The position numbers were made by a program, and so were the translations under genes. Source: an uncultured Thermotogae bacterium (GTDB lineage: Bacteria; Bipolaricaulota; Bipolaricaulia; M55B111). Taken from it: 64,000 nt of DNA. Below the pieces are notes generated by a model. The model did no database searches. It worked only from the letters and a program-made list of their open reading frames with translations, and was not told the origin of the DNA. How positions within the stretch are numbered: the stretch's first letter is position 1; each line of letters begins with the position of its first letter. Positions 1 to 64,000 of this stretch are shown here, in pieces. The stretch lies in NCBI GenBank assembly GCA_964614065.1, contig CAZTJJ010000001.1, positions 9,028-73,027 of the forward strand, written 5' to 3'.

Positions 1-872
1 TCTTGTCCTTCCGGGCTGTCCACGGGGGCGGAGACTAATTCCTTTTCTCTTATTGGAAGATTATATTTCTCGCTGGCCGTTTTTAGTTTAGACAGGTAAT
101 CCTGACCGATCTGGTGACCTAACGCTCGAGACCCTGTGTGAATGGAGATTACTATTTGTCCTTCATATATACCGTATGTTTTTGCTGTATTGTCGTCAAA
201 AATTTCTTCAACTTCCTGAAGTTCCAGATAATGGTTACCCGATCCCAGGGTGCCGATTTCTTTAAATTGTCTTTGTTTTGCTCGCCGACTGACGTTCTCA
301 GGTTCTGCGCCATTTATTCGGCCGCCTTCCTCGATGAATTCTAGGTCGTCGTCGAGACCGTAGCCAATTTCCAAGCCAAAGCGTGCTCCTTCAACCAGGG
401 CTCTATCTATCTCTGTAATGGAGAGGCTTATTTCGCCTTCTGATCCCAATCCAGCCGGGATCATTTGGAATAGAGTTTTAGCGATTCTTTGTTTAGAATC
501 AGTAATATCCGCTACTTCAAGTGGAGTTCTCATCAAACGTACACCACAGTTTATGTCAAATCCCACTCCACCAGCTACGATTACACCATTGCTAGGATCA
601 AAGGCGGCTACTCCACCTATTGGAAAGCCGTAACCCGGGTGTATGTCTGCCAGTCCTATTGACGCAGTTACTATTCCTGGCAGAGCAGCTACGTTAATGA
701 TTTGCTCAAGAGCGCTCCATTGCGAACCTTCGCGAAACTCATCCTCCAGCTCTTGAACAGTTTCCTGGTTGGCAAATAACCTGCCAGGAACGTTCATCTC
801 ACCTACTTTAGGGATTTCCCATGTGTTTTCGTTCAGTTTGACTAGCTCTATTTTATTCTTATCGATACTCAA
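1..872 (-). CDS. rtcB: RNA-splicing ligase RtcB. The 3' end runs off the window start; about 290 N-terminal residues are present and the probable start is TTG at 872.
   Basis: The six-frame track missed this ORF because it is cut by the window edge. Manual minus-strand translation is one continuous frame from 872 to 1. It contains the RtcB motifs 'DINCGV', 'LADIHPGYGFPIGGVAAF', 'GTLGSGNHYLELQ' and 'HTGSRGLGHQIG'. It lies 20 nt downstream of the archease stop. Confidence 0.85.
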   Translation of the reverse strand, partial: MSIDKNKIELVKLNENTWEIPKVGEMNVPGRLFANQETVQELEDEFREGSQWSALEQIINVAALPGIVTASIGLADIHPGYGFPIGGVAAFDPSNGVIVAGGVGFDINCGVRLMRTPLEVADITDSKQRIAKTLFQMIPAGLGSEGEISLSITEIDRALVEGARFGLEIGYGLDDDLEFIEEGGRINGAEPENVSRRAKQRQFKEIGTLGSGNHYLELQEVEEIFDDNTAKTYGIYEGQIVISIHTGSRALGHQIGQDYLSKLKTASEKYNLPIREKELVSAPVDSPEGQ

Positions 873-892
873 TGTAGGTCATCATCCCGGCT

Positions 893-1318
893 TTAGACAT
901 CAACTACGTACTGACAAATCCACTTGCCTGCCTTCCTTTCCACTTCCAATCCCTGGTAGGTAATTGCTTTAACTTCCGAACCCAGCGTATGTTTATCTGG
1001 ATTGATCTTTTGCCCATACAACTGGCTGTTTAAGGATAATTTGTTCCTTTTCTGGGTAATGTTTACGTCGAATTCTTTGTAAACCGAACGTTTTAGGTCA
1101 CTTGCGGTCAACAGTTCTTTTAACCACTCGTACAGCAAGTCTTCTGAAAAAGTTTCTCCCTTTATTTGGATTGAATCCATCGATATTGGTTTTATCTGGT
1201 TTAAGTCGACCATAAGGCTAAACAAACCCTTTGCCGCCTCCGCGAATAGCTCTTCAATTGACCTTCCTTCGGCGTGAATTCCAATGTCAGCTCCGTGATC
1301 CAAATATTTGTAACTCAC
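893..1318 (-). CDS. Archease, the RtcB activator. The ORF extends to a TTG at 1423, but that start would overlap thpR by 100 nt. GTG at 1318 gives a canonical ~141-aa protein starting VSYKYLDHGADIG.
   Basis: Archease signature 'YKYLDHGADIGIHAEG' near the N-terminus; sits directly upstream of rtcB; there is no in-frame ATG, so the start must be non-ATG. Confidence 0.75.
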   Translation of the reverse strand: MSYKYLDHGADIGIHAEGRSIEELFAEAAKGLFSLMVDLNQIKPISMDSIQIKGETFSEDLLYEWLKELLTASDLKRSVYKEFDVNITQKRNKLSLNSQLYGQKINPDKHTLGSEVKAITYQGLEVERKAGKWICQYVVDV

Positions 1319-1323
1319 TTTGA

Positions 1324-1887
1324 TTAACTGCCCAGCGGCACGTAAAAAAGTGGCGAGTATACGGGTCCTTTTGATCGTAGTTGGCTCTCCATTAAAGTTA
1401 GTTTGTTTATAGTAACTTTCCAACTTTCTTCCATTCTTGTTTTTTGTAACTTTTTCCCGAGATCTTTGATTTTACCGTTGTTTTTATCTTTTGTGCGCCC
1501 TAGGGTGACGTGAGGCACGTAATCCCGATCCTCTTTTGAAAAGCCAAGTTTGGTTAGTTGTTCTTCGAGCTCGTTGTGCAATCTGTAAATTTCCTCGGGA
1601 GCGGATGACAAACCAAACCATATGACCTTGGGGTATCCCATATGAGGAAATGATCCCAGTTTATCGACATTTACTTGAAATCTGGATTGGCCTTCTATGG
1701 CTGCCTGAGCGTTAGTTTTGATTTTAGGCAATAAAGATTCTTCCACGTTGCCGAGGAATTTTAGTGTAATGTGTAAGTTGTTCCTTTTTACCCATTTCAC
1801 CTGTGCTGGATTATTAATCGAATCATAGAATTCGACCATGCTTTGTTGAACGTTTTCAGGTATTCCGAAACAGAAGAAACACCGCAT
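1324..1887 (-). CDS. thpR: RNA 2',3'-cyclic phosphodiesterase / 2'-5' RNA ligase of the 2H phosphoesterase family (ThpR/LigT).
   Basis: Two HxT motifs, 'HITLKF' and 'HVTLGR'. Preferred start is ATG at 1887 (MRCFFCF...) with an AGGTGA RBS; the track ORF extends to GTG at 1929. Confidence 0.8.
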   Translation of the reverse strand: MRCFFCFGIPENVQQSMVEFYDSINNPAQVKWVKRNNLHITLKFLGNVEESLLPKIKTNAQAAIEGQSRFQVNVDKLGSFPHMGYPKVIWFGLSSAPEEIYRLHNELEEQLTKLGFSKEDRDYVPHVTLGRTKDKNNGKIKDLGKKLQKTRMEESWKVTINKLTLMESQLRSKGPVYSPLFYVPLGS

Positions 1888-1965
1888 TGTATCACCTAAT
1901 TTTAGACTCTCGTTTGTGAAGTGGATCACACAAAGGATTCAACTATAACCAGGTAGATCAAGGTT

Positions 1966-2229
1966 CCATGCAACCTGCCTCGAAGTCGTTTGCTTGGCGT
2001 TACTTGGCTAGTTCGCTCTGATCAAGCTACCTCCTGACACCCACAGAGGTCCACTTACCGCTGCTCCCTTCCGGGCCTGACGGGGTTTGTAGACTTATGC
2101 CGCAGAAGACTCGACCGTCAACACCACTTTGCCAAGTTCAGTCCCAAACACTCAACCCCTCAGCAGGTATATTGGCTCCCCTATAGCGGATTGAGGATAA
2201 CAGGAACCGCTAGCTCCTGCCTAGCATGG
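1966..2229 (-). ncRNA. ffs: Signal recognition particle RNA, long Bacillus-type form; boundaries approximate.
   Basis: The minus-strand sequence 'GUCAGGCCCGGAAGGGAGCAGCGGUAAG' matches the conserved SRP RNA domain IV helix 8 with its GGAA tetraloop (compare E. coli 4.5S 'GUCAGGUCCGGAAGGAAGCAGCCAAGG'). A terminal CCAUGC/GCAUGG pairing brackets about 264 nt. No ORF is present in this stretch. Confidence 0.55.
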
Positions 2230-2230
2230 T

Positions 2231-2318
2231 TGGCGGAGGGGGTGGGATTTGAACCCACGGAACCTCGCGGTTCACCGGTACTCCAAACCGGCGGTTTTGG
2301 CCGCTCGCCCACCCCTCC
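2231..2318 (-). tRNA. tRNA-Ser with anticodon GGA; class II with a long variable arm.
   Basis: The reverse complement gives GGAGGGG...CCGGU-UUGGAGU-ACCGG...GAACC-GCGA-GGUUC, GUGGG-UUCAAAU-CCCAC, CCCCUCC-G-CCA. The 7-bp acceptor, anticodon loop, variable arm and T arm all fold. I could not pair the D arm cleanly. Confidence 0.75.
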
Positions 2319-2441
2319 TTTCTTTATTGTAATTCTTTTTATCATCAAATAAATCTTAAGTCAGGGAGCGTTCCCTTTCAATTTTTCCCCAACTTTTGCG
2401 TGCTTGCGTTTTTCTTTGATAAACCAGATTCGATAGTTGAA

Positions 2442-4715
2442 TCAAAGTTCTTCTTCATAATCGCAGTTTTTGTTTGTGCAAACTAATTTGTCTCCTGAGT
2501 TAACGAGCACCCCCTGGCCGCACTTCGGACAGCTTTTGACGGGTTTATCACTTGTAGTAAATTTGCAATCGGGGTAGTTGCTGCAACCATAGAAGGTCTG
2601 TTTTTTCTTGCGTGAATACCGCTCGACTAGCTCTCCATCTGCACAATTCGGGCATTTTACACCTGTTGAAATAGAAGCCGTTTCATTACAATCGGGATTG
2701 GTGCACGCGTAAAATCTTCCATATCTCCCATGCTTTATTTCCATTTTCGAGTCACACTTTGGACATCTTTTTTCAGCCATGTTTTGTTCTTCTTGCTGTC
2801 GTTTTTTTAACTCGGCTTCGAGAATGACTTTGCCATCCTTGAACGTAAATGATATGTCTGGAGGCAGGCTCATTTTTTCTTCGCATTCTGGCCATGAAGA
2901 ACAGGACAAGTACGGTGAACCTTTCCAGTATCGGATATTCATGTGTTCCCCGCACTCTGGACAGCTCACGTCCGTGGGAATTTCAAACTCGTCTTCTCTG
3001 GAATCCAGGATTTCCTCTACTTTGTCCAGCTCTTTTTTTAGTGGGGCGTAGAATTTTGTTAAGGTCTTTTCTCTTGACGTTTTCCCATCTTTTATCTGAT
3101 CTAATGCCTCTTCCATTTTTGCAGTTAAACTTGGTTCCACTATTTCCGAAAAGAACTGCTCTAGGAATTCAACCACAACAAATCCCAACAAAGTGGGGAC
3201 AAACGAGCCTTTTCGCTTCACAATGTAGTCCCGCTTTTGGATTGTTGATATGATGCTAGCGTAGGTACTTGGCCTCCCTATGCCCTGTTTTTCCAATTCT
3301 TTAATTAAGCCCGCTTCAGTGTACCTATTTGGGGGCTTGGTGAAGTGTTGGCTAGGATCTATATTATCCAACTTCAAACTGTCGCCCTTCGAGAGATTTT
3401 TTGGCAGTTGGACGTCTTGGTCTTTTAACGGTTTGAGTTTAAGCACTTTTAGAAATCCATCGAAGACTAAACTGCTACCCGAGGTCTTGAACAGGTACTT
3501 ATTTGCCGTGACTTCGATTTTTTTTCGTTTATATCTAGCGTTACTCATCTGAGTTGCTACAAATCTGTCCCAGATTAACTTATAGAGCTTATATTGATCA
3601 TTAGATAAGTGACCTTTGAGATTAGAAGGCTGTCTACACACGCCTGTTGGTCGAATTGCCTCATGCGCATCTTGTGCGCCACTTTTTTTTCGGTAATATC
3701 TGGTTTTGTTGACCAGGTAGTCTGGGCCGAATCGGTCTTTAATGAAGCTCCTTAATTCACTGTTGGCTTCCTTGGCGACCCGAGTGGAATCTGTCCTCAT
3801 GTAGGTAATTAAACCCTCTATTCCTTTGTCCAGCTCCACGCCTTCGTAAAGTGTTTGTGCTATCCTCATTGTCTTCGTGGGGCTGAAATTGAGGATTGAA
3901 GAAGCAGTTCTCTGGAGGGTTGACGTGATGAAGGGCGGTAACGGTGATCGTGTTTTATCCTTTTCCGTGAGTTGTGATAGCTGGAATTTGGCCTGGTCGA
4001 GCTCTGATTTTATTTTATCTGCCTCTTCCCCATTGTTAATTTCAGGTTTCTGTCCACTGATTTTGTGTAGCTTGAGTGGGAATGAAGAGGAAGGCGACTC
4101 TTTGTATAAATCTACTCTTACCTTCCAATATTCCTCTGGTTCAAATTTCTCGCGTTTTTCCTCTCTGTCGACTATGTATTTCAGCCCTACTGATTGCACG
4201 CGGCCGGCGCTTAATCCTTCAAATCGACTTCCGGATATTGATTTCGATAACAAGGGGCTTATCAAATACCCAACTAACCTGTCGAGTATACGGCGGGCTC
4301 GTTGAGCTTCTACTTTTTCTAAGTCGATGTGTGTAGGTTCCTTAATTGCTTGCTTGATACTGTCTTGTGTGATCTCGTTAAAAATAATGCGTTTGAATTT
4401 TGCGTCTCCCTTCGAATTACCATTTGTGTTTAGCAATTCGTAGAGATCAAATGCTATTGCTTCTCCTTCTCTATCGTTATCTGTTGCTAGATATACTGTA
4501 TCTTTTTTGGTGGCTTCTTTTCGTAGTTTACCGATCAATTTCTTTTGGTTGACAACTAAGGTTGGCCTGAATCCGTTTTCTATCTCTACCCCGAGCTCTT
4601 TTTGGGGCAGGTCTCTTATGTGACCCTTTGAGGATAGTACTTTATAGGCAGAACCCAGGTACCTATTTATCGTATTTGCTTTGGTTGGTGATTCTACAAT
4701 AACTAGATTTTCCAT
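2442..4715 (-). CDS. topA: DNA topoisomerase I with C-terminal zinc-ribbon repeats.
   Basis: 757 aa. TOPRIM N-terminus 'VIVESPTKA', a Topo IA core, and several C4 zinc ribbons (CPECG...C, CPKCD...C, CPNC...C). Confidence 0.93.
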   Translation of the reverse strand: MENLVIVESPTKANTINRYLGSAYKVLSSKGHIRDLPQKELGVEIENGFRPTLVVNQKKLIGKLRKEATKKDTVYLATDNDREGEAIAFDLYELLNTNGNSKGDAKFKRIIFNEITQDSIKQAIKEPTHIDLEKVEAQRARRILDRLVGYLISPLLSKSISGSRFEGLSAGRVQSVGLKYIVDREEKREKFEPEEYWKVRVDLYKESPSSSFPLKLHKISGQKPEINNGEEADKIKSELDQAKFQLSQLTEKDKTRSPLPPFITSTLQRTASSILNFSPTKTMRIAQTLYEGVELDKGIEGLITYMRTDSTRVAKEANSELRSFIKDRFGPDYLVNKTRYYRKKSGAQDAHEAIRPTGVCRQPSNLKGHLSNDQYKLYKLIWDRFVATQMSNARYKRKKIEVTANKYLFKTSGSSLVFDGFLKVLKLKPLKDQDVQLPKNLSKGDSLKLDNIDPSQHFTKPPNRYTEAGLIKELEKQGIGRPSTYASIISTIQKRDYIVKRKGSFVPTLLGFVVVEFLEQFFSEIVEPSLTAKMEEALDQIKDGKTSREKTLTKFYAPLKKELDKVEEILDSREDEFEIPTDVSCPECGEHMNIRYWKGSPYLSCSSWPECEEKMSLPPDISFTFKDGKVILEAELKKRQQEEQNMAEKRCPKCDSKMEIKHGRYGRFYACTNPDCNETASISTGVKCPNCADGELVERYSRKKKQTFYGCSNYPDCKFTTSDKPVKSCPKCGQGVLVNSGDKLVCTNKNCDYEEEL

Positions 4716-4928
4716 TATTCCCCCCAGAACGGAGGAAATTATATTTGTATCGCCTCTCTATATCAACAGTAGAAACCTATTATCGATAAGAAGCTCTTTT
4801 TTGGGCCTTTCGAGTCTTCGTGTCTACCCGGTCTTTGAGAGTTAGTTTATCTTACGTTAAGCCTTTGGTTAATTAACTTTATAGACTGCCTAAATTGGGG
4901 TGTTTATAATAAGTTGATGAAATCGTGA

Positions 4929-5555
4929 ATGATAAAAATATTTTCCATACGGGGTGGTATTATGAGGACGATTTTGTCGAAGAGTATAGGTTTGTCACTT
5001 ACATTGATCGTTTTGATTTCGGTAGTTAGTTTTGCTGCTAGTGATCCTCAAGTTAAAATAAGTGAAGTTGCCTGGTCAGGTACTCGAGCTAGCTGGGGGG
5101 ACGAATGGATTGAATTGCATAATACAACTGAAAAGAAGTTGGAGTTGTCGGGTTGGAAAATAGCTTGGGATGATGCGGAAATCTTTCTGGGCTCTGAAAA
5201 GGCAAATACGGTTCAGGTTATTAACAGTTATCTTCCTCCCCAGGGTGTAATTTTACTGGAACGGACTGACGATGAAACGGTTGCCACTGTTGATGCTGAT
5301 ATATTATATACTGGAGGGCTACCAAATTCCGGAACACGGGTTGTGTTAGTGAATCCTGACGGTCAAGAAGTGCAGGTTATATCAGCCTCGGATGGCTGGC
5401 CAGCAGGAACATCATCCGCGGGAGAACCCAGGAATGCATCTATGGAGTTAGTAAACGGTAATTGGAAGACCCATAACGAAGCAGGGGATGAACAGGATAA
5501 AAACGGAGATCCCATATTTGGCTCTCCAGGTAAATTGGTAGATGATTTGTCTTAG
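4929..5555 (+). CDS. Secreted or membrane-anchored protein with a lamin-tail domain (LTD).
   Basis: N-terminal hydrophobic segment; 'ISEVAWSG...DEWIELHN...LSGWKI' is typical of LTD domains. The likely start is ATG at 4962, which follows GGGGTGG. Confidence 0.55.
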   Translation: MIKIFSIRGGIMRTILSKSIGLSLTLIVLISVVSFAASDPQVKISEVAWSGTRASWGDEWIELHNTTEKKLELSGWKIAWDDAEIFLGSEKANTVQVINSYLPPQGVILLERTDDETVATVDADILYTGGLPNSGTRVVLVNPDGQEVQVISASDGWPAGTSSAGEPRNASMELVNGNWKTHNEAGDEQDKNGDPIFGSPGKLVDDLS

Positions 5556-5810
5556 AGGAATTAATCTTCGTAAATCTAGTTGTTTTGATCCAGAAAGAGA
5601 ATTAATGACCCGTGTTTGATTGATAATGAACTGGTCAGAAGATGTAGCTGAACACCGGTAAGTTCAAAAGAAGCTCAATTAAGGAGGCTGGGAAGATCGG
5701 TCTATTGATTATCTAATTAGATTGATCGCAATAATTCAATTCATCCCTTGAACGTGATATCCATTTTTCCGGCGTTCTTGGGATGAATTGTCCCTTCTGG
5801 AAATCTGGGC

Positions 5811-6677
5811 TTAATTTGTCCGGACTTTTAGGTAAGTTCTGAGTTGTTTTTTTATTTTTGGGTTTTTGAGTTTATCGATTGCTTCTTTTTGTATTTGTCT
5901 CACACGTTCTCTGCTGATTCCAAACACTTTGCCTACTTCATTTAGTGTACGTGGATGATAATCTTTCAAGCCATATCGTAGTTGTACAATTCTTCGCTCT
6001 CTATCCGTGAGAACGTCTTGCAGGAGTTGTGTTAAGTGATTCTTTGTCATCATTTCTAGAGATTTTTCCTCTGGATTTGGAAGGTTACTATCGGGGAGAA
6101 TATCACACAATACCCCCGCTTCACCGTTTTCCTCGCTTAACGGTTTGTCCAGGGATGTCGTTCTTTGTGCAGTTTTCTGCGCTTTTCGAATTTTTTCCAC
6201 GGGCACGTCAAGGATATCTGCAACTTCACTTGGGGTGGGTTCTCGACCGTTTTCTTGAATGAAATCTCGTTCTTCTTTTTTGATATCCCTGATTAGCTCA
6301 TTCATATGAGCAGGGACCCGAATAGTTCTTGAACGGTTTGTTATCGCTCTTAATATTGCCTGCCTGATCCACCAAGTTGCATACGTGCTGAATTTGTAAC
6401 CTTTACGCCAATCGAATTTTTCTACTGCCTTCATCAGTCCTAAATTACCTTCCTGAATTAGATCAAGGAACGACAAACCATAATTCCGATATCTTTTGGC
6501 TATGCTGATTACTAGCCTTAAATTGGCAATAGCCAGTTCTTTTTTCGCTTGCGTGTCGTTTTCTTCTATTTTCTGAGCTAATTCAGCTTCTTCTTTTCTG
6601 CTTAATAGAGGCCCGTCGCCGATTTCATCGAAGTAAGCTCTAACTGAGTTCTTCTTGCTATCAACCTGATAAGACAT
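5811..6677 (-). CDS. RNA polymerase sigma factor of the sigma-70 family (a compact RpoD-like form).
   Basis: Region 2 '[37 protein letters not shown]', region 4 HTH '[19 protein letters not shown]'. Confidence 0.85.
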
Positions 6678-7015
6678 ATGACCTCCCTAATAATAGAAAT
6701 TACAAAGGTAGTTTTAGCCTGGAGTTTTACAGAAAAATTTGAGGGTAGAGTACGGTTAATCATGCCGCATGTAAGGACTGTTAACACCTTGGGATTACGT
6801 GCTTGGGACAAAAGCTGGCGTTCACCACATAATGAAGAAGGGACCATAAAAGCATTATAATGGGAAATGTCCATATTTCAAAGTAAATTCAGTGGGCCTA
6901 GCCAACTTAACTCAAAACGAAGTAGTTATACTTTAAGTTTATTCCACCCTAGTTTGAGTGATTCTTACAGGTTTGTTGAAAAATTTAGGTTAGCCGTATG
7001 TTCAATTTGAGAATT

Positions 7016-7106
7016 GAGTGCTGGAACAATTCCCCTTCTTCAAATTCAGCCTTCTATTCCAATGTTTTTCTACAAGCCCATCCCTTGGGACGGGGTAATT
7101 GACTAA
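7016..7106. repeat. Copy A of a ~90-bp intergenic repeat: GAGTGCTGGA...CTTCAAATTCAGCCTTCTATTCCAATGTTTTTCTACAAGCCC-hairpin-GGGGTAATTGACT.
   Basis: About 85-90% identical to the stretch at 23746-23837. It sits between the patatin 3' end and the sigma-factor upstream region. Confidence 0.8.
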
Positions 7107-7114
7107 AAATTTTG

Positions 7115-8047
7115 TTAAGTATTCCCAATAGACTGGAACAGTTTTCTGACGTCTTCGAAATGTTTTTCCATGCATTCTTCGCCAAGGGTAGACGCCTCCT
7201 TGACTTTATTAAAATCCAACCAGTTTAACTTAGCGACTTTCGGTTTGATTACTTCTAGTTTTCCCTCTAGTTTCTCTGTAGCTATGGTGTTTTTCGTGTT
7301 GAGCAGTTCTTTTTTTCTAATCTTGTTGGTTCTGTTGAATGTGTCTAAAGGGTTGTTTTTAGGGTCCTTGGATAAGTTGGTGCCTACATCTACAGCCAGT
7401 ACCGATTCTGCACCGAATTGTATTGCTGGCAAGATCGGTACTGGGTCAACGACCCCGCCGTCAACTAGTAAATGATTTTTCCATTTTACCGGGGGGATAA
7501 AGCCAGGAATGGCAGAGCTGGCTGCTGCTGCCCGATAAACTTTTCCTTCATTGATTATTACTTCTTTACCTGTTACAAGGTCAGTAGCAATAGCAGCGTA
7601 ATCTATAGGGAGGTCTTTGACCCAGGAATCCTTTGTTAGTAGTTTAAAGAACGTAAAAAATCGGGCCAGTTTGACTGGGGTCCTACCTGACTCACTGGCG
7701 GTCCAACGGTTTACCCCAATTCCCTGAGCTAGAGTTTTGCCGATTATCTTTTCCAATTCTCTTCGACTTTCCCTTGATATTTGTAGTATCTGATTGATAT
7801 CTAGCCTTTCTAGGATTTTTATCAAGTCGTCTGTATTGACCTTTCCCGCTGCGGCGGCCCCGATTACAGCTCCCATGCTTGTACCCACTATCAAGTCAGG
7901 AGTTAAGTCTGCGTGTTGTAACGCTTTTATGACACCCAGGTGGGCAAATCCCCGCGCGCCACCACCACCGAGGACCAGTGCGACTCCGGACTTGTGATTG
8001 TTGTTCTTGTCCTTGGCATTACTTTCTAATGTAAGTTTGTTAATCAT
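7115..8047 (-). CDS. Patatin-like phospholipase.
   Basis: 'GGGARGFAHLGV' oxyanion hole and the 'GTSMGA' nucleophile elbow; DGG motif is present. Confidence 0.85.
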   Translation of the reverse strand: MINKLTLESNAKDKNNNHKSGVALVLGGGGARGFAHLGVIKALQHADLTPDLIVGTSMGAVIGAAAAGKVNTDDLIKILERLDINQILQISRESRRELEKIIGKTLAQGIGVNRWTASESGRTPVKLARFFTFFKLLTKDSWVKDLPIDYAAIATDLVTGKEVIINEGKVYRAAAASSAIPGFIPPVKWKNHLLVDGGVVDPVPILPAIQFGAESVLAVDVGTNLSKDPKNNPLDTFNRTNKIRKKELLNTKNTIATEKLEGKLEVIKPKVAKLNWLDFNKVKEASTLGEECMEKHFEDVRKLFQSIGNT

Positions 8048-8136
8048 GTGAGTTAAAGGTGTTGTGAAGATTTAATACCTAAGTTTTCTATTAATCTGTA
8101 CAGAACACAATATAGTATAAGGTAAAAGGCGAGGTG

Positions 8137-8176
8137 AAAAAATAAAAACCCGCGGCATATCGCGAGATGCCGCGGG
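8137..8176 (-). terminator. Rho-independent terminator downstream of groEL.
   Basis: Perfect 10-bp stem CCCGCGGCAT/ATGCCGCGGG with an 8-nt loop, followed on the minus strand by a T tract (TTTTTATTTTTT). Confidence 0.7.
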
Positions 8177-8204
8177 TGAATTGTTCGATTATAATGTATG
8201 AGCT

Positions 8205-9872
<1,668 letters not shown>

Positions 9873-9884
9873 CTAAGTTAAATG

Positions 9885-10160
9885 TTATTCAATCTTTGCA
9901 AGAATGTTATTGTCCTTAACTATTTTTAACTCCCGATCGTTCATCTCGATTTCCGTACCGGAGAAGCTAGATAGGATAACTTGATCTCCGACTTCAACCT
10001 CTATCTTTTCGTCTGTTCCAGTTGCGAGGACTTCTGCCTTCACGTAGTTATCCTCTTCCTTGGCACTTTCCGGCAGAACAATCCCACCTTCTGTAACTTC
10101 CTCTTCTTCGATTTCAACTTTCTCCACCAATACTCTACGACCTAATGGTTTTATATCCAT
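9885..10160 (-). CDS. groES: Co-chaperonin GroES.
   Basis: 91 aa, 'IKPLGRRVLVE...GGIVLPESAKE'. Confidence 0.95.
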   Translation of the reverse strand: MDIKPLGRRVLVEKVEIEEEEVTEGGIVLPESAKEEDNYVKAEVLATGTDEKIEVEVGDQVILSSFSGTEIEMNDRELKIVKDNNILAKIE

Positions 10161-10219
10161 TGATACCTCCTCATTTTATTATTAATTATAAAACTGTAAC
10201 CTGCCCGATAAATATTTAG

Positions 10220-10246
10220 TTAGCACTCTTGTCTACCGACTGCTAA
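10220..10246 (-). promoter_or_regulatory. CIRCE operator (HrcA binding site) upstream of groES.
   Basis: The minus strand reads TTAGCAGTC-N9-GAGTGCTAA. These are the same half-sites as the CIRCE at hrcA. It lies 9 nt downstream of a TTGAAT-17-TAAACT promoter-like element. Confidence 0.8.
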
Positions 10247-10255
10247 ATCTGAAAA

Positions 10256-10284
10256 AGTTTACCTAATCACTTCAAACTATTCAA
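10256..10284 (-). promoter_or_regulatory. Putative sigma-A promoter of groESL (-35 TTGAAT, 17-nt spacer, -10 TAAACT).
   Basis: Spacing and position directly 5' of CIRCE match the usual housekeeping-sigma heat-shock promoter layout. Confidence 0.45.
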
Positions 10285-10386
10285 CCCCTCCCCGGCGGTT
10301 TTTTAACTATTGGGTGCGAGTAGGAGTGGGTATTTAATTTATCTTGTGAATGTGATATCATTCTTTGTAGGATAGGAGGTATAACC

Positions 10387-11250
10387 TTGGACAGACAAAC
10401 AGAAACGTATTCTGTAATTTGGTTACAGGGTGCAGCTTGCACGGGTTGTGCAATTTCTCTCATGAATTCGAGTTACCCTAAACTATCCAATTTGCTTATA
10501 GACGAAGTGGTTCCTGGAAAATCAATTGAACTGAAATTTATGGCGACTCTAATGGGCGCAACTGGCGAGCTTGCACTAGAAGTGTTGAGCCGCACCGAGG
10601 CGGAAGAAGACTATATGCTGGTTGTCGAAGGTGCAGTTCCAACAGGCGCCGATGGCAAATACTGTACAGTGGGTGAAGAACCTATAGCAGACCAAGTGAT
10701 CAGGTTGGCGCCTAAGGCCACGGCGGTTGTCAACGTTGGGACTTGTGCTGCATATGGGGGGATTCCTTCTGGAGCCCCTAATCCGACAGAAGCCGTCGCA
10801 GTTTCTGAACATCTGAATAATCAGGGTATTGATACGCCTTATCTAAATGTTCCCGGTTGTCCCCCTGAACCTAGTTGGTTTGTGGACACGCTGGCGTCGG
10901 TGATGTTGTTTGGACTTCCTGAAGCTGATCAAGTTGACGATATTGGTCGATTGACGGCGGTTTACGGTGAATTAATACACGATAATTGTCCGCGCAGGGG
11001 CGATTTTGCTAATGGCCATTTTGCTCGTCACGTAGGGGAAGAAGGATGTTTGGTAGAAATTGGCTGTAAGGGTCCGTATGCCAATGCTCCGTGTCCCAAC
11101 AGAGGTTGGCACGATGGGTTAAACTGGGCGATAAAAAACAATCATCCCTGTATTGGTTGCGTTGAACCGGGTTTTCCAGACTTAATGAGCCCGTTCTTTG
11201 AGAAGTTTGGCCCTGAAGAGTCGGAGGAGATGTACAGGAGGCTAAAGTGA
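10387..11250 (+). CDS. [NiFe] hydrogenase small subunit. It has no Tat signal and shows a group 1/2-like three-cluster architecture.
   Basis: TTG start with a GGAGGT RBS. Proximal cluster 'CTGC', C-terminal 'HDNCPRRG...GCKGP...CIGCVEPGFPD'. No RRxFxK twin-arginine motif. Confidence 0.85.
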   Translation: MDRQTETYSVIWLQGAACTGCAISLMNSSYPKLSNLLIDEVVPGKSIELKFMATLMGATGELALEVLSRTEAEEDYMLVVEGAVPTGADGKYCTVGEEPIADQVIRLAPKATAVVNVGTCAAYGGIPSGAPNPTEAVAVSEHLNNQGIDTPYLNVPGCPPEPSWFVDTLASVMLFGLPEADQVDDIGRLTAVYGELIHDNCPRRGDFANGHFARHVGEEGCLVEIGCKGPYANAPCPNRGWHDGLNWAIKNNHPCIGCVEPGFPDLMSPFFEKFGPEESEEMYRRLK

Positions 11251-12761
11251 AACAGATTACAATAGATCCGGTGACCAGGATTGAAGGTCACCTTAAAATC
11301 GATACTGAGGTCGAAGGAAACGTAGTAAGGGCTGCTAGGAGTAGTGGTACGCTCTTCAGGGGATTTGAGCAGATTCTAGCTGGCCGGGATCCACGAGATG
11401 CTCAGCGTATTACTCAGAGAGTCTGTGGAGTTTGTCCTACAGCTCATGCTACTGCCTCTTCTCTAGCCTTGGAAGATGCTTTCGGAATTAGGGATCAAGT
11501 ACCAAAAAACGGTCGAATTATCAAGAATATAATGTTGGGTGCGAACTTTATTCAGTCGCACGTCCTTCACTTTTACCACCTTGCCTCATTGGATTACTTG
11601 AACCCGGAAATTTTGAAGGATTATACGGGCGATGCACCGGGGATCGATGCTCTGGTCAACTATCTAACAACCACCGATGGCTCTCCTTTTTCACCGCAAT
11701 ATGAGGGTGACTACAGGCTTGGCCCCGAGATCAGCGCTGACTTGTGCCAGGATTACCTGGACGGTCTTGAGATTAGAAAGAAGGCCCACGAGCTTTTGGC
11801 TCTTTTTGGTGCGAAGATGCCTCATAATATGGGTACAGTACCTGGGGGATCCACCCGAAAGCCCGACCTGGATCTGATAGAAAAGTGCCAGTCTCGTTTA
11901 AAGGAGATCCGGTCCTTCATTGATAATCAATACCTTCCAGGGGCGATTGCCTTGGTGGAAGCGTATGACGATTACTTTGAGATAGGTCAAGGTGTGGATA
12001 CGTTTTTGGAATACGGCGGGTTTTACTTCGATAACGTGTCGGCAAGACCTCAGGACACCCCTGTTGGACTACTTGGTGGGATCTTCCAGCTTGGAAATTC
12101 GGGAGTAGATGAAGTGGATCTGGAGGAGATTACTGAAGAGGTAACTCACTCTTGGTATAGTGACGAAACTGCTGGTCATCCGTCAATTGCAAAGACTAAT
12201 CCCAGTGCGGACAAAGAAGGTGCATATTCCTGGGTAAAAGCCCCAAGATACAGAGGGCTTCCCTGTGAAGTCGGCCCTGCAGCTAGAGTACTTATTAACT
12301 ACACAAGAGGGAATGATTACATAAAGACAAGAATGGATGAAATAATGAATAAGTTGAATATAGATCTTGAGAATTGTGCGTCGGTTGCTGGGCGACATCT
12401 TACTCGTGCACTCGAGTGTAAATATATAAGCGATCTCATGGCAGAGTGGTCTTCTCAGTTAGACCCGGGTGAACCGTCATGCGCCAGATATGAGATGCCA
12501 GATGAAGGTTCCGGAGTTGGCGTGACCAGCGCGCCCAGAGGAACTTTGGGGCACTGGATAGAGGTAAAAGGTGGAAAGATAGCTAACTATCAGTTGGTTG
12601 TTCCGACAACCTGGAACGCTTCACCCAAGGATAGTAAAGGTAGACCGGGACCAATAGAGGAAGCATTGATTGGTACAAAGGTCGAGGATCAAGACAACCC
12701 AATTGAAGCAGCTCGGATAGTTCGCTCGTTTGATCCCTGTATGGCCTGCGCGGTTCATTGA
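11247..12761 (+). CDS. [NiFe] hydrogenase large subunit. It ends exactly at the His of the C-terminal DPCxxCxxH motif, so there is no cleavable extension.
   Basis: GTG start overlapping the small-subunit stop (GTGA). N-terminal 'RIEGHLKI' and 'RVCGVCPTAH'; C-terminal 'DPCMACAVH*'. Confidence 0.9.
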   Translation: MKQITIDPVTRIEGHLKIDTEVEGNVVRAARSSGTLFRGFEQILAGRDPRDAQRITQRVCGVCPTAHATASSLALEDAFGIRDQVPKNGRIIKNIMLGANFIQSHVLHFYHLASLDYLNPEILKDYTGDAPGIDALVNYLTTTDGSPFSPQYEGDYRLGPEISADLCQDYLDGLEIRKKAHELLALFGAKMPHNMGTVPGGSTRKPDLDLIEKCQSRLKEIRSFIDNQYLPGAIALVEAYDDYFEIGQGVDTFLEYGGFYFDNVSARPQDTPVGLLGGIFQLGNSGVDEVDLEEITEEVTHSWYSDETAGHPSIAKTNPSADKEGAYSWVKAPRYRGLPCEVGPAARVLINYTRGNDYIKTRMDEIMNKLNIDLENCASVAGRHLTRALECKYISDLMAEWSSQLDPGEPSCARYEMPDEGSGVGVTSAPRGTLGHWIEVKGGKIANYQLVVPTTWNASPKDSKGRPGPIEEALIGTKVEDQDNPIEAARIVRSFDPCMACAVH

Positions 12762-12786
12762 TATTTGCGGATAGGAGGTATATAAA

Positions 12787-13467
12787 ATGATTCTATCTGA
12801 ACCGAAGTCATGGGAGGAAATACAAGGATATCTGGAGAACGATAATAGTGTCTTTGTCCTAGGGTGTGGTGGCTGTGATGCTGCTACTGGAGACGGAGGG
12901 GCAGAACGTGTAACCGATCTATCTAAAAAACTGACCGAGGAAGGGTGGAAGGTGTCGGGAACTAGGGTGGTCGAATTTCTCTGTAATAAAGCACTTGCAG
13001 GAATGAAGCTTGCCCGCGTTTCCGAGCAGATTGAACAAAGCGATTCTTTACTTGTCTCCTGTTGCGGTATTGGTGTACAGGCAGTTAGCAAGCTGGTTGA
13101 TAAGCAGGTCCACCCGGCAAACGATACTATATCCATGGGAGATTTCCATGGAACCTGGCCCTCTGAAGAAACCTGTAAAAGATGCGGAGAATGCCTATTG
13201 GAGTATACTGGGGGAATTTGTCCACTTACTATGTGTATTAAAGGTCTTCTCAACGGTGCTTGTGGAGGTTCATATCAAGGGAAATGTGAGGTGGAACCTG
13301 GACGCCCCTGCGGATGGGAATTAATTTATCAGAGGCTAAAGGATATCGGTCGCTTGGATTTGCTCGAACAGTACAATCCCCCTAAAACTAGAAAAAAATA
13401 TGAGTTCGGAGTTCCCGTTGAAGAACGGAGTTCACTTTACTGGGCGATTGAAGCTGAGGAGGAATAA
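12787..13467 (+). CDS. metV: MetV-like Cys-rich protein (methylene-THF reductase C-terminal-domain family, predicted FeS).
   Basis: 226 aa with 'GCGGCD', 'SCCGIG' and 'CKRCGECLLEYTGGICPLTMCIKGLLNGACGG'. Sits immediately upstream of metF and overlaps it, as in acetogen metVF. Confidence 0.65.
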   Translation: MILSEPKSWEEIQGYLENDNSVFVLGCGGCDAATGDGGAERVTDLSKKLTEEGWKVSGTRVVEFLCNKALAGMKLARVSEQIEQSDSLLVSCCGIGVQAVSKLVDKQVHPANDTISMGDFHGTWPSEETCKRCGECLLEYTGGICPLTMCIKGLLNGACGGSYQGKCEVEPGRPCGWELIYQRLKDIGRLDLLEQYNPPKTRKKYEFGVPVEERSSLYWAIEAEEE

Positions 13468-14342
13468 TGAGCATTCTACAACAAAAACTAGAAGCTGGGG
13501 AGTTTGCAATTACCTGTGAAGCTGGTCCTCCTAAAGGGGTAGATGTCGAGGGAGAACTTCACGAGGTGGAAGAAATATCGGATTTAATAGATGCTTTTAA
13601 TGTAACTGATTTGCAATCTTCTGCGATGCGGATGAGTTCAGTGGCTATGTGTCGGCTTCTCGAAGAAAGAGACCTCGAAACTGTTTATCAAATGACATGT
13701 AGAGATAGGAATAGGCTGGGACTCCAATCGTCCTTGTTAGGGGCTTGGGTTCTTGGAATGAGGAATGTTCTAGCGTTGACCGGTGATTACACGACTTTGG
13801 GAGATCATCCTCAGGCGAAGCCGGTGTTTGATCTTGATTCAATCCAGCTTCTGGAAACCATTCAGACCCTAAATAGTGGGGAAGATTTAGTTGGAAACGA
13901 ACTCCAGGGGTCTCCTCAGTTTTTCGCTGGGGCGGCGGCAAATCCGGGAGCAGACCCACTCGAGCCACAGATAATTAAAAGTAGAATGAAAGCTCAGTAT
14001 GGCGCGAAGTTCTTTCAAACCCAGGCTGTTTACGACCCTGAGATTTTTGCTAACTTTATCGAAGAGTTGAGGTCGGCAGGCGTGGATACACCTGTAATGG
14101 TGGGCATTTTGCCCCTGAAATCCGCGGGAATGGCGCGATTTATGGATAGTAACATCGCTGGAGTAGTAATACCCGATAGTGTAATAAAAGAACTTTCAGA
14201 TGCTTCTGACACCGTCCGTAAGAGCTTAGAGATCTGTGCTCGTGTGATAAATGACACTGCGGATTTATGTGAGGGAGTTCACCTTATGCCAATGGGTTGG
14301 GAAAGATACGTACCGGATATTCTGAGTCAAACCAATCTATAG
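13467..14342 (+). CDS. metF: 5,10-methylenetetrahydrofolate reductase MetF.
   Basis: 291 aa, 'AITCEAGPPKG...QMTCRDRNRLGLQS...ALTGDY'. ATG overlaps the metV stop (TAATGA). Confidence 0.85.
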   Translation: MSILQQKLEAGEFAITCEAGPPKGVDVEGELHEVEEISDLIDAFNVTDLQSSAMRMSSVAMCRLLEERDLETVYQMTCRDRNRLGLQSSLLGAWVLGMRNVLALTGDYTTLGDHPQAKPVFDLDSIQLLETIQTLNSGEDLVGNELQGSPQFFAGAAANPGADPLEPQIIKSRMKAQYGAKFFQTQAVYDPEIFANFIEELRSAGVDTPVMVGILPLKSAGMARFMDSNIAGVVIPDSVIKELSDASDTVRKSLEICARVINDTADLCEGVHLMPMGWERYVPDILSQTNL

Positions 14343-14407
14343 TTGAAGCTGCAGATTTGAGAAAGTGCAGTAAGTATAGATAGATGGAAACCCGTTATTT
14401 GGGACGG

Positions 14408-14445
14408 CAATTAGCTGGGTTCTGCTTGGCTAATTGTCGTTTTTA
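14408..14445 (+). terminator. Putative bidirectional terminator after metF, overlapping the 3' end of the convergent histidine kinase gene.
   Basis: 8-bp stem CAATTAGC/GCTAATTG, 13-nt loop, then TCGTTTTTA. Confidence 0.4.
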
Positions 14446-15782
14446 TCATTGAAATCATCGATTCTGGGAAGAACGATCGTAAACACTGATCCCGCACCTT
14501 CTTTGCTTTTCATGGATATTTCTCCGTTGTGGGCTTCGATGATCTGCTTCGCGATTGACAGTCCAAGACCAGTTCCGCCGGTATGTCTAGACCTCGATTT
14601 GTCTACTCTATAGAAGCGATCAAATATGTGTGGTTGATCGCTGTTTGGTATTCCAACACCGGTGTCGACTACGTGAATAATTGCTTGATCTTTTTCCGAA
14701 CGGACGTGGATGGTGACTCTGCCGCCTTCATGGGTGTGAGTTAAGGCATTATCTAGCAGATTACGTATCACCTGGGTTAGGCGTTCGGGGTCAGCTTCTA
14801 CAAGGGTTGAGTCAGGTAGGCGGGTGTTTAGGATTATTTTTTGATCCCTTGCTTTGTTTTCAATAGATTTGACGGCATTTGAGACTATATCTTCTAGGAC
14901 GATTGGTTTTTTCTCCAGTTTCAGCTTGCCCGCCTTCGCCTTGTTTACAGCTCTTAGGTCATTGATTAACCTGTTAAGGACCAATGATTGTCGATGGAGT
15001 GACTCAAAGACTTCGTCGTCTGGTTTGATCAAACCTTCTTTTAAACCCTCTAGATAGCCTTGAATATTGGAAAGAGGGTTGCGGAGCTCGTGAGCTACAT
15101 CACTAACCATTTCCTCACGCAGTTGTTTTTGCTTTTTAAGCCTGGCTCCTAGAGCGTTGAATGCTTTACCAAGAGTGCCGATTTCATCGTTGGTAGAAAT
15201 ATCAACCCGCTGGCCTAAGTTACCTTCCTGCATTTTTCTTGTTGCTGTGGTCAAGTTACGTACTGGTTTCACGATGTTCCTCGAAAAGAATGTGGCAAGA
15301 AGTATTCCTGCCAAGCCTGCGATTACGGCTGCTGTTATAACGGATTTGTTGACTGAGTCAAGAAATGCTTTTTGTAAAGTTGAACGTTCTTGCGTTTTTA
15401 TGTAGATCTTTCCAATCGGGTACTCTCCGAGTCTAAGGGTTATGCTTTTACTGGACCAGTCGTCTTCGAGCTCTTTGTTTTCCAGCTTTGCAGCAGTATC
15501 ACTTATTACCTTTCCGTCTGGATCTGTAAGCACGAACCTCTCGCTATACATTTCTGCGACCTTTTCGGTGAGGTTGGAAACTTCATTCCACCCCCCCGCA
15601 TAACGATAATAATTTGTAAAGGTTAGTGCCAAGCGCTGATATTGTTCAGCCTGATCTCTGCTCACGTATCGGTCAAATTGATTGGTGGCTGAAATGGTGG
15701 CAATGTAAGCAATAGTTCCCACCGCGATCGCCACAACTAAGAAAAAACTTGCCAGTAATTTAATCCGCAGGCTAGTGAACAT
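14430..15782 (-). CDS. Sensor histidine kinase (TM, HAMP, HisKA, HATPase_c).
   Basis: 450 aa; H-box 'SDVAHELRNPL', N/G boxes 'DNALTHT...VVDTGVGI...GGTGLGLSI'. Confidence 0.9.
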   Translation of the reverse strand: MFTSLRIKLLASFFLVVAIAVGTIAYIATISATNQFDRYVSRDQAEQYQRLALTFTNYYRYAGGWNEVSNLTEKVAEMYSERFVLTDPDGKVISDTAAKLENKELEDDWSSKSITLRLGEYPIGKIYIKTQERSTLQKAFLDSVNKSVITAAVIAGLAGILLATFFSRNIVKPVRNLTTATRKMQEGNLGQRVDISTNDEIGTLGKAFNALGARLKKQKQLREEMVSDVAHELRNPLSNIQGYLEGLKEGLIKPDDEVFESLHRQSLVLNRLINDLRAVNKAKAGKLKLEKKPIVLEDIVSNAVKSIENKARDQKIILNTRLPDSTLVEADPERLTQVIRNLLDNALTHTHEGGRVTIHVRSEKDQAIIHVVDTGVGIPNSDQPHIFDRFYRVDKSRSRHTGGTGLGLSIAKQIIEAHNGEISMKSKEGAGSVFTIVLPRIDDFNDKNDN

Positions 15783-16485
15783 GGGTGTTATTTGAGTCGT
15801 TGTCGTTTAGTGGAGGATCGAATTTATAGCCAATTCCGTGGACAGTTGTGATATAAGTGGGGTTTTTGTGATCTGGTTCAATTTTTTTTCTAATGTTTTT
15901 TATATGTACGTCGATTGTTCGTTCGAAACCTTCGTATCCATATCCGAGGGCGGCGTGAATTAGGTCGGGGCGGGAAAAGACCCTACGAGGTTGGTTTGCT
16001 AGTGTAGAGAGGATCTTGAACTCAGTTGGGGTTAAATCTACTGGTTCATCTTCAAGAAAGACTTTGTGTGTTTCGTAATTAACTGTTAAATTACCGATAG
16101 TGATCTCCGTTTGGTTTTTCTCTTCAGTGCGCCTAAGTGCTGCTCTTATCCTTGCTAGTAGCTCACCGGGACTAAATGGTTTAGTAACGTAATCGTCTGC
16201 TCCCAGATCAAGACCTTTTATCCTATCTTCCTCATCTGACTTGGCGGTGAGCATTATTATAGGTACCTGTGACTCACTGCGTATTGATCGACATACGTTT
16301 AGGCCCTTGACTTTTGGTAACATGAGGTCGAGAACAATCAGGTCTACCTCTCGGAGCCGATAAAGATTAAGAGCAGCTTTCCCGTCGTAGGCAGTTAAAA
16401 CGTGATAGCCATCCTTTTCAAGATACTTTTTCAGTAACTCTACCAAACTTTCATCGTCGTCTACAACGAGAATAGTTTTATTCAT
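15772..16485 (-). CDS. OmpR-family response regulator (receiver plus winged helix).
   Basis: 'ILVVDDDESL...DLMLP', C-terminal 'TPTEFKIL...RVFSR' winged helix. The ORF runs to ATG at 16536, but those 17 extra residues are hydrophobic, so ATG at 16485 (MNKTILVVDDD) is preferred. Overlaps the kinase gene by 11 nt. Confidence 0.85.
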   Translation of the reverse strand: MNKTILVVDDDESLVELLKKYLEKDGYHVLTAYDGKAALNLYRLREVDLIVLDLMLPKVKGLNVCRSIRSESQVPIIMLTAKSDEEDRIKGLDLGADDYVTKPFSPGELLARIRAALRRTEEKNQTEITIGNLTVNYETHKVFLEDEPVDLTPTEFKILSTLANQPRRVFSRPDLIHAALGYGYEGFERTIDVHIKNIRKKIEPDHKNPTYITTVHGIGYKFDPPLNDNDSNNTHVH

Positions 16486-16541
16486 TAAGTTAAGGAGAAC
16501 AGGGACCGAGAATATCAGGCCCCTGTTCTTTAACATTAAGG

Positions 16542-18002
16542 TTATGGTTGGAGCACTAACCAGCGGTAAGTATTTCCTCTGAGTACCCTGATCAGCAGTG
16601 TTTCTCGTTTGCTGAGAGAGGAAGTTACGTTTTGCCAGTCACTTATATCCGTCAGTGGTTTGAGACTTACGCTATTTCTTCCAGCCTGCACTATCACGTC
16701 GCCTTCTTCAAGTTCTCTTGCAGGGCCAAATTTGTCAACGTCTTTTACCACAAGCCCTTTATTCGTTACTAAGTCGTATTTCTCCTTAGTCTCTATGGAG
16801 TTCTGGATCAAAGTAATACCGTATTTCTCATCAGTTAGCTCGTCTTTGTTGGGGGAGTCTACTTGTGTAGTTTCCTTTCTTTCACCAAGTTTCACCGTAG
16901 CTGTGTGCTCTTTTCCATCTCTAAGGAAAGTTAAAGTGATTTCTTCTCCTACTGATCGGTACATTATTTCTTGTTGAAACTGTGTATCGCTAGTTATAGT
17001 TTTCCCGTTTACTTCTGTGATTACGTCCCCTGCCTCAAGACCTGCTTTATCTGCTGGGTCGCCTTCCATTACTTCAGAGATTAGTACTCCTACTCCGGGT
17101 TCCACTTCAAATTTTTGCGCCATTGAAGGATTCAGTTCCTGAAAGACCACTCCTAGCCAGGCGCGAGTAACTTGACCTGTGCTTACTAACTCTCCAAGGA
17201 CCTGTTTGACTGAGTCTATAGATACTGCAAAATTCAATCCCGTTAGCGGTACCCCTTGCTGGCTTCTGCGGATAATAGCCGTATTGATGCCGATAACTTC
17301 TCCACTGGTGTTTACCAAAGGTCCGCCGGAGTTTCCAGGGTTGATTGCTGCATCTGTTTGTAGAAGGTCTTGGTAGCTTCCTTCGCCGCTAGGCTTGGGT
17401 ATTGTCCTATTTTTAGCACTTAGAACTCCGGCTGTGACAGTGTTCTCGAATCCTTCGGGATTGCCTATCGCGACTACCCAAGCACCAACTGGAGTATTCT
17501 CCGGATTTCCTAGTTCTATCGAGGGCAAATTTTGTGGGTTCTCTCCTTTTGTAATTTCAAGTACTGCAACATCGATCATTTCGTCCTTACCTATTACCTC
17601 TGCTTGATATGTTGTGCTGTCGCTAAACGTCAGCCTTATGTCCTCCGCTCCGGTGACGACGTGCTCATTGGTGAGTAAGTATTTCTTACCTTGCCAGGTA
17701 ATTATGAAACCCGATCCCAACGATTGTACTCTTTGTTCTTCTTGCCTGTCTGGGTTGCCAAAGAAGTATCTGAAGAACGGATCGTCAAAAAAGTTATAAG
17801 GGGACCGTTGTGCTACAGTCTTTGTCACTTCGACCCTTGCAACAGCTGGACCGGCTATTTCCGCTGCTCTGGTGATGGCAGTTTTCTGAGAACTTGCAAT
17901 GTTATTGGCATCAGCGGCTAATGCGGCCAAGCTGGTTGGCAATAAAAGTCCTAAAGTTAGCACTACCAGAAGTACAAAATGCAAACTCCGATTTTTGTTC
18001 AT
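16542..18002 (-). CDS. htrA: HtrA/DegP-family periplasmic serine protease with PDZ domains.
   Basis: Signal peptide; trypsin-like 'GNSGGPLVN'; two PDZ-like regions. Directly upstream of the RR-HK pair, as in a CssRS/CpxAR-htrA arrangement. Confidence 0.9.
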   Translation of the reverse strand: MNKNRSLHFVLLVVLTLGLLLPTSLAALAADANNIASSQKTAITRAAEIAGPAVARVEVTKTVAQRSPYNFFDDPFFRYFFGNPDRQEEQRVQSLGSGFIITWQGKKYLLTNEHVVTGAEDIRLTFSDSTTYQAEVIGKDEMIDVAVLEITKGENPQNLPSIELGNPENTPVGAWVVAIGNPEGFENTVTAGVLSAKNRTIPKPSGEGSYQDLLQTDAAINPGNSGGPLVNTSGEVIGINTAIIRRSQQGVPLTGLNFAVSIDSVKQVLGELVSTGQVTRAWLGVVFQELNPSMAQKFEVEPGVGVLISEVMEGDPADKAGLEAGDVITEVNGKTITSDTQFQQEIMYRSVGEEITLTFLRDGKEHTATVKLGERKETTQVDSPNKDELTDEKYGITLIQNSIETKEKYDLVTNKGLVVKDVDKFGPARELEEGDVIVQAGRNSVSLKPLTDISDWQNVTSSLSKRETLLIRVLRGNTYRWLVLQP

Positions 18003-18173
18003 TATATATCTCCTCCATAGTTAATTTGGTTAGAACTAAAGATCAAGTTCTCGTCTTTCTGATAATATCTTATTCCGGGAATATAAAGAAATTATGAAGA
18101 AGTTCTAAAGAAAATCAAGTTTCGGGATCGCCTGTAAATCGGTTAGAATCTTGTATTACCTGAGAATCATAGG

Positions 18174-20810
18174 TTAACTGAATCTCCCGAAGATCCTTTG
18201 TCCGATCTTGATATATATCCAGATAAAGATGGAGAAGATGGCAATTGCACTGAGAATTACAAACCAGGGATAAAGACCAAGTGGTACCAGACCAAAGTAT
18301 GTATTGATCGGGCTGTAAATTACCACAAACTGGAAAGTGATCGAGGACAAAACTGCCAAATGTAACCAGTAATTTGTCTTGATAGGCTTGCCAAAACTGG
18401 CTCTAATGGGGACTATTTCTATTAATTCAATTAAAACCAATTCCGTAAAGGCAACTGTCCTGGCCAGGGCTATATTTGGTAGCAGATGGTTAAACGAAAG
18501 GAGTATTAACCCTGTCAGACTCACACCTATACCCAGAATCACGAAAACCATGTATTTGTTAATGACACCCTCACTTTTTCTTCGGGGCTTTCTGTCCATT
18601 ACCCCTTTTGATTTTCCATCTGCTCCCAGCGCTACCGCAGGTAAGCCATCAGTTAACAGGTTAACCCATAACAACATTGGTGCTGTCAATGGTAGCCCTA
18701 GGCCAAACAAAGTGCCTAGAAACACAGTGAGGACTTCTGCCAGATTACCGGACAGGAGTAAAGAGACAAATTTTCTGATGTTATCGAATATAGCCCTTCC
18801 CTCGGCAATTGCGTCCTTAATCGAGGCAAAGTTATCGTCCAGTAGCACTATGTCAGAAGCTTGTTTGGCTACATCTGTTCCTCTAATCCCCATTGATATT
18901 CCAACGTCGGATCGCTTTAGAGAAGGGGCATCATTTACGCCATCACCTGTCATTGCAACTATGTGGCCTTCTTCGTCTTTTATGATGTTCAATATTTTTA
19001 ACTTGTCAGACGGTGATACCCGGGCAAACGTGGTTACCTCTGGCACTTTCTTTCTTAGTTTCAAATTTGTTAAAGAATTAAGGTCTTTTCCCGTTAAAAC
19101 CTCACCTGTAAACCCGAGTTCCTTGCCTATTGCTTTTGCGGTTAGCGCGTTGTCCCCGGTTACCATTACTGTTCTAATGCCGGCGGCGCGACAGGCGTGT
19201 ATTGCTTCTTTTACTTCTTCTCTTGGTGGATCTATCATGCCCTGGAGCCCGATGAAGGTGAGGTTAGTTTCTAGGTTAGTCTTGTCGATATCTTCTACGT
19301 TTTCGTCATAGAGATCTTTAGTGGCAAAGCCCAGTACCCGCAGCGCAGCAGAAGCCATACTCTCGATCTTTTGCTGAAATTCTTCTCTCTTTTCAATGGT
19401 AAGGGGTTTTATTTCCCCGTTTTCCCAGTAATTGTTGCTTTTTTCTAGCACTATTTCTGGTGCTCCCTTGGTGTAGGATCTTGTCGTCTCTTCATTTTTG
19501 TAGACAGTAGTCATCATTTTTCTCTTCGATGAGAACGGTATTTCTCTTATCCTGGTCATAGAACTATTCGTTTCGGTCAGGTTTAGACCGGCTCGTCTTG
19601 CCGATTTGAGGAGGGCAACTTCGGTTGGATCACCGATCATTTCATCGTGAGCTTGAAGCTCTGCATCGTTACATAAGACCCCAGACTGTAATAGCAGTTT
19701 TTGGTCGTTGCCTCTGTTATTTTTGCCAGAATCCTTTTCTAGAGATAATTCACCGATTTTTCCCTGAGTACCGGAAGTATAGACCTGTTGGACGCTCATC
19801 TCGTTTTCGGTAAGCGTTCCTGTCTTGTCGGTGCAAATAGTGTCGACGGATCCCAGTGATTCCACCGCAGTTAATCGTCTGGTTAGGGCATTGCGCTCCA
19901 CCATCTTCCTTGTTCCCATAGCTAGGGCGAGAGTTACAACCGCAGGCAGTCCTTCAGGAATTGCCGCCACTGCTAAAGCCACAGCGGTTAGAAAGGCTTC
20001 CAACCAACCTGTACCATGAAACCAAATTGAGATTGGTACTATCAATGCAGAGATTCCAATCAATAATATTCCTAACTTTTTGCCTAGTTCGTTTACTTCT
20101 TTTTGAAATGGAGTCAGTTCTTGCTCTACTTCCTGGAGTTGCTTGGCCACTTGTCCTATTTCAGTTTCCATGCCTGTGGATACTACGATTGCTTCCCCAC
20201 GCCCTCTGACTACGTTGGTGTGTTTAAATACCATGTTGGATTGTTCAGCTAGCTCGATTGATTCCTGTATAACGTCTGTTATCTTTTGAACAGCTTCGCT
20301 TTCTCCTGTAAGGGCGGATTCGTCAACCTTTAGAGTTTGTTGCTTGATTAGCCGGGCGTCGGCGGGCACAGTCGCACCCTGTTCTAGAGAGATGACATCT
20401 CCAGGAACCAACTCTTCGATATCAATGACTTTCCGCTGTCCGCCGCGGTATACAGTTGCCTCTGCTGTTGCCATCTCTTTCAATGCTTGAATTGACTGTT
20501 CTGCTTTCCAGTCCTGAACGAAGCCAAAGATCCCATTTCCAATAACAATTGCGATGATGAGATAGAAATCTACCTGGTGGCCGAGTATAAGTGAGATAGT
20601 TGCGGCAATCAGAAGGATGAGGATTAAAAAATCCGTGAACTGCTCAAGGAAGAGGGTTATTGGAGAGATTTTTTTCTCCTCTTTCAATTTATTCTTGCCG
20701 TATTTATCTATTTTTCCGGTTGCTTCATCTGATGATAATCCGGTTGAGCTGGAGTTTAATCTAGAGTAAACTTCGGAAAGCGGCAACTTGTGCCATTTTT
20801 CCTCGGGCAT
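18174..20810 (-). CDS. P-type cation-transporting ATPase, type II (Ca2+/Mn2+-like) with a PEGLP motif.
   Basis: 878 aa, 'DKTGTLT', 'TGDGVNDAPSLK', TM4 'PEGLPAVVT'. No CPx heavy-metal motif. Confidence 0.88.
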   Translation of the reverse strand: MPEEKWHKLPLSEVYSRLNSSSTGLSSDEATGKIDKYGKNKLKEEKKISPITLFLEQFTDFLILILLIAATISLILGHQVDFYLIIAIVIGNGIFGFVQDWKAEQSIQALKEMATAEATVYRGGQRKVIDIEELVPGDVISLEQGATVPADARLIKQQTLKVDESALTGESEAVQKITDVIQESIELAEQSNMVFKHTNVVRGRGEAIVVSTGMETEIGQVAKQLQEVEQELTPFQKEVNELGKKLGILLIGISALIVPISIWFHGTGWLEAFLTAVALAVAAIPEGLPAVVTLALAMGTRKMVERNALTRRLTAVESLGSVDTICTDKTGTLTENEMSVQQVYTSGTQGKIGELSLEKDSGKNNRGNDQKLLLQSGVLCNDAELQAHDEMIGDPTEVALLKSARRAGLNLTETNSSMTRIREIPFSSKRKMMTTVYKNEETTRSYTKGAPEIVLEKSNNYWENGEIKPLTIEKREEFQQKIESMASAALRVLGFATKDLYDENVEDIDKTNLETNLTFIGLQGMIDPPREEVKEAIHACRAAGIRTVMVTGDNALTAKAIGKELGFTGEVLTGKDLNSLTNLKLRKKVPEVTTFARVSPSDKLKILNIIKDEEGHIVAMTGDGVNDAPSLKRSDVGISMGIRGTDVAKQASDIVLLDDNFASIKDAIAEGRAIFDNIRKFVSLLLSGNLAEVLTVFLGTLFGLGLPLTAPMLLWVNLLTDGLPAVALGADGKSKGVMDRKPRRKSEGVINKYMVFVILGIGVSLTGLILLSFNHLLPNIALARTVAFTELVLIELIEIVPIRASFGKPIKTNYWLHLAVLSSITFQFVVIYSPINTYFGLVPLGLYPWFVILSAIAIFSIFIWIYIKIGQRIFGRFS

Positions 20811-20991
20811 TTGTACAATTCCCCCTCGAACCCTATAAGGTAAGTTAAAAGTTTTTGGTCTATCCTTTTGTTCTCATACAGATTAATATATGAGAACCTG
20901 TGGAACAACTTTGGTACACGACACGGTCTGCTGGAGCTCTAGTGGTATGGTTTTATCCGTTCGTGAGATAGTGGAAACGGGAGTAGGTTGG

Positions 20992-21723
20992 TTAGATCTT
21001 GAGGTTTATTTTCTTAATGGAGTTTCCGAAATTTCTGGTTCCGCCGCCTTGAGAGACTATTTCCATGACTTCTTTTGGGTTCATGACAATTGACCCAAAT
21101 AGATAGGAGATACCATGTTCTTGCAGGGTAGGAACAAATGGTGTTGACGGTCCAAGTAAAGCGGTCTTGCCCGACGCTAGACGTAATATATGATCGATTG
21201 TTTCATTAATTATAGTCGTGGAAGAGATTATCAATATATCGCAGGATGGAAGAAGAGAATTTATTGCCCAATCCGGGTAGGTTGTTTCATCTGATGAGGA
21301 CTCTCTTTCGAATATATAGAGTTCACTTGATCTCTCCCGAATAGGTTCGATCAGAGGTTCGAAATAACCCACCATACCGACCTTGTGGGTGGAGTTGATT
21401 CCTAGGGCTTCTAACGGTGACGCTATGTTGCTTTGAGTTCCTTGATTTGCTACCGCGTTTATGGTAGCAAGACCTATTCCAGCTTGCAGGGGATCGGGTT
21501 TGGTTAGAAGTTGGGCGGCTTTGTAGGCGTTTATTCCGATGTATTGACCTGCAGCTTCTAGCAGGCTACAGCCCCTGGGTAGATCATATCTTAACGTAGC
21601 GGCCAATCCGGTATTACCGGAGTCAAGTTGTATCGCAGTATAGCCTAAGCCGATTCTTAGATCGGATACTGACTGTCTTTGGAGTTCGGCTTTGTATTGG
21701 TTTACGAGTTGTTCCTTAATCAT
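20992..21723 (-). CDS. DUF4213/DUF364 protein (Rossmann-like 'putative heavy-metal chelation' family).
   Basis: 243 aa; family recognised from sequence. Overlaps the upstream feoC-like gene by 4 nt. Confidence 0.5.
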   Translation of the reverse strand: MIKEQLVNQYKAELQRQSVSDLRIGLGYTAIQLDSGNTGLAATLRYDLPRGCSLLEAAGQYIGINAYKAAQLLTKPDPLQAGIGLATINAVANQGTQSNIASPLEALGINSTHKVGMVGYFEPLIEPIRERSSELYIFERESSSDETTYPDWAINSLLPSCDILIISSTTIINETIDHILRLASGKTALLGPSTPFVPTLQEHGISYLFGSIVMNPKEVMEIVSQGGGTRNFGNSIKKINLKI

Positions 21724-21986
21724 GATTTGTAGGTTTCCTCATCCGTTTGTCTGTCTTCGGTTACCATGTAAAGTTTTTCCTGCCCGGGGGAAGGTAAAGG
21801 GCAAAAACTACTCATTGGGCAACTGTTGCATTTACGGTGTTTATCAAGTTCTTTCAGCTTTCCACGAGAGACAAGAGTTTCGATAATGGCCTGAATAGTT
21901 TGTTTCCTCATGTCGAGGATTGTTACAAGTTCGTCCACCGATTTTCCTCGCCCTATTTTGGTGATCAATTCGTCTTCTAGACTCAT
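21720..21986 (-). CDS. FeoC-like small winged-helix protein with a Cys cluster.
   Basis: 88 aa, HTH-like N-terminus, 'CNSCPMSSFC'; sits after the feoB fragment. Confidence 0.45.
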   Translation of the reverse strand: MSLEDELITKIGRGKSVDELVTILDMRKQTIQAIIETLVSRGKLKELDKHRKCNSCPMSSFCPLPSPGQEKLYMVTEDRQTDEETYKS

Positions 21987-22045
21987 GGGATTGTAAGCTC
22001 CGAAAATTTTGAGTCGGATTTATCTCTTCAGTGACAAATACTGCA

Positions 22046-22570
22046 TTAAAGATTTTCTATCCTTTTTTTTAACTCTTTGGTATCGGTTGGTGTTGCCTGT
22101 GTAACCTTATGGGCTAGCTCTGATATTCCTTTCCCGCTAATGGCAACGGTTGATACAACTGGCACCTGAAGAATTTCTTCTAACTTCTCTACATCAATTT
22201 TTATGTTGTGGCTCTCAGCGTCGTCCCACATATTCAGAGCAATTACCAAAGGGAATCCTTTCTCCATGATCTCGAATGCTAGATATAACCCTCGTTCGAT
22301 CTTTGTAGCATCCAGGATAGAAATGACGGTTGCGTCCGGATTGTTTGCTAGTAGATCTAAAGCAACCTGCTCGGCTTCGTCTTTTGGTTCTGTGGAAAAG
22401 GTCCCCGGTACGTCTATAATCTCGTACTCTTGGTCTTCAATAAAGGTATATCCTACGGTATAATCTACGGTCGTTCCCGGGTAGTTGGATTCAGTGATAT
22501 TTGCTCCTGTTAATCTGTTGAAGACGGCACTCTTTCCCACGTTTGGATGCCCCATTAGTAAAATTTTCAT
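22046..22570 (-). CDS. Stand-alone FeoB G-domain: a small GTPase with no GDI or membrane permease domain.
   Basis: 174 aa, 'ILLMGHPNVGKSAVFNRLTG' G1, 'TTVD' G2, 'DVPG' G3, 'NMWD' G4. Overlaps feoA by 4 nt. Confidence 0.8.
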   Translation of the reverse strand: MKILLMGHPNVGKSAVFNRLTGANITESNYPGTTVDYTVGYTFIEDQEYEIIDVPGTFSTEPKDEAEQVALDLLANNPDATVISILDATKIERGLYLAFEIMEKGFPLVIALNMWDDAESHNIKIDVEKLEEILQVPVVSTVAISGKGISELAHKVTQATPTDTKELKKRIENL

Positions 22571-22794
22571 TTTTTAACCTCTATGAAAATTTGTTGCGCC
22601 AGTCCAAAACCAAGCGAAGTTGTAGATTGATCTACCGTAATTACTACAGGCCCCTTTATGGGCTGTTTTGTATCCATTCGGATTAACTTTCCATCTCTTA
22701 TCCCCATACCACAAAGCTTGGGTTTGATATTTTCTCCCATACTATGGATGATACCCCGTTCACCATATTCTAATTCTGTCAGTTTTTTTAACAT
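22567..22794 (-). CDS. feoA: FeoA-family protein (SH3-like).
   Basis: 75 aa, typical FeoA size and 'G..G.I' pattern. Confidence 0.7.
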   Translation of the reverse strand: MLKKLTELEYGERGIIHSMGENIKPKLCGMGIRDGKLIRMDTKQPIKGPVVITVDQSTTSLGFGLAQQIFIEVKK

Positions 22795-23018
22795 TTATCG
22801 ATTTCTCTCACTCGAATTTTTTTTGCCATTCCTCTCCCCACGGTTATTAGGTTGCCATTGCTTTTGATAGTGACTGGGCCCGGGCCTTTTGAGGAGATAA
22901 CTTTAAAGTTTAGACCTTCGGTAATTCCCCGAAGAGCCAGCCTTTGATGTAGCTTTGTTCCCCCGGAGATGGAAATTATCCTGGCAGTTTGATCGTCTTT
23001 TAACTGTGAAAGATACAT
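22788..23018 (-). CDS. feoA: FeoA-family protein, second copy.
   Basis: 76 aa, FeoA-like; overlaps the first copy by 7 nt. Confidence 0.7.
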   Translation of the reverse strand: MYLSQLKDDQTARIISISGGTKLHQRLALRGITEGLNFKVISSKGPGPVTIKSNGNLITVGRGMAKKIRVREIDKC

Positions 23019-23023
23019 AGTGG

Positions 23024-23497
23024 TTAGGTGGTTACATCGTCGTGATAATTACCTCTGCAATCAAACGGGAGCTCGTTGTGTTTGCTATAGTAATCAAAAT
23101 GCTTGAGCCATTCCGCTTCTCGCTTGGGACAGTTCTCAATAAAGTCGATGAACTTGTTGAGCTGACCTACGGATTCCTGACTTAAATAATGTTCCAATTT
23201 GCACGCGTCCTTGTCGGCTTGTTCGCTCGAGACGTGAATTGTTTTAAGAAACTTCCGGATGTTTATATGAATTTTAGAAATACTTTTTGCAATCTCTTTC
23301 CCTCTTTCAGTGAGGGTTACACCTTTGTACTTTTTATAGTTGATGTATCCCTGCTTATTTAGCTTGTGAAACATTTCCGTTACAGAAGGAGGCTTGACAC
23401 CCAAATCCTGAGCTATTTCATTTGTATTGGCGTGTCCTCGTTTGTTGATAGAGTTATAAATAGTTTCTAAGTAATCTTCTAAACTTTTACTTGCCAT
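23024..23497 (-). CDS. DtxR/MntR-family metal-dependent transcriptional repressor.
   Basis: N-terminal 'SLEDYLETIY...NEIAQDLGVKPPSVTEMFHKL' wHTH plus a dimerisation helix. Confidence 0.8.
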   Translation of the reverse strand: MASKSLEDYLETIYNSINKRGHANTNEIAQDLGVKPPSVTEMFHKLNKQGYINYKKYKGVTLTERGKEIAKSISKIHINIRKFLKTIHVSSEQADKDACKLEHYLSQESVGQLNKFIDFIENCPKREAEWLKHFDYYSKHNELPFDCRGNYHDDVTT

Positions 23498-23745
23498 TGT
23501 TATTATTTAAGTATTTAGGGTAACCTAACTTTTGCTCTCTATTATAATAATGGTCTGTTAAAAAGTCAATACAGTTATGCGGTCAAAAGTGGACTATTTT
23601 ACTCCACATTTGTTACCATTATACGACTGGTTTCGTCGCCTGTCAACTGATCACAAGCATGGTAATTTTGTTCTATCCAGCTCTGTTGACCTATTGAGTT
23701 AAACTTGGAACGGGTACGATATCCGCTTGGTTTTTGGTTGAGAAG

Positions 23746-23837
23746 GAGTGCTGGACCAATTACCCGTCTTCAAATTCAGCCTTCTATTCCAATGTTTTTC
23801 TACAAGCCCCACCCCTTGGATTGGGGTAATTGACTTA
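23746..23837. repeat. Copy B of the ~90-bp intergenic repeat, in the divergent dtxR/hrcA promoter region.
   Basis: Aligns with 7016-7106 at about 85-90% identity and ends in GGGGTAATTGACT. Confidence 0.8.
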
Positions 23838-23872
23838 ACCTGGGGTAGATTGCGGAGCAATTTGTTGAACGG

Positions 23873-23901
23873 TTGAAATAGAGATTTTTGCCAGTTATGA
23901 T
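23873..23901 (+). promoter_or_regulatory. Putative sigma-A promoter of hrcA-grpE-dnaK-dnaJ (-35 TTGAAA, 17 nt, -10 TATGAT).
   Basis: Consensus-like hexamers with a 17-nt spacer immediately 5' of CIRCE. Confidence 0.5.
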
Positions 23902-23902
23902 T

Positions 23903-23929
23903 TTAGCAGTCTTGAGGTATGAGTGCTAA
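23903..23929 (+). promoter_or_regulatory. CIRCE operator upstream of hrcA.
   Basis: TTAGCAGTC-N9-GAGTGCTAA, one mismatch to consensus; ends 3 nt before the hrcA ATG. Confidence 0.85.
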
Positions 23930-23932
23930 TTT

Positions 23933-24955
23933 ATGAAAAACAGAAAAGAACTAATATTAAAAGAGATTGTTGATCATTACATTGATTCGGGGGAACCCGT
24001 TTCTTCTAAGGTATTGTTGGATAAATATGATCTTAGTTACTCCTCTGCCACTATAAGAAACGACATGCACGAGCTGGAAGAAGAAGGGTTCCTGAAAAAG
24101 CCATACACTTCGGGGGGACGAATTCCTACAGTCGAGGGCTATCGGTATTTCGTGAACTGGCTACTTGAGTTATCGGAGCTCTCCCACGAGGAACAGAAGG
24201 CGGTTGTAGAGGCATACGAATTTGAACATCAGAATACGGAGAGATTGCTCAGAAATACGGCATCATTGTTATCGAACATTACTGGCTATACTGGTTTCGT
24301 GCTAGGACCGAATTTGGAAGACCGCCAGGTGGCATTCTTCACACTGACTCAACTTGACAAGCATCATTTGTTGGCGATATTAGTTACAGATGTTGGCTTG
24401 GTGGAAAATCGAGTGATAAAGTCGAAGAAAGAAGTCGACGGAAAGCAATTAAACAAAATTGTGCCCATGCTCACCGACCGCCTTCAAGGTAAGAAGATCG
24501 AGGACTTAATGAAGTTAAAGGACGTTAGTCTCAATGAAGAGGGTTGGTACAATAAATTGACTCGAGATTCCTTCTTGTTTGTCAAAAAATTTATGCAGGA
24601 AAGAAGCTATCGAAGATTATACACTGAAGGTTTGTTAAACCTGATAAGCGAAGATCCTCACAATGACCAGGATGCCCGTCAACTGAAACAAGCACTGAAG
24701 TGGCTTGACGAGGAAACTTTGTCTAAGATGACAGAAAAATGCGACGAGGATAACAACGACATGAACGTGTTAGTCGGGATTGACGATGATTCACAGTTTT
24801 TGCCGTACAGCCTCATTACCAAAAACCTGGCAAACTGCTCTAGTTCCCTGGGAGTATTGGGTCCGATTGATATGGATTACAGTAAATCATTTTCGACCGT
24901 TCAGTATATCGGAAATAGATTGGATTCCTTGTTAACTGCCGGAAAAAGAAATTAA
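23933..24955 (+). CDS. hrcA: Heat-inducible transcription repressor HrcA.
   Basis: 340 aa, N-terminal wHTH; sits in an hrcA-grpE-dnaK-dnaJ operon preceded by CIRCE. Confidence 0.9.
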   Translation: MKNRKELILKEIVDHYIDSGEPVSSKVLLDKYDLSYSSATIRNDMHELEEEGFLKKPYTSGGRIPTVEGYRYFVNWLLELSELSHEEQKAVVEAYEFEHQNTERLLRNTASLLSNITGYTGFVLGPNLEDRQVAFFTLTQLDKHHLLAILVTDVGLVENRVIKSKKEVDGKQLNKIVPMLTDRLQGKKIEDLMKLKDVSLNEEGWYNKLTRDSFLFVKKFMQERSYRRLYTEGLLNLISEDPHNDQDARQLKQALKWLDEETLSKMTEKCDEDNNDMNVLVGIDDDSQFLPYSLITKNLANCSSSLGVLGPIDMDYSKSFSTVQYIGNRLDSLLTAGKRN

Positions 24956-24970
24956 TGACAGCTGAGGTGA

Positions 24971-25588
24971 TTGATAATGGAGAAAGAACCCAAGACGGAA
25001 GACTTAGAAGCTGAAGACACTGAGGAAGAATATGAGGACTTTCAGGAGGAAGGTCATGTAGCGCAAGATCAAGAAGAAACCTCTCCAGATAAAGATTCAG
25101 AGAAGTTGACTCAACTGAAGCACCAGCTCAGAGAGAAAGAGGAAAAGATCGAGAGCTTGGAAGATAGAATTCAACATTTACAGGCAGACTTTGAGAACTA
25201 TAAAAAGAGACATAAACAGGAAATAGAGGATGCGGAGCTTGAAGCCCGTGGGGATGTCATCGTGGACGTAGTATCGGTTTATGATAATTTGGATAGAGCG
25301 TTTAAAAGTTTTGAAAAAAACGACGATACGGAATCCTTTATTGAAGGGATAGAAAAAATCTATGCACAGTTTACCGAAGTCTTGTCTAAAAGGGATGTGT
25401 GCCCCATAGAGGCTGAGGGTGAAAAATTCGATCCCAAGAAACATCAAGCGCTTATGAAAGTAGAGTCGGATGAAGATGATCATAATGAAATAACTGAGGA
25501 ATTTGAACGTGGATATATGTATAGAGGTAGGGTCTTGAAGCCAAGCAAAGTGAAGGTGAATATTCATCCTCCAGAGGGAGGAGACTGA
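24971..25588 (+). CDS. grpE: Nucleotide exchange factor GrpE.
   Basis: Acidic N-terminus, coiled coil, C-terminal beta domain; operon context. Confidence 0.9.
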   Translation: MIMEKEPKTEDLEAEDTEEEYEDFQEEGHVAQDQEETSPDKDSEKLTQLKHQLREKEEKIESLEDRIQHLQADFENYKKRHKQEIEDAELEARGDVIVDVVSVYDNLDRAFKSFEKNDDTESFIEGIEKIYAQFTEVLSKRDVCPIEAEGEKFDPKKHQALMKVESDEDDHNEITEEFERGYMYRGRVLKPSKVKVNIHPPEGGD

Positions 25589-25622
25589 GATATATAACCA
25601 AAAATTGGGAGGTAGTTAACTT

Positions 25623-27503
25623 ATGGCGAAAGAAAAAATAATCGGGATAGATTTAGGGACGACAAATTCATGTGCAGCAATCCTTGAAGGTGGAGAACCG
25701 GAAATCATTACAAATGCTGACGGAAATAGAACTACACCTTCTGTGGTAGCATTTACTGATGAAGACGAGTTGCTGGTCGGAGAGACTGCCAAACGACAGG
25801 CGATTACTAACCCTGATAGAACGGTGAGTTCAATCAAGCGAAAGATGGGGGAGGACTATACCGTCAAAATCTCTAAGAACGGTGAGGCCAAGGATTACAC
25901 TCCAGAACAGATATCCTCTATGATTTTGCGGAATATCAAGGAAGACGCCGAGAGTCGTATAGGTAGAGAGTTAAAAAAAGCAGTTATCACAGTTCCAGCC
26001 TACTTTAACGACAGTCAGAGACAAGCTACCAAGGACGCAGGCAAGCTGGCCGGGTTGGAGGTTGCCCGCATAATTAACGAACCTACAGCTGCTTCTCTAG
26101 CTTACGGGCTAAAAGATGTGAGCGACCAGACTATTCTTGTGTATGACCTGGGTGGAGGAACTTTCGATGTATCTATCCTGGAATTGGGAGACGGCGTCTT
26201 CGAAGTGGTCTCAACTGACGGTGACACAAAACTTGGTGGCGACGACTTCGATCAAAAGATCGTAGATTGGTTGGTTGATCGGTTTAGAAAGCAGGAAGGT
26301 ATGGATTTATCAAATGATACTAGTGCGTTACAAAGGATGAGGACTGCTGCTGAAGAAGCTAAGAAGGAGCTTTCGTCTAGAAAGGAAACCACGGTAAATT
26401 TACCTTATATTACAGCAGATCAAACGGGGCCAAAACACTTAGAGGAGAAACTGACCAGAGCAAAGTTCGAAGGTATGATTGATAAACATCTCTCTCGGAC
26501 AATGGATATACTCGAATCTGCTCTTTCCGCAGCAGATATGGATAAGGACGATATAGATCAGGTAGTTTTGGTCGGCGGTTCAACCCGGATTCCGCGCGTG
26601 CAAGAGCTAATAGAAGAACACGTGCCTGGTAAAGTAAACAAAGAAATTAACCCCGATGAAGTTGTAGCCCGCGGTGCCGCGGTTCAAGGTGGTGTGCTTG
26701 CCGGTGAAGTGGACGATCTGGTTTTACTTGACGTTACTCCATTGACTCTGGGGATTGAAACCCTGGGCGGAGTGACTACACCCCTAATTGACAAAAATAC
26801 CACTATACCCACCGAGAAATCGAAAACGTTTTCTACTGCCGAGAACAACCAGACTACTGTGGATATCCACGTTGTTCAGGGTGAGCGTAAGATGGCCAAG
26901 GATAACAAAAGCATAGGTAGGTTCCAGTTGACAGGTATTCCTCCCGCTCCTAGAGGTGTTCCACAGATAGACGTTAACTTTAGCATAGATGCAGACGGAA
27001 TTCTTAACGTATCAGCTGAAGACAAGGGCACAGGAAAATCCGAATCGATTACCATTGAAGAACCCTCCCGATTATCCGAAGAAGAGATAGAAGAGATGAA
27101 GCAAGAAGCCGAAAAACACAAGGAAGAAGATAAACGTAAAGCCGAGAGAATAGAAGCTAGGAACAGGGCAGACCAACTTATCTACTCAACACAACAAAGC
27201 CTCGAACAGTTTGGCGATAAGTTAGACGCTGATACGAGGAAGAAAATAGATCAGGCAATAAGCGACCTTCAAGGATTAATCGAAGAGGAAGCATCGAAGG
27301 AGCAATTGGAAGAAGGCATTGAAAGATTAAATGATGTAGCTCAAGAGATCGGGCAGACGGCCTATCAAGGACAAGGAGCTCAGGGTGGGCAACCCGGTCA
27401 AGGTGGACCGACATCTGGAGGACAACAGCCAGGCACATCTACTGGTGAGTCCGATGATGAATACGTTGATGCTGAATATGAGGAACCGGAGGATGAAGAG
27501 TAA
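25623..27503 (+). CDS. dnaK: Chaperone DnaK (Hsp70).
   Basis: '[10 protein letters not shown]', 'DLGGGTFD', an acidic C-terminal tail. Confidence 0.97.
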
Positions 27504-27544
27504 ATCCCCCCTTTAATATTTGAGAGATAATAAGGGCCGGTAAT

Positions 27545-28708
27545 ATGGCGAAAGACTACTACAAGATTTTAGGCGTGGATGAGGATGCCTCGGAACAGGA
27601 AATAAAAAAAGCATATAGAGAGAAGGCTAAACAGTTTCATCCGGATATGAATCCGGATATAGACAAAGATGAAGCAGAGAAGAAATTCAAGGAAGTAACT
27701 GAGGCTTACGAGGTACTCTCTGATCCTGAGAAGAGAGCACAATACGATAGATTTGGACATGCCGGCCCTCAACAGGGATTCGACTTTAACAGTCAAGATT
27801 TTGAGCGAGCAAGAAGCGCTTTTTCCGGTGGACCCTTTGATGACATATTTGACATGTTTTTTGGCGAAGGGCCAAGAAGAACTGGAAGAAGAACAGCTGC
27901 ACAGAAAGGGGAAGATCTTCAGAGAAAGTTACGAATTTCTCTTGAAGACGCTGCCAACGGAACCAGGGTGAAGTTCTCTATTCCTCGGTTCGTTTGGTGT
28001 GACAAATGTGATGGTGAGGGAGTAAAGCCCGGCACGTCCAAGCGTACCTGCCCGCATTGTAATGGGACAGGGGAAATAAGGCAGAAACAACAAACGATGC
28101 TTGGTAGCTTTGTTAACGTGCGAACTTGTCCAAAATGCGGTGGCACTGGTGAGATTATAGATGAGCCTTGCCCAAAGTGTCGCGGAGAAGGACGAGTAAA
28201 AGAGAAAACTGAAATTTCCGTTAAAGTTCCACCGGGAGTGCAGGATGGTTCGCGGTTAAGGTTGAGGGGTAAGGGGAACGCTGGCCGAAAAGGTGCTCCC
28301 ACCGGTGATCTGTTCATCGTTGTTGAGATCAAGCAGCACGACACGTTTATTCGGAAGGGTGACGACCTTTTAGCTACTGTTCCAGTGAATTTTACCCAGC
28401 TCGCTTTGGGAGATACCATTAAAGTGCCTACGATTGATGGAGTGGACCGAGTTGAAATTAAGCCAGGTACCCAGCCCGGAGCAAAACTCAGGCTTAGAAA
28501 TCGGGGAATTCCTCATTTGAATAATAGAGGAAAGGGCGATGAGATTATTCGCTTGAAAGCCCTCACCCCGAAAAATATCAGCGCGAAAGAGCGAGAGCTA
28601 CTTCAAAAACTGGATGATTCGTTGAAAAATCCAATTGACAACCATTCCGACGATAACGATTCTTTTTTTGACAGACTGAAAAAATTTAGAGAGGAGTTTA
28701 CAAAATAG
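27545..28708 (+). CDS. dnaJ: Chaperone DnaJ.
   Basis: J-domain HPD, G/F region, four CxxCxGxG zinc-finger repeats. Confidence 0.95.
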
Positions 28709-28800
28709 ACTGAGGCGATTATATACTGAACATCCTTAGCAGGTAAACTGATTAAGCAACAGACTTAAACTGTCAGTGGTTTGCTAGAAATCTTTTTATG

Positions 28801-29949
28801 TTAGGGGCCTATGGCAGCAAAAATATCCAATAACCGTTCCCGGTTAACCCCCTGTCCTAATAAATAGTAGAAACTTTCTTCAATTTGCCCGCCCACTTCC
28901 AGAATCGATCTGTCAAGATTGTCAGAGAGCCGATCTTGGACGCTTTTACCTCTGTCTGCAACTTTGATCTTTTTGTCGTTGACCTCTGTTTCTTCGCCGT
29001 TTTCAGATAGGTAAGCTCTGTGCCTATTCATTTCTCTCGAGAGATAGTTACCCGCCAGCAACTGTAGAGATGATTTTTCCTCTTCTTTAGAAGAAGATAG
29101 AAAACCAATTGAGGCGTAAGCACGATCCTTTTTCTGGTTAATCATCATGGATAACCTGTCGCCCATGGGCTCGAACCCTTCTTCTTCGATTTTTTCTAGA
29201 TCAAGTGGTATAGGGAATTCTTCTGAAAATTGGTCTTCAGTAAAGTCTTTTTGTTCAAAGAGCAGATCTATCTTGGATGAATCAAATTCGAAGTTCTTCT
29301 CGGAAAGTTTGTCAACTTGATAGTCGGAGTATTCTACGAAAATAGGCCCTCCCTGACTACTTGGAAATCGCAGTTGATCACGTTGCCCTGGGTGATAGGT
29401 AATCTTCAAAGGCAGATTAGTTTCAGTGTCTATGGCAAGTTCAGCCTTGTCCAGGCTAAAAACTTCGTCCTTTAAGAATAGTGATCTTTGAGTCACTTTC
29501 GGTTTCAATCCCAATCTTTGTACTTTTCTGCCGCTAATTTTGCCTTCCCCGTTGTCTTTAAGCAAGAAATCTTTAACTAAGGTGGTTAAGAATTTCAGCT
29601 GGCCAATTACGTCGACTCCACCAAATGGAGAGTAGATGTTTTTACCTTCCTTTTTTATTGCTGTATCTTTGTTCAGCATATGTAACCAGGTCGATTTCCC
29701 GTCGTAAGTGATTTTAGTATTCTCGAGATCGTCGCCATTGAATTCAGGACCACCAAAAAGCTTCGTTTCAAATTCCTCGAGAGGGTTGGAGAATTCGTCG
29801 TATTCAACTGTAAGTTTTCGAGGCTTCTTAAATCTGAGATGTGCTTGAATCCTCAGATTTCCAGCGGTGATCTCCTGATCACATTCAAAACTTTGGAGAT
29901 TTTCGTAGGCTTCACCGGTTTTTAGAGCGAAATCGCGTAGATTTATCAT
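28801..29949 (-). CDS. Hypothetical protein; the N-terminal ~200 aa may have a LolA-like fold.
   Basis: Long clean ORF convergent with dnaJ; no recognisable catalytic motif and no obvious signal peptide. Confidence 0.45.
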   Translation of the reverse strand: MINLRDFALKTGEAYENLQSFECDQEITAGNLRIQAHLRFKKPRKLTVEYDEFSNPLEEFETKLFGGPEFNGDDLENTKITYDGKSTWLHMLNKDTAIKKEGKNIYSPFGGVDVIGQLKFLTTLVKDFLLKDNGEGKISGRKVQRLGLKPKVTQRSLFLKDEVFSLDKAELAIDTETNLPLKITYHPGQRDQLRFPSSQGGPIFVEYSDYQVDKLSEKNFEFDSSKIDLLFEQKDFTEDQFSEEFPIPLDLEKIEEEGFEPMGDRLSMMINQKKDRAYASIGFLSSSKEEEKSSLQLLAGNYLSREMNRHRAYLSENGEETEVNDKKIKVADRGKSVQDRLSDNLDRSILEVGGQIEESFYYLLGQGVNRERLLDIFAAIGP

Positions 29950-29980
29950 TGGATCACCCGATAGGTGGAGTTAGTTAATT

Positions 29981-31045
29981 TTAAAACAGCTCGTACTTTT
30001 CTTCGTGAATTGTTTCAACGGTCTTCGCAATTAAATCTATTATATGATCTAGATCTGCGAGGCTGACTAACTCGCATGGACTGTGCATGTATCTGTTGGG
30101 AATAGAAATTAGCGCGGTGGCTACGCCGGAGCGAGTTAATTGGATAGCGTTAGCGTCCGTTCCTGTTCCACCTGGGGCCCCGACGACTTGATAAGGAATG
30201 TTATTAGTTTCCGCTGTCTCTTCCATTTTCTTCAGCAGTACCGGGTTTATGTTGGGACCTTTGGAAAGGATAGGTCCTGAATCAATTTTTGTTTCACCAA
30301 CCTTTCTCTTTTCTTTATCCATCATTGGTGTGTCTGTGGCAAAGCCAACGTCTACAGCAATCCCAACGTCAGGATTTATGCCGTATGCAGAGGTGATTGC
30401 TCCTCTTAAGCCGATTTCTTCCTGTACGGTTGCTACTGCGTGAACCTCAGCCTGTGGCTGTAAGTCAGACAACTTTCTGGCAGCTTCTAGGACCACGAAC
30501 CCGCCGCTTTTGTCGTCAAACCCCCTTGCTGCTACTATGTTTCCTTGGAGCCTCTCAAATGAGTAACCTAGAACTCCTGGACTGCCTACCTCGACTAGCT
30601 CTTTAGCCTCCTCTTTGTCAGAAACACCAATGTCGATCCACAGATTTTCTGGCTTGACGACTTCCTTTTTATCCTCTTCTTCCATTAGATGTATCGGTTT
30701 TCTGCCAATAACACCGGTTATGGTTCCATTTTTTCCCTCTAGTTGAACTCTCTGGCCGGGAAAAACTTGGTTGTCCCACCCGCCGATAGTGGTAAAAAAC
30801 AAATACCCTTCGTCATTGATTTGGCTTATCATTATCCCAATTTCGTCAGTATGGCCGGCAAGCATGACAGTGGGGTTGCCCCCTTTATTGACGACGGCGA
30901 AAGAGTTACCGTGCCGATCACCGTGTACATCGTCAGCGAAAATCTGTGCTTCGTCTTTCCACAATTTTGCGGCTTTTTCTTCAAATCCCGAGGGACTGAT
31001 TGTATTTACGTATTCTTCAAGGAATTCGAGTGTTTTTTCGTTCAT
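29981..31045 (-). CDS. M42-family aminopeptidase (FrvX/CelM-like).
   Basis: 'MLAGHTDEIG', a metal-binding 'HxD...D...EE...H' pattern, 354 aa. Confidence 0.85.
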   Translation of the reverse strand: MNEKTLEFLEEYVNTISPSGFEEKAAKLWKDEAQIFADDVHGDRHGNSFAVVNKGGNPTVMLAGHTDEIGIMISQINDEGYLFFTTIGGWDNQVFPGQRVQLEGKNGTITGVIGRKPIHLMEEEDKKEVVKPENLWIDIGVSDKEEAKELVEVGSPGVLGYSFERLQGNIVAARGFDDKSGGFVVLEAARKLSDLQPQAEVHAVATVQEEIGLRGAITSAYGINPDVGIAVDVGFATDTPMMDKEKRKVGETKIDSGPILSKGPNINPVLLKKMEETAETNNIPYQVVGAPGGTGTDANAIQLTRSGVATALISIPNRYMHSPCELVSLADLDHIIDLIAKTVETIHEEKYELF

Positions 31046-31110
31046 TGTTTTTCGCCTCCAGACTTTTGAATATTGACAAAATAACGAATAATTTTCAACA
31101 AGCTGAGTTC

Positions 31111-31160
31111 ACCAAAATTAGCCGAGGAAGCCTAATAGCTTACTGCGGGGTTATTGACTA
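31111..31160. repeat. Copy D, a short member of the repeat family. It shares an exact 22-mer, ACCAAAATTAGCCGAGGAAGCC, with 61001-61022.
   Basis: The same 22-mer is followed in both places by related ...AGCTT.C..GGGG...TTATTGAC sequence. Confidence 0.7.
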
Positions 31161-31338
31161 GCTCCTTTGCTGATTTACTTTGGTTGAACTTCGTGCGCCA
31201 TTCGCTGTTGACACTTCCTCCCCTGTGGAGAACGGGAAGTCTCTCCTCAACGTATGAGTTTCGAGTACATTTATTATGAGTCAATTCGCCTTTGTATCTC
31301 TGATTTCGCGTAGGGTCTTGCACCTAACACTTTACATG

Positions 31339-31367
31339 TTGACAAGGGTTTTCCATAGTCCTAATAT
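31339..31367 (+). promoter_or_regulatory. Putative sigma-70 promoter for oppA (TTGACA-17-TAATAT).
   Basis: Near-consensus hexamers with a 17-nt spacer, about 120 nt upstream of the oppA ATG. Confidence 0.45.
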
Positions 31368-31485
31368 TAAGGTGCAGCCTAGATATGGGGGGGTGAGAAA
31401 AACTCAAACTGTACTTGAATACTTTTCCAGACAGTGGTCTTACTAACTCTGGATTTTACTCAGTTCAATTCAAGGAGGTATACTT

Positions 31486-33393
31486 ATGAGTTCTACTTCT
31501 AAGAAAAGTCTTATTTTTGGACTCTCTTTTGTACTGATTTTCTCGCTTATGATCGTTGGCTTTGCGCAGGATAAACCGGAGGTTAAAAATCCTAACTTAC
31601 TGAATGTCGTGACCAGCGGTACGGCTAACACCTTGGATCCTGCTTACACCTACGATACTGCTAGCGGGACCATCATTCAAAATGTTTATGAAAACTTGTT
31701 GCGTTATCCTTATGGGACAGTTGACGGGAACGAGAAGAAAACGGAAGGATACAGTGTAAGTTCATTTGAACCACTTCTTGCTGCTAAAGTTCCTTCAAAG
31801 GATAACGGTCTTATAAGAGAAACCGCAGGTGGCGGAGTGATATACGAATTCCCGATAAGGCAGGGAGTTACTTTCCATAATGGAAACAAGTTGACTCCGG
31901 AAGACGTGGAATATTCCTTCGAGAGGACGATGATTCAGGACAGGTCGGGTGGGCCTTCGTGGATGATTTTACAACCGTTAACAGGATATGGAAGTATTAA
32001 GAGTATAGTTAAGGCCGTAGCCGGGGTTGACGAGTTCGCGGATGCCACCAGTGAAGACCGCGTTGCAGCCTTTAATTCGTTTATTGACCCAGCCGTAGAG
32101 ACTAAAGGTAACAGTGTCGTCTTTAAGTTGCCTAAATCCTATCCTCCGTTCTTAAACATCCTCACCCATGGTTCTGCATGGTCGGCAATTATGGATAAAG
32201 AATGGGTAATTGAGCAGGGTGGCTGGCCAGGAACTGCTGATACTTGGGTCGAATATCATAACCCAGGGGGCGGTTCGGCTGCAGAGGATTCCGTACTATA
32301 TGACGTGATGAATGGAACAGGCCCGTTTAAATTGGAACGTTGGGACCCTGGAACGGAAGTCGTATTTAGTCGAAACGATAACTACTGGCGTGAACCCGCT
32401 AAGGTGAAGCGTTTTATTATTCAAAAAATCGACGAGTGGGGAACCCGAAGGCTCAAGTTCATCAACGGCGAAGCGGATATTTGCTATGTACCGCTGCAGT
32501 ACCTTGGACAGGTTGAAGGGACAGAGGGAGTAAAGGTACAGAAACACCTACCCACGATACAAATGAACCCGGCAGCTTTCTTCACGCAGGATGTAATAGT
32601 GGAGAATAACGATCTGGTTGGCTCGGGCACCTGGGGCGATGGTATCCCCTCTAATTTCTTCAATGACGTTAAGGTAAGAAAGGCCTTTAACTACGCTTTT
32701 GAATACGATGCCTTTATTGAACAGGTTCTCCAGGGCCTTGGATACAAGACGAACGGTCCCGTTCCAAAGAACATGCAACCATATTACAACGATGACCTTG
32801 AACTCTACAGTCATGATCTCGATAAAGCGGAGCAATTGCTCAAGGAAGCCCACGGTGGGGAACTCTGGGAGAAAGGGTTTACCTTCACTATTCTATACAA
32901 TACTGGAAACGAATCCAGGAAGACGGCGTCCAATATATTTGAAGCAAATATTGAGAAAATCAATCCCAACTTCGAGATTAAGGTTAGAGGTGTCGATTGG
33001 TCCACGTATCTAGACCAAATGATCGGGACCAAAATGCCTCTGTTCATTATTGGATGGCTGGCTGACTTCCCCGACCCTCATAACTTCGTTACGCCGTTCA
33101 TGGCTTCCGATGGAACTTTCTCAGGCTGGCAGGGCGAGGGAATGGTCGAAATGGCCAAAGAGCAGTTTGATCCTTTAATTGAGCAAGGAATGGCCACGGT
33201 TGACGTGGAGAAACGTAAGAAAACCTACTACGAGCTTCAGAAACTTGCGCACGATCTCGCAATAGATGTCTGGTTACCTCAGGCAGAAGGAACTAGGATT
33301 CTTCGATCCTGGGTCCAGGACGTGCCGTTCAACCCGATGTTCGCTAATTCATGGTCCTATGCTTATCCAATATGGAAAGGTTATGAGGACTAA
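31486..33393 (+). CDS. ABC transporter substrate-binding protein, family 5 (oligopeptide/nickel type).
   Basis: 635 aa, N-terminal signal/anchor, SBP_bac_5-like sequence; followed by two permease genes. Confidence 0.85.
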   Translation: MSSTSKKSLIFGLSFVLIFSLMIVGFAQDKPEVKNPNLLNVVTSGTANTLDPAYTYDTASGTIIQNVYENLLRYPYGTVDGNEKKTEGYSVSSFEPLLAAKVPSKDNGLIRETAGGGVIYEFPIRQGVTFHNGNKLTPEDVEYSFERTMIQDRSGGPSWMILQPLTGYGSIKSIVKAVAGVDEFADATSEDRVAAFNSFIDPAVETKGNSVVFKLPKSYPPFLNILTHGSAWSAIMDKEWVIEQGGWPGTADTWVEYHNPGGGSAAEDSVLYDVMNGTGPFKLERWDPGTEVVFSRNDNYWREPAKVKRFIIQKIDEWGTRRLKFINGEADICYVPLQYLGQVEGTEGVKVQKHLPTIQMNPAAFFTQDVIVENNDLVGSGTWGDGIPSNFFNDVKVRKAFNYAFEYDAFIEQVLQGLGYKTNGPVPKNMQPYYNDDLELYSHDLDKAEQLLKEAHGGELWEKGFTFTILYNTGNESRKTASNIFEANIEKINPNFEIKVRGVDWSTYLDQMIGTKMPLFIIGWLADFPDPHNFVTPFMASDGTFSGWQGEGMVEMAKEQFDPLIEQGMATVDVEKRKKTYYELQKLAHDLAIDVWLPQAEGTRILRSWVQDVPFNPMFANSWSYAYPIWKGYED

Positions 33394-33418
33394 CTATCGT
33401 TAGAAGGTTTTATGGGTT

Positions 33419-33463
33419 GGGTCAGGGAGTCAATCCCTGACCCGCCTTTTTATTTAATTTTTT
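33419..33463 (+). terminator. Intra-operon rho-independent terminator or attenuator between the SBP and permease genes.
   Basis: Perfect 10-bp stem GGGTCAGGGA/TCCCTGACCC with a 5-nt loop, followed by GCCTTTTTATTTAATTTTTT. Confidence 0.7.
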
Positions 33464-33486
33464 GGGAGGGGACGAGAGCAGAGATA

Positions 33487-34521
33487 ATGTTAGCCTATAC
33501 CACCCGCAGGGTTCTTGTTTTACCTTTTGTACTTCTGGGGATATTGCTAATAATATTTGGGATGTTACAACTTTTGTCGGCTAATCAGCGGTTATCGACG
33601 TTTATTTCAAGTCCTGCAGAGCTCAAAAATACTGATATCGAGGTATTAAAGGAAGAGTATGGGCTAAATGATCCGATTTGGGTCAGATTTGGCCGCTGGC
33701 TAGATGACGTTGTTCATCTAAGGTTTGGATGGTCCGAGAGTGCCAAGATGACGGCCAAAAGAGCGTTTTTGCGGTTTTTCCCTGTATCTATAGAGCTTGC
33801 CCTTTGGTCGGCGCTACCCATCATTCTAGGAGGAATCTGGTTGGGAACTGTAGCCGCGGTAAATCATAACAACGTGGTTGATCATATCACGAGGCTATTC
33901 GCTATTGTTGGTTGGTCTTTACCATCCTTTGTTGCAGGGTTGCTTCTGTTAATGGTTTTTTACGGGGGTATTGTCACATGGTTTCCTCCGGGACGGCTAG
34001 GGCTTGAGGCATCCGAAATAGTGCATTCAGCCCAGTTTGTTAGATACACGCAGTTGAACACCATTGATGCATTACTTAACTGGAATTGGTTCGTGTTTAC
34101 CGATGCTGTGAGGCACATTATCTTACCTGCAATAGTTATGTCCTACGTTCGCTGGGCGATGTTGTTAAGGATTATGAGATCTAGTCTCTTAGAAACGTTA
34201 CGCAAAGACTACGTCCAAACGGCTCGTGCGAAAGGGCTAAAGGAAAACGTCGTCATTAAAAAACACGCCCGAAGAAACGCCTTAATTCCTGTTGTCACGG
34301 TTGCTGGAATTTATGTGGCATTTTTGATCAACGGGCTGGTAATAACGGAGACCATTTTCGACTGGCACGGTCTTGGTCGTTGGGCTGTTACAGCTGCACA
34401 GCAATTTGATACTTCTACCCTGATGTTATTTGCGTTATTTAATGGAGTGTTGCTGGTTCTTGCCAATTTGGTTGTAGATTTGATTTACGCCTATCTAGAC
34501 CCAAGGGTTACCTACGATTGA
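33487..34521 (+). CDS. ABC transporter permease, OppB/DppB type.
   Basis: Six TM segments with an EAA-like loop. The start is moved to ATG at 33487 (MLAYTTRR...) because the track ORF begins inside the terminator. Confidence 0.85.
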   Translation: MLAYTTRRVLVLPFVLLGILLIIFGMLQLLSANQRLSTFISSPAELKNTDIEVLKEEYGLNDPIWVRFGRWLDDVVHLRFGWSESAKMTAKRAFLRFFPVSIELALWSALPIILGGIWLGTVAAVNHNNVVDHITRLFAIVGWSLPSFVAGLLLLMVFYGGIVTWFPPGRLGLEASEIVHSAQFVRYTQLNTIDALLNWNWFVFTDAVRHIILPAIVMSYVRWAMLLRIMRSSLLETLRKDYVQTARAKGLKENVVIKKHARRNALIPVVTVAGIYVAFLINGLVITETIFDWHGLGRWAVTAAQQFDTSTLMLFALFNGVLLVLANLVVDLIYAYLDPRVTYD

Positions 34522-34522
34522 G

Positions 34523-35407
34523 ATGAAAAGAAAACTCATCAAGTTACTTACCAATCCGTTGTCGGTTGTCGGTCTTGCATTAATCTTCTTTTTTGTGGGA
34601 GTAGCAATTGCTGCCCCCTGGATCGCTCCTCCAGAAGATCCTGACGAGCCTTACAGAGTTCCCAGGGATGGCTGGTCTTCTACTCCCAAGCCACCAGGTG
34701 AAGGTCATATATTTGGTACCACACAAGGTCAGTACGATATCTTTTATGGCGTTGTATGGGGTACCAGGACAGCGTTTCGGGTTTCCTTGATGGTAGTCGG
34801 ATTGTCGTCTATAATCGGGATCATTGTCGGGACTCTAGCTGCTTACTATGGAGGAGCAGTCGATAGCGTATTGATGCGGATAGTCGACGTTTTTTACTCC
34901 ATCCCTTACTTGGTTGCGGCCATGGTATTGACAACGATTCTTGGAAGAAGCTTAACAAACGCGTTAATTGCATTGATTGTTTTCGGCTGGATGGGTTATG
35001 CCCGTCTTATTAGAGGTAATATTCTATCCGTTAAGGAAGAAGAATACGTTTCATCTGCTAACGCGGTCGGGGCGACTGATTTTCGCATTATCTTTAGGCA
35101 TATTCTACCCAACTCTATTTTCCCGGTGGTTGTACAAGCCTCCATGAATATGGGCACTATTGTGATTACTGCAGCCACACTAAGTTTTCTTGGAGTAGGT
35201 GCACCGTCTGGTTACGCCGACTGGGGTCAGATGATAAGTTTCGCCAGAAATTGGATACTTGGGATTCAGGGAAACACCTTTCAGTACTGGTATACTGTAG
35301 TCATACCTGGAGCGTCAATTACCCTTTTCTGCCTTTCGTGGAACCTTGTCGGAGACGCATTTAGGGACATCATGGATCCCAAGCTACAGGGAGGCGGCGG
35401 GATGTAG
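34523..35407 (+). CDS. ABC transporter permease, OppC/DppC type.
   Basis: 294 aa, TM-rich with an N-terminal OppC-like extension. Confidence 0.85.
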   Translation: MKRKLIKLLTNPLSVVGLALIFFFVGVAIAAPWIAPPEDPDEPYRVPRDGWSSTPKPPGEGHIFGTTQGQYDIFYGVVWGTRTAFRVSLMVVGLSSIIGIIVGTLAAYYGGAVDSVLMRIVDVFYSIPYLVAAMVLTTILGRSLTNALIALIVFGWMGYARLIRGNILSVKEEEYVSSANAVGATDFRIIFRHILPNSIFPVVVQASMNMGTIVITAATLSFLGVGAPSGYADWGQMISFARNWILGIQGNTFQYWYTVVIPGASITLFCLSWNLVGDAFRDIMDPKLQGGGGM

Positions 35408-35561
35408 TGAGGCACCATGGCTCTGGCAATTATCTTTCTTTTGCATCTGCATCCAGACCGAAATTGATAGTAGGACAGTACTGTAACTTGTTGTATTAGT
35501 TAGAAGATAATCATTAGGGAGAAAGTCGAACAGCTTAGCTCAGAGTTTGTACGCGCTGTTA

Positions 35562-35590
35562 TTGCGTGACCTAGCCCGCTGTGCTATACT
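35562..35590 (+). promoter_or_regulatory. Putative sigma-70 promoter (TTGCGT-17-TATACT) upstream of the EF-G-like gene.
   Basis: Hexamers and spacing about 85 nt upstream of the ATG at 35676. Confidence 0.35.
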
Positions 35591-35675
35591 CGATTACGTT
35601 TACGTAACTATCCTGTCTTTAAGTTTAGCAAATTTAATAATTGATGCTATGTTGATGAATTGAGGTGATAACTTC

Positions 35676-37613
35676 ATGGCGAATTCTAAGACTTTGAGTC
35701 TAATTGGACATTCTGGGACTGGGAAATCTGAACTCGCAAAGAAATTTTTACAGATGAGCGGGATCGACGGGGAACTCACCTTTGATCCCTCGCCTGAGGA
35801 AAAAGACCATGGCCATTCCATAGATTTGAGTATCGGTTCATTCAAGTATAGTGGACAATCCTGGAATGTGCTAGATACACCTGGTGCCGATGAGTTTGTG
35901 GAAGAGGTCTACAAAGGTGTGTTTATGTCAGAGTCAAGCTTGTTGTTTGTCGATGGGGAAAAAGGTGTTCAAGCCCATACCGAAGGGTTATGGGATATAT
36001 CGCAACAGTATGATAAACCCACTGCCGTCTTTATGAATAAGATGGATAAGGAGGAGGCTAACTTTGACGAATCTCTAACCGAAATTAGGGAAACTTTCGA
36101 GAAAAATATAGTGGTCTTGCAAATTCCGATAACTGAAGGTGGAGAATTTGTTGGTTTGGTTAACGTCCACAGAGCAGAGGCCATATATTTTGACGAGAGT
36201 TCGAATGACCTTCCTGATAAACTTTCTGACACTCTAGAGTCAGAGCGCGAGAGGCTACTTGAAGCGTTAGCTGAGCAGGATGATGAATTAATGATGAAGT
36301 ACCTGGAGGAGGAAGAAATAACGGACGAAGATATTGGTCGTGCTCTGAATAAAGGATTCAAGTCTAATGAGTTCGCTCCGCTACTTGTTGGTTCAGTCGA
36401 GGAGGATTTGGGACTTGATTTGCTTTTGTCTCATTTAACCGATCTGGTACCCGAGTTTGATCCTGAGGAGAGTAGCGGACGCTCGGATCTATTGGTGTTT
36501 AATCTCTTATCGGACCCCTATTTGGGGCGTCTTTCGTTCGTGAAGGTGTATGGTAAGGAGTTAAGAGAAAACGTGAGTTTGAGGAATGTCCGTACAGGTG
36601 ATGACGTGGAAATATCCGACATGTATAGATATCACGGAGGAGATCAGGAGAAAATACACGAGGCGTCCTGTGGTGATATTGTGGCTTTGGGGAAACTGGA
36701 AGAGGTAGCTTTGGGGGATACTTTGACTGATACTGGCGATGAACTGATTGAATTTATCGAGTTCCCCACCCCCGTGTACGATCGCGCAGTTCACCCAAAG
36801 AGCAGGGAAGATGAAACCAAGATGAGCACAGCATTACAGGAGTTAGTTTCAACAAAAGCCACCATTTCTTATCATAGAGATGACGTTACCGAAGAGATGA
36901 TCCTGTCAGGTATGGGCGCGAATCATCTCGATATTTTCAGGGAGAGATTAAAAAGTAGCTTTAACGTAGAGATCGAAACTTCTGAACCTAAGGTACCTTA
37001 CAAGCAGAGTGTTGCGAAAAAGGCAAAAGCAAAATATCGACACAAGAAACAATCAGGTGGTCGCGGTCAATATGGAGAGGTCTATCTAGAGGTTACTCCT
37101 TTGAAGCGTGGTTCGGGATTTGAGTTCGAGAATAACATAAAAGGTGGTAATATTCCCACCCAATTTATTCCCGGCGTTGAAAAAGGCGTTCTGGAAGCTT
37201 TGGATCAGGAATACCCAATTACGGATTTAAAGGCTACTGTATACGATGGTGCCCATCATCCAGTGGATTCTTCCGAGATGGCATTTAAAATTGCTGGTAG
37301 AGAGGCTTGCAAAAAGGCTGTTGAGAACGGCAAGAAAATTTTATTGGAGCCTATTATGAAAGTTACGGTGAGAACACCCGGCGATTTTACTGGTGACATC
37401 ATTAGTGATCTGAATGGTCGTCGAGGAAGAATTCTGGGATCTGACTCTTCTGAGGGTTACACATTAATTAACGCTGAGGTACCACAAGCGGAGGCAAAGA
37501 GTTACGCAACTAGATTAAAATCTTTAACCCAGGCAAGGGCTTCATTTCAGATGGAATTTTCCAAGTATCAAAGAGTACCAAGTAACATCGCGGATAAGGT
37601 CTTCGCAGAGTAG
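35676..37613 (+). CDS. EF-G-family paralogue. Domains III-V are well conserved, but the G domain is divergent and the catalytic His is replaced (DTPGADEF).
   Basis: 645 aa. P-loop 'GHSGTGKS', G3 'DTPGA' instead of DTPGH, G4 'NKMD'. Domain IV/V 'SGGRGQYGEVYLEV...AHHPVDSSEMAFKIAG...LLEPIMKV' aligns closely with EF-G. Confidence 0.8.
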   Translation: MANSKTLSLIGHSGTGKSELAKKFLQMSGIDGELTFDPSPEEKDHGHSIDLSIGSFKYSGQSWNVLDTPGADEFVEEVYKGVFMSESSLLFVDGEKGVQAHTEGLWDISQQYDKPTAVFMNKMDKEEANFDESLTEIRETFEKNIVVLQIPITEGGEFVGLVNVHRAEAIYFDESSNDLPDKLSDTLESERERLLEALAEQDDELMMKYLEEEEITDEDIGRALNKGFKSNEFAPLLVGSVEEDLGLDLLLSHLTDLVPEFDPEESSGRSDLLVFNLLSDPYLGRLSFVKVYGKELRENVSLRNVRTGDDVEISDMYRYHGGDQEKIHEASCGDIVALGKLEEVALGDTLTDTGDELIEFIEFPTPVYDRAVHPKSREDETKMSTALQELVSTKATISYHRDDVTEEMILSGMGANHLDIFRERLKSSFNVEIETSEPKVPYKQSVAKKAKAKYRHKKQSGGRGQYGEVYLEVTPLKRGSGFEFENNIKGGNIPTQFIPGVEKGVLEALDQEYPITDLKATVYDGAHHPVDSSEMAFKIAGREACKKAVENGKKILLEPIMKVTVRTPGDFTGDIISDLNGRRGRILGSDSSEGYTLINAEVPQAEAKSYATRLKSLTQARASFQMEFSKYQRVPSNIADKVFAE

Positions 37614-37617
37614 GGCA

Positions 37618-38205
37618 ATGTTAGTAAGAGAATTTATAACGACTGATCCTGCTACGGTTGCTGAAGGAGCTACAGTCTCTCATACCAGGGAATTAATGGA
37701 AGGAAATAACTTTCGTATTATTTTTGTTATGGATAGCGAGGAGAGACTTAGTGGTTTTTTAACCTATGAGTCAATAAAAGACAAGCCTGATGACAGGTTA
37801 ATTGACGACTTTATATCCCATTCCACACTGCACGCGCGGGTTGACGACACCATAGATAAAGCAGTCAGTATTATCAGAGAGTACAGTTTGATGGTTTTGC
37901 CCGTTGTTGACCGGGATAGGAAACTGGTGGGAGTTCTGACGCCGGGTAAATTGTTTGAGGAGTTTTCGGAACTTTTAAATTTTGGTGAAGGTGGTTTCTG
38001 GTTGACGTTGAATTCTAATGATTTGGTTGACATCGAGAATTTGGTGTCAGTTGTAAATAAACACGACGTACAACTTCTTAGCCTATTAAATTCTCCCTCC
38101 GATGAAGAAAATAGATTGATTGTGAAGATTGGTAGAGTCAAGGATGCGGAAAAGTTTCGAGAATCTCTTGAGAGGGCGATGAGTAATGAAAAAGATATCC
38201 GTTAA
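37618..38205 (+). CDS. CBS-pair domain protein.
   Basis: Two CBS-like motifs ('...FRIIFVMD...' and '...[18 protein letters not shown]'). Confidence 0.7.
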
Positions 38206-38578
38206 ATCCAGTGAGCGGATTGAGTTTATCGATATTACTTCCAAAGTAAATGAACTGATTGAGAAGGCCGGGATTGAGGAAGGTATTTGTTATCTTTACG
38301 TGCCTCACACTACCGCCGCTGTTACCATCAATGAATCTGCAGATCCGGATGTGGTTAAGGACATTGCCGGTCAGTTGAAGGAACTAGTCCCGTCCAGCAA
38401 GAATTACAGACACAGAGAGGGAAATGCGGATTCCCATATTAAGTCAAGTCTCATGGGAAGTTCGGTACTGGTTTTTGTCGAGAATGGCCAGTTGAAATTG
38501 GGGACCTGGCAGGGTATATTCTTCTGTGATTTCGATGGACCCAGGACTAGAAGGGTTTGGGTAAAAGTTCGCAAATAA
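38186..38578 (+). CDS. yjbQ: YjbQ/UPF0047-family protein (secondary thiamine-phosphate synthase-like).
   Basis: 130 aa, '[16 protein letters not shown]...[14 protein letters not shown]' matches the YjbQ family. Confidence 0.8.
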
Positions 38579-38629
38579 CGGTAGCGGTTGAAAATCCAGA
38601 GCCCTTTCGGTAAAATCACTCTGCTCTCA

Positions 38630-38705
38630 GCCGGTGTAGCTCAATCGGCAGAGCAGTCGACTTGTAATCGACAGGTTGCCAGTTCAAGTCTGGCCGCCGG
38701 CTCCA
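38630..38705 (+). tRNA. tRNA-Thr, anticodon TGT.
   Basis: 76 nt; acceptor GCCGGUG/CGCCGGC, anticodon stem-loop GUCGA-CUUGUAA-UCGAC, T arm GCCAG-UUCAAGU-CUGGC, then CCA. Confidence 0.9.
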
Positions 38706-38751
38706 GAGTTTGTTTGATCGTGACAAGGATAAGGTAGGTAATTGTTCGCTG

Positions 38752-38837
38752 GGAGGGGTACCGAAGTGGCCAAACGGAGCGGACTGTAAATCCGTTGGCA
38801 GGCGCCTTCGGGGGTTCAAATCCCTCCCCCTCCACCA
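38752..38837 (+). tRNA. tRNA-Tyr, anticodon GTA.
   Basis: 86 nt class II tRNA; anticodon loop CUGUAAA, long variable arm, 3' CCA. Confidence 0.88.
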
Positions 38838-38922
38838 TCCCCTAAAAATTGCTTCTGTAAGCAGTTTCTTGGCGGTTGAGACGTTGATAGTTTTGTAATA
38901 TCATTTTGTTATATTTGGTTAC

Positions 38923-38998
38923 GCCCGTGTAGTTCAGTCGGTAGAACATCCCGTTGGTAATGGGAAGGTCGCCGGTTCAATTCCGGCCGCGGGCTCCA
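38923..38998 (+). tRNA. tRNA-Thr, anticodon GGT.
   Basis: 76 nt; anticodon loop UUGGUAA; T arm GGUUCAAUUCC; CCA end. Confidence 0.9.
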
Positions 38999-39082
38999 AA
39001 ACCGCTTTAGTTAATAGTCGGCGGTTTAGCCATGATTATTTAAAGGTATTTTCATAATTATATAACTTCGAGGAGGTACACG

Positions 39083-40282
39083 ATGGCAAAAGAACATTTT
39101 GAGCGGGATAAGCCGCACCTGAATATTGGAACCATTGGCCATATTGACCATGGGAAAACTACGTTGACTTCGGCGATGACGAAACTATTGGCCAATATGG
39201 GATTGGCGGAAGGTAAAGAATTTAATGACATTGACAACGCACCTGAAGAACAGGAGAGAGGAATCACTATTGCTGTACGGCACGTCGAATATGAGACGGA
39301 AAATAGACACTACGCGCATATAGATGCTCCTGGTCACGCCGATTACGTCAAGAATATGATTACTGGTGCGGCCCAGATGGATGGGGCCATATTAGTTGTA
39401 TCAGCTGCTGATGGACCGATGCCACAGACTCGGGAACACGTTTTGTTGGCTAGACAGGTTGGGGTACCTGCTATGTTAGTGTTCCTCAACAAAACGGATA
39501 TGGTTGATGACCCCGACCTTATTGACCTAGTTGAAATGGAAGTTAGAGACTTACTTAATGAGTATGAGTTCCCGGGTGATGATGTGCCGATTATCAGAGG
39601 TTCAGCGTTGGAAGCTATGCAAAGTGATGGTGATCCGGAGGCAGAGGTCAACCAACCAATTTTGGAACTCCTTGAAACCCTGGACGAGTACATTCCATTA
39701 CCTGATCGAGACGAAGATAAACCATTTTTGATGCCTATTGAAGATGTATTTTCCATTAAGGGTCGAGGCACCGTTGCAACGGGACGTGTCGAGAGAGGGA
39801 AGATTACTCCTCAGTCTGAAATTGAAATAGTAGGTTTGCATGGCGATATTGTAGAAACAGTGGCCACGAGCCTTGAAATGTTCAACAAGACGATGGACGA
39901 GGCAATAGCCGGCGACAACGTTGGTGTTCTGTTACGAGGAATGGATAAAGAGGATATCGAACGGGGACAGGTGCTGGCAGACCCTGAAAGCATAACTCCA
40001 CATACACACTTTATGGCGGAAGTATACGTGTTAAGCAAAGATGAAGGCGGGCGTCATACACCGTTTTTCGATGGGTATAAGCCACAGTTTTATTTCCGGA
40101 CAACCGATGTGACAGGAAGTATTACTCTTCCTGAGGGTGTTGAGATGGTCATGCCTGGGGATAACGTTAATTTGGAAGCTGAGTTAATTGAGCATATTGC
40201 TATGGAAGAAGGTTTGAGATTTGCGATCCGTGAAGGTGGCAGAACCGTAGGTGCTGGCGTAGTTACGGAAGTATTGGAATAA
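39083..40282 (+). CDS. tuf: Elongation factor Tu.
   Basis: '[10 protein letters not shown]', 'DAPGHADY', 'NKTD'; 399 aa. Confidence 0.98.
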
Positions 40283-40298
40283 ACCGAGGCTAAGTTTC

Positions 40299-40448
40299 AT
40301 GCACAAGGAACAGGTAATTTTAGTATGTAGTGAATGTGGCAGGCAAAACTACCACACTGTTAAAAATCCACGTAACGATAAGGATAAATTGGAGTTAAAG
40401 AAGCACTGTAAGTGGTGTAAAGCCCATACAGTTCATAAGGAGAAGTAG
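40299..40448 (+). CDS. rpmG: 50S ribosomal protein L33.
   Basis: 49 aa, MHKEQVILVCSECGRQNYHTVKNPRNDKDKLELKKHCKWCKAHTVHKEK, a zinc-ribbon L33. Too short for the ORF track; found by manual translation. Confidence 0.85.
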   Translation: MHKEQVILVCSECGRQNYHTVKNPRNDKDKLELKKHCKWCKAHTVHKEK

Positions 40449-40476
40449 CCACGACAAGTGATTTTCTACACTATAC

Positions 40477-40552
40477 AGGCCTGTAGCTCAATTGGCAGAG
40501 CGCCGGACTCCAAATCCGAAGGTTGGGGGTTCAAGTCCTCCCGGGCCTGCCA
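40477..40552 (+). tRNA. tRNA-Trp, anticodon CCA.
   Basis: 76 nt; anticodon loop CUCCAAA; sits in the conserved position between rpmG and secE. Confidence 0.9.
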
Positions 40553-40574
40553 GTTGTTTTGAGGTGCTATAAGC

Positions 40575-40769
40575 GTGAATTGGATAAATAGATTTAATAG
40601 ATTCTTAAGGAATGTAAGATCGGAGATAAGAAAGGTTAGTTGGCCTACCCAATCTGAAGTAATTACTATGACCATTCTTATATTGATAATGGTTGTGCTG
40701 CTGTCTGGATATATTGGTGGTGTGGATTTGGTTTATCAGCGCATCATTAAGCAGGTCTTGTCTTTGTGA
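40575..40769 (+). CDS. secE: Preprotein translocase subunit SecE.
   Basis: 64 aa, GTG start, one TM helix, directly upstream of nusG. Confidence 0.85.
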   Translation: MNWINRFNRFLRNVRSEIRKVSWPTQSEVITMTILILIMVVLLSGYIGGVDLVYQRIIKQVLSL

Positions 40770-40834
40770 TATTTTTATATACCTCTTTGATTCTACTAAA
40801 TTGCGAAACAGCTAATTAAAACTGGAGTAAGTGG

Positions 40835-41932
40835 TTGAGCATGAAAAAATGGTACGCCATTCAAACCTACGCGGGCTCAGAGTTAAAGGTTAAGCAGGAG
40901 CTTGAGAGGCGTATAGAAAACCGTGGGCTTGAAGGTCAGGTAAAGAGTTTTGCTGAGGACGGCAAGCGGGATTTTTGTGTGGTGCCTATTGAAGAGGTAA
41001 TTACCTCTCGTAGCCGGAGAGGTAAGTCGAATGAATATAGAGTACCTTACAACTACGATTTATTAGTCGAGGCAAACGAACGGCTTTCTAGGCATGACCC
41101 ACTTGCACGAAAGAAACCCAAACATATAGAGTGGGATTGCTTGGTAGAAGAGATTAAGTCTCTGCAAAGAGTAATCATAGAGATGACAAACAGGACGGAG
41201 GAAACTTACCTTATCCCTAAGGATAAAAGGATTAGAAGGGATATTAGGAAGGGCGAGAAGATAAGATCAGGCGTCCCCTTGACCTCAGATCAGGAGGAAA
41301 AGTTTGTTGTTAGTATAAAGGGAAAAATAGCTTTAAGAGATAGAGTTAAACAAATTACGTTTATTCTCGATGATGGTTCTGAAAAAGAGTTGATAATTCC
41401 CGAAAGGTGCCTGGTTAGGTTGAGGGAGGGTGACGAGTTAAACGAAGGTGACATGATCGAGAAGGAAGATGTAATTAAGTCGACGTCGTCTGGAATGGTC
41501 AAAGTTAAAGAATACAAAGACAAGCGAGTGGTTACCGTTCAACCTGTGGAAAAACGTAGGTTATTTCCTGGTTATGTATTTGTAAAGATGGATCTTCCGG
41601 AAGAACAGATGATTGATTTGATTGATGATATTAGGGGAGCAGTGAGGTTTGTGGGATCTAGATATCATCCAATACCGATACGTGGAAAAGAGATGAAGGT
41701 TATAAAAAGGTTGGCTGGTTTGATAGAAGCGCCAACTGCTCCTAGTACTCCGCGTATCGAAGTCGACTTTGACGTGGGAGAGGTCGTGGAAATTGTGGAG
41801 GGACCATTTGCTGATTTCACTGGAGAAATTACGGCGATAGATAAGGAGACTGAAGAGGTAACTGTCAACGTTAAGATATTTGGCCGAGAAACTCCGGTAG
41901 ACATCGGTTTCGAAGGAATAGAGAAAATTTAA
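40835..41932 (+). CDS. nusG: Transcription termination/antitermination factor NusG carrying a large insertion domain.
   Basis: N-terminal NGN 'KKWYAIQTYAGSE' and C-terminal KOW 'GEVVEIVEGPFADFTGEI'. At 365 aa, an insertion of about 190 aa is implied inside NGN, as in Thermotoga and Aquifex NusG. Confidence 0.88.
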   Translation: MSMKKWYAIQTYAGSELKVKQELERRIENRGLEGQVKSFAEDGKRDFCVVPIEEVITSRSRRGKSNEYRVPYNYDLLVEANERLSRHDPLARKKPKHIEWDCLVEEIKSLQRVIIEMTNRTEETYLIPKDKRIRRDIRKGEKIRSGVPLTSDQEEKFVVSIKGKIALRDRVKQITFILDDGSEKELIIPERCLVRLREGDELNEGDMIEKEDVIKSTSSGMVKVKEYKDKRVVTVQPVEKRRLFPGYVFVKMDLPEEQMIDLIDDIRGAVRFVGSRYHPIPIRGKEMKVIKRLAGLIEAPTAPSTPRIEVDFDVGEVVEIVEGPFADFTGEITAIDKETEEVTVNVKIFGRETPVDIGFEGIEKI

Positions 41933-41944
41933 TAGGGAGGAATA

Positions 41945-42376
41945 ATGGCTAAACGAGTCGAGACAGAATTAAAGTTACAGATTCCAGCTGGTCAAGCCGA
42001 TCCCTCACCACCGGTAGGTCCTGCTCTTGGTGAGCACAAAGTTAACATTATGGATTTTTGTAATAAGTTCAACGCTGAGACCGGAGACAAGGAACCTGGG
42101 GTATTAATACCTGTTGACATAACGATATATACAGATAAGAGTTTTACTTTCGTGGCGAAGGAGCCACCGGCTTCTGAGCTGATAAAGAAGGCAGCGGGTA
42201 TTTCAAGTGGATCGGGACAACCAAACATGGAAAAAGTTGGAAAAATCACAGAGGAACAATTGAAAAGAATAGCTGAGACGAAACTTCCCGACTTGAACAC
42301 CTACAAGATGGAATCGGCTAAGGAAATTATCAAAGGAACAGCTAACAGCATGGGTGTTGAGGTGGTTGAATCGTGA
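41945..42376 (+). CDS. rplK: 50S ribosomal protein L11.
   Basis: 143 aa, 'PPVGPALG' motif. Confidence 0.97.
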
Positions 42377-43077
42377 GTAGAAGATATAAGACAATCGCCG
42401 ACAAGGTAGATTTCGAGAATATTTATTCTCTCGACGAGGGATTGGAACTCGCTGTGGAAACTGCAACTGCAAACTTTGACGAGACTATAGAAGTGGCTTT
42501 TAACCTAGGCGTTAATCCCTCTCAAACAATGATCCGTAGCAGTACTCTTTTGCCAAATGGAACGGGCAAAAGCGTAAAGGTGTTAGCGTTTGCAAAAGGT
42601 GAGAAGAGGCGGGAGGCTGAGGAAGCCGGCGCTGATTATATAGGAGACGAAGAAACAGCTGATAGAATAGAAGATGGATGGCTGGATTTTGATGAGGTAG
42701 TGTCTACCCCCGACATGATGAGCGTAATTGGTCGATTGGGGCGGATTTTAGGACCTAGAGGAATGATGCCTTCACCTAAGTCCAATACAGTTTCTGACGA
42801 GATTGGTGAAGCTGTTGCCAGGTTAAAAAAGGGTCAGGTTGAGTTTAGGACTGATAAATACGGCGTAATCCATGTGCTAATTGGGAAATCTTCTTTCCCA
42901 GTTACCGATCTCCGTGAAAACTTGATAGAAATTGGTAAGTCAATTTATGACCAACGGCCGGATGACGGTATTCAGGGGCGGTATTTACAAAAGGTGACAG
43001 TCTCCTCAACGATGGGGCCCGGCATAAAATTATCTGTCGAACAGTTGCGCGAGGAAGTGTATAGAAGGAAACTTTAG
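42373..43077 (+). CDS. rplA: 50S ribosomal protein L1.
   Basis: 234 aa; conserved order after rplK. Confidence 0.96.
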
Positions 43078-43134
43078 GGGCTCTCGGTTAGGCTATTGAT
43101 GGCTTAATTTAAGGGGAATTTTAAGGAGTGAAAT

Positions 43135-43653
43135 ATGCCGACGCAGTCAAAAAAGCAAGAAGTTGAGGAATTAAAGAAGAAACTTGAAAATGCTGCTGGG
43201 ATAGTGCTTTCGGACTATCGTGGATTATCCGCTAATGAGATGAACAGCATGAGGGAGTTGTTTACCAAAAAGGGAGTGGAATACAGGGTAATAAAGAACA
43301 CGTTAGCTGCAATTGCCGCGGAAGAGTTGGGTTTCGAAGAATTGTCTGAGCTGTTCGAGGGCCCTACAGGTATAGCTATGGGATATGAAGATCCGGTATT
43401 ACCGTTCAAAATCTCGTTTGATACCGAACATGAATATGATGTTTTTGCAAATAAAGGTGGAATTATAGAAGGGGATTTTGTTGGTCCTGGCGAGATAGAA
43501 AACATTTCCCAATTATCGTCGAAGGGAGAGTTACTTGCACAGGTAGCAATAGGTCTAAAATCTCCATTACAGCAGCTGGCTTATGCATTGAAGGTCAAAG
43601 TAAGAGATCTGGCCCTAGTCTTGAATGAAGTAAAGAAAGGGAAAGAAGAATAA
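43135..43653 (+). CDS. rplJ: 50S ribosomal protein L10.
   Basis: 172 aa; position and sequence. Confidence 0.93.
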   Translation: MPTQSKKQEVEELKKKLENAAGIVLSDYRGLSANEMNSMRELFTKKGVEYRVIKNTLAAIAAEELGFEELSELFEGPTGIAMGYEDPVLPFKISFDTEHEYDVFANKGGIIEGDFVGPGEIENISQLSSKGELLAQVAIGLKSPLQQLAYALKVKVRDLALVLNEVKKGKEE

Positions 43654-43757
43654 TCCTTCAGATATTAGTGAGGTTGTTGCCTATTAGAACCCAATTTGAG
43701 CAGGCTTTATCCGGGAATTTGATTTATGTTTAAGTATCCGAATAACTTGATAAGAAA

Positions 43758-43826
43758 AAGTTGGTCCTCCAGCACCTGGTTGAGGATACCTTCTTGGAGG
43801 ACTTAAGTTAATATACAGACCAACTT
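43758..43826 (+). other. Long imperfect RNA hairpin inside the unusually long (413-nt) rplJ-rplL spacer.
   Basis: Outer stem AAGTTGGTC/GACCAACTT encloses inner stem TCCTCCA/TGGAGGA with internal loops; no ORF of 60 aa or more lies in the spacer. Confidence 0.45.
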
Positions 43827-44066
43827 TCCATAATTGGTAAGTGAACGATATTTGGTCCCGTGAGGCAGCTCAATTAAGTGCTGAACACTTAAGAGTTGGG
43901 TTTTTGTCGCGGAAGAAACTTAAATTACCTGCTATCTACTGGGTGAAAAAACTAAGTTGATGAATGATAGGTAATTTTGTCTTGCATTCTTGTTTAGAAG
44001 TCGGCCGTAAGAGAGAAAATGGCACAATTTAGGTAGAACTTTTAGAAGTTACACAGGAGGTCTGTT

Positions 44067-44447
44067 ATGGACACAAAAGAAATAGTTGAGTCACTGGGAA
44101 ACATGACAATTAAAGAGTTGACGGAGTTAGTAGATGCTATTGAAGAGGAATTTGACGTTTCAGCAGAAGCAGCTGCTCCCGTTGCAGCAGCTCCTCAAGC
44201 TGGAGCTGGCGGCAATGGTGAAGGAGCTGAGGAAGCGGACACCATAGATCTGGTTCTTACTAATCCCGGTCAAAAAAAGATCAAGGTGATTAAACAGCTG
44301 AAGGAAATAACCGGTAAAGGTTTGAAGGAATGTAAGTCTTTAGTTGACGATTTACCAAGTACCATACAGGAAGATTTGGAGGAAGAGGAAGCTGACAAGT
44401 TAAAGAACGAATTAGAGGAACTTGGCGCTGAGATTGAACTTAGATAA
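44067..44447 (+). CDS. rplL: 50S ribosomal protein L7/L12.
   Basis: 126 aa, Ala/Glu-rich hinge and CTD 'KEITGKGLKECKSLVDDLP'. Confidence 0.96.
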   Translation: MDTKEIVESLGNMTIKELTELVDAIEEEFDVSAEAAAPVAAAPQAGAGGNGEGAEEADTIDLVLTNPGQKKIKVIKQLKEITGKGLKECKSLVDDLPSTIQEDLEEEEADKLKNELEELGAEIELR

Positions 44448-44491
44448 TGATTTAGTCATCTGTGGTTTTGTCGCTCTAGGAGGGATATAGA

Positions 44492-47400
44492 TTGAGGGAA
44501 CGAACGGATTTCAGCACGTACGGTGAAGCAATCGAACCACCCGATTTACTCAAAGATCAAAAAGACTCTTATACTAAATTTCTAACTACTGGCATTGAGG
44601 AAGCATTTAGCGAAGTTTCCCCCATCAAGGCGAGTAGTCGGACAAACTTCAGCTTAGAACTCCTCAATCCGTCCTTGGGAGATCTTCGAAGCTCCGTTAG
44701 TGATTGTGCTGATAAAGATCTGACCTACGATAGGCCGTTGCGGGTCGAGGCTCGCTTATCAGACGACGAAGGTGAGGTTGTTGCGGAGAATGAACTTTAC
44801 GTTGCGGATATACCCGTAATGACACCAAAGGGAACGTTTTTGATCAATGGTTCGGAAAACGTTTTGGTCAACGAATTGGCTCGAGCACCTGGTGTTTACA
44901 TTACAGCAGAGCGCAATAACCAGTATAAAGCACACATCCTACCAGATTACGGTGCATGGCTCGAATTGATTTTAGACGATAATAGGGAGAGAGTTTACGC
45001 TAATCTGGACAGGGAAGCTAAGGTTCCGATAACTGTGTTTCTGAGGGCTTTGGGGATGGATCAGGAGGATATATATTCCAAGTATAGTTTCGAGGTCAAC
45101 CCCGTTAAGGAAGCAGATTTGTTGGACTACGTGGACTACGTTTTGGCTGAGGACGTCACGAGCGATGATGGATTATTGATTAACGCTGGTGAGAAACTCA
45201 GAAAAGAGGACGTGGCCTTGATAGTCAAAGAGGGCACTAACGAGTCGATTTCTTTCTTGGATAGATATATTGGGAACACTCTGAAGAGAGATGACTTACG
45301 GACTAAAGAAGAAGCAATCAGGTTTATCTATGCCAAGTTGAGACCTACTGGTCGCGTTTCTACCACCAAAATGGAGAATTACATACACGGACTTTTCTTT
45401 GACGAAGAAAACTACCTTCTTTCAGAGGTTGGCAGGTTTAAAGCCAATAGCAAGCTTGGATTGGACGAAGAGACTTTAGCGTTAACAGAGAAGGATATCT
45501 TCAGGTCGCTCGATTTGCTGTTACAGGTTCCTTACAATCCAGAGTTATTAGATGAAAAAGATCATCTGGCAAATAAAGTGGTGAATTTGCCCGGCAAGGC
45601 AGCTAGAGCGGCTTTTGAAAGGGGTTTAAATAGAGTTGTCCGAACTACAGCCGATAAATTATCTAAGTTTAGTCTGGATGATGACGACACCCTTCGTGAC
45701 ATCGTCCCAACTAGGCCCGTTCAATCTTCGCTCAATCAGTTCTTTTACACGGGAAGGTTTTCCCAGTTTCTCGAGGAAACGAATGCTTTGGCAGAGCTGA
45801 CTCATAAAAGAAGACTTAATGCCTTAGGGGGTGGCTTGAGTCAACGCAGGGCGAAGCTAGAAGTGCGAGACGTTCACCCGTCTCATTATTCAAGGGTATG
45901 TCCAATTGAGACCCCCGAAGGACAAAATATTGGGTTGATAACCTCGCTGGCAAATTATGCCCATATCAACGAATATGGTTTTATTGAGGCGCCTTATCAA
46001 AAGGTTGAAGAAGGTCGAGTGACGGGAGAGATTGAATATCTCATGGCTGGCGAAGAAGAGCAGTACGGAATTGCACCATCGACAACGGAAGTAGATGAGG
46101 ATGGGTATCTGGTTGGCGATAGGATAGAGATCCGGACTGGCAAGGAAGATATCCAGCTTGGGAGACCGGAGGATGTGGATTTTGTCGGTGTGTCTCCGAA
46201 GGCAATTGTTGGAGCTTCTGCCTCGTTAATCCCTTTCCTGGAGCATGACGACGCAAATAGAGCGTTGATGGGTGCAAATATGCAGCGGCAGGCGGTTCCA
46301 TTATGTAACCCGGAGTCACCTTTTGTTGGAACAGGCATGGAAGCCAAAGCTGCCGAGGATTCTGGAATGCTGGTTATTGCTGAGAAGCCGGGGAAGGTCC
46401 AGTACGTGGACGCTGATAGAATCGACGTTGAAGAAGGCACTGACACCGTCAAATCCTATAATTTGAAGACGTTCACCCGCTCAAACCAGGACACTTTGGT
46501 TCACCAACGGCCTCTTGTTGAGAAAGGTGATAATGTAGAGAAAGGTGACGTGTTGGCTGATGGCTCTACAAGTGATCATGGTGAACTTGCCCTTGGCCGG
46601 AATCTCAGGGTTGCCTTCATGCCGTTCGAAGGTTACAACTACGAAGATGCAATAGTCGTATCGGAACGGTTGGTAAAAGAAGACCTCATGGATTCTATAC
46701 ATATAGAGGAATTCGAGGTCAAGGCAGAGGAAACGAAACTCGGTCCGGAAGAAATAACTGATGATATACCCAACATCAGTAAAGAAGACTTAAAAAATCT
46801 TGATTCACGGGGAGTAATTCGAGAAGGGACAGAAGTCGAAACAGGTGACGTGTTAGTAGGTAAAATAACTCCCAAAGGTGAATCTGAGCCGAGCCCCGAA
46901 GAAAAGATATTCCGGTCTATATTCGGAGAACAGGCCAGGAACGTCAAGGATTCGTCGCTCAAGCTCCCTCCCACAGCCGGCAAAGGAAAAATCATTAGAG
47001 TTAAGCGGTTTTCTCGTGATGAAGGAGACGAGCTGGATACGGGGATTAACGAGCTTGTAAAGGTTTACGTGGCCACCCGAAAGAAGATTTCGATTGGTGA
47101 TAAGCTGGCTGGACGACATGGAAATAAAGGTGTTATCTCCAACATACTGCCCGAGGAAGACGTGCCATTCCTGCCGGATGGCTCACCCGTGGACGTTTTA
47201 TTGAACCCACTGGGTGTTCCATCCCGGATGAACCTAGGTCAAGTGTTTGAAACCCACTTGGGCTGGTTGGCTTCTTTAAAAGATGAATACGTTTCTACAC
47301 CCGTGTTCGACGGAGCCAAAGAGGGGGAAGTGCTAGAGGAACTCTCAAAGGCCCAGGCACAAACAGGGTTAAGTGACGGTTCGAACGACGATGGCAAAGT

Positions 47401-47824
47401 GGTTCTGAGAGATGGTCGAACAGGAAAGCCTTTCGATAGGCCAATTACCGTGGGTTATATGTACGTTCTCAAGCTTGAACACATCGCTGACGAGAAGTTG
47501 CACGCCAGATCTACCGGCCCATATGCTTTAATTACTCAACAACCTCTCGGCGGTAAGGCACAGTTTGGTGGCCAGCGTTTTGGAGAAATGGAGGTATGGG
47601 CTCTTGAAGCTTACGGGGCGGCGAGTACCTTGCAGGAAATGCTGACCTTAAAGTCCGACGACATTCACGGCCGGACAAAATTGTACAAGGCGATATTAAA
47701 GGACGAACCCATGCCTAGACCAGGAATTCCCGAATCCTTTAAAGTGCTGGTCAGGGAGTTACGGGGCTTAGGGCTTGCTCCAAAAGCTCTAGATAAAACC
47801 GGGAATGAACTTGACCTGTCCTGA
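44492..47824 (+). CDS. rpoB: DNA-directed RNA polymerase beta subunit.
   Basis: 1110 aa; 'GGQRFGEMEVWALEAYGAA' and other Rpb2 signatures; complete C-terminus. Confidence 0.98.
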   Translation: MRERTDFSTYGEAIEPPDLLKDQKDSYTKFLTTGIEEAFSEVSPIKASSRTNFSLELLNPSLGDLRSSVSDCADKDLTYDRPLRVEARLSDDEGEVVAENELYVADIPVMTPKGTFLINGSENVLVNELARAPGVYITAERNNQYKAHILPDYGAWLELILDDNRERVYANLDREAKVPITVFLRALGMDQEDIYSKYSFEVNPVKEADLLDYVDYVLAEDVTSDDGLLINAGEKLRKEDVALIVKEGTNESISFLDRYIGNTLKRDDLRTKEEAIRFIYAKLRPTGRVSTTKMENYIHGLFFDEENYLLSEVGRFKANSKLGLDEETLALTEKDIFRSLDLLLQVPYNPELLDEKDHLANKVVNLPGKAARAAFERGLNRVVRTTADKLSKFSLDDDDTLRDIVPTRPVQSSLNQFFYTGRFSQFLEETNALAELTHKRRLNALGGGLSQRRAKLEVRDVHPSHYSRVCPIETPEGQNIGLITSLANYAHINEYGFIEAPYQKVEEGRVTGEIEYLMAGEEEQYGIAPSTTEVDEDGYLVGDRIEIRTGKEDIQLGRPEDVDFVGVSPKAIVGASASLIPFLEHDDANRALMGANMQRQAVPLCNPESPFVGTGMEAKAAEDSGMLVIAEKPGKVQYVDADRIDVEEGTDTVKSYNLKTFTRSNQDTLVHQRPLVEKGDNVEKGDVLADGSTSDHGELALGRNLRVAFMPFEGYNYEDAIVVSERLVKEDLMDSIHIEEFEVKAEETKLGPEEITDDIPNISKEDLKNLDSRGVIREGTEVETGDVLVGKITPKGESEPSPEEKIFRSIFGEQARNVKDSSLKLPPTAGKGKIIRVKRFSRDEGDELDTGINELVKVYVATRKKISIGDKLAGRHGNKGVISNILPEEDVPFLPDGSPVDVLLNPLGVPSRMNLGQVFETHLGWLASLKDEYVSTPVFDGAKEGEVLEELSKAQAQTGLSDGSNDDGKVVLRDGRTGKPFDRPITVGYMYVLKLEHIADEKLHARSTGPYALITQQPLGGKAQFGGQRFGEMEVWALEAYGAASTLQEMLTLKSDDIHGRTKLYKAILKDEPMPRPGIPESFKVLVRELRGLGLAPKALDKTGNELDLS

Positions 47825-48254
47825 TGATCAAACCGCGGTAGAAATTTCTGCTGGTGTAATATCTTATCGTTGTTTTTCTAATACCCACAAGTATTTGTTA
47901 ATAAAGCACGCTAATGGGGGGCATTGGAGTTTTCCGAAGGGGCACGTCGAAACTGGTGAAAGTTTAAAGGAAAGCGCAGTAAGGGAGCTATCCGAAGAAA
48001 CCGACCTGTCCGTAAAGAAATTTGTCAGTGGCTTTCGTGAGAAGGTAGCTTATCACATTCGCCGAGAAGGAGAAATTGTTAGAAAACGGGTAGTATATTT
48101 CTTAGCCAGGGTCACTGATGGAGAAGTGGAATTGTCTCCAGAACACGTCGATTTCAAGTGGCTTTCCCATGAAGAGTGTTTGGACGTGATTACGTACGAG
48201 GACGATCGAAGTCTATTGAACTCTGCAGAGCAGACGTTAATTAATCAAGCATAG
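47805..48254 (+). CDS. NUDIX hydrolase.
   Basis: Nudix box 'GHVETGESLKESAVRELSEETDL'; the ORF overlaps the rpoB 3' end by 20 nt. Confidence 0.8.
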   Translation: MNLTCPDDQTAVEISAGVISYRCFSNTHKYLLIKHANGGHWSFPKGHVETGESLKESAVRELSEETDLSVKKFVSGFREKVAYHIRREGEIVRKRVVYFLARVTDGEVELSPEHVDFKWLSHEECLDVITYEDDRSLLNSAEQTLINQA

Positions 48255-48273
48255 ACCAAGGTATTCCAAAAAG

Positions 48274-49146
48274 ATGAGCTTACCTGAACACGTGCACCTT
48301 ATAGATACAGGATTATTTGGTTACCAAAACTATGGAGCAAGTTATGTTATTGGTTGTTCCGAGCTTGCACTGGTAGATCCTGGTACATCAAATGCAGTTT
48401 CAGCAATAGAGAGCTGGTTTACGGAAGGCTCAGCTGACCTTTCAGACTTAGCCAGTATTGTACTTACTCACATTCATCTTGATCATGCTGGCGCAACTGG
48501 CGAGCTGGTCAGGATGGTTCCCGACCTAAAAGTTTACGTACATGAGCGCGGTGTTCCTTATCTTGTCGATCCAGCTGACCTGATTGAGAGCGTAAAACAA
48601 GCTACTGGCGACCGCTTTCCTCAGTATGGTACGTTAGCACCGGTACCTCAAAAAAATATCGTTCCTATTAAGAACGAAACCACCATTTCCATTGGGGATC
48701 TAGATCTCTTGGCTTTACCCACCTCAGGTCATGCTCCTCATCATATCTCCTATTTAGAGAAAGAATCTCGAATAATGTTTCCCGGTGATAGTGCCGGGCT
48801 TTACGTGGATCACCAGCTTATACCTACTACCCCACCTCCGTCCTTCAATCTGGAGGAAAGTATATCCAGTTTGGAAAAAATGAAGGAGAAAAGACCATCT
48901 ACGTTACTTTTCCCCCATTTTGGAACAAGAAAGAACCCACTCGAGTTGATGGACAAATACCAGGAACTTCTGGTGGATTGGGTTAATTCTATTCGGGATA
49001 AGTACTTAGCTGGAACCCCACGGGAGGAGTTAGATTCGTGGGTAGTCAGGAACTTTGACCAGTGGCTCGGTAATGGTTTTACCGAAGAAGAGCTGTTGAT
49101 GAATCTGTCCGGCGTGATACGATATCTCTCCTGGCGTAGTTCTTAA
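48274..49146 (+). CDS. MBL-fold metallo-hydrolase.
   Basis: 'HIHLDHAG' metallo-beta-lactamase motif, plus downstream His/Asp ligands. Confidence 0.8.
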   Translation: MSLPEHVHLIDTGLFGYQNYGASYVIGCSELALVDPGTSNAVSAIESWFTEGSADLSDLASIVLTHIHLDHAGATGELVRMVPDLKVYVHERGVPYLVDPADLIESVKQATGDRFPQYGTLAPVPQKNIVPIKNETTISIGDLDLLALPTSGHAPHHISYLEKESRIMFPGDSAGLYVDHQLIPTTPPPSFNLEESISSLEKMKEKRPSTLLFPHFGTRKNPLELMDKYQELLVDWVNSIRDKYLAGTPREELDSWVVRNFDQWLGNGFTEEELLMNLSGVIRYLSWRSS

Positions 49147-49168
49147 TTCAGGGGAGTCCGAGATCGAG

Positions 49169-51325
49169 ATGGCGAGAAAAAAGTTTGCTCGGGTCGCCGT
49201 TTTCTTACCTATAGACAAAATATTTGAATACTCTGTTCCCTCGGAACTGGCAGGAGAAGTGACCAAGGGTTCTATATGCGAGGTTCCATTTAGAGATAAG
49301 GCCGAACATGGTGTGGTTCTTGACCTCCAAGAACAAGGAAGTTATGAGGGAGAGTACAGCGAGATATCCCGGTTACTTTCTCCTGTTCCACTGTCTGATA
49401 ATTTAATTAAGCTGGCAGAATGGCTCTCCGAATCCACACTCACTCCATTAGGACAGGTTTTCAACCGCATGATTCCCGCTGATCTTTCTATTAATCCAAG
49501 GAAGAAAAAGGTTATAGGCATTAACGCTACCTTTTCACGGGTGAAAGATTTTGTCGAGGAATTCGGTTCCCGCGCGCCAAAGCAGGCCGCTTTATTGAAG
49601 TTGCTTTTATCGACCGATGGTTACATGACTAAACGAAGATTGTTAGATGAAGCAAGATGTTCTAGGTCTCCTATCGACTCTTTGATAGGAAAGGGATTGG
49701 TGCGTGAAAAGTCTGTGCCGAATCTCTCTGATGATTCCGTGTGGTCTGACTTAACCATCGCGCTTGCCAAAGGCAAAGGAAGTCAGGGGAAGGCGAGAAT
49801 TCGAACTAATACTTTTGGAGTGTTTACCGTTCCTGGAGAGTTGAGATCAAGGTTGCAGGTGTACCTAAACTGTATAGATAAGCTAGCATCTGAAGGTAGC
49901 GTGTTGGTGCTCGTTCCCAATACGTTCAGGGCTGAGGAAACCAAAAGGTTGATCAACAGAAAATTGAGTCTCAGCTGTTATGCTTACCATAGTGGGTTGT
50001 CAGCAGGAGAAATATCCAGGCGCTGGCAACTGGTCCAGTCTGGCCAACCAGACGTAGTTGTCGGGGTCATAAATGCGATCTATTTACCTTTTCCTGACCT
50101 TCGTGGGATAGTCGTGGACGGGGAGGGCGACAGGAATTATGCGTTAACTGAGCAGGACCCCAAAGGAAACCTTGTGGATATATCTCTGTATCGAGCGAGA
50201 TTAGAAGATGTCCCAATTCTACTCGGAGACTCGAGCCCTTCTGTATCCACGTATTATGCTTCCACTCGTGGAAAGGCAACTTCTTTAACTCAGTATTTCT
50301 TCCCTGAAGCCGCGGGAACAGCTGATTTAATCATCGAAGACACCAGCTATTTAGCTGGTACACGCAGTTTAGGTAACGTCATGAAAGAGAGGGTGCTTGA
50401 AACCATTTCCGAGGATGAGCCCGTCTTGTTGATCGGTGAGCGGACCAGGCAATCAAATGTCATAATATGTGGTGATTGTGGGAAAGTGATGAAGTGTCCA
50501 AATTGTGAGGTAGCCTTAAAATTTACTAGTTCGGGCCATTTTGGCTTTTGCCCATATTGTGGATATAAGGAGGAACTGGTAACTTGCCCGAACTGTGGCG
50601 GCGAAAACCTGAATTTCCTCGCAGCTGGTTTGGAAGAAGTTGAGTCAGAATTAACTGATTTTTTGCCGTCCGCTTCCATAGAGAGGTTCGATTCCAGAAC
50701 GAGTGGCCCATACCAGCTTTTCCAGCTAGTTCGTAAATTGTTGACCGGAGAGCTTGATGTATTGATGGGTACATGGGTTGCTGCTAGTTACTTTCTTTAT
50801 CACAAGGTAGGGCTTGTAGGATTACTGGATCCAGACTTAGTGTTAGACTGGTCGAGTTATCGCTCTACGGAAAGGTTTATCAAGAAGGTTCTTCGTGGAT
50901 TAGATTTGGGCGGAAAGGATGGTACTTTGGTTGCCCAGAGTTATCATCCTGATAATCCCGTAGTGAGTGCCGTGCGCTCGCGCCAGTGGAAAAGAATTTA
51001 TCAAGATGAGCTTGCTTCAAGACAAAGACTAGCCTACCCACCTTTTATTGATCTGGTTGAGGTTCACGTTAAAGCAACCGAAGAGGATGAAGTTAGGGCT
51101 ATTGCCACTGATTTGAAGGATAGAGTTGCCGGGCTGGCAGGGGTTAATGTTGTGCTTGGTCCGGTGAAACTACATCCGAATCCAAAAAGTGGCGAATACG
51201 AATTGAAGCTTTTGGTCAAAGTGAATTACTTAAGTAGCTTCTTGGAAAAATTACCGGAGGTCCTTCAGAGCATTAATCGTGATCAGATACGTTTAGTGCC
51301 AGTCTTTTCGAGATTTGACCCTTAG
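49169..51325 (+). CDS. priA: Primosomal protein N' (PriA) homologue with degenerate helicase motifs.
   Basis: 3'-BD N-terminus 'ARVAVFLPIDKIFEYSVP...GSICEVPFRDK'; Cys4+Cys4 zinc-binding insert 'CGDCGKVMKCPNCEVALKF...CPYCGY...CPNCGG'; PriA-like core 'LVLVPN...YHSGLSAGE...IVVDGEGDRNY'. The Walker A lysine and the DEEH box are absent. Confidence 0.8.
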   Translation: MARKKFARVAVFLPIDKIFEYSVPSELAGEVTKGSICEVPFRDKAEHGVVLDLQEQGSYEGEYSEISRLLSPVPLSDNLIKLAEWLSESTLTPLGQVFNRMIPADLSINPRKKKVIGINATFSRVKDFVEEFGSRAPKQAALLKLLLSTDGYMTKRRLLDEARCSRSPIDSLIGKGLVREKSVPNLSDDSVWSDLTIALAKGKGSQGKARIRTNTFGVFTVPGELRSRLQVYLNCIDKLASEGSVLVLVPNTFRAEETKRLINRKLSLSCYAYHSGLSAGEISRRWQLVQSGQPDVVVGVINAIYLPFPDLRGIVVDGEGDRNYALTEQDPKGNLVDISLYRARLEDVPILLGDSSPSVSTYYASTRGKATSLTQYFFPEAAGTADLIIEDTSYLAGTRSLGNVMKERVLETISEDEPVLLIGERTRQSNVIICGDCGKVMKCPNCEVALKFTSSGHFGFCPYCGYKEELVTCPNCGGENLNFLAAGLEEVESELTDFLPSASIERFDSRTSGPYQLFQLVRKLLTGELDVLMGTWVAASYFLYHKVGLVGLLDPDLVLDWSSYRSTERFIKKVLRGLDLGGKDGTLVAQSYHPDNPVVSAVRSRQWKRIYQDELASRQRLAYPPFIDLVEVHVKATEEDEVRAIATDLKDRVAGLAGVNVVLGPVKLHPNPKSGEYELKLLVKVNYLSSFLEKLPEVLQSINRDQIRLVPVFSRFDP

Positions 51326-51520
51326 GGATATCGTTCCCCCACCGTTATTTTACTGACTCGATTTGATCTAGCCGCAAATCCAGTATACCATTAGTTAACT
51401 TCGTAACTTGGTCTACTGCTGCAGTAGTTATTAGAAATGCTTGTGGGTTGGATGAACTTATCCATGTAATCTTGATGTTGGTCCTGCGAAATTATTGACA
51501 ACAAGTCGCACCGATATGTA

Positions 51521-53830
51521 ATGGATAGATTTAATACCAGTGGATTGTCGAATCCGGTTTATTGTTTCTTAATCTGCATATTCGTCTTCTCGTTGGGATA
51601 TGTAGTAGTTGGCCAATCTTACCGGCCAGTTGGAAAAGCCGATCCAATTATTGCTTATATACTTGATAGACAACAGCGAGTATCTAATTTATCTGACACT
51701 GAGCTAAAACTGGAATCTTTTATTGGTTCAATTGATCTGTACAGGGATAATTTATTTTTCCCTGCATCTGCCGGGATCAAAGGTACTTGCTCGCGAAACA
51801 GGGTTACGGAGAAGGAGCTTGACAAAACCGGTATGTATGACATTGGGGTAATAGCAAAATTTACAAAACCTGCCATATATGTAGATATGCCTGGATTGAC
51901 CATTACTTCCACCATGGGCAGAATTGCGACTGCGATAGCCAATGTAAATTCCATCTCATCTCTTCTGGCAGCCGACGATGTGGAATATCTTGCTTCCTCA
52001 CGACCCGTGTATCCCTTACTTACGGAGAGTGTACCTGCTGTTAATGCGGCGTCTTTACACAATACCCAGCCAATGGATCGTGGCGAAGGCGTGATTATTG
52101 GGTTCGTCGATTCCGGTATTGATTACGATCACCTGGATTTCCGCCGTGACGAGGACGGTCAAATCCCCGGAGAGGAGACGTCCCGGATTTCATTTATATG
52201 GGATCAGACGGATGGCTATGGGTTACCGCCAAATGGCTACAGTTACGGGAGTGAATACTCGAAAAGCCAGATAGAACAGGATATCCGCTCGGGATTGGGT
52301 CCTACAGAGGGAGCAGTAAGAGAGGTGGATGAAGAAGGTCATGGAACTCACATTGCCGGGATAGCTAGTGGGGATGGGTCTTCTTCAGATCTCGGGTTCG
52401 TGGGCATGGCTCCTGATTCATCTTTGATCTCCGTGAAGACGACTTTTTCAACAAGTTCTGTCCTGGATGGGGTTAGCTACATAGAACAAAAAGCTTACGA
52501 ACTCGGCCAGCCCGTGGTTGTTACAAATCTTTCATTGGGAACCCAGTACGGTCCACACGATGGAACGTCTTTATTCGAGGAAACATTGACGAATCTCTCT
52601 TCCGATAGCCACATTATAGTGGTTTCAGCCGGGAATTCCGGCGATAAAAATATTCATCTTGGAGTGGATACGTATCTAGGAATGAGTGAAGAGTACTCGA
52701 TCTACCTTCCAGTTTATAGTCCTTCTTCTGAAGTTTCCGATCATTTTAATCTCGATGGGTACTACGACAGTGGTGGTTATATAGAGGCCAAGGTAATTGG
52801 TCCAGATCAGGCTGAGACTGATTGGGTAGGTAAGGGTGAAGCGGCTTCGTTTGTAATGAGCAGCGGTAGCGTGCTTATCTCTAATGGCCCATCGACCATT
52901 ACTGGTGATACTCAATTGTTTGTTCGGGTTGGTGATTTACAACCAGATACCCCTCCTGATCCAGGCAATTGGCGATTGCGTATTCGGGCAGCTTCGTCGT
53001 CTCGATTGGATATGTGGGTAAGCAGTAATTTGCTCGGAAATGCCTGTAGGGATATCGAATTTTCGGAGGGCAATACGAAGATGACGATTGCAGAGCCAGG
53101 TAACGCTCGGGACGTAATAACGGTGGGCTCATTTAATACGAGAAATAGTTGGGACGGGAAATCCGTTTTCGGCTTTCCAGCTGGGAGCTTATCTGATTAT
53201 TCAAGCAAAGGTCCAACGAGGGATGGAAGAGTTAAACCGGATGTTTCTGCACCTGGGGCGTGGGTGGTATCTACTTTATCTGGATCAGCGAATGTTGATG
53301 ATTTTTATCTAGTTTCAGACGGCTTGCACTGGTCTATGGCTGGCACCAGTGTTTCTGCACCTCACGTCGCTGGTGCGACTGCTTTAGTTTGGTATGCAGC
53401 ACCAGAATCCACTGGTGCTGAAGTAACCGCTCGGCTATGTGAGACAACAGATTCCGAAGGGGTGTTCTTGCCCAATAACGAGTGGGGATGGGGTAAACTG
53501 AACGTGGGAAAAAGTGTATTTAGTTTCGGGATTTCAGGCGATGAACTGGATCAAGATCTGTGGATTCGAGCTACTCCAAACCCAGCTCAGGAATACGCGG
53601 ATCTTTTTTATAGTTATCCCGAAGGTGCTGCGAAGTTAAGGATTGAGATTTATAATGTTCTTGGCAGGGTTGTCAAGGAGATTGACGAAAGCGAATTGAC
53701 CGACGGTTTGAAGTATCGGTGGTATTTAAAAAACGATGATGGCATACCACTTGCAAACGGACTCTATATTTACTTGATCAGGATTGAAGATCGATGCTCC
53801 GATTTGAGTAGACTTGTGATAAGGAGATAA
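51521..53830 (+). CDS. Subtilisin-like (S8) serine protease with a C-terminal T9SS/Por-type sorting domain.
   Basis: S8 triad contexts 'GFVDSGID', 'HGTHIAG', 'GTSVSAPHVAG'; C-terminal ~80 aa 'NPAQEYADLFYSYPEGAAKLRIEIYNVLGRVV...NGLYIYLIRIE' resembles a Por_Secre_tail/FlgD-Ig CTD. Confidence 0.85.
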   Translation: MDRFNTSGLSNPVYCFLICIFVFSLGYVVVGQSYRPVGKADPIIAYILDRQQRVSNLSDTELKLESFIGSIDLYRDNLFFPASAGIKGTCSRNRVTEKELDKTGMYDIGVIAKFTKPAIYVDMPGLTITSTMGRIATAIANVNSISSLLAADDVEYLASSRPVYPLLTESVPAVNAASLHNTQPMDRGEGVIIGFVDSGIDYDHLDFRRDEDGQIPGEETSRISFIWDQTDGYGLPPNGYSYGSEYSKSQIEQDIRSGLGPTEGAVREVDEEGHGTHIAGIASGDGSSSDLGFVGMAPDSSLISVKTTFSTSSVLDGVSYIEQKAYELGQPVVVTNLSLGTQYGPHDGTSLFEETLTNLSSDSHIIVVSAGNSGDKNIHLGVDTYLGMSEEYSIYLPVYSPSSEVSDHFNLDGYYDSGGYIEAKVIGPDQAETDWVGKGEAASFVMSSGSVLISNGPSTITGDTQLFVRVGDLQPDTPPDPGNWRLRIRAASSSRLDMWVSSNLLGNACRDIEFSEGNTKMTIAEPGNARDVITVGSFNTRNSWDGKSVFGFPAGSLSDYSSKGPTRDGRVKPDVSAPGAWVVSTLSGSANVDDFYLVSDGLHWSMAGTSVSAPHVAGATALVWYAAPESTGAEVTARLCETTDSEGVFLPNNEWGWGKLNVGKSVFSFGISGDELDQDLWIRATPNPAQEYADLFYSYPEGAAKLRIEIYNVLGRVVKEIDESELTDGLKYRWYLKNDDGIPLANGLYIYLIRIEDRCSDLSRLVIRR

Positions 53831-53834
53831 TTAC

Positions 53835-54785
53835 ATGTTTAGCCGAAAAAGGATTGCGGGTAAATCGCTTGTCTTTTTCTTTATTTTACCCTTGCTGGTA
53901 GTTTGCTCTTCCCTGGCTGGATACTCTTCGTCCGGGGCAGGGGGAGGTTGTGATAACGTGGCCGCGATATTTGATCTGGGAATGGGAGCGCGTCCCATGG
54001 GGATGGGTGGGGCCTTTGCCAGTTTGGCTGATGATGAAAATGCAGTGTTCTATAATCCCGCTGCTCTCGCTTACCTTGATAGGGTCGGAGTTACGTCTCT
54101 TTGGTCCCCTCAATTTGGGTTGATCGATTACGGCGGTTTGGGGTTGGCCGGCAAGTATTTTGGATTAAACATGACTATTCTATCTTCAAGTCTCATACAA
54201 ATCCCTAACGAATTCAGCGCCCCTACAGGCGATAATTTTACTTATTTGAGCAGTGGAGGGGTTGTAGGTTTTGGCCTCCCCCTAATTGATAATTTGTCTT
54301 TTGGCGCCCGGTTGAAATACTATTATTCCCACTTATCTATTGACTCTGCAGGTGATGGGTTTGGATGGTCGGTGGAGCCTGCATTGCTAGCGAAAGGTGC
54401 TGGTTTTAGGTTTGGTCTTATTTTCGAAAATGCTCTTTCGAGTGATTTGAGGTATGGAAATTCTTATAAGGAAGAATTTAACCGGGCTATTCGATTGGGT
54501 GTTTCTTATCGGACTATGGTGACCACGAACGTCAGTGTGGTCATGTTGTCTGATCTCGAATCGGAGTTTGATGACTTGATCAACGCTGACCTTTCTTTCT
54601 TAAAGCCGTATGTGGGTATCGAGGTTTGGGCTGACTCTTTGGGTGTAAGAGCTGGTTACAATCAAAGTGGGGTGACGATTGGTTCGTCTATTGATTTAGA
54701 TTTTGTCAGGTTGGATTGGGCATATATTGCTTATCACACTGGGATTGATGGTAGTCATAAAGTGTCTCTAACTTATAGATTTTGA
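53835..54785 (+). CDS. Outer-membrane beta-barrel protein, FadL/PorV-like.
   Basis: Signal peptide; N-terminal 'GMGARPMGMGGAFASLADDENAVFYNPAALA' matches the FadL/PorV-family motif; alternating beta-strand pattern; C-terminal '...YRF' (the OMP terminal Phe). Confidence 0.55.
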   Translation: MFSRKRIAGKSLVFFFILPLLVVCSSLAGYSSSGAGGGCDNVAAIFDLGMGARPMGMGGAFASLADDENAVFYNPAALAYLDRVGVTSLWSPQFGLIDYGGLGLAGKYFGLNMTILSSSLIQIPNEFSAPTGDNFTYLSSGGVVGFGLPLIDNLSFGARLKYYYSHLSIDSAGDGFGWSVEPALLAKGAGFRFGLIFENALSSDLRYGNSYKEEFNRAIRLGVSYRTMVTTNVSVVMLSDLESEFDDLINADLSFLKPYVGIEVWADSLGVRAGYNQSGVTIGSSIDLDFVRLDWAYIAYHTGIDGSHKVSLTYRF

Positions 54786-57700
54786 TATACCGGTTGATTT
54801 TTGTGCATATAAGGTCTCGCTGGAATAAATTCTTCTTAATTTTTCTATATATTCCTTTTGTAATCACTCTACTTGTTGGTCTGGAGGCACACCCGCTTAC
54901 AGTTCAGACTGAGTCATTTAAAATTCAGTTGGCGGGAAAAAAGACCTGGGACCTCAAATTCGGGTTGGGTGACGGAACCAGCCTATCTAGAGTTGGTTAC
55001 CCTGACGACTCTTTTTCATTACAACAATCATTAGTCGTTGACCTATCAGGGGAACTTGGGGACTATTTTTCAGTTGCTGCCGATTTGAACGACAGCGAGC
55101 CAGGTTATTTACAGGAATTTAGATTATCTATGGATACGGACAACTGGGATGGTACTCTTGGGAACTTTTCCGTGGGTCAGAAGCATAATTTTACTGTTTA
55201 CAACAAAAAATTACTTGGATTGAGGCTCTCCGGCCAGGTGGAAGAATCCCAGCTTGAAACAGTATTGGGACGGCTCCAAGGTATATCTGAAACTGAGGTG
55301 TTTTATGGCAAAACTGCTGAGGCCGAGGTTACTTTCAGCCTCTATGAGACAGATGAGGGACTTGTAGAGAGAGGTTATAAGACAAATATTAAGGGCCTCG
55401 AGCATTTCGGCTTGGATCAGCAGTACGTGGAAGGATTTACGGATCCCACCCTGGATTTTCTTCTCTCTCAGGGGCTGTGGGATTTTCTGGCAGATTGGGG
55501 GTTTAGCTATTTAAAGGATACGATTGAAGTCGAAAACAGTAAAGAAGTTAGTTCAGGCCGGTTTAAAGTGGTTAATGTTAAGAAGGATTTTCTTATTTTA
55601 ACTGCCAGTAGGTTATCCCTCCTCCGATCCAGGATAAAAAGCTATATTTCAGACTATAACGAGGACCAAGCGGACGAGGAGCAAAAAGAGTACCCATTTA
55701 ACGAAAACACGAAATACGAACTGAATTTTCTCCGCCAGCTTCAAGAATACGTAAGGTTGGTAGTGGGGGATGAGAAACTGCAATTATCAAATTATGAGCT
55801 TTATAGGTTTTATTCGCTGGAAGAGACGAGCATTGAGGAGGATTCACTCTCTGTAGAAGTCTACAAAAATAACCAATGGACGTCGGTGGGATCTTTACCA
55901 AATTACAGTTATAAATTGTTTACGGATCAGGGAATAATTGATTTGGATTTCCCCCAGGATTTTTTCAATGAGCTGAAGAAGAAGAAGATAGAGGTGTCTT
56001 TCCAATACGAGATATCAGGAAACATGTACATGTTGGGATTTTCTGTGGCCCCCAATAGTGAACGCGTTTATCTAAATGGCGATTTACTTACCAAAAATAC
56101 GGATTACACGATCGACTATGAGACGGGCTCGTTGCTTGTGTTTAGAGAGGTTGGCCCCGATGATAAATTAAAAGTTGACTACGAGAGGGCCCGTGGAGGA
56201 ATTGGTGGTTATGCTGAGTACCCAAGAAACTTATATGGTTTCACCATGAAAATGAAGTCTGATTACGGGCTAGGACTTACTGTCAGCACTTTTCAAGCTG
56301 GTGACCAAGCTGGCGAAGATATATCCGCCGAAATCCCAATAATGCCTAATGTTCACACTGTTGCCGGTGTCGATGGTAAGTATCAACAGAATGGCTGGGA
56401 TATTAACTTTCAGATCAGCGGGAGCATTAACGAGTTTCCTGTTGGAGATAACCAGCGAAAGAACCTAACGAATAGAATTAACGATGTACTTAGCTTATCG
56501 GAGAGTGGTTATGACTTAACCTTATTTGCTCATCAAGATGGTTTTACAGTCCTAAAAGGGGAAGACTGGCTGTCATATGGTCCACAAGACGGGCTAGCTG
56601 GTACCTGTGTATCGGATGCTTTGTTGGTCGATAACTTGTTGGTACTTGCCGTCAGTTCGGGAATTACTACAATAGAGCTTGTCGGTGAATCGCCGTTGGA
56701 TAGGGCTGTCAACTGGGAAAGTTACTACGATCTGGACAACTTGGATGATTTAGAGGTTTTGGATCTGGCTACTGATGGTCAAACTGCTTGGGTAGCGACG
56801 GGTTCTGGTGTCTTTGGCGCTAGTTTGACCAATCTGGATGAGGATGATCCTTGGGGTCTGATAACTTCGAGCAAATTTGATGATCTTTCGGTTACTGAAA
56901 TTGAATATACCGGTGGTTATCTCTGGTTTGGAACTAGTCAAGGGTTATATCTGTTTGATCTTGAAACCGAACAGCTCGTTCAGGATGACCCGTTATTATC
57001 CCAAGAGGTCGTCGAGTTGAAGGCGCAGTTTGACGATGTTTTAGTGGTTACTACCGCTGGAATATCCAGGATTAATCAAAACTTGGAACCCGTGAATCTG
57101 TTAACCAGTTCTTCAGTGATGTCGTTGGCGGTAAGCGGGGAAGAAGTCTGGTACGGTACTGATAGTGGTTTTTCAAAAATTGGTTCTTCACATAGGTATG
57201 GGGAAAAAGAGATTACAGCTATATTGGCATCTGAGGAGGGAGTGTGGGCCGGTAGCAAAGGATATACATCTCAAGATAACTACGATATACTTCTTTATCT
57301 GTTAAGGGATAATTTAACAGAGTACAGTTCAACTGACACTTCTATACCAGGTAAGGATGAAAATCGTTATCGAAATATTGATCCGACTTTCCATACGGAT
57401 AGAGGTGTTGCAGCTAACGTGGATGTAACCAAGACTTTTACCCTCTGGTCGAGGGAGTTTTTCTTCTCTACGGGCACCGAGTACCGTCAACCAACGTACT
57501 CAGAAATAGGTAAATTTACAGAAGCAGATAACCTTATTGCTGGGGTCTCTCTGGGTGGTGAGCTATTCAAAGGATTTAACTTGGAAGCTAGCGGGGATTA
57601 CTCATTAACTTCGTTTTCAACTGAAGAAAACACCCTGGTTACAACCACGAGCTTGCTGGCTGAGTGGGATTGGTTTGTTAACAGTAGTGCCGAGGTTTAC

Positions 57701-58747
57701 TGGAAAGAGAAGCAGGATGAGACTAGGGAGATTGGTTTGAGCTTCCGGGGGATAAAAGGTCTCTGGGAGGATAGATTGAATTTGGAATTCGGCCTCTCCG
57801 GCGTAGATGAAATAGATCTGAAGGATGAAAGTTCTGATATATATGCTAGCCTTTCGTCGTCAGCTAATATTACCCTTATTGAGTCCGTCACTTTTAATCT
57901 CTCTTATTCGGTCCCCCTCGCCTTTGAACCATTTACGAAGGAGGAGGCAGAGACGTTGGTTTGGGATTTTGCTCTTTCTCGGGGGTTTCCTTTGGGATCG
58001 AATTATGGCTTAAAGGTGCAGTTGGATGATAAGGGACAGGTGGACGATTTGCTTACATCGGGCGAGGTGGATTTAACCAACCAAACAGAGCTTTCTTTAG
58101 ATTTTGATAAAATAGACTGGGGGCTTGCTACCCTCTCACCGTCTACTCTCTTTTCCTGGAAGTTTTCTGGTTCCGCTAACAAGATATCTGGAAAGATTAG
58201 TGGGAATCTTGGCGTGGATGATCTTAAAGCTCGCCTTTCATTAAGCAGGAAAGCAACATTACCTATTAATAGTCAGTTGGTCAAAATTAAGGACCAGCTC
58301 TCTGGAAAAGTTGACTATAGCCTGGGTCAGGTTACACCAACTTTGTCCTATGGTTTAGGGAGGACAAGTTTACAACACCCAACCTACGGTCACCAAACAC
58401 AATATACCGGCAACTTGGCTTTTTCATCTGGTTGGCGACCTTTTACGAACGTGCGAAACAAGGTAACAATTGGCATTGATTATGAATCTGAAAGTGATTT
58501 TTCTTACAGGCTTTTCGATCAAGTCGACTGGGAAATAATAACTAATCTTACCCCTCAATTTAGTTTCGATCTGGATTACGTGCCTTCTACAGAAGAGTTC
58601 GATTTTACTGCTAGGGCGGAGACTTCCTATCCCTTTTCTGATATGTGGGGTTTCTCGTTCACATCTGGGTTTAATTGGGGGATAAAGGAATCCGGTAATA
58701 TTTATACTAGTTTCTTTGGCGCTACGGGGTTGAAGGTTACATTCTAG
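54782..58747 (+). CDS. Giant hypothetical outer-membrane protein (1321 aa) with internal beta-propeller-like repeats and a C-terminal barrel-like region.
   Basis: N-terminal hydrophobic anchor; Reg_prop-like repeats ('GGYLWFGTSQGLYLFD', 'EEVWYGTDSGFSKI'); long amphipathic-strand C-terminal region ending 'GLKVTF'. Overlaps the upstream barrel gene by 4 nt. Confidence 0.6.
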   Translation: MIYRLIFVHIRSRWNKFFLIFLYIPFVITLLVGLEAHPLTVQTESFKIQLAGKKTWDLKFGLGDGTSLSRVGYPDDSFSLQQSLVVDLSGELGDYFSVAADLNDSEPGYLQEFRLSMDTDNWDGTLGNFSVGQKHNFTVYNKKLLGLRLSGQVEESQLETVLGRLQGISETEVFYGKTAEAEVTFSLYETDEGLVERGYKTNIKGLEHFGLDQQYVEGFTDPTLDFLLSQGLWDFLADWGFSYLKDTIEVENSKEVSSGRFKVVNVKKDFLILTASRLSLLRSRIKSYISDYNEDQADEEQKEYPFNENTKYELNFLRQLQEYVRLVVGDEKLQLSNYELYRFYSLEETSIEEDSLSVEVYKNNQWTSVGSLPNYSYKLFTDQGIIDLDFPQDFFNELKKKKIEVSFQYEISGNMYMLGFSVAPNSERVYLNGDLLTKNTDYTIDYETGSLLVFREVGPDDKLKVDYERARGGIGGYAEYPRNLYGFTMKMKSDYGLGLTVSTFQAGDQAGEDISAEIPIMPNVHTVAGVDGKYQQNGWDINFQISGSINEFPVGDNQRKNLTNRINDVLSLSESGYDLTLFAHQDGFTVLKGEDWLSYGPQDGLAGTCVSDALLVDNLLVLAVSSGITTIELVGESPLDRAVNWESYYDLDNLDDLEVLDLATDGQTAWVATGSGVFGASLTNLDEDDPWGLITSSKFDDLSVTEIEYTGGYLWFGTSQGLYLFDLETEQLVQDDPLLSQEVVELKAQFDDVLVVTTAGISRINQNLEPVNLLTSSSVMSLAVSGEEVWYGTDSGFSKIGSSHRYGEKEITAILASEEGVWAGSKGYTSQDNYDILLYLLRDNLTEYSSTDTSIPGKDENRYRNIDPTFHTDRGVAANVDVTKTFTLWSREFFFSTGTEYRQPTYSEIGKFTEADNLIAGVSLGGELFKGFNLEASGDYSLTSFSTEENTLVTTTSLLAEWDWFVNSSAEVYWKEKQDETREIGLSFRGIKGLWEDRLNLEFGLSGVDEIDLKDESSDIYASLSSSANITLIESVTFNLSYSVPLAFEPFTKEEAETLVWDFALSRGFPLGSNYGLKVQLDDKGQVDDLLTSGEVDLTNQTELSLDFDKIDWGLATLSPSTLFSWKFSGSANKISGKISGNLGVDDLKARLSLSRKATLPINSQLVKIKDQLSGKVDYSLGQVTPTLSYGLGRTSLQHPTYGHQTQYTGNLAFSSGWRPFTNVRNKVTIGIDYESESDFSYRLFDQVDWEIITNLTPQFSFDLDYVPSTEEFDFTARAETSYPFSDMWGFSFTSGFNWGIKESGNIYTSFFGATGLKVTF

Positions 58748-58876
58748 TGAGCACTCAGAGCCCCGGAAACTAGGAACAAAAAGTTTTGTTCCTGCCCGTG
58801 CTTTTCGGCTTGGATGCTTGGATATTACTATTTATAATTATTTTGCATCAACCAGTAGTTGTAAAGGAGGTATCAC

Positions 58877-59965
58877 ATGGCTGACTTTACTATCTACGTA
58901 GTGATTATGGCTGGAGGTGCGGGGACGCGTTTATGGCCGTTGAGCACTTCCTCCAAACCTAAGCAGTTTATAGATATCGATGGTCAATCCCTTCTATCAA
59001 AGACCTTCAAACGGATTGAGCCCTTTGTTCCCCGGGAAAGGGTTTTAGTCGTAACGGGGGAGGCTCATGGAGAGCTTGTGTCAAAGTGTTTGCCCGATTT
59101 GCCAGAGCAGAACATAATAGAAGAACCAGTTGGTAGGAATACAGCGCCATGCATTGGTCTTTCCGCAATCTACTCTCGAAAGTATCTGGGCCTGGAGGCC
59201 GATAGTTCTGTTATGGTAGTTCTTCCCGCTGATCACTTGGTGAAAAAAGGATCCGAATTCAGGGAAATCCTGAGTCTTGCTTCTGAGGTTGCGTACTCCG
59301 AGGGGAGTTATGTAACTCTGGGAATTGAACCAAACAAGCCTGCAACTGGTTATGGTTATATCAAAGCGGGCGACTTCTTAGATGATTACAGTCCTGCTAG
59401 GAAAGTAGTCAGTTTTACTGAGAAACCAGATTACGCTAAAGCTAAGAAGTTCCTTGAAGCCGGCAATTATTTCTGGAATAGCGGAACCTTTATCTGGAGA
59501 ACCGACGTGTTACTTCAAGGTTTTAAAAAATATTTGCCCACGATACTCACGGGGTTGGAGGATATTGAAGATTCCTTTGGTATAGAAGATGAACATGAGG
59601 TTCTGGAAGGGGTTTATGATAAATTTGAATCGATTTCTATTGACTACGGTTTAATGGAAAAAGCCGAGAATGCAGTTGTGATACCTGCATCCTTTGGTTG
59701 GAGCGACCTTGGTGATTGGCCTAGCTTGGAGCTGGTTTTGCCGGAGAGTGAAGGAGGGAATAATTATTCTGGAGACGTTTCTTTTCAGGATTCAAGGGAT
59801 AGTTTAGTGTATAACGAAACTGACAAACCTGCGGTGTTACTAGGCGTGGAAGATTTGGTCGTTGTGAACGTCCAAAAGGCCTTGCTAGTTATGAAGAAAG
59901 GGAAAGCACAGCAGGTGAAACAGATAGCTAAGGAGTTTGACAAGGCAGTGGGAGGAGAAAAATGA
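58877..59965 (+). CDS. manC: Mannose-1-phosphate guanylyltransferase.
   Basis: 'VIMAGGAGTRLWPLS' nucleotidyltransferase motif. Confidence 0.85.
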   Translation: MADFTIYVVIMAGGAGTRLWPLSTSSKPKQFIDIDGQSLLSKTFKRIEPFVPRERVLVVTGEAHGELVSKCLPDLPEQNIIEEPVGRNTAPCIGLSAIYSRKYLGLEADSSVMVVLPADHLVKKGSEFREILSLASEVAYSEGSYVTLGIEPNKPATGYGYIKAGDFLDDYSPARKVVSFTEKPDYAKAKKFLEAGNYFWNSGTFIWRTDVLLQGFKKYLPTILTGLEDIEDSFGIEDEHEVLEGVYDKFESISIDYGLMEKAENAVVIPASFGWSDLGDWPSLELVLPESEGGNNYSGDVSFQDSRDSLVYNETDKPAVLLGVEDLVVVNVQKALLVMKKGKAQQVKQIAKEFDKAVGGEK

Positions 59966-61011
59966 TTCTTGATGATGAAGAGAAAATGAAAGAATTAGAT
60001 CCCGAAGGAATGCTTGAGGACCTGGATACTTTTCCAGAACAATGTGCTGAGGCTTTGTCTATTGGCGCCGACTTAGATTTGCCGGTTGATCTGACAGGTT
60101 TGGGTCGAGTTATTGTTACTGGGATGGGTGGATCCGCCATTTCGGGTGACCTACTGGCCAGGTTGTTGGACCTTCCTGTGGTCTCGAATCGAGGGTATAT
60201 GTTGCCCAGATATGTTGATAGTGATGATTTATTGGTTGCCATCAGTTATTCTGGCAATACAGAGGAAACGCTATCCGCGTTAGAAGATGGTTTGAGTAGA
60301 GGGATGGATGTGATATGTCTTTCTACCGGCGGGCTACTGGAAGACTTTTGCTTTCAACGAGATTTGCCAATGATCAAAATACCTACAGGCCATCAACCCA
60401 GGGCGTCGACCGGTTACATATTGTTTCCATTGTTGGAGATATTCCGACGTGCTAATTTTGCTGGTACTTTGGATACACAGAGTCTAATTGAGGCTCTTGA
60501 GAGTATGAGAGATGATTGGAACAGTTCGGTAGAGGTACGACATAACAAACCAAAAGAAATCGCGAAGGAATTTCGGGACAAGATACCTATTATTTACGGT
60601 ACGAAGTTTAACACGGAAGCAGTGGCGTTCCGATGGAAAACTCAAGTTAATGAGAACGCTAAACAACCTGCTTTCTGGAACGTGTTCCCCGAATTGAACC
60701 ATAATGAGATTGTGGGGTATGAACTTCATAATACCTTGCTGGACAATGCAAAGGTAGTACTGTTAAGGAATGACTTTGATATAGAACGCAATGTAAACAG
60801 AATGGAGATTATGCAGGAAATATTTGACGCTGAAAAGATTGACTACGAAGTCGTAAAAGCTCCCCGGGGAGATAAGTATACGGGGATATTAGGCCAGGTT
60901 TACTTTGGTGATTACTTTTCGGTTTATTTGGCGATGCTCAATAAGGTCGATCCGTCCCCCGTCAGATTGATTGAGGATTTCAAGAAGAAGCTTGAAAGTT
61001 ACCAAAATTAG
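59962..61011 (+). CDS. Bifunctional phosphoglucose/phosphomannose isomerase (SIS-domain, archaeal-type PGI/PMI).
   Basis: 'GMGGSAISGDLLA' SIS motif; 349 aa; overlaps manC. Confidence 0.8.
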   Translation: MILDDEEKMKELDPEGMLEDLDTFPEQCAEALSIGADLDLPVDLTGLGRVIVTGMGGSAISGDLLARLLDLPVVSNRGYMLPRYVDSDDLLVAISYSGNTEETLSALEDGLSRGMDVICLSTGGLLEDFCFQRDLPMIKIPTGHQPRASTGYILFPLLEIFRRANFAGTLDTQSLIEALESMRDDWNSSVEVRHNKPKEIAKEFRDKIPIIYGTKFNTEAVAFRWKTQVNENAKQPAFWNVFPELNHNEIVGYELHNTLLDNAKVVLLRNDFDIERNVNRMEIMQEIFDAEKIDYEVVKAPRGDKYTGILGQVYFGDYFSVYLAMLNKVDPSPVRLIEDFKKKLESYQN

Positions 61012-61078
61012 CCGAGGAAGCCCCAGAGCTTGCCCTGGGGAGGAATCGGCTGGGTCAATTTCCGGTTATTGACCTAAA
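61001..61078. repeat. Copy E of the repeat family. It starts with the 22-mer shared with 31111-31132, and this copy contains the pgi/pmi stop codon.
   Basis: Exact 22-nt identity ACCAAAATTAGCCGAGGAAGCC; followed by the hairpin CCCCAG-N8-CTGGGG and GGTTATTGAC. Confidence 0.7.
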
Positions 61079-61084
61079 GGTTCT

Positions 61085-61140
61085 GTTGTTCATGTGTCTT
61101 TTTCAAGCCCCGTCCATTGGGGCGGGGTTCTTGACTAACT
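61085..61140. repeat. Copy C, a partial 3' end of the ~90-bp repeat.
   Basis: CTTTTTCAAGCCCCGTCCATTGGGGCGGGGTTCTTGACTAA matches the 3' 40 nt of copies A and B, with compensatory changes in the G/C hairpin. Confidence 0.65.
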
Positions 61141-61329
61141 TATAATTTTGTAAGATTTGAAAGTCAATGAGATTGGCAATGAATCTAAATTCGGATTCAT
61201 TGTTGTTGAAACGACTATGACAGGTAGTTTGAAAAAGTGACGTTAATTGTTAGAATACTTTTATAAGCATGTAGTAGTCCAAAGTTTGGTTGGCTTTATA
61301 AGCAAGGGTGGTTCTTGTGAATTCTAGAA

Positions 61330-61680
61330 TTGAAAGAGGCGACGATGAAAGCTGACTACAAATATAGACGGTGTTATGTAGATGGAGAGGGTAATGTCGT
61401 CAACCCGAAAACGTCATGGGACGACCTGTTAAAATACTATCGTTCTTACAGGAGACTGTTGGGAGTCGGCGATCAAAGTAGATTTTATGCTTCAAGCACT
61501 CCGATGAGAGCGATGAGATTAATTATTGCCGAGAACATTCACAGAGAGAATAAACAAAGAGCTACGGAGCTAGAATCAGAAGATCTAGCGAGAAAGGAGA
61601 AAAAGCGTAAGAAACGTAAGCGAGAGAGGGTAGCCGATCTGGCGGCTGATTACTTGGATAAAGTACACTCTCAATACTGA
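61330..61680 (+). CDS. Hypothetical small protein with a highly basic C-terminal stretch.
   Basis: 116-aa ORF, 'RKEKKRKKRKRER'; no recognisable domain. Confidence 0.4.
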   Translation: MKEATMKADYKYRRCYVDGEGNVVNPKTSWDDLLKYYRSYRRLLGVGDQSRFYASSTPMRAMRLIIAENIHRENKQRATELESEDLARKEKKRKKRKRERVADLAADYLDKVHSQY

Positions 61681-61722
61681 TGGAAAGCTACGTTGGGTAA
61701 GATCATTCTTTTCTGAAAGTAA

Positions 61723-62223
61723 GTGGTTTTGGTTGCCCGGAACCTAGAGGTCGCTATGTCTCACGATAAAGAGGATTTCTCCGAGCTGCTCGCGCTTATT
61801 AGACAAGTTGTGAACTCACGTTCTAAAAACAAAGATAAACTTCAATTAGTTACTGACCTTCTTTACCGGAGAATCGACCGTTATGACTGGGTCGGTTTCT
61901 ACCTAGCCAACCCGTCGAAAAAAACCTTATCGCTTGGTTCGTTTACGGGGGAAGCTACTGAATACACTAGAATTGGATATGGTGAAGGTATCTGTGGCCA
62001 GTCAGCTGAGACAAAGCAGCAGGTTGTGGTTCAGGACGTCTCTAACGAAGAGAATTACCTTAGTTGTAGCTCCAGGGTTAAATCAGAAATAGTAGTACCA
62101 ATATTCTTAAACGGCAGTTTCATTGGGGAGCTAGATATTGATTCTCACTTAATGAACTCTTTCACTGAGGAAGACAAAGAGTTTTTACAACAAGTAGCTG
62201 GCCTAGTTGCGGACATTATGTAG
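61723..62223 (+). CDS. GAF-domain protein (YebR / free methionine-(R)-sulfoxide reductase-like).
   Basis: 166 aa, 'WVGFY...GEGICG...' pattern typical of the small single-GAF family. Confidence 0.7.
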   Translation: MVLVARNLEVAMSHDKEDFSELLALIRQVVNSRSKNKDKLQLVTDLLYRRIDRYDWVGFYLANPSKKTLSLGSFTGEATEYTRIGYGEGICGQSAETKQQVVVQDVSNEENYLSCSSRVKSEIVVPIFLNGSFIGELDIDSHLMNSFTEEDKEFLQQVAGLVADIM

Positions 62224-62270
62224 TTACGTCTATTTTCTTGGAAAGAGCCGGGTTTTACCTTGATTGGTGA

Positions 62271-62804
62271 GTGATGGATAAACAAAGAGTAAGTAAGATG
62301 ATGGCGTATCTGCTTCGCCACGATCCCTCTGGTTTGGAGATAGATGATGAGGGGTTTATCTCTCTTGATTCATTGTTGGAAAAATTGCAGAATCGGTGGC
62401 CGGACTTGACCTGCTCGGATGTGCAGGAGGTAGTTGAAGAGGATACTAAGGGTCGGTATGAAATTACGGATAATGCAGTTCGTGCTCTTTACGGCCATTC
62501 CATCGATGTTGAGACCGATTTGCCCGCTGTGGATGTAGATGTACTTTTTCACGGTACGTCAAGCGGTGCAGCAGAAAGGATTCTCAGGCAGGGTTTAAAA
62601 AGCCAGGCACGTCGCAAAGTTCATCTTTCTTGCAACACAGAGGACGCGGTTCAGGTTGGTAAGCGACATACTCCTGAACCAGTGGTCTTAAAAGTTGATG
62701 CTAAAAGCGCAAGACTATCTGGAGTAAGATTCCAACGAGCATCCCCCCGAGTGTACGTAACGGAATACGTTCCAGCGAAATTTATCAGTCTGTTTCGGAA
62801 ATAA
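62271..62804 (+). CDS. kptA: RNA 2'-phosphotransferase (Tpt1/KptA).
   Basis: 'SKMMAYLLRHDP...' N-terminus and 'HGTS...VHLS' motifs of the KptA family. Confidence 0.85.
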   Translation: MMDKQRVSKMMAYLLRHDPSGLEIDDEGFISLDSLLEKLQNRWPDLTCSDVQEVVEEDTKGRYEITDNAVRALYGHSIDVETDLPAVDVDVLFHGTSSGAAERILRQGLKSQARRKVHLSCNTEDAVQVGKRHTPEPVVLKVDAKSARLSGVRFQRASPRVYVTEYVPAKFISLFRK

Positions 62805-62816
62805 AGGAGCATTCTA

Positions 62817-64000
62817 ATGCCCTCGCTGTTTGATCCTTTGTCCTATAGATACTCTTCGAAGAGAAATCTTGTATTGTCGACAAACGGTATGGTAGCGACG
62901 TCACATCCGCTGGCTGCGCAGGCGGGATTATCCGTACTCAGGAAGGGTGGTAATGCGGTTGACGCTGCTATTGCCACCGCAATGAGCCTCACTGTATTAG
63001 AACCGACCTCAAATGGTATTGGCGGGGATAGTTTTGCTCAGGTTTGGTTTGATGGAGATCTCTATGGACTCAATTCAAGTGGACCTTCACCGAACAAAAT
63101 TTCTCGTAGTGCTTTAGAGAAAAGGGGATTTCATTCAATGCCCAAATTTGGTTGGGAGCCAGTTACCGTACCCGGTATTCCCGCCGCGTGGGCTGAACTT
63201 TCTTCTAGATTTGGAGTTTTGTCTTTACGCGATGTTGCAGGTCCTGCCATTGATTACGCTGAGAGAGGGTATCCCATTCAACCCACTCTGGGTAAGTACT
63301 GGAGGAAAGCTTATAATGTTTATTCGGGCCTTGAAGGTGTACTATTTGAGAGCTGGCTGGATACGTTTACTTTGGATGGTGAACCTCCGCAAGTCGGTGA
63401 TGTATGGAGATCTCTTGATCACGCAGAAACGCTCCGCTCCATTGCAAAAACAGACGCAAACTCTTTCTATCAGGGAAAACTGGCTGAAAAAATAGACCAG
63501 TTTTCACGAGAGACAGGGGGATTCCTCAGGGGTTCTGATTTATCGTCTTTTGAGCCGAAATGGGTTGATCCTATAACCGTAAACTACAGAGGATACGATG
63601 TCTGGGAGCTCCCGCCCAATGGCCAAGGCCTTGTAAGTTTGATTGCTCTTAATATTCTTAGTGAATACGATTTGAATCCTCTTATGGCTGCCGACTACTG
63701 CCACAAACAAATCGAATCGATTAAACTGGCGTTTATGGATGGTAAGAAATACATTACTGATCCCAAGTATATGGATGTATCCTACGAGGAGTTTTTGGGA
63801 CGGGACTGTACCCTCAAAAGAAAAAAACAAATTGGCGAAGGCGTTATGGAACCCGAAGGAAAGCACCCAGGGGAGAAGGGAACTGTATATTTAGCTACTG
63901 CCGATGGACAGGGGAATATGGTTTCGTATATTCAGAGCAATTATATGGGTTTTGGGTCCGGTTTAGTTGTACCGGGTACGGGGATTGCATTGCAAAATCG
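62817..64000 (+). CDS. ggt: Gamma-glutamyltransferase-family protein, 3' partial (continues past the window end).
   Basis: Missed by the ORF track because it is cut by the window edge. The open frame from ATG at 62817 (RBS AAGGAGC) gives 'GMVATSHPLAAQAGLSVLRKGGNAVDAAIATAMSLTVLEPTSNGIGGD', the typical GGT N-terminus. Confidence 0.8.
   Translation, partial: MPSLFDPLSYRYSSKRNLVLSTNGMVATSHPLAAQAGLSVLRKGGNAVDAAIATAMSLTVLEPTSNGIGGDSFAQVWFDGDLYGLNSSGPSPNKISRSALEKRGFHSMPKFGWEPVTVPGIPAAWAELSSRFGVLSLRDVAGPAIDYAERGYPIQPTLGKYWRKAYNVYSGLEGVLFESWLDTFTLDGEPPQVGDVWRSLDHAETLRSIAKTDANSFYQGKLAEKIDQFSRETGGFLRGSDLSSFEPKWVDPITVNYRGYDVWELPPNGQGLVSLIALNILSEYDLNPLMAADYCHKQIESIKLAFMDGKKYITDPKYMDVSYEEFLGRDCTLKRKKQIGEGVMEPEGKHPGEKGTVYLATADGQGNMVSYIQSNYMGFGSGLVVPGTGIALQN

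Follow-up and report, generated by a model that had tools for sequence, protein, structure and literature searches.

Organization of the locus and its four gene products

The window analysed here, a 64,000-nucleotide stretch of DNA from an uncultured Thermotogae bacterium, contains four closely packed genes on the (+) strand. They encode the small (SSU, 287 aa, 10387–11250) and large (LSU, 504 aa, 11247–12761) subunits of a [NiFe] hydrogenase, followed by MetV (226 aa, 12787–13467), the Fe-S electron-transfer subunit of a MetFV-type methylene-THF reductase (MTHFR), and MetF (291 aa, 13467–14342), its flavin-binding, TIM-barrel catalytic subunit; the four open reading frames coincide exactly with those of the initial annotation. 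The SSU gene begins with TTG at 10387, the first start codon past the in-frame upstream stop, and a Shine-Dalgarno sequence, GGAGG (10375–10379, + strand), is read 7 nt upstream of it. Direct reading of the junctions shows a GTGA overlap between the SSU and LSU genes (...AAGTGAAAC), a 25-nt spacer on the same strand ahead of metV (12762–12786, with AGGAGG at 12773–12778), and a 1-nt overlap, TAATG, between metV and metF, with GAGGAGG just ahead. These junctions confirm the tight coupling reported initially, as well as the absence of hdrABC, mvhD, rnfC, or an NAD(P)-binding subunit between the hydrogenase genes and metVF, no further gene being encoded there. A minus-strand ORF at 12621–13253, which overlaps metV and has no support, was rejected as a gene.

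Both ends of the unit are closed by minus-strand genes, groES (9885–10160) at the 5′ boundary and a histidine kinase gene (14430–15782) at the 3′ boundary, so that the unit includes no additional same-strand subunit. ORF annotation revealed no NAD(P)H-binding, Hdr, MvhD, or RnfC subunit in the operon; an NAD(P)H-binding subunit elsewhere in the operon, which would have argued against direct coupling, is thus not found. The genes hdrA, hdrB, hdrC, and mvhD, the hallmark of 6S-type MTHFR, are absent both from the operon and from the annotated ORFs of the window, no RnfC-like NADH-binding subunit (the 3S hallmark) is adjacent to metVF, and no gene for a cytochrome c3 or a membrane redox partner is present in the operon or its flanks. 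By hydropathy analysis, all four proteins lack a transmembrane helix.

The SSU was identified by its Pfam (PF01058, 4e-25; PF14720, 1e-30) and NCBIfam matches, by alignment with the Desulfomicrobium baculatum enzyme (1CC1_S), and by comparison with 80 relatives. In the alignment, SSU residue 8 is matched to residue 8 of 1CC1_S in its mature form, from which the signal has been cleaved, and comparison of the N terminus with the 80 relatives leaves just 17 residues ahead of the first CxGC motif. Neither an RRxF motif nor a twin-arginine (Tat) signal was found in the SSU, nor is there a C-terminal membrane anchor; the maximum 19-residue hydropathy is 1.28, and there is therefore no transmembrane helix. 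Since the SSU carries no Tat signal, the hydrogenase is assigned to the cytoplasm; THF chemistry is likewise cytoplasmic. The full ligand set for three Fe-S clusters is retained, with Cys18, Cys21, Cys120, and Cys158 for the proximal [4Fe-4S] cluster, Cys236, Cys255, and Cys258 for the medial cluster, and His198, Cys201, Cys221, and Cys227 for the distal, His-ligated [4Fe-4S] cluster. The medial cluster in the present organism is probably [3Fe-4S], because position 248, a Cys in 34 of 52 relatives, is Ala here. The description of a Tat-less, three-cluster SSU is thus borne out by the start position, the alignment, and the ligands.

The LSU, translated from a GTG start codon, matches PF00374 at 1e-145 and NCBIfam model NF033181 with 627 bits (cutoff 600), with NF045520 and NF045518 as the next-best models, and its best PDB matches are the large subunits of NiFeSe Hys enzymes (5JSU, 4KL8, and 1CC1, ~1e-122). 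Both Ni-Fe motifs, RVCGVCPTAH and DPCMACAVH, are intact. A [NiFeSe] enzyme was ruled out, as the DPCMAC motif contains Cys and no Sec encoded by an in-frame TGA. The stop codon directly follows DPCMACAVH, making His504, the last active-site histidine, the terminal residue. Alignment of the C termini thus shows no C-terminal extension, and for this reason no endopeptidase step is needed; no gene for a HycI-like maturation protease is present in the cluster. The LSU extension was also compared with the presence of HycI across relatives. The Bipolaricaulota version is a streamlined one, in which the LSU is made without the extension and a gene for the maturation protease is missing from the cluster.

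MetV matches PF12225 at 3e-31 and retains 12 conserved Cys residues, a set common to other MetVs: Cys27, Cys30, Cys66, and Cys93 in the N-terminal α/β domain, and eight in the C-terminal DUF5981 domain, which also carries an NGACGG motif (residues 156–161). The AlphaFold2 model of MetV has a mean pLDDT of 78. MetF matches PF02219 at 5e-39 and the MTHFR domain model NF006396 with 241 bits. The combination of PF02219 in MetF with PF12225 and NGxCGG in MetV, and of metV upstream of and overlapping metF, identifies the pair as a MetFV-type MTHFR. Such an enzyme would be expected to carry FMN on MetF and [4Fe-4S] clusters on MetV, for which the 12 conserved Cys are candidate ligands, and to reduce methylene-THF. 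The pair does not conform to the 2S subtype, defined by two subunits and no operon-encoded input module, in that co-inherited hydrogenase genes are located 25 nt upstream.

Linkage of hydrogenase and metVF genes in relatives

The arrangement was surveyed from the hydrogenase side in 80 loci of GTDB species representatives, in which loci of the order SSU-LSU-(HycI)-MetV-MetF span at least 12 phyla by submitter labels. A complete Tat-less SSU with adjoining MetV/F is encoded in 63 of the 80 loci, a Tat signal is present and MetV/F absent in 13, and four are truncated at the end of a contig. In the other 76 loci, absence of the Tat signal and adjacency to metVF thus partition perfectly, with zero exceptions, and the Tat-bearing relatives have another gene order or other neighbours. 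From the MetV side, picks made blind were hydrogenase-linked in three cases out of three, and among 66 evaluable metagenome loci the LSU gene is directly upstream in 58 and 3.9 kb upstream in one; the remaining seven, with no hydrogenase in view, comprise the lowest-ranked and most distant MetVs (≤45% identity). All these are counts of loci that are not phylogenetically independent. In pairwise distances, the SSU correlates with MetV (r = 0.82) as well as MetV does with MetF (r = 0.74). In Bipolaricaulota, SSU-LSU-(HycI)-MetV-MetF is kept at 61–80% LSU identity in three differing flanking contexts. The linkage of the hydrogenase with metVF is not a matter of local chance, and the genes, rather than being separated in related genomes, retain their order in the 63 loci and in Bipolaricaulota. 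In a neighbour-joining tree of the hydrogenases, the Tat-less enzymes are neither grouped as one clade nor clearly split.

Affiliation of the hydrogenase

The nearest sequence relatives of both subunits are group 1a Hys-type enzymes (E ~1e-122 and 4e-65), and HydDB-type classification puts close relatives in group 1a (PMC11287216). Absent here are the Tat signal, the LSU C-terminal extension with its endopeptidase, and the cytochrome c3 or membrane partner of that group; by sequence, the hydrogenase is group 1a-like and fails the group's periplasmic features. The "group 1/2 architecture" of the initial annotation stands with regard to the three clusters and is sharpened to this narrower affiliation. 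The published classification, together with the periplasmic Hys enzymes found as best structural relatives, would suit a conventional respiratory uptake hydrogenase of group 1a, periplasmic and only incidentally adjacent to metVF, an explanation that is scarcely credible in view of the missing Tat signal, anchor, cytochrome, and membrane partner gene, the perfect partition in the 76 loci, and the different order or neighbours of the Tat-bearing genes.

The other role to be weighed is H2 sensing as in HupUV/HoxBC, in which the hydrogenase, instead of acting as a catalytic electron donor, would control C1 genes by way of the neighbouring histidine kinase and response regulator. A Tat-less SSU and an LSU without the C-terminal extension are hallmarks of regulatory hydrogenases, the window has a kinase and a regulator just downstream (14430–16536), and kinase and regulator genes recur within the cluster in Chloroflexota relatives. 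However, the enzyme is affiliated by sequence with group 1a and not with group 2b, its best family and structure matches being Hys-type, and no affiliation with HupUV/HoxBC or placement in the sensory HupUV-HupT clade was seen. The 287-residue SSU ends 15 residues past the last conserved motif, with no C-terminal kinase-docking extension, and the CGVC motif of the LSU contains the small Val, as in catalytic enzymes, at a position where sensors have a bulky residue. The kinase of the window is BaeS/CpxA-like, with HAMP, HisKA, and HATPase domains, is encoded on the opposite strand next to HtrA, and is paired with an OmpR-type regulator, unlike the soluble HoxJ/HupT kinase and NtrC-type regulator that belong to group 2b. 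The closest relative (L001) shares the two-component/HtrA module, and the other Bipolaricaulota loci examined (L003, L005, and L090) lack it. The invariant partner is MetVF rather than a kinase. The sensor role is thus highly improbable.

Comparison with known systems and the proposed electron path

A single sentence in PMC11287216 (2024) notes, for Bipolaricaulia from the Great Salt Lake, that a group 1a HysAB adjoins MetVF and may supply electrons for MTHF reduction. The view that no such case had been described thus needs qualifying as regards the adjacency itself; biochemical or comparative studies of the hydrogenase-MetVF arrangement were not found in the literature. The MTHFR scheme of 2021, which distinguishes E. 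coli, 2S, 3S, 6S, and X types, does not include a hydrogenase-linked one (PMC8515935).

Like the 2S MetFV enzymes of C. ljungdahlii, C. formicoaceticum, and Eubacterium callanderi (PMC8515935), the window pair has metV upstream of and overlapping metF, a TIM-barrel flavin MetF, the conserved Cys residues and NG(P/A)CGG motif of MetV, and no NAD(P)H-binding subunit. The C. ljungdahlii enzyme uses a low-potential one-electron donor and not NAD(P)H (PMC8515935). Unlike in 2S enzymes, a co-inherited [NiFe] hydrogenase precedes metVF, here and across the whole MetV clade, and the donor would therefore be H2 via a bound hydrogenase, not free ferredoxin. Operon linkage by itself does not distinguish a stable complex from dedicated diffusible coupling, and the two enzymes could be co-transcribed without forming a complex, the hydrogenase reducing a carrier encoded elsewhere (ferredoxin, flavodoxin, or thioredoxin) that a 2S-type MetVF then oxidises, as in Clostridium ljungdahlii. 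Purified 2S MetFV does accept electrons from all three carriers in reduced form (PMC8515935), and the Cys set of the window MetV is identical in conservation to that of other MetVs. We nevertheless consider this arrangement rather unlikely, as the module has no conserved carrier gene across the 63 loci from species-representative genomes and the 58 from metagenomes. Moreover, transfer of electrons from H2 to ferredoxin by a non-bifurcating hydrogenase is uphill at low H2. Finally, the hydrogenase-linked MetVs, that of the window included, form a distinct clade tracking the SSU, which suggests a specific partner.

The hydrogenase resembles Hys of Desulfovibrio and Desulfomicrobium (1CC1, 5JSH) in its three-cluster SSU with a His-ligated distal cluster; it differs in being Tat-less, in having Cys instead of Sec, no extension, and no cytochrome c3, in its partner, MetVF, and in the medial cluster, which is 4Fe in Hys and probably 3Fe here. 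The 6S HdrABC-MvhD-MetFV of Moorella thermoacetica, as far as it is described in the accounts of Mock et al. (2014) in PMC8515935 and PMC5736913, also has a MetFV core fed by an input module from the same operon; that module contains Fe-S and flavin and accepts NADH via HdrA, whereas the window has no hdr or mvhD, and a hydrogenase serves as the input module. H2 is the donor for methylene-THF reduction in the membrane system of Sporomusa ovata as well, but there the hydrogenase is periplasmic, Tat-exported, and anchored by cytochrome b, and is linked through quinone to a 6S MTHFR with scalar-proton energy conservation (PMC9430772); the module of the window lacks any membrane component and is soluble. 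In methanogen MvhAGD-HdrABC, a cytoplasmic [NiFe] hydrogenase is docked on a reductase via Fe-S subunits, an arrangement similar to that predicted from the genes in the window, although the hydrogenase is of group 3c, MvhD and the HdrA flavin serve bifurcation, and the acceptor is heterodisulfide. In the HDCR of Acetobacterium woodii, reportedly described by Schuchmann and Müller in 2013, a hydrogenase is said to be wired via small Fe-S subunits to a Wood-Ljungdahl enzyme. Direct wiring of the hydrogenase, the lack of a soluble cofactor, and reversibility, as generally known for HDCR, would be shared with the window module; HDCR combines an [FeFe] hydrogenase with formate dehydrogenase and acts at the beginning of the methyl branch instead of at its last step.

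From the gene content, the cluster ligands, the lack of export or anchor signals, and the linkage, we infer that the four genes quite likely encode one soluble cytoplasmic redox module, an H2:methylene-THF oxidoreductase in which MetV/MetF would be the dedicated partner bound by the group 1a-like hydrogenase. The original proposal of a hydrogenase feeding MetV/MetF is supported, having survived the scrutiny of gene order, hydrogenase class, and operon content. In the proposed chain, H2 would be split at the Ni-Fe site, single electrons would run from the proximal through the medial to the His-ligated distal cluster of the SSU and reach the Fe-S clusters of MetV, and the flavin of MetF, once reduced, would transfer hydride to 5,10-methylene-THF, yielding 5-methyl-THF; no step involving NAD(P)H, ferredoxin, Hdr, or quinone would be required. 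Methylene-THF reduction by H2, which yields methyl-THF, is exergonic by ~41 kJ/mol under standard conditions (textbook E0′ of −414 vs −200 mV). As written, the reaction would conserve no energy, and an acetogen using such an enzyme would waste the pathway's most exergonic step; on an A. woodii-type scheme, no surplus ferredoxin would remain for Rnf. Physiologically, the module may therefore serve assimilation, work in reverse, or rely on partners encoded elsewhere. Since the chain has no obvious irreversible step, the module could also run backwards, and at sub-nanomolar sediment H2 it might oxidise methyl-THF and release H2.

Such waste would be removed if the module were the core of a larger electron-bifurcating enzyme, with extra subunits encoded elsewhere in the genome, an enzyme that, on the model of MvhAGD-HdrABC, would use methylene-THF reduction to drive H2 electrons onto ferredoxin. 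In three relatives (L012, L018, and L020), genes for MvhD and an HdrA-like protein of 1300 aa are located directly upstream of MetV-SSU-LSU, and metVF adjoins hdrA and mvhD in related Acetothermia (PMC9586279). However, no hdr, mvhD, or added flavoprotein is encoded in the operon, either in the window or in the other Bipolaricaulota loci examined, the substrate-site flavin of MetF is the only one, and MetFV of C. ljungdahlii showed no bifurcation with ferredoxin (PMC8515935). We therefore regard bifurcation as improbable for the window enzyme, and the simple H2:methylene-THF oxidoreductase remains the preferred reading.

The module is frequently located within fhs-folD or acs operons. In 12 loci the fhs-folD genes, encoded on the same strand, immediately precede it, the order acsB-acsC-acsE-SSU-LSU-metV-metF occurs in two (L091 and L092), and CODH/ACS genes adjoin the module in one Bipolaricaulota locus (L003). 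The wiring is not uniform, because the clusters of some relatives add hdrA-mvhD (L012, L018, L020, and L079) or methylamine methyltransferase genes (L008 and L090), and in some Anaerolineae the hydrogenase is combined with hdr/mvhD input.

Organisation of the operon and features of the hydrogenase

The four genes of the module lie on the forward strand and encode the small subunit of a [NiFe] hydrogenase (SSU; 10387–11250, TTG start, 287 residues, PF01058 and PF14720), its large subunit (LSU; 11247–12761, GTG start, 504 residues, PF00374 at 1e-145, with 627 bits against NCBIfam NF033181, cutoff 600), MetV (12787–13467, 226 residues, PF12225), and MetF (13467–14342, 291 residues, PF02219). The coupling of these genes reported in the initial annotation can be read directly in the sequence: SSU and LSU share a GTGA overlap, the 25-nt spacer between LSU and metV includes AGGAGG, and metV and metF overlap in TAATG. 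A Shine–Dalgarno sequence precedes every one of the four genes. Upstream, groES–groEL (8205–10160) is located on the opposite strand, divergent from the hydrogenase operon, and downstream, also on the opposite strand and convergent with metF, the region 14430–18002 encodes a typical envelope-stress module made up of a histidine kinase (HAMP/HisKA), a regulator of the OmpR family, and a DegP/HtrA protease. Since opposite-strand genes are found on both sides, the four genes constitute a closed unit, within which, as had been noticed before, no hdr, mvhD, rnfC, or NAD(P)H-binding subunit is encoded. Promoter and terminator scans performed no better than on shuffled sequence, and an Rfam search of the region returned zero matches.

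The other annotated ORFs of the window are of a housekeeping nature (chaperones, iron uptake, a peptide transporter, translation genes). The envelope-stress module is common to L001, the closest relative examined, and missing from L003, L005, and L090, which are the remaining Bipolaricaulota loci examined. The heat-shock genes form two nearby groups, groES–groEL and, ~14 kb downstream, hrcA-grpE-dnaK-dnaJ (23933–28708, forward strand). The metal-handling cluster at 20992–23497 (reverse strand), consisting of a putative metal-chelation protein (DUF364/DUF4213), a stand-alone FeoB N-terminal GTPase domain of 174 residues, and an iron-dependent DtxR-type repressor, could bear on the supply of Fe or Ni. 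Two ORFs, at 28801–29949 (reverse strand, 382 residues) and 53835–54785 (forward strand, 316 residues), have no Pfam match at E ≤ 1e-5.

By sequence the hydrogenase is group 1a-like, both subunits being nearest to Hys-type enzymes of that group (PDB 5JSU, 4KL8, and 1CC1; ~1e-122 for LSU and 4e-65 for SSU), yet it misses four group-defining features. The absence of a Tat signal is confirmed by the alignment, in which residue 8 of SSU pairs with residue 8 of the mature small subunit of Desulfomicrobium baculatum Hys (1CC1), and only 17 residues stand before the first CxGC. Hydrophobic stretches of the length of a membrane helix are absent from all four proteins. The active site of LSU, DPCMACAVH, carries Cys, not Sec, and the protein terminates at the His of this motif, thus lacking a C-terminal extension for an endopeptidase. 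The three-cluster architecture ascribed to SSU proves correct, as the full set of ligands is present (C18, C21, C120, and C158 for the proximal cluster; C236, C255, and C258 for the medial one; H198, C201, C221, and C227 for the distal one). The optional fourth medial ligand, at position 248, is Cys in 34 of 52 relatives and Ala in the window, so that the medial cluster of this organism is probably [3Fe-4S]. In the SSU of a Desulfotignum MAG (L043:5025–5999), SDSGC stands in place of the first CxGC, with a proximal Cys ligand replaced by Asp, and the proximal cluster may be altered there.

LSUs that end exactly at the active-site His (CxxCxxH-stop) are found, besides the window, in the relatives' loci L001–L005, L010, L032, L044, L054, L059, L067, L072, L091, and L092. 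A gene for the HycI protease is present in none of the 13 MetV-linked clusters with such an LSU that were compared first, nor in L091 and L092, two further loci where LSU has 504 residues. With LSUs that carry a 15-residue extension, hycI usually sits between LSU and metV. The protease-independent form is found among Bipolaricaulota and some MAGs of Chloroflexota and Actinomycetota, and the extension-less Bipolaricaulota LSU may express more readily than most [NiFe] hydrogenases.

Linkage of the Tat-less hydrogenase to MetVF

LSU has a match of 100% identity in JGI data. Several MAGs named Candidatus Bipolaricaulota are among the next best, at 60–81%, and proteins named Dehalococcoidia, Anaerolineae, and Latescibacteria belong to a large set at ~54%. 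The entire neighbourhood is common to the window and L001 (GCA_046538225.1). The gene order noted in the window extends well beyond it, since SSU–LSU–MetV–MetF is kept in Bipolaricaulota at 61–80% LSU identity within three unrelated flanks, as well as at ~54% identity in L007 (a Dehalococcoidia MAG), L008 (another MAG), and L009 (Latescibacteria-named). Between LSU and MetV a HycI gene is called in L007 and L008, and L009 has a 0.5-kb gap with no called gene.

In a scan with one genome per GTDB species, which yielded more than 595 relatives of LSU, the best 80 loci were tabulated. Although these loci are phylogenetically non-independent, 63 of them combine a Tat-less SSU with MetV/MetF nearby, and 13 combine a Tat-bearing SSU (RRxF leader) with the absence of MetV/MetF, so that among the best 80 the two divisions match with zero exceptions either way. 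The last four are affected by contig ends, two with a 5'-truncated SSU having MetV/MetF nearby and two with no visible SSU having none. Most Tat-bearing relatives among the best 80 show the reversed order, LSU then SSU. In a neighbor-joining tree of 87 LSU sequences the backbone is unresolved and Tat-bearing sequences appear in two or three places. The 63 linked loci among the best 80 of more than 595 relatives carry at least 12 phylum-level submitter labels, mostly of uncultured organisms, including Chloroflexota, Planctomycetota, Spirochaetota, Actinomycetota, Poribacteria, Aerophobetes, Fraserbacteria, Omnitrophota, Nitrospira, and Desulfobacterota.

The lack of a signal peptide, together with the exceptionless Tat/metVF partition in the best 80 loci, excludes a periplasmic enzyme that happens to lie beside metVF. 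A role as an H2 sensor would agree with an enzyme that is Tat-less, has no extension, and lies beside a kinase and a regulator; that kinase, however, belongs to a module of the envelope-stress type which, among the relatives examined, only L001 shares, and the sensor reading is rejected because by sequence the enzyme resembles group 1a, a docking tail is missing from SSU, and the invariant partner is MetVF.

The linkage is equally visible from the side of MetV. All three proteins taken from a MetV search regardless of context are hydrogenase-linked. Among 66 metagenome loci ranked by MetV similarity and evaluable by virtue of at least 1.5 kb of upstream DNA, again non-independent phylogenetically, LSU lies directly upstream of MetV in 58 and 3.9 kb upstream in one; the seven with the hydrogenase out of view hold the lowest-ranked MetVs (≤45% identity). 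Where a genome has two metV genes, all copies linked to the hydrogenase group in a single clade, and the other copy, often a neighbour of hdrA-mvhD, groups elsewhere. The correlation of pairwise distances is no weaker between SSU and MetV (r = 0.82) than between MetV and MetF (r = 0.74). MetV itself contains 12 conserved Cys residues, four in the N-terminal α/β domain, which is confidently modelled, and eight in the C-terminal DUF5981 domain. A sequence search of the PDB with MetV revealed no relative, and a Foldseek search of the PDB with its AF2 model (mean pLDDT 78) gave nothing significant (best E = 7e-3, generic α/β folds).

Proposed electron path, direction, and relation to known reductases

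The best-supported reading of the module is that of a soluble H2:methylene-THF oxidoreductase. The direct path from H2 to MetVF put forward in the initial annotation is well supported by comparative genomics, and in biochemical terms it stands as a proposal. Electrons leaving the Ni-Fe site would be relayed by the proximal, medial, and distal clusters of SSU to the clusters of MetV and on to the MetF flavin, which would reduce methylene-THF. The characterised 2S MetFV, a two-subunit type of methylene-THF reductase (MTHFR), binds FMN and Fe-S clusters; ferredoxin, flavodoxin, or thioredoxin in the reduced state can act as its donor, whereas NAD(P)H cannot (PMC8515935). Since it already draws on such carriers, a docked hydrogenase in place of a diffusible carrier would be a small step. 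Shuttling of such a carrier between hydrogenase and MetVF is possible, but no carrier gene is conserved within the module. A bifurcating super-complex built on the module would be attractive energetically, and an HdrA–MvhD–MetV–SSU–LSU arrangement in Anaerolineae hints at one; the window, however, offers no support, and the MetFV of C. ljungdahlii showed no bifurcation (PMC8515935).

For the direct H2:methylene-THF oxidoreductase, the MTHFR core is of the bona fide MetFV type, whereas its subunit context fits none of the published types, namely E. coli, 2S, 3S, 6S, and NuoEFG-linked X (PMC8515935). In Sporomusa ovata, H2 has been shown to drive the reduction of methylene-THF, but there the route runs over a cytochrome-b hydrogenase in the periplasm, quinone, and an MTHFR of the 6S type (PMC9430772). 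The earlier remark that no H2–MetVF coupling had been described must be qualified by one sentence in PMC11287216, although no further description was found in the literature searched, which likewise held nothing on the phylogenetic breadth of the module, its strict coupling with Tat loss, the dedicated MetV clade, or the protease-independent variant. Which physiological donor serves MetFV-type enzymes is a question of long standing in acetogen bioenergetics, because the larger part of the methyl branch's free energy lies in the MTHFR step. The hydrogen-dependent CO2 reductase, which acts at the other end of that branch, would be a parallel to a hydrogenase docked on MetVF. If correct, a hydrogenase hard-wired to MetVF would represent a further MTHFR type, and group-1-like [NiFe] hydrogenases would gain in MetVF a new class of partner, located in the cytoplasm; models of subsurface and sediment bacteria would change with respect to H2 thresholds, ATP yields, and reversibility of the Wood–Ljungdahl pathway, and surveys that take each group 1a match as periplasmic respiratory H2 uptake would over-count that function.

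In relatives the module is located among Wood–Ljungdahl genes. Immediately upstream of it, on the same strand, 12 loci have fhs-folD; L092 (a Chloroflexota MAG) and the related L091 (a metagenome contig) present acsB-acsC-acsE-SSU-LSU-metV-metF-DUF3786 as one co-directional string, and genes for CODH, AcsE, AcsD, and RACo adjoin the module in one Bipolaricaulota relative. Genes of MttB-family methyltransferases stand beside it in two loci, namely the Bipolaricaulota relative L090 (1–10331), with the co-directional order MttB–MttB–pterin methyltransferase–corrinoid protein–RACo–SSU–LSU–MetV–MetF–Fhs, and L008 (11630–14365), where URO-D and MttB genes come after MetF. This context is a hint that the module may serve to oxidise methyl groups, in the H2-evolving direction.

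With textbook potentials of −414 and −200 mV, ~41 kJ/mol is set free in the reductive direction, none of it conserved, and at ~1 nM H2 (E ~ −240 mV) combined with a high methyl-/methylene-THF ratio the reaction nears equilibrium. H2-evolving methyl oxidation at low H2 is therefore conceivable, and it fits the methyltransferase-linked loci. That the module is a reversible H2:methylene-THF oxidoreductase working close to equilibrium where sediment H2 is sub-nanomolar is a bolder proposal, which we consider rather unlikely. Were it true, Bipolaricaulota, Dehalococcoidia, Planctomycetota, and others would oxidise methyl-THF derived from acetate, methylamines, or methoxy compounds straight to H2, without Hdr, a quinone loop, or reverse electron transport, answering a long-recognised thermodynamic bottleneck of the reversed Wood–Ljungdahl pathway, and among metagenome calls of a 'group 1a respiratory uptake hydrogenase' many would mark cytoplasmic C1 metabolism instead.

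Variant clusters

In three Anaerolineae/Chloroflexota loci (L012, L018, and L020; positions 34–7560), genes for a 1300-residue fusion of GltD-like and HdrA-like parts, MvhD, and a copy of MetV are found immediately upstream of SSU–LSU, and L079 (12–4190) has a separate hdrA-mvhD-metV-metF set ~0.9 kb upstream of the hydrogenase genes. These arrangements suggest that in some lineages the hydrogenase is combined with an MTHFR of the Hdr type, which may bifurcate.

Seven loci from Chloroflexota, Anaerolineae, and Fraserbacteria MAGs (L012, L014, L016, L018, L020, L022, and L079) encode soluble histidine kinases whose N-terminal domain binds cyclic nucleotides (PF00027 + HisKA + HATPase_c), accompanied by one or two single-domain CheY-like regulators on the same strand, within or right after the hydrogenase–metVF cluster, as at L018:7628–9511 and 10486–11317. 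In a marine Chloroflexi single-cell genome, metF is flanked by 'phoBR' (PMC5736913). Tandem metV duplicates lie between hydrogenase and metF at L025:8059–9523 and L091:7001–8373, and in at least eight loci metF is followed by a gene for a DUF3786 protein, these comprising a six-locus cluster (including L025 and L044) together with L091 and L092.

Follow-up and report, generated by a model that had tools for sequence, protein, structure and literature searches.

Seven ORFs, all on the minus strand at positions 18174-23497, were confirmed in the window, by which we mean the whole 64-kb stretch of DNA that was analysed (Table 1). Their order agrees with the original prediction: a DtxR/MntR-family regulator, two FeoA proteins, a FeoB G-domain, a FeoC-like protein, a DUF4213/DUF364 protein and a P-type ATPase. 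Three of the six junctions overlap, FeoA/FeoA by 7 nt and FeoA/G-domain and FeoC/DUF364 by 4 nt each; the remaining neighbours are separated by 5 nt (DtxR to the first FeoA), 59 nt (G-domain to FeoC-like) and 181 nt (DUF364 to ATPase).

Table 1. Positions of genes and predicted regulatory features in the window
Feature	Position	Strand	Basis
Upstream promoter, TTGACA-17-TATAAT	23618-23646		12/12 matches
Promoter upstream of dtxR, sigma-70-type, TTGACT-17-TATAAT	23541-23569	-	11/12 matches
DtxR-type operator palindrome, TTAGG-N4-CCTAA	23515-23528	.	Predicted from sequence
DtxR/MntR-family metalloregulator, 157 aa, first gene of the operon	23024-23497	-	Pfam
FeoA 1, 76 aa	22788-23018	-	Pfam FeoA, 3.7e-15
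FeoA 2, 75 aa	22567-22794	-	Pfam FeoA, 2.6e-14
FeoB G-domain, separate polypeptide, 174 aa	22046-22570	-	FeoB_N, 2.6e-50
59-nt spacer, site of permease and ~150-aa ORF in relatives	21987-22045	-	Comparison with L008, L010 and L014
FeoC-like winged-helix protein, 88 aa	21720-21986	-	Pfam FeoC, 4.2e-4, 20.8 bits
DUF4213/DUF364 protein, 243 aa	20992-21723	-	Pfam
Type II P-type ATPase, Ca2+-pump-like, 878 aa	18174-20810	-	LMCA1 match, NCBIfam

The regulator matched PF01325 (Fe_dep_repress; 9.9e-22, 77 bits) and PF02742 (Fe_dep_repr_C; 1.1e-16, 61 bits) and is a two-domain protein lacking the SH3-like C-terminal domain. It scored 119 bits against the NCBIfam MntR model (cut-off 138), and the equivalog cut-offs of both MntR and DtxR remained unreached. 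Judged by eye against B. subtilis MntR and DtxR residue numbering, the ligand positions are presumably mixed, with an Asp and a Glu at the N-terminus as in MntR and a Cys at the position of DtxR Cys102.

The palindrome follows shortly after the -10 box, 18-31 nt ahead of the start codon of dtxR, and is the sole match to TTAGG-N4-CCTAA in the 64-kb window at up to one mismatch. It recurs at the same position in all 21 Bipolaricaulota loci in which dtxR precedes feo, and related loci carry a TATAAT box at the equivalent position relative to it. This arrangement points to control of the module by the DtxR-family protein, as had been proposed.

Both FeoA ORFs matched PF04023 (56.2 and 53.5 bits; gathering score 23). 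The 174-aa ORF covered model positions 2-155 of 156 of PF02421 (FeoB_N; 170 bits), while TIGR00437 was matched at model positions 1-166 only. The motifs G1 (GHPNVGKS), G2 (PGTT), G3 (DVPG) and G4 (NMWD) are all legible, as predicted. No Gate or FeoB_C domain was found in this ORF by Pfam, and the protein stops at residue 174 without a GDI/helical domain, which is missing from the whole subfamily. The FeoC-like ORF fell just under the gathering score of PF09012 (20.8 against 21 bits). It ends in a C-x2-C-x5-C tail, a conserved motif joined by a fourth Cys in many relatives, and is 41% identical to the FeoC-like genes of the intact operons L004 and L006. In intact operons its orthologue is the final gene.

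With two split-FeoB permeases and the ORFs downstream of them as tblastn queries, neither a FeoB permease nor such a downstream ORF turned up anywhere in the window's 64 kb (best E=0.11), which upholds the predicted absence of the permease from the locus. The contig is metagenome-derived, and an assembly or binning artefact might leave such a gap. However, an identical G-domain protein followed by the FeoC-like gene was present on three independent JGI metagenome contigs, and diverged copies of the permease-less arrangement occurred in Logan and ENA assemblies. With the junction repeated in three JGI, two Logan and one ENA assembly, the chance of an artefact is negligible.

The split FeoB family and loss of the permease gene

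We surveyed 107 permease loci from genomes and metagenomes. The G-domain gene was located directly upstream of the permease gene in 106 of them, separated from it by a stop codon in 95 and fused to it in 11. The permease of the split family has 409 aa, and a conserved membrane ORF of ~150 aa (orf150), which has no Pfam family, followed it in 93 of 93 testable loci. In relatives, G-domain and membrane protein together amount to 583 aa, and fused homologues to 588-629 aa; homologues of ~174 aa number more than 1000. The 174-aa ORF encodes a true free-standing G-domain and makes up the GTPase half of a split compact FeoB. We rejected the explanation that it is a frameshifted full-length feoB, since G-domain and permease are usually separate neighbouring genes in this family; the concern that the ORF might be a truncation artefact is thereby removed.

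One relative, L010/L011, is gene-for-gene syntenic with the window, including DUF364, the ATPase, HtrA, a response regulator and a kinase, and has a permease and an orf149. A permease is also present in L008, L014 and L138; their G-domains share 81-86% identity with that of the window. The permease-less loci, namely the window, L012/L013 (94%) and L137 (89%), form one clade with a bootstrap of 80, or 94 once L138 joins them. Permease and ~150-aa ORF are both found in the fully syntenic relative, so the two genes have been lost from this locus in the window clade with its three lineages. The 59-nt junction is common to the window, L012 and L137 and, by comparison of the loci, is the scar of that deletion. 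The sufC-sufB genes are also missing upstream in the window clade. As the family is naturally split into a G-domain and a membrane polypeptide (95 of 106 loci), relocating one of the genes leaves every protein unaltered.

Between the window and L012 (dS ~0.65), dN/dS was 0.017 for FeoA 1, 0.028 for FeoA 2 and 0.041 for the G-domain, with 0.052 for DnaK; DtxR, DUF364 and the FeoC-like gene gave 0.064, 0.138 and 0.244. The G-domain of an intact pair (L008-L022) gave 0.045. Compared with L137, synonymous sites were saturated (pS 0.75) and dN was just 0.066. The distance of the window clade to the outgroup L010 was not raised, and the window-clade G-domain carried only four clade-specific substitutions, with no rate change. 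Purifying selection on FeoA and the G-domain (dN/dS 0.02-0.04) matches that of intact operons in strength, and there is no decay.

These values bear on the possibility that the locus is the remnant of a Feo operon whose genes are becoming pseudogenes after loss of the permease. The deletion of permease and orf150 would fit, as would the FeoC-like gene evolving faster than the others. However, every ORF has stayed intact in the three lineages, whose divergence has reached synonymous saturation, FeoA and the G-domain match DnaK and intact operons in dN/dS, and promoter and operator are conserved. We consider a decaying remnant very improbable.

The DUF364 protein and the P-type ATPase

The DUF4213/DUF364 protein matched PF13938 (DUF4213; 5e-17, 62 bits) and PF04016 (DUF364; 2.5e-38, 131 bits) and consists of an enolase-N-like and a Rossmann-like domain (PDB matches 3l5o and 3npg). 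The only characterised DUF364 member cyclises a SAM derivative (PMC12930334). Some intact relatives have the gene and others lack it; within the operon it is an accessory gene of variable occurrence.

In the 878-aa ATPase the motifs PEGLP, DKTGT, TGDN and GDGVNDAP are legible and a CPx motif is missing, in agreement with its earlier assignment to the PEGLP type. PEGLP is located in M4, the Pfam domains Cation_ATPase_N and Cation_ATPase_C are present, and the protein has the ten-helix layout of type II. Its best PDB match was LMCA1, the Listeria monocytogenes Ca2+-ATPase (PDB 6zhf; 603 bits, full length), with which it shares the same motifs and the SERCA-like residues N/E in M5 and N/T/D in M6. 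Among NCBIfam models TIGR01517 scored 523 (cut-off 507); TIGR01522 and TIGR01116 scored higher but stayed under their own cut-offs. Unlike LMCA1, the window ATPase adjoins a feo operon, as in most Bipolaricaulota relatives that have the permease, where it lies downstream of the operon; its Ca2+ specificity is putative. Neither an operator nor a riboswitch was found upstream of the ATPase; of the two places where the original prediction suggested looking for a DtxR box, only the feo operon, upstream of dtxR, has one. The ATPase is a conserved ancestral neighbour, probably a Ca2+-type pump with its own 181-nt upstream region, and we do not consider it part of the Feo module.

The original prediction proposed a new partnership of the Feo proteins with the DUF364 protein or the ATPase. 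Both genes already adjoin the complete operon in L010/L011, and their adjacency is therefore ancestral; with an ATPase that lacks an operator and resembles LMCA1, the proposal is not borne out. In a wider form it would hold that the organism has no Feo permease at all and that FeoA, G-domain and FeoC-like protein make up a soluble, channel-independent GTPase module, long kept under DtxR control, for example as a GTP-dependent iron sensor, chaperone or hand-over system with the DUF364 enzyme or as a regulator of the adjacent ATPase. A permease-less arrangement under strong purifying selection in three lineages, a 64-kb window without a permease, a retained DUF364 gene that overlaps the FeoC-like gene and an ATPase that is a conserved neighbour all speak for such a module. 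However, DUF364 and the ATPase adjoin complete operons in relatives, where DUF364 is often missing, and the ATPase keeps Ca2+-pump motifs without a DtxR box. Moreover, a change of partner would not be expected to leave the G-domain with an unaltered rate and just four clade-specific substitutions.

An orphan permease locus and a probable Feo system in trans

One of the 107 permease loci, L068 (contig Ga0102934_1004978), was the only one with neither a feoA nor a G-domain gene. It contains dtxR2 (169 aa), a permease gene (409 aa) and orf146, and its dtxR2 has its own palindrome, GTTAGA-N4-TCTAAC. The GC content of L068 (0.449) is near that of the window (0.441) and L012 (0.452), other Bipolaricaulota loci having 0.47-0.55; GC3 of its permease gene is 0.45 compared with 0.56-0.80 in other permease genes. 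The tetranucleotide correlation between L068 and the window was 0.948, the highest of all loci (0.934 for the flanks alone), and equals that among the window's own 7.5-kb pieces (0.925-0.96).

The two loci also co-occur. L068 comes from JGI sample Ga0102934, and the window population is found in Ga0102935 and Ga0102938 of the same sample series. Proteins of both loci share the source pattern NCBI+JGI+ENA (longest contigs 22,634 and 96,595 nt), and run SRR6056297, in which the window G protein occurs, also contributes a member to the cluster of the gene beside dtxR2 (208 aa). Variants found only in Logan were 95% identical for the permease and 94% for the G-domain, a parallel lineage pattern. 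Against a common source, the window G protein carries an 'SRC' source tag and the L068 permease does not.

The L068 permease groups with that of L130 (bootstrap 97), and DtxR2 shares 68% identity with the L130 regulator but no more than 40% with any other. Since the L068 permease and the window G-domain fall in different clades, they are not vertical partners. The window G-domain is ~71% identical to the original partner of the L068-type permease, and pairing would need to work across that distance. Convergence of the window G-domain towards the L130 type was looked for and not detected, which likewise speaks against the pairing.

Our preferred explanation is that complementary deletions have left Feo encoded in trans, with the membrane half at a second locus of the same genome, and we regard this as probable. 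The ancestral Bipolaricaulota order is sufC-sufB-dtxR-feoA-feoA-feoB(G, 174 aa)-feoB(membrane, 409 aa)-orf150-feoC-like-(DUF364)-ATPase, and the window clade has deleted orf150 and the membrane gene from it. Another operon, of a separate lineage like that of L130 (dtxR2-feoA-feoA-G-membrane), underwent the complementary deletion in this reading, keeping only dtxR2-membrane-orf146 (L068). We give slightly better than even chances to the part of it in which G half and pore half now derive from two operon lineages, each with its own DtxR paralogue and operator. Under metal scarcity, DtxR would leave TTAGG-N4-CCTAA and the two FeoA proteins, the G-domain, the FeoC-like and the DUF364 protein would be made, while DtxR2, acting at GTTAGA-N4-TCTAAC, would separately derepress the permease locus. 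The free G-domain and the FeoA proteins may then dock on the permease, and GTP binding and hydrolysis would gate entry as in ordinary FeoB. What the data show directly is the gene content and synteny, the deletions, the purifying selection, the conserved operator and the matching composition of the two loci. We infer that both loci are in one genome, that their products interact and that the metal carried is Fe2+ (or Mn2+).

Composition and co-occurrence suggest that this genome very probably encodes the channel half at another site, and the window would thus hold part of an unusually scattered known transporter rather than a new channel-free system. L068 could instead belong to a close relative of similar composition. 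A separate feoB membrane gene elsewhere, which the original prediction named as evidence against itself, probably exists in the form of L068. With a naturally split family and an orphan permease probably in the same genome, the functional uncoupling from the channel that it proposed finds no support. That the tie between L068 and the window is only compositional speaks for the soluble module without any permease; the existence of an orphan permease locus of matching composition speaks against it, and we consider such a module unlikely.

L068 might also come from another organism, the module serving a different membrane partner elsewhere in the genome, either a canonical full-length FeoB or another transporter. 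The DNA examined is 64 kb of the genome, and in Helicobacter pylori feoA and feoB occupy separate chromosomal loci and still work together (PMC10353542). There, however, the break separates feoA from an intact full-length feoB, whereas here it runs inside FeoB, between GTPase and pore half. A full-length FeoB brings a G-domain of its own, which would leave the strong selection on the free one unexplained. Moreover, only L068 among the 107 permease loci lacks a G-domain gene, and no other orphan permease of the split type was found in the protein database. We judge a different partner decidedly unlikely.

Compared with canonical FeoABC of the E. coli and Vibrio type, the system shares SH3-like FeoA proteins, the FeoB G-domain motifs G1-G5, a Gate/FeoB_C/Gate permease, a small winged-helix protein bearing a cysteine motif as a candidate FeoC, and predicted metal-dependent repression. 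It differs in a compact FeoB made of two polypeptides (174 + 409 aa) with no GDI/helical domain, in two FeoA genes, an additional ~150-aa membrane protein and a DtxR-family regulator instead of Fur, and, in the window lineage, in FeoB halves that would lie at different loci. With the split compact Feo operons of Bipolaricaulota and anaerobic archaea (L010, L008, L004, L006) it shares orthologous genes and synteny, extending to the dtxR promoter and operator, the FeoC-like gene, DUF364 and the neighbouring ATPase; in contrast, the window clade lacks permease, orf150 and sufC-sufB, and its presumed permease stems from an L130-type lineage.

There is still debate over how FeoB's GTPase domain governs the iron pore, and to our knowledge nearly all work on this coupling has used full-length or FeoA-fused proteins. 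Widespread natural fission of FeoB offers a natural system for testing GTPase-pore coupling, for which the window lineage would be especially apt, with halves at different loci and seemingly from different operons. If the reading of two operon lineages is true, split FeoB halves are interchangeable. Genome-based iron-uptake calls that rely on finding feoB full-length or adjacent would class this organism as Feo-less or take its G-domain gene for a pseudogene. The ~150-aa membrane protein is a candidate fifth Feo component.

Gene content and the split compact FeoB family

The seven minus-strand ORFs named in the original prediction were recovered at the same positions, and each identity was backed by Pfam, the FeoC-like one narrowly below the gathering score (see table). 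Against the 594-position NCBIfam feoB model, the 174-aa protein matched positions 1-166 only. Two permeases from the same family, together with the ORFs that follow them, were used as tblastn queries and gave no match in the 64-kb window, confirming that the FeoB permease (the membrane half) is absent from the locus. Truncation or frameshifting of a full-length feoB was ruled out, as 174 aa is the family norm and no permease remnant lies downstream; the ORF is a genuine stand-alone G-domain, as had been claimed. An assembly artefact was also ruled out, because the same junction between the G-domain gene (G) and the FeoC-like gene occurs in independent assemblies.

Features of the window locus and membrane ORFs of the comparison loci
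Feature	Position	Strand	Basis or remark
DtxR-family regulator, 157 aa	23024-23497	minus	Pfam
FeoA 1	22788-23018	minus	Pfam
FeoA 2	22567-22794	minus	Pfam
G-domain, 174 aa	22046-22570	minus	Pfam FeoB_N, spanning the whole model, 170 bits; no other domain
FeoC-like, 88 aa	21720-21986	minus	Pfam FeoC, 20.8 bits (gathering score 21)
DUF4213 + DUF364	20992-21723	minus	Pfam
P-type ATPase, 878 aa	18174-20810	minus	Pfam
Promoter TTGACT-17-TATAAT	23569-23541	minus	consensus match
Palindrome TTAGG-N4-CCTAA	23515-23528		18-31 nt before dtxR start codon
Predicted membrane ORF, ~146-165 aa	L008:11757-12227		directly after permease gene
Same	L010:11757-12206		directly after permease gene
Same	L004:11758-12198		directly after permease gene
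Same	L006:11765-12262		directly after permease gene
Same	L068:5231-5671		directly after permease gene

A protein database search returned >1000 homologues of the G-domain, labelled 'FeoB small GTPase domain-containing protein' by NCBI. The best 120 were all about 170-185 aa long and came from Bipolaricaulota (Acetothermia), Thermoplasmata and Omnitrophota. Species-representative genomes and JGI metagenomes were scanned for further loci, each of which was then annotated by tblastn (percentages after locus names give G-domain identity to the window). Loci L004 (70%) and L006 (65%, an archaeon) have the order feoA-feoA-G(174 aa)-permease(409 aa, Gate/FeoB_C/Gate)-small ORF-FeoC-like. G lay directly upstream of the permease in 106 of the 107 loci with sufficient upstream sequence, 95 of these pairs being separated by a stop codon and 11 fused. 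With a chimera of the window G-domain and the L008 permease as query, 51 loci were obtained from the genome collection, and G adjoined the permease in all; neither the window contig nor the NCBI contig bearing the L068 permease was among them. In a 5.8-billion-protein database, the Bipolaricaulota-type permease clusters inspected all followed a G gene, except the cluster of locus L068. Fused homologues in Halobacteria had 588-629 aa. The neighbourhood counts and the sizes of the fused homologues therefore define the family as a compact, usually two-polypeptide FeoB that lacks the GDI/helical domain.

Halobacteria and some Desulfobacterota encode this compact FeoB as one fused protein (588-629 aa), most other lineages as two (P0172-P0218; L023, L025, L026, L028, L039); as both forms occur within one orthologous family, fusion or fission must have been repeated. 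In the Bipolaricaulota relative L009, the regulator and FeoA are themselves fused (9235-9939, 234 aa, Fe_dep_repress + Fe_dep_repr_C + FeoA), and this is the sole FeoA domain before G there.

A predicted membrane ORF of ~150 aa directly followed the permease in all 93 testable loci, archaeal and bacterial. It matched no Pfam family and is a candidate for an unrecognised Feo subunit. The window has lost both this ORF and the permease, and L068 has kept both.

Permease deletion and constraint on the remaining genes

Loci L010 and L011 (71%) are syntenic throughout with the window, in the order sufC-sufB-dtxR-feoA-feoA-G-permease-orf149-FeoC-like-DUF364-ATPase-HtrA-response regulator-kinase. The permease is also immediately 3' of G in L008 (81%), L014 (83%) and L138 (86%). 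In the window, L012/L013 (94%) and L137 (89%), a short spacer separates G from the FeoC-like gene that follows; these three form one clade in the G-domain tree (bootstrap 80, or 94 with the intact L138 added). Comparison of gene neighbourhoods thus identified the window arrangement as the operon of its intact relatives minus two genes, and from this synteny we conclude that a deletion removed the permease and the ~150-aa ORF and left the rest of the operon conserved.

Directly upstream of dtxR, intact Bipolaricaulota loci carry sufC-sufB (Fe-S cluster assembly; L008:6887-8954, L010:6736-8803). These genes are also missing upstream in the window and L012: they were absent from window positions 23498-23932, from the same position in L012/L013 and from the whole 64 kb, and must in the window clade either lie elsewhere in the genome or have been lost.

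Between the window and L012 (dS about 0.6-0.7), dN/dS was 0.017 and 0.028 for the first and second FeoA, 0.041 for the G-domain, 0.064 for DtxR, 0.138 for DUF364 and 0.244 for the FeoC-like protein, with DnaK (0.052) and HrcA (0.049) as comparison; the first feoA of L012 is intact, though overlooked by the gene caller. The G-domain of an intact pair, L008-L022, gave 0.045. Between the window and L137, synonymous sites were saturated (pS 0.75) and dN was only 0.066, and the distance to the outgroup L010 was equal in orphan and intact lineages (0.18-0.19). Pseudogenisation was ruled out by dN/dS together with synonymous saturation. The constraint on the free G-domain and the FeoA proteins is unchanged a long time after the deletion, which argues that their job is unchanged. 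Convergence of the window G-domain on the G type of L130, a locus with a second DtxR paralogue (dtxR2), was not seen.

Only four substitutions are fixed in the permease-less clade and differ from the four nearest intact relatives (K120S, L127V, R131E and G135Q). They lie in a 16-residue stretch, 120-135, between motifs G4 and G5, and two of them return to a residue common in other lineages. In the alignment, the FeoC-like protein of most Bipolaricaulota has four cysteines (C-x3-C-x2-C-x5-C) and that of the window clade three. Since three are also present in L008, L009 and a number of archaeal copies, the first cysteine must be dispensable or variable, and lacking it is no special trait of the permease-less clade.

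A candidate permease in trans

The proposal that the Feo module had been uncoupled from its channel depended on there being no separate FeoB membrane gene elsewhere. A candidate for such a gene was found in L068, the one permease locus lacking both feoA and G, and composition and co-occurrence tie it to the window. This 8.8-kb JGI contig (Ga0102934_1004978) carries three consecutive genes: a DtxR-family gene (169 aa, 33% identical to the window DtxR), the permease gene (409 aa) 11 nt later and orf146 directly after it. Its GC content is 0.449, close to that of the window (0.441) and L012 (0.452), with other Bipolaricaulota loci at 0.47-0.55. Its tetranucleotide correlation with the window, 0.948, was the highest among all loci compared (L012 and L013 next, 0.91) and within the range of the window's own 7.5-kb pieces (0.925-0.96); the flanks of L068 alone gave 0.934. 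GC3 was 0.45 in its permease gene, 0.42-0.44 in window genes and 0.56-0.80 in other permease genes. Contigs with the identical G protein of the window (Ga0102935, Ga0102938) belong to the same JGI sample series as L068 (Ga0102934), and proteins of L068 and the window share the source pattern NCBI+JGI+ENA (longest contigs 22,634 and 96,595 nt). A neighbouring 208-aa gene of L068 has a close variant in run SRR6056297, which also contains the window G protein. A 95%-identical variant of the L068 permease occurs only in Logan assemblies, paralleling the L012 G variant (94%, Logan-only). Composition and co-occurrence thus suggest that the permease of the window organism is probably on an L068-type locus.

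Vertical partners of the window G-domain would be the permeases of L008 and L014; the L068 permease did not group with them. Its first 214 residues clustered with those of the L130 permease (91% identical; bootstrap 97), and its regulator was 68% identical to that of L130 and ≤40% to all others. L130 has the order dtxR2-feoA-feoA-G-permease in a very different genome (GC 0.54, GC3 0.80). In the simplest reading, two operons of different lineages would once have been co-resident; complementary deletions would have removed the permease and the ~150-aa ORF from one and feoA-feoA-G from the other, and the L068 copy would since have adapted fully to host composition. The second operon may have been acquired by transfer or may be an old paralogue; a tetranucleotide comparison of L130 with loci carrying a window-like dtxR was not discriminating as to co-residence of both operon types. 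We consider it likely that complementary deletions have left the two halves of FeoB, G and pore, on separate loci, and that this is what sets the window apart.

Judged from sequence, the window system belongs to the Feo family on the strength of its FeoA proteins, G-domain and candidate permease in trans, and would work like Feo. In contrast to textbook Feo, it lacks the GDI domain, has FeoB as two polypeptides, two FeoA genes and DtxR-family control, and its type of system includes an extra conserved membrane ORF. Literature on Feo evolution and architecture covers FeoA-FeoB fusions, separate feoA and feoB loci in Helicobacter (PMC10353542) and FeoC distribution; the works examined do not mention FeoB fission, and a literature search returned no described split FeoB. 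For Feo specialists, the window system is a natural split FeoB and a caveat for annotation, not a new type of machinery.

Neighbouring genes and regulation

With no permease at the locus, the original prediction suggested that the Feo module may act with the ATPase, uncoupled from its usual channel. The ATPase follows the feo operon in nearly all Bipolaricaulota loci, intact operons included, and a search upstream of it found no DtxR box comparable to that of dtxR; we regard such a partnership as very unlikely. The protein carries the P-type signature motifs and aligned along its full length with LMCA1, the Ca2+-ATPase of Listeria (603 bits), followed by SPCA and SERCA pumps. Judged by SERCA motifs, it also carries the M5 (Asn/Glu) and M6 (Asn/Thr/Asp) residues, and is best taken as a predicted Ca2+-type (possibly Ca2+/Mn2+) pump that is merely a conserved neighbour.

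DUF364 is present in some intact relatives and absent from many. Gene order indicates that both DUF364 and the ATPase adjoined a complete Feo system before the deletion. L018 retains an apparent DUF364 remnant of the C-terminal ~66 residues (3777-3974, between the FeoC-like gene and the ATPase), pointing to loss under way in some lineages. Two DUF364 structures have been solved, neither with an assigned function; one member lies within a molybdate-uptake operon in Methanococcus, and the first one to be characterised converts a methylated SAM by cyclisation into an azetidine amino acid (PMC12930334). The window protein could conceivably make or handle a small metal ligand. The literature searched held nothing specific on a FeoB-DUF364 link.

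The expected DtxR box was found upstream of the dtxR-feo genes. The palindrome is the only one of its kind in the window, a frequency (one site per 64 kb) within chance. However, 21 of 21 related Bipolaricaulota loci carry it too, 3' of the TATAAT box and ahead of the dtxR start. This positional conservation is a phylogenetic footprint of a predicted autoregulated operator. Rfam detected no riboswitch in 17900-24000, the ATPase upstream region included. A second sigma-70 match (TTGACA-17-TATAAT, 12/12, 23618-23646, minus strand) is located some 75 nt further upstream than the operator-linked promoter and may be a second, unregulated operon promoter or a chance match.

Before dtxR2, L068 has TTGACA-17-TATAAT and a perfect palindrome of another sequence, GTTAGA-TAGG-TCTAAC; L130 has a similar one between dtxR2 and feoA. 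For this second paralogue (33-38% identical to the window DtxR), the sites are GTTAGA-N4-TCTAAC in L068 (3400-3480) and GTTAGATAAAGCTAAC in L130 (830-960). The corresponding operator GTTAG-N6-CTAAC matched the window only at the same dtxR site and once more at chance level. The sites suggest two predicted DtxR/operator pairs for Feo genes in Bipolaricaulota.

Follow-up and report, generated by a model that had tools for sequence, protein, structure and literature searches.

The closest described relatives of the gene analysed here belong to the EFG II (EF-G2) subfamily of elongation factor G paralogues, which was defined, together with its diagnostic positions, by Margus, Remm & Tenson 2011 (PMC3150367). 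Its prototype, T. thermophilus EF-G-2 (PDB 1WDT/2DY1), has the common five-domain EF-G fold, lacks the catalytic His and is encoded outside the str operon. In this subfamily, the switch I motif RGITI is relaxed to the consensus 'xxxSx' (PMC3150367). T. thermophilus EF-G-2 carries Tyr at the His position and is nevertheless active as a ribosome-dependent GTPase (bioRxiv 10.64898/2026.05.25.727771), so the absence of His alone is no proof of absent hydrolysis. The EF-G2 of B. thetaiotaomicron (fusA2, BT2167; PDB 7UVP/8DMF; Han et al. 2023, EMBO J) is an EF-G paralogue reportedly without GTPase activity; according to PMC10294740, and to Han 2023 as cited in PMC12775393, starvation induces this alternative factor, which 'enables GTP-independent translation'. 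In the E. coli EF-G variant H92A, multi-turnover translocation persists (PMC12775393). M. smegmatis EF-G2 (MSMEG_6535; PDB 9K0Z/9K10), likewise of EFG II type with degenerate G1-G3 motifs and His replaced by Tyr98, shows no ribosome-dependent GTPase activity and no translocation, and acts as a stress regulator (bioRxiv 10.64898/2026.05.25.727771). Since this last member is a non-translocating regulator, the subfamily must be regarded as functionally heterogeneous.

The window, i.e. the whole stretch of 64,000 nucleotides analysed here (contig CAZTJJ010000001.1, from an uncultured bacterium of the phylum Bipolaricaulota), encodes a protein of this kind (Table 1). The original prediction, an EF-G paralogue in which the His of the PGH motif is replaced, was confirmed: Ala71, encoded by GCC at nt 35886-35888, is the counterpart of the catalytic His87 in T. 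thermophilus EF-G (His92 in E. coli), and Pfam recovers the five-domain architecture (GTP_EFTU 6-259, EF-G_D2 273-352, EFG_III 363-436, EFG_IV 438-552 and EFG_C 556-641). The gene starts with ATG, with the Shine-Dalgarno sequence GGTGA 8 nt upstream. The NCBIfam 'elongation factor G' subfamily model NF009381 (PRK12740.1-5) aligns with residues 3-644 at 682.7 bits, above its curated cutoff of 583, which explains why public MAG annotations read plain 'elongation factor G'. With TIGR00484, the model of canonical EF-G, the protein scores 520.5 bits and stays below the cutoff of 659.4.

Table 1. Position of the EF-G2 gene, its functional motifs and its downstream neighbours in the window
Feature	Coordinates	Strand	Basis or remark
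EF-G2-type (EFG II) EF-G paralogue, 645 aa, five domains	35676..37613	+	ORF, Pfam, NCBIfam, AlphaFold
G1/P-loop GHSGTGKS, residues 11-18	35706..35729	+	Sequence, family alignment
G2/switch I HGHSI	35808..35822	+	Sequence, family alignment
G3/switch II DTPGA	35874..35888	+	Sequence, family alignment, independent assembly
G4 NKMD, guanine-specificity motif	36036..36047	+	Sequence
Domain IV loop I KKQSGGRGQYG, residues 457-467	37044..37076	+	Sequence, alignment
Domain IV loop II GAHHPVDSSE	37248..37277	+	Sequence, alignment
CBS-pair protein, 195 aa	37618..38205	+	Starts 5 nt past the EF-G2 stop codon
YjbQ/UPF0047 protein, 130 aa	38186..38578	+	20-nt overlap with the CBS gene
tRNA-Thr(tgt), tRNA-Tyr(gta), tRNA-Thr(ggt)	38630..38998	+	Between the EF-G2 operon and tuf
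tuf (EF-Tu)	39083..40282	+	First gene of the tuf-rpmG-secE-nusG-rplKAJL-rpoB cluster

Fold and domain order are shared with canonical EF-G (EFG I, fusA), and the likeness is distributed unevenly. It is close in the tip loops of domain IV and the core of domain V: these two domains are 49% and 44% identical, respectively, compared to only 29% for the G domain, where canonical AHIDAGKTT, RGITI and DTPGH are changed into GHSGTGKS, HGHSI and DTPGA, respectively. Both the divergent G domain, altered in the P-loop and switch II, and the closeness of domains IV and V to canonical EF-G had been noted beforehand, and both descriptions are accurate. The AlphaFold model (pLDDT 86.5) resembles EF-G, 1WDT and 8DMF with TM scores of 0.84-0.89, and overlays ribosome-bound EF-G as well as ribosome-bound B. 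thetaiotaomicron EF-G2 (8DMF) with TM 0.88. On the sequence level, 1WDT aligns along the entire N-terminus (GHAGSGKT and DAPGY in place of the P-loop and G3 motifs), while in the best match to the PDB sequence of M. smegmatis EF-G2 the aligned stretch covers residues 321-635 only. As anticipated, the gene is located outside the str operon (rpsL-rpsG-fusA): unlike canonical fusA, it does not adjoin rpsL-rpsG, and genes for S12 or S7 were absent within 10 kb both in the window and in about 80 family loci.

Seven of the eight EFG II diagnostic positions are matched by the window protein (Gly19, Leu28, Ser64, Gly360, Lys379, Lys498 and Lys499), as in EFG II itself. At position 16(19), at the start of G1, Gly11 aligns with T. 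thermophilus Ala19 and replaces the Ala of EFG I; this Gly is invariant in the 118 members of the family, and so is Leu20 which stands instead of Thr after the P-loop, at position 25(28). At position 61(64), Ser48 takes the place of the switch-I Thr; 69 of the 118 members have Ser here and 49 have Thr. Gly321 and Lys340 of domain II, at positions 333(360) and 352(379), the latter with Lys/Arg as the diagnostic state, are both invariant in the family, as are Lys457-Lys458 of domain IV at the type II positions 471/472 (498/499). The exception is position 291(316) in domain II, where the EFG II diagnostic is Thr instead of Ile/Val and the window protein has Leu277; Leu, Gln, Lys or Val occur here in the clade, and Thr in 26 of 29 other EFG II sequences. 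In a neighbour-joining tree with midpoint rooting, branching inside EFG II could not be told from branching beside it, and the assignment therefore rests on the diagnostic residues and on the composition of the nearest neighbours. Among the best 150 representatives from a library of 1.84 billion proteins, 117 possess the EFG II-type G1 Gly; where the G3 motif could be read (137 representatives), the His is missing in 133. By these marks, the window protein is a member of the known EFG II/EF-G2 subfamily.

The His substitution is no novelty: it is the signature of an already described group (PMC3150367), nearly all sampled members of which are His-less. Among the matches listed, the His is missing in all of the approximately 50 EFG II genes of named genomes. 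In the 80 named genomes, again among the matches listed, His-less EF-Gs were never found in a str operon, whereas 28 of 29 EF-Gs with DTPGH adjoin S7 and/or S12. Judging from this large sample of sequences, loss of the catalytic His is the normal state in EFG II and the window protein is thus not a new kind of factor; what is new is the extension of the subfamily to the candidate phylum Bipolaricaulota. A literature search on EF-G in Acetothermia or Bipolaricaulota returned nothing relevant.

The window protein belongs to a fast-evolving clade of Bipolaricaulota, a separate deep branch whose members share no more than 42% identity with any EFG II representative outside it. They are 645-657 aa long compared to about 665-700 aa in other EFG II, and have Tyr/His rather than the Ile of most EFG II at switch-I position 63 and Gly/Ala/Phe rather than the Tyr of most EFG II at the His position. 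Across 118 full-length homologues, the latter position is occupied by Gly (80), Ala (20), Phe (14), Ser (2) or Leu (2), and never by His. For the same degree of EF-Tu divergence, conservation of the family lies 9-17 points below that of canonical EF-G. Purifying selection on the gene is strong, with dN/dS values of 0.05-0.13 overall, 0.08-0.17 in the G domain and 0.03-0.10 in domains III-V. Within the family, domains IV and V are the most conserved (66% and 61% identity) and the G domain and domain II the least (50% and 44%); lower conservation of the G domain and domain II than of IV and V is shared with EFG II, and the gradient in canonical EF-G is opposite. A sequencing error at the His codon and a pseudogene were both rejected: the GCC codon recurs in an independent metagenome contig from ENA, which matches the gene at 99.8% identity, and both the uniform family state and the dN/dS values agree with this.

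As for the GTPase centre, elements for nucleotide binding are retained, namely GxxxxGK[ST], the switch-I Ser/Thr (here Ser48, in place of the Mg-coordinating Thr64), DxxG and NKxD. The Lys of G4 is intact in the window protein and replaced by Q, H or M in most family members; G5 of the window protein reads GSV. The acidic G' helix (DDELMMKYLEEEE), which docks on L7/L12, is likewise present. In contrast, every element of the machinery for hydrolysis activated by the sarcin-ricin loop (SRL) is lost. In G1, Ser-Gly stands in place of the SRL-contacting Ile21-Asp22, of which Ile21 is a gate residue; in G2, the hydrophobic-gate Ile63 is changed to His47; and in G3, the catalytic His is replaced by Ala. 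An Ala or Gly side chain is chemically unable to take the place of the catalytic His. With a centre degenerate at these positions (His87->Ala, Ile21->Ser, Asp22->Gly, Ile63->His), ribosome-activated GTP hydrolysis is probably impaired in the window protein, which is in agreement with the impairment proposed originally. The tip of domain IV presents a different picture. Both of its loops are unchanged and of canonical EF-G type, all residues of loop I are invariant in the family, including the EFG II-type Lys-Lys at 498/499, and His528 in loop II is the equivalent of T. thermophilus His573, at the tip entering the decoding centre.

From these features we consider it most likely, with moderate confidence, that EF-G2 would act as an accessory alternative translocase which binds GTP, is deficient in its hydrolysis and is used under low-energy conditions. 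According to this proposal, it would bind GTP and the ribosomal GTPase-associated centre in the manner of EF-G, its domain IV would enter the A site, and tRNA-mRNA movement would be promoted or locked with GTP hydrolysis absent or very slow. EF-G2 would then be the natural equivalent of the E. coli EF-G variant H92A and, likewise, of the EF-G2 from B. thetaiotaomicron. The outcome might be slow, cheap translation, or holding of ribosomes, during energy scarcity, which would be the chronic state of these hydrogen- and acetogenesis-dependent organisms, while bulk translocation and recycling would be left to a canonical EF-G assumed to be encoded elsewhere. By analogy, B. thetaiotaomicron EF-G2 is a plausible functional equivalent, performing slow translocation under energy limitation. 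The two proteins differ in that the window protein falls outside the Bacteroidota EF-G2 clade (445.8 bits with NCBIfam EFG2_Bacteroid, NF058620, at a cutoff of 1000) and has 645 instead of 718 aa; the carbon-starvation regulator Cur/BT4338 controls B. thetaiotaomicron EF-G2, and no counterpart of it is known for the window protein. Counting against the translocase proposal are also the GTPase activity of the His-less T. thermophilus EF-G-2, the regulatory role of non-translocating M. smegmatis EF-G2, the position of the clade on a separate deep branch, Leu at position 316 and Tyr/His at switch-I position 63.

A regulator, hibernation or protection factor had been suggested initially, and for M. 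smegmatis EF-G2 a related behaviour is indeed documented within the subfamily; however, the conserved domain IV tip favours a slow, hydrolysis-independent translocase at least equally. If EF-G2 resembled the mycobacterial factor, it would bind 70S or 50S ribosomes non-productively and hold or protect them in starvation, its G domain would be kept away from the sarcin-ricin loop, and neither translocation nor recycling would take place. We regard this as rather unlikely, even though membership in the same subfamily, the G1, G2 and G3 motifs degenerate as in M. smegmatis EF-G2, the fast evolution of the G domain and co-transcription with a CBS-pair protein, from a class of adenylate/second-messenger sensors, all speak for it. 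In M. smegmatis EF-G2, G4 and G5 are altered as well and domain IV is displaced, with its loops placed differently compared to EF-G1 (bioRxiv 10.64898/2026.05.25.727771), whereas the window protein has NKMD and canonical loops. Moreover, domain IV is the most conserved domain of the family and its two tip loops show no variation, not even at the His573 equivalent, which fits the needs of a factor acting in the decoding centre; the predicted model also fits ribosome-bound translocation states. A dedicated recycling factor, similar to the EF-G2 of Borrelia or of mitochondria, or a Tet(M)-like ribosome-protection protein is very improbable. Such factors, too, are EF-G paralogues with genes outside the str operon, and weak matches to the NCBIfam models tet_protect and RF3 were obtained, but specialised recycling paralogues retain G1-G5 and the catalytic His (His145 in mtEF-G2; bioRxiv 10.64898/2026.05.25.727771), tet_protect (NF012153) yields 260.7 bits against a cutoff of 775, structures of Tet(M)/Tet(O) rank far below EF-G, and the domain IV loops of the window protein are of EF-G type. 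The clade represents a natural 'H92A/G' EF-G with perfect domain IV loops, and hence a clean natural case in which translocation independent of GTP hydrolysis could be tested in energy-starved anaerobes.

The proposal of an accessory translocase presupposes a second, canonical EF-G. Among the loci that carry the family (about 1.2 Mb in total), none contained a canonical fusA, rpsL or rpsG. An exact look-up of the window EF-Tu, meant to reveal a further tuf inside a str operon, led back to the tRNA-tuf locus alone, no ribosomal genes occur on the contig beyond the window end, and tblastn searches with S12, S7, S10, L3, L4, L2 and RpoC against the Bipolaricaulota loci collected by then gave no match. 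The canonical EF-G of Dictyoglomus, used as a query at 70% identity or more, retrieved only Dictyoglomus and thermophilic Firmicutes, and two canonical str operons from a metagenome scan (L168 and L170) showed no affinity to Bipolaricaulota. In rpoB neighbourhoods of four further lineages (including 596-kb and 780-kb contigs and Fraserbacteria), rpoC never follows rpoB, and the str operon is for this reason out of reach from there. Taken at face value, this might mean that Bipolaricaulota have no canonical fusA and that the His-less EF-G2-type protein performs both translocation and recycling. The gene occurs throughout the part of the phylum that was sampled, and was never seen in two copies on one locus or contig, its domains IV and V are conserved as much as in canonical EF-G, and in 27 of 47 family loci the tuf-rpmG-secE-nusG-rplKAJL-rpoB cluster lies directly downstream of its operon, recalling the fusA-tuf order. 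However, the inspected loci span ±10 kb around the EF-G2 gene or rpoB, a range in which a distant fusA would be invisible. A single EF-G was always EFG I in 305 complete genomes (PMC3150367). The present protein bears the marks of EFG II, and its evolution is faster than that of canonical EF-G. Dictyoglomota, a related phylum, possess a normal operon with the order rpoB-rpoC-rpsL-rpsG-fusA-tuf. Because the tuf cluster and the EF-G2 gene lie apart elsewhere in the phylum, as well as in Fraserbacteria, their linkage is no evidence of an ancestral arrangement. The 'only EF-G' scenario is thus unlikely, and we give it very little credence. If true, it would imply a whole proteome made by an EF-G without the canonical mechanism of GTP hydrolysis, would break for the first time the rule by which a lone EF-G always belongs to EFG I, and would bear directly on the long debate over the purpose of GTP hydrolysis by EF-G.

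Finally, the immediate surroundings of the gene were compared. The context as described proved correct: the gene is preceded by Opp-type permease genes and followed by those for CBS and YjbQ, and tuf comes after three tRNAs; what had been overlooked is an operon partnership conserved throughout the phylum. A promoter and terminator scan of positions 35300-39100 found sites no more frequently than in shuffled sequence. The EF-G2 gene is co-transcribed with the YjbQ (UPF0047) and CBS-pair genes, which are its operon partners in 52 and 40 of 60 family loci, respectively. This YjbQ (± CBS) operon, conserved in the clade, was found beside none of the other EFG II genes. We can speculate that the CBS partner could tie EF-G2 activity to adenylate levels. 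The phylum-wide association with YjbQ and a CBS sensor protein points to a previously unexplored functional connection.

The EF-G-like gene encodes a protein with the full EF-G architecture in Pfam (GTP_EFTU, EF-G_D2, EFG_III, EFG_IV and EFG_C). When residues were numbered after T. thermophilus EF-G (1DAR/1EFG), the catalytic His87 was aligned with Ala71 (codon GCC), the P-loop AHIDAGKT read GHSGTGKS and the switch I motif RGITI read HGHSI; NKMD and both domain IV tip loops (KKQSGGRGQYG and HHPVDSSE, the latter holding the equivalent of His573) were unchanged. The replaced PGH histidine (DTPGA) and divergent P-loop of the original prediction were thus recovered. A sequencing error at this codon can be dismissed, as the same GCC was present in an independent metagenome assembly, 99.8% identical across the gene. 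Moreover, His was found at this position in none of the 118 full-length homologues (hereafter the Bipolaricaulota family, or the family), which had Gly (80), Ala (20), Phe (14), Ser (2) or Leu (2). From both observations, loss of His is real and a family trait. The window protein keeps the Lys of NKxD (position 122), but about 70% of the family have Gln, His or Met instead, which suggests that nucleotide binding may be weakened or altered in much of the clade.

Among NCBIfam models, the score exceeded the cutoff only for NF009381 ('elongation factor G', a subfamily model derived from PRK12740.1-5). Scores were below cutoff for canonical EF-G (TIGR00484, 520 vs 659), Bacteroidota EF-G2 (446 vs 1000), EF-G2 NF009377 (431 vs 890) and the Tet protection protein (261 vs 775). 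The EFG II subfamily has been defined by diagnostic positions (Margus et al., PMC3150367), which we read from the family alignment matched to T. thermophilus EF-G numbering. Window protein and family carried the EFG II residue at positions 19 (Gly), 28 (Leu), 64 (Ser; Ser or Thr in the family), 360 (Gly), 379 (Lys, for EFG II Lys/Arg), 498 (Lys) and 499 (Lys); at position 316, Leu was present in the window protein instead of Thr. When 1.84 billion representatives were searched exhaustively with phmmer, only two from the family were returned (658 and 579 bits), followed by a steep fall to 483 bits. An EFG II-type Gly in G1 was present in 117 of the 150 next nearest proteins, and the G3 motif, readable in 137, lacked His in 133, where mainly Tyr (74), Phe (25), Asp (8), Ser (7) and Leu (5) were found. 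Among the matches listed, 80 named genome loci divided cleanly into two EF-G classes: 29 DTPGH genes, nearly all with AHIDAGKTT and all but one adjoined by S7 and/or S12, and about 50 genes in which [GAS]H..xGKT is combined with DTPG plus Tyr, Phe, Asp, Glu or Thr. His was absent from all of the latter, and all of them lay outside str operons. The window protein could be aligned through the whole N-terminus with T. thermophilus EF-G-2 (1WDT; GHAGSGKT, DAPGY). In a neighbour-joining tree, the Bipolaricaulota sequences clustered together on the side of EFG II, far from the tight EFG I (canonical EF-G) clade, but as a deep branch of their own. These sequence features place the window protein in the known EFG II/EF-G2 subfamily, within a distinct sub-subgroup, and absence of the catalytic His is the norm of that subfamily, not a peculiarity of this gene. 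The canonical EF-G most similar to it was that of Dictyoglomus turgidum (P0149, L178; rank 26 of all representatives), which combines an EFG II-type residue, Leu at position 28 (AHIDAGKTTL), with an intact DTPGH.

Between family members, dN/dS was 0.05-0.13 (0.08-0.17 in the G domain, 0.03-0.10 in domains III-V); as read from these ratios, the window gene is functional and its G domain still matters. The domain conservation gradient was the inverse of that of canonical EF-G, within-group identity in the family and in EFG I being 50% and 64% in the G domain, 44% and 60% in domain II, 60% and 71% in domain III, 66% and 59% in domain IV, and 61% and 57% in domain V. At equal EF-Tu divergence, the family lay 9-17 identity points below canonical EF-G. 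Compared with one distant family member, identity was 48% for the EF-G-like protein, 75% for EF-Tu, 62% for RpoB and for NusG, and 55% for L1.

The named homologues came from MAGs of Candidatus Bipolaricaulota (Acetothermia, OP1). In the window, genes for an Opp-type SBP and two permeases are followed by the EF-G-like gene, a CBS-pair gene, YjbQ, tRNA-Thr, tRNA-Tyr, tRNA-Thr and tuf, then by rpmG, tRNA-Trp, secE, nusG, rplK, rplA, rplJ, rplL and rpoB, and finally by NUDIX hydrolase, MBL-fold hydrolase and priA genes, in agreement with the context described originally (Opp-type genes upstream, CBS/YjbQ downstream, tuf behind tRNAs). The tRNA/tuf layout mirrors thrU-tyrU-glyT-thrT-tufB-secE-nusG of E. 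coli. The EF-G-like, CBS and YjbQ genes were regarded as one operon because they abut or overlap (by 20 nt between CBS and YjbQ). The YjbQ/UPF0047 protein matched TIGR00149 ('secondary thiamine-phosphate synthase') with 166 bits.

Coordinates of the discussed features in the window
Feature	Position	Strand	Remarks
NiFe hydrogenase small and large subunits, MTHFR C-terminal-domain protein, MTHFR	10387-14342		in this order
EF-G-like ORF	35676..37613	+	645 codons, ATG start, GGTGA ribosome-binding site 5' of start
Ala71 codon	35886-35888		GCC
NKxD Lys codon	36039-36041		position 122
CBS-pair and YjbQ/UPF0047 genes	37618-38578		CBS start 37618; abut/overlap EF-G2 gene and each other
tRNA/tuf layout	38630-40552		tRNA-Thr/Tyr/Thr directly 5' of tuf, tRNA-Trp between rpmG and secE
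NusG	40835-41932		365 aa
rpoB neighbourhood	44492-51325		rpoC not directly after rpoB
S8 peptidase, PorV/PorQ-like protein, 1321-aa protein	51521-58747		769, 316 and 1321 aa

Altogether, 82 family-bearing loci were collected by scanning metagenomes with an alignment of the G domain alone and by look-ups of single homologues, and neighbours were counted at loci with enough downstream flank. Of 60 such loci, 52 had YjbQ at most 1.3 kb downstream and 40 a CBS protein gene directly downstream; tuf lay at most 3 kb downstream in 27 of 47. Since upstream neighbours differed (Opp genes, pyruvate:ferredoxin oxidoreductase genes, or sigma-70 and HHH-domain genes) and the downstream ones recurred, the conserved unit is EF-G-like-(CBS)-YjbQ; among the matches listed, only one of about 50 EFG II loci of other phyla had a YjbQ gene within 10 kb. 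Operon structure suggests that EF-G2 might be coupled to its CBS and YjbQ partners. Placement before the tuf cluster applies to a large part of the phylum, not the whole: one Acetothermia MAG had the EF-G-like operon alone with no adjoining tuf cluster, and other genes preceded the cluster in Fraserbacteria and on one contig of 780 kb. In a 3.2-Mb single metagenome contig (Ga0315338_1000001, L161), a family member at 9839-11980, 43% identical, is followed by YjbQ. The window gene adds a phylum-level member to a known family. Three traits are of modest interest: Ala/Gly takes the place of His, the operon with YjbQ/CBS is conserved, and it is placed ahead of the tuf cluster.

As for function, a confident AlphaFold2 model of the window protein (family alignment as input; pLDDT 86.5, pTM 0.79) gave TM 0.84-0.89 on ribosome-bound EF-G, 1WDT and ribosome-bound B. 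thetaiotaomicron EF-G2 (8DMF). Walker A GxxxxGK[ST], Asp and Gly of DxxG, NKxD, a switch-I Ser/Thr able to coordinate Mg, the acidic G' helix and the domain IV tip are retained. Lost are the catalytic His, hydrophobic-gate Ile21 and Ile63, and P-loop Asp22; work on mycobacterial EF-G1 and EF-G2 describes how these residues act in SRL-dependent activation (bioRxiv 10.64898/2026.05.25.727771). The H92A variant of E. coli EF-G, though 'highly deficient' in hydrolysis, still supports slow multi-turnover translocation (PMC12775393); according to PMC10294740, B. thetaiotaomicron EF-G2 is non-essential, induced by starvation and enables GTP-independent translation. Unlike these precedents, T. thermophilus EF-G-2 hydrolyses GTP. 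On balance, we favour the prediction of an alternative translocase or ribosome-holding factor that would bind GTP, be deficient in its hydrolysis and serve under energy-poor conditions. Its main rival, a pure regulator or hibernation factor as envisaged originally, seems rather unlikely to us. While the original observation was confirmed as a whole (motif alignment, no His in the family), its interpretation was supported in part: an EF-G paralogue with degenerate G motifs stood, whereas His loss as a special feature did not, being the subfamily norm.

That the supposed alternative factor is instead the only EF-G of the organism is highly improbable, because it carries EFG II signatures, evolves faster than canonical EF-G, and a single EF-G was always EFG I in published complete genomes (PMC3150367). 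The str operon of the phylum was reached by none of the routes followed, mainly because rpoB neighbourhoods do not lead to it: rpoC never directly followed rpoB in any Bipolaricaulota or Fraserbacteria locus examined (the window, L084, L087, L175, L176 and L177); either the NUDIX-MBL-priA genes or CitMHS transporter and NADH-dehydrogenase genes came next. In contrast, the related Dictyoglomus keeps rpoB-rpoC-rpsL-rpsG-fusA-tuf-rpsJ. A phylum-wide rpoB/rpoC split is unusual for bacteria.

Several other features of the window were noted. NusG contains an inserted NusG_add domain (PF18298), and the insertion was kept in all related loci. The S8 peptidase, the PorV/PorQ-like protein and the 1321-aa protein, the last with only a weak match to SprA (T9SS translocon), form a type-IX-secretion-like trio which, to our knowledge, is unexpected in Bipolaricaulota. 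Finally, the hydrogenase and MTHFR genes fit the proposal of a hydrogen-dependent Wood-Ljungdahl lifestyle in Bipolaricaulota.
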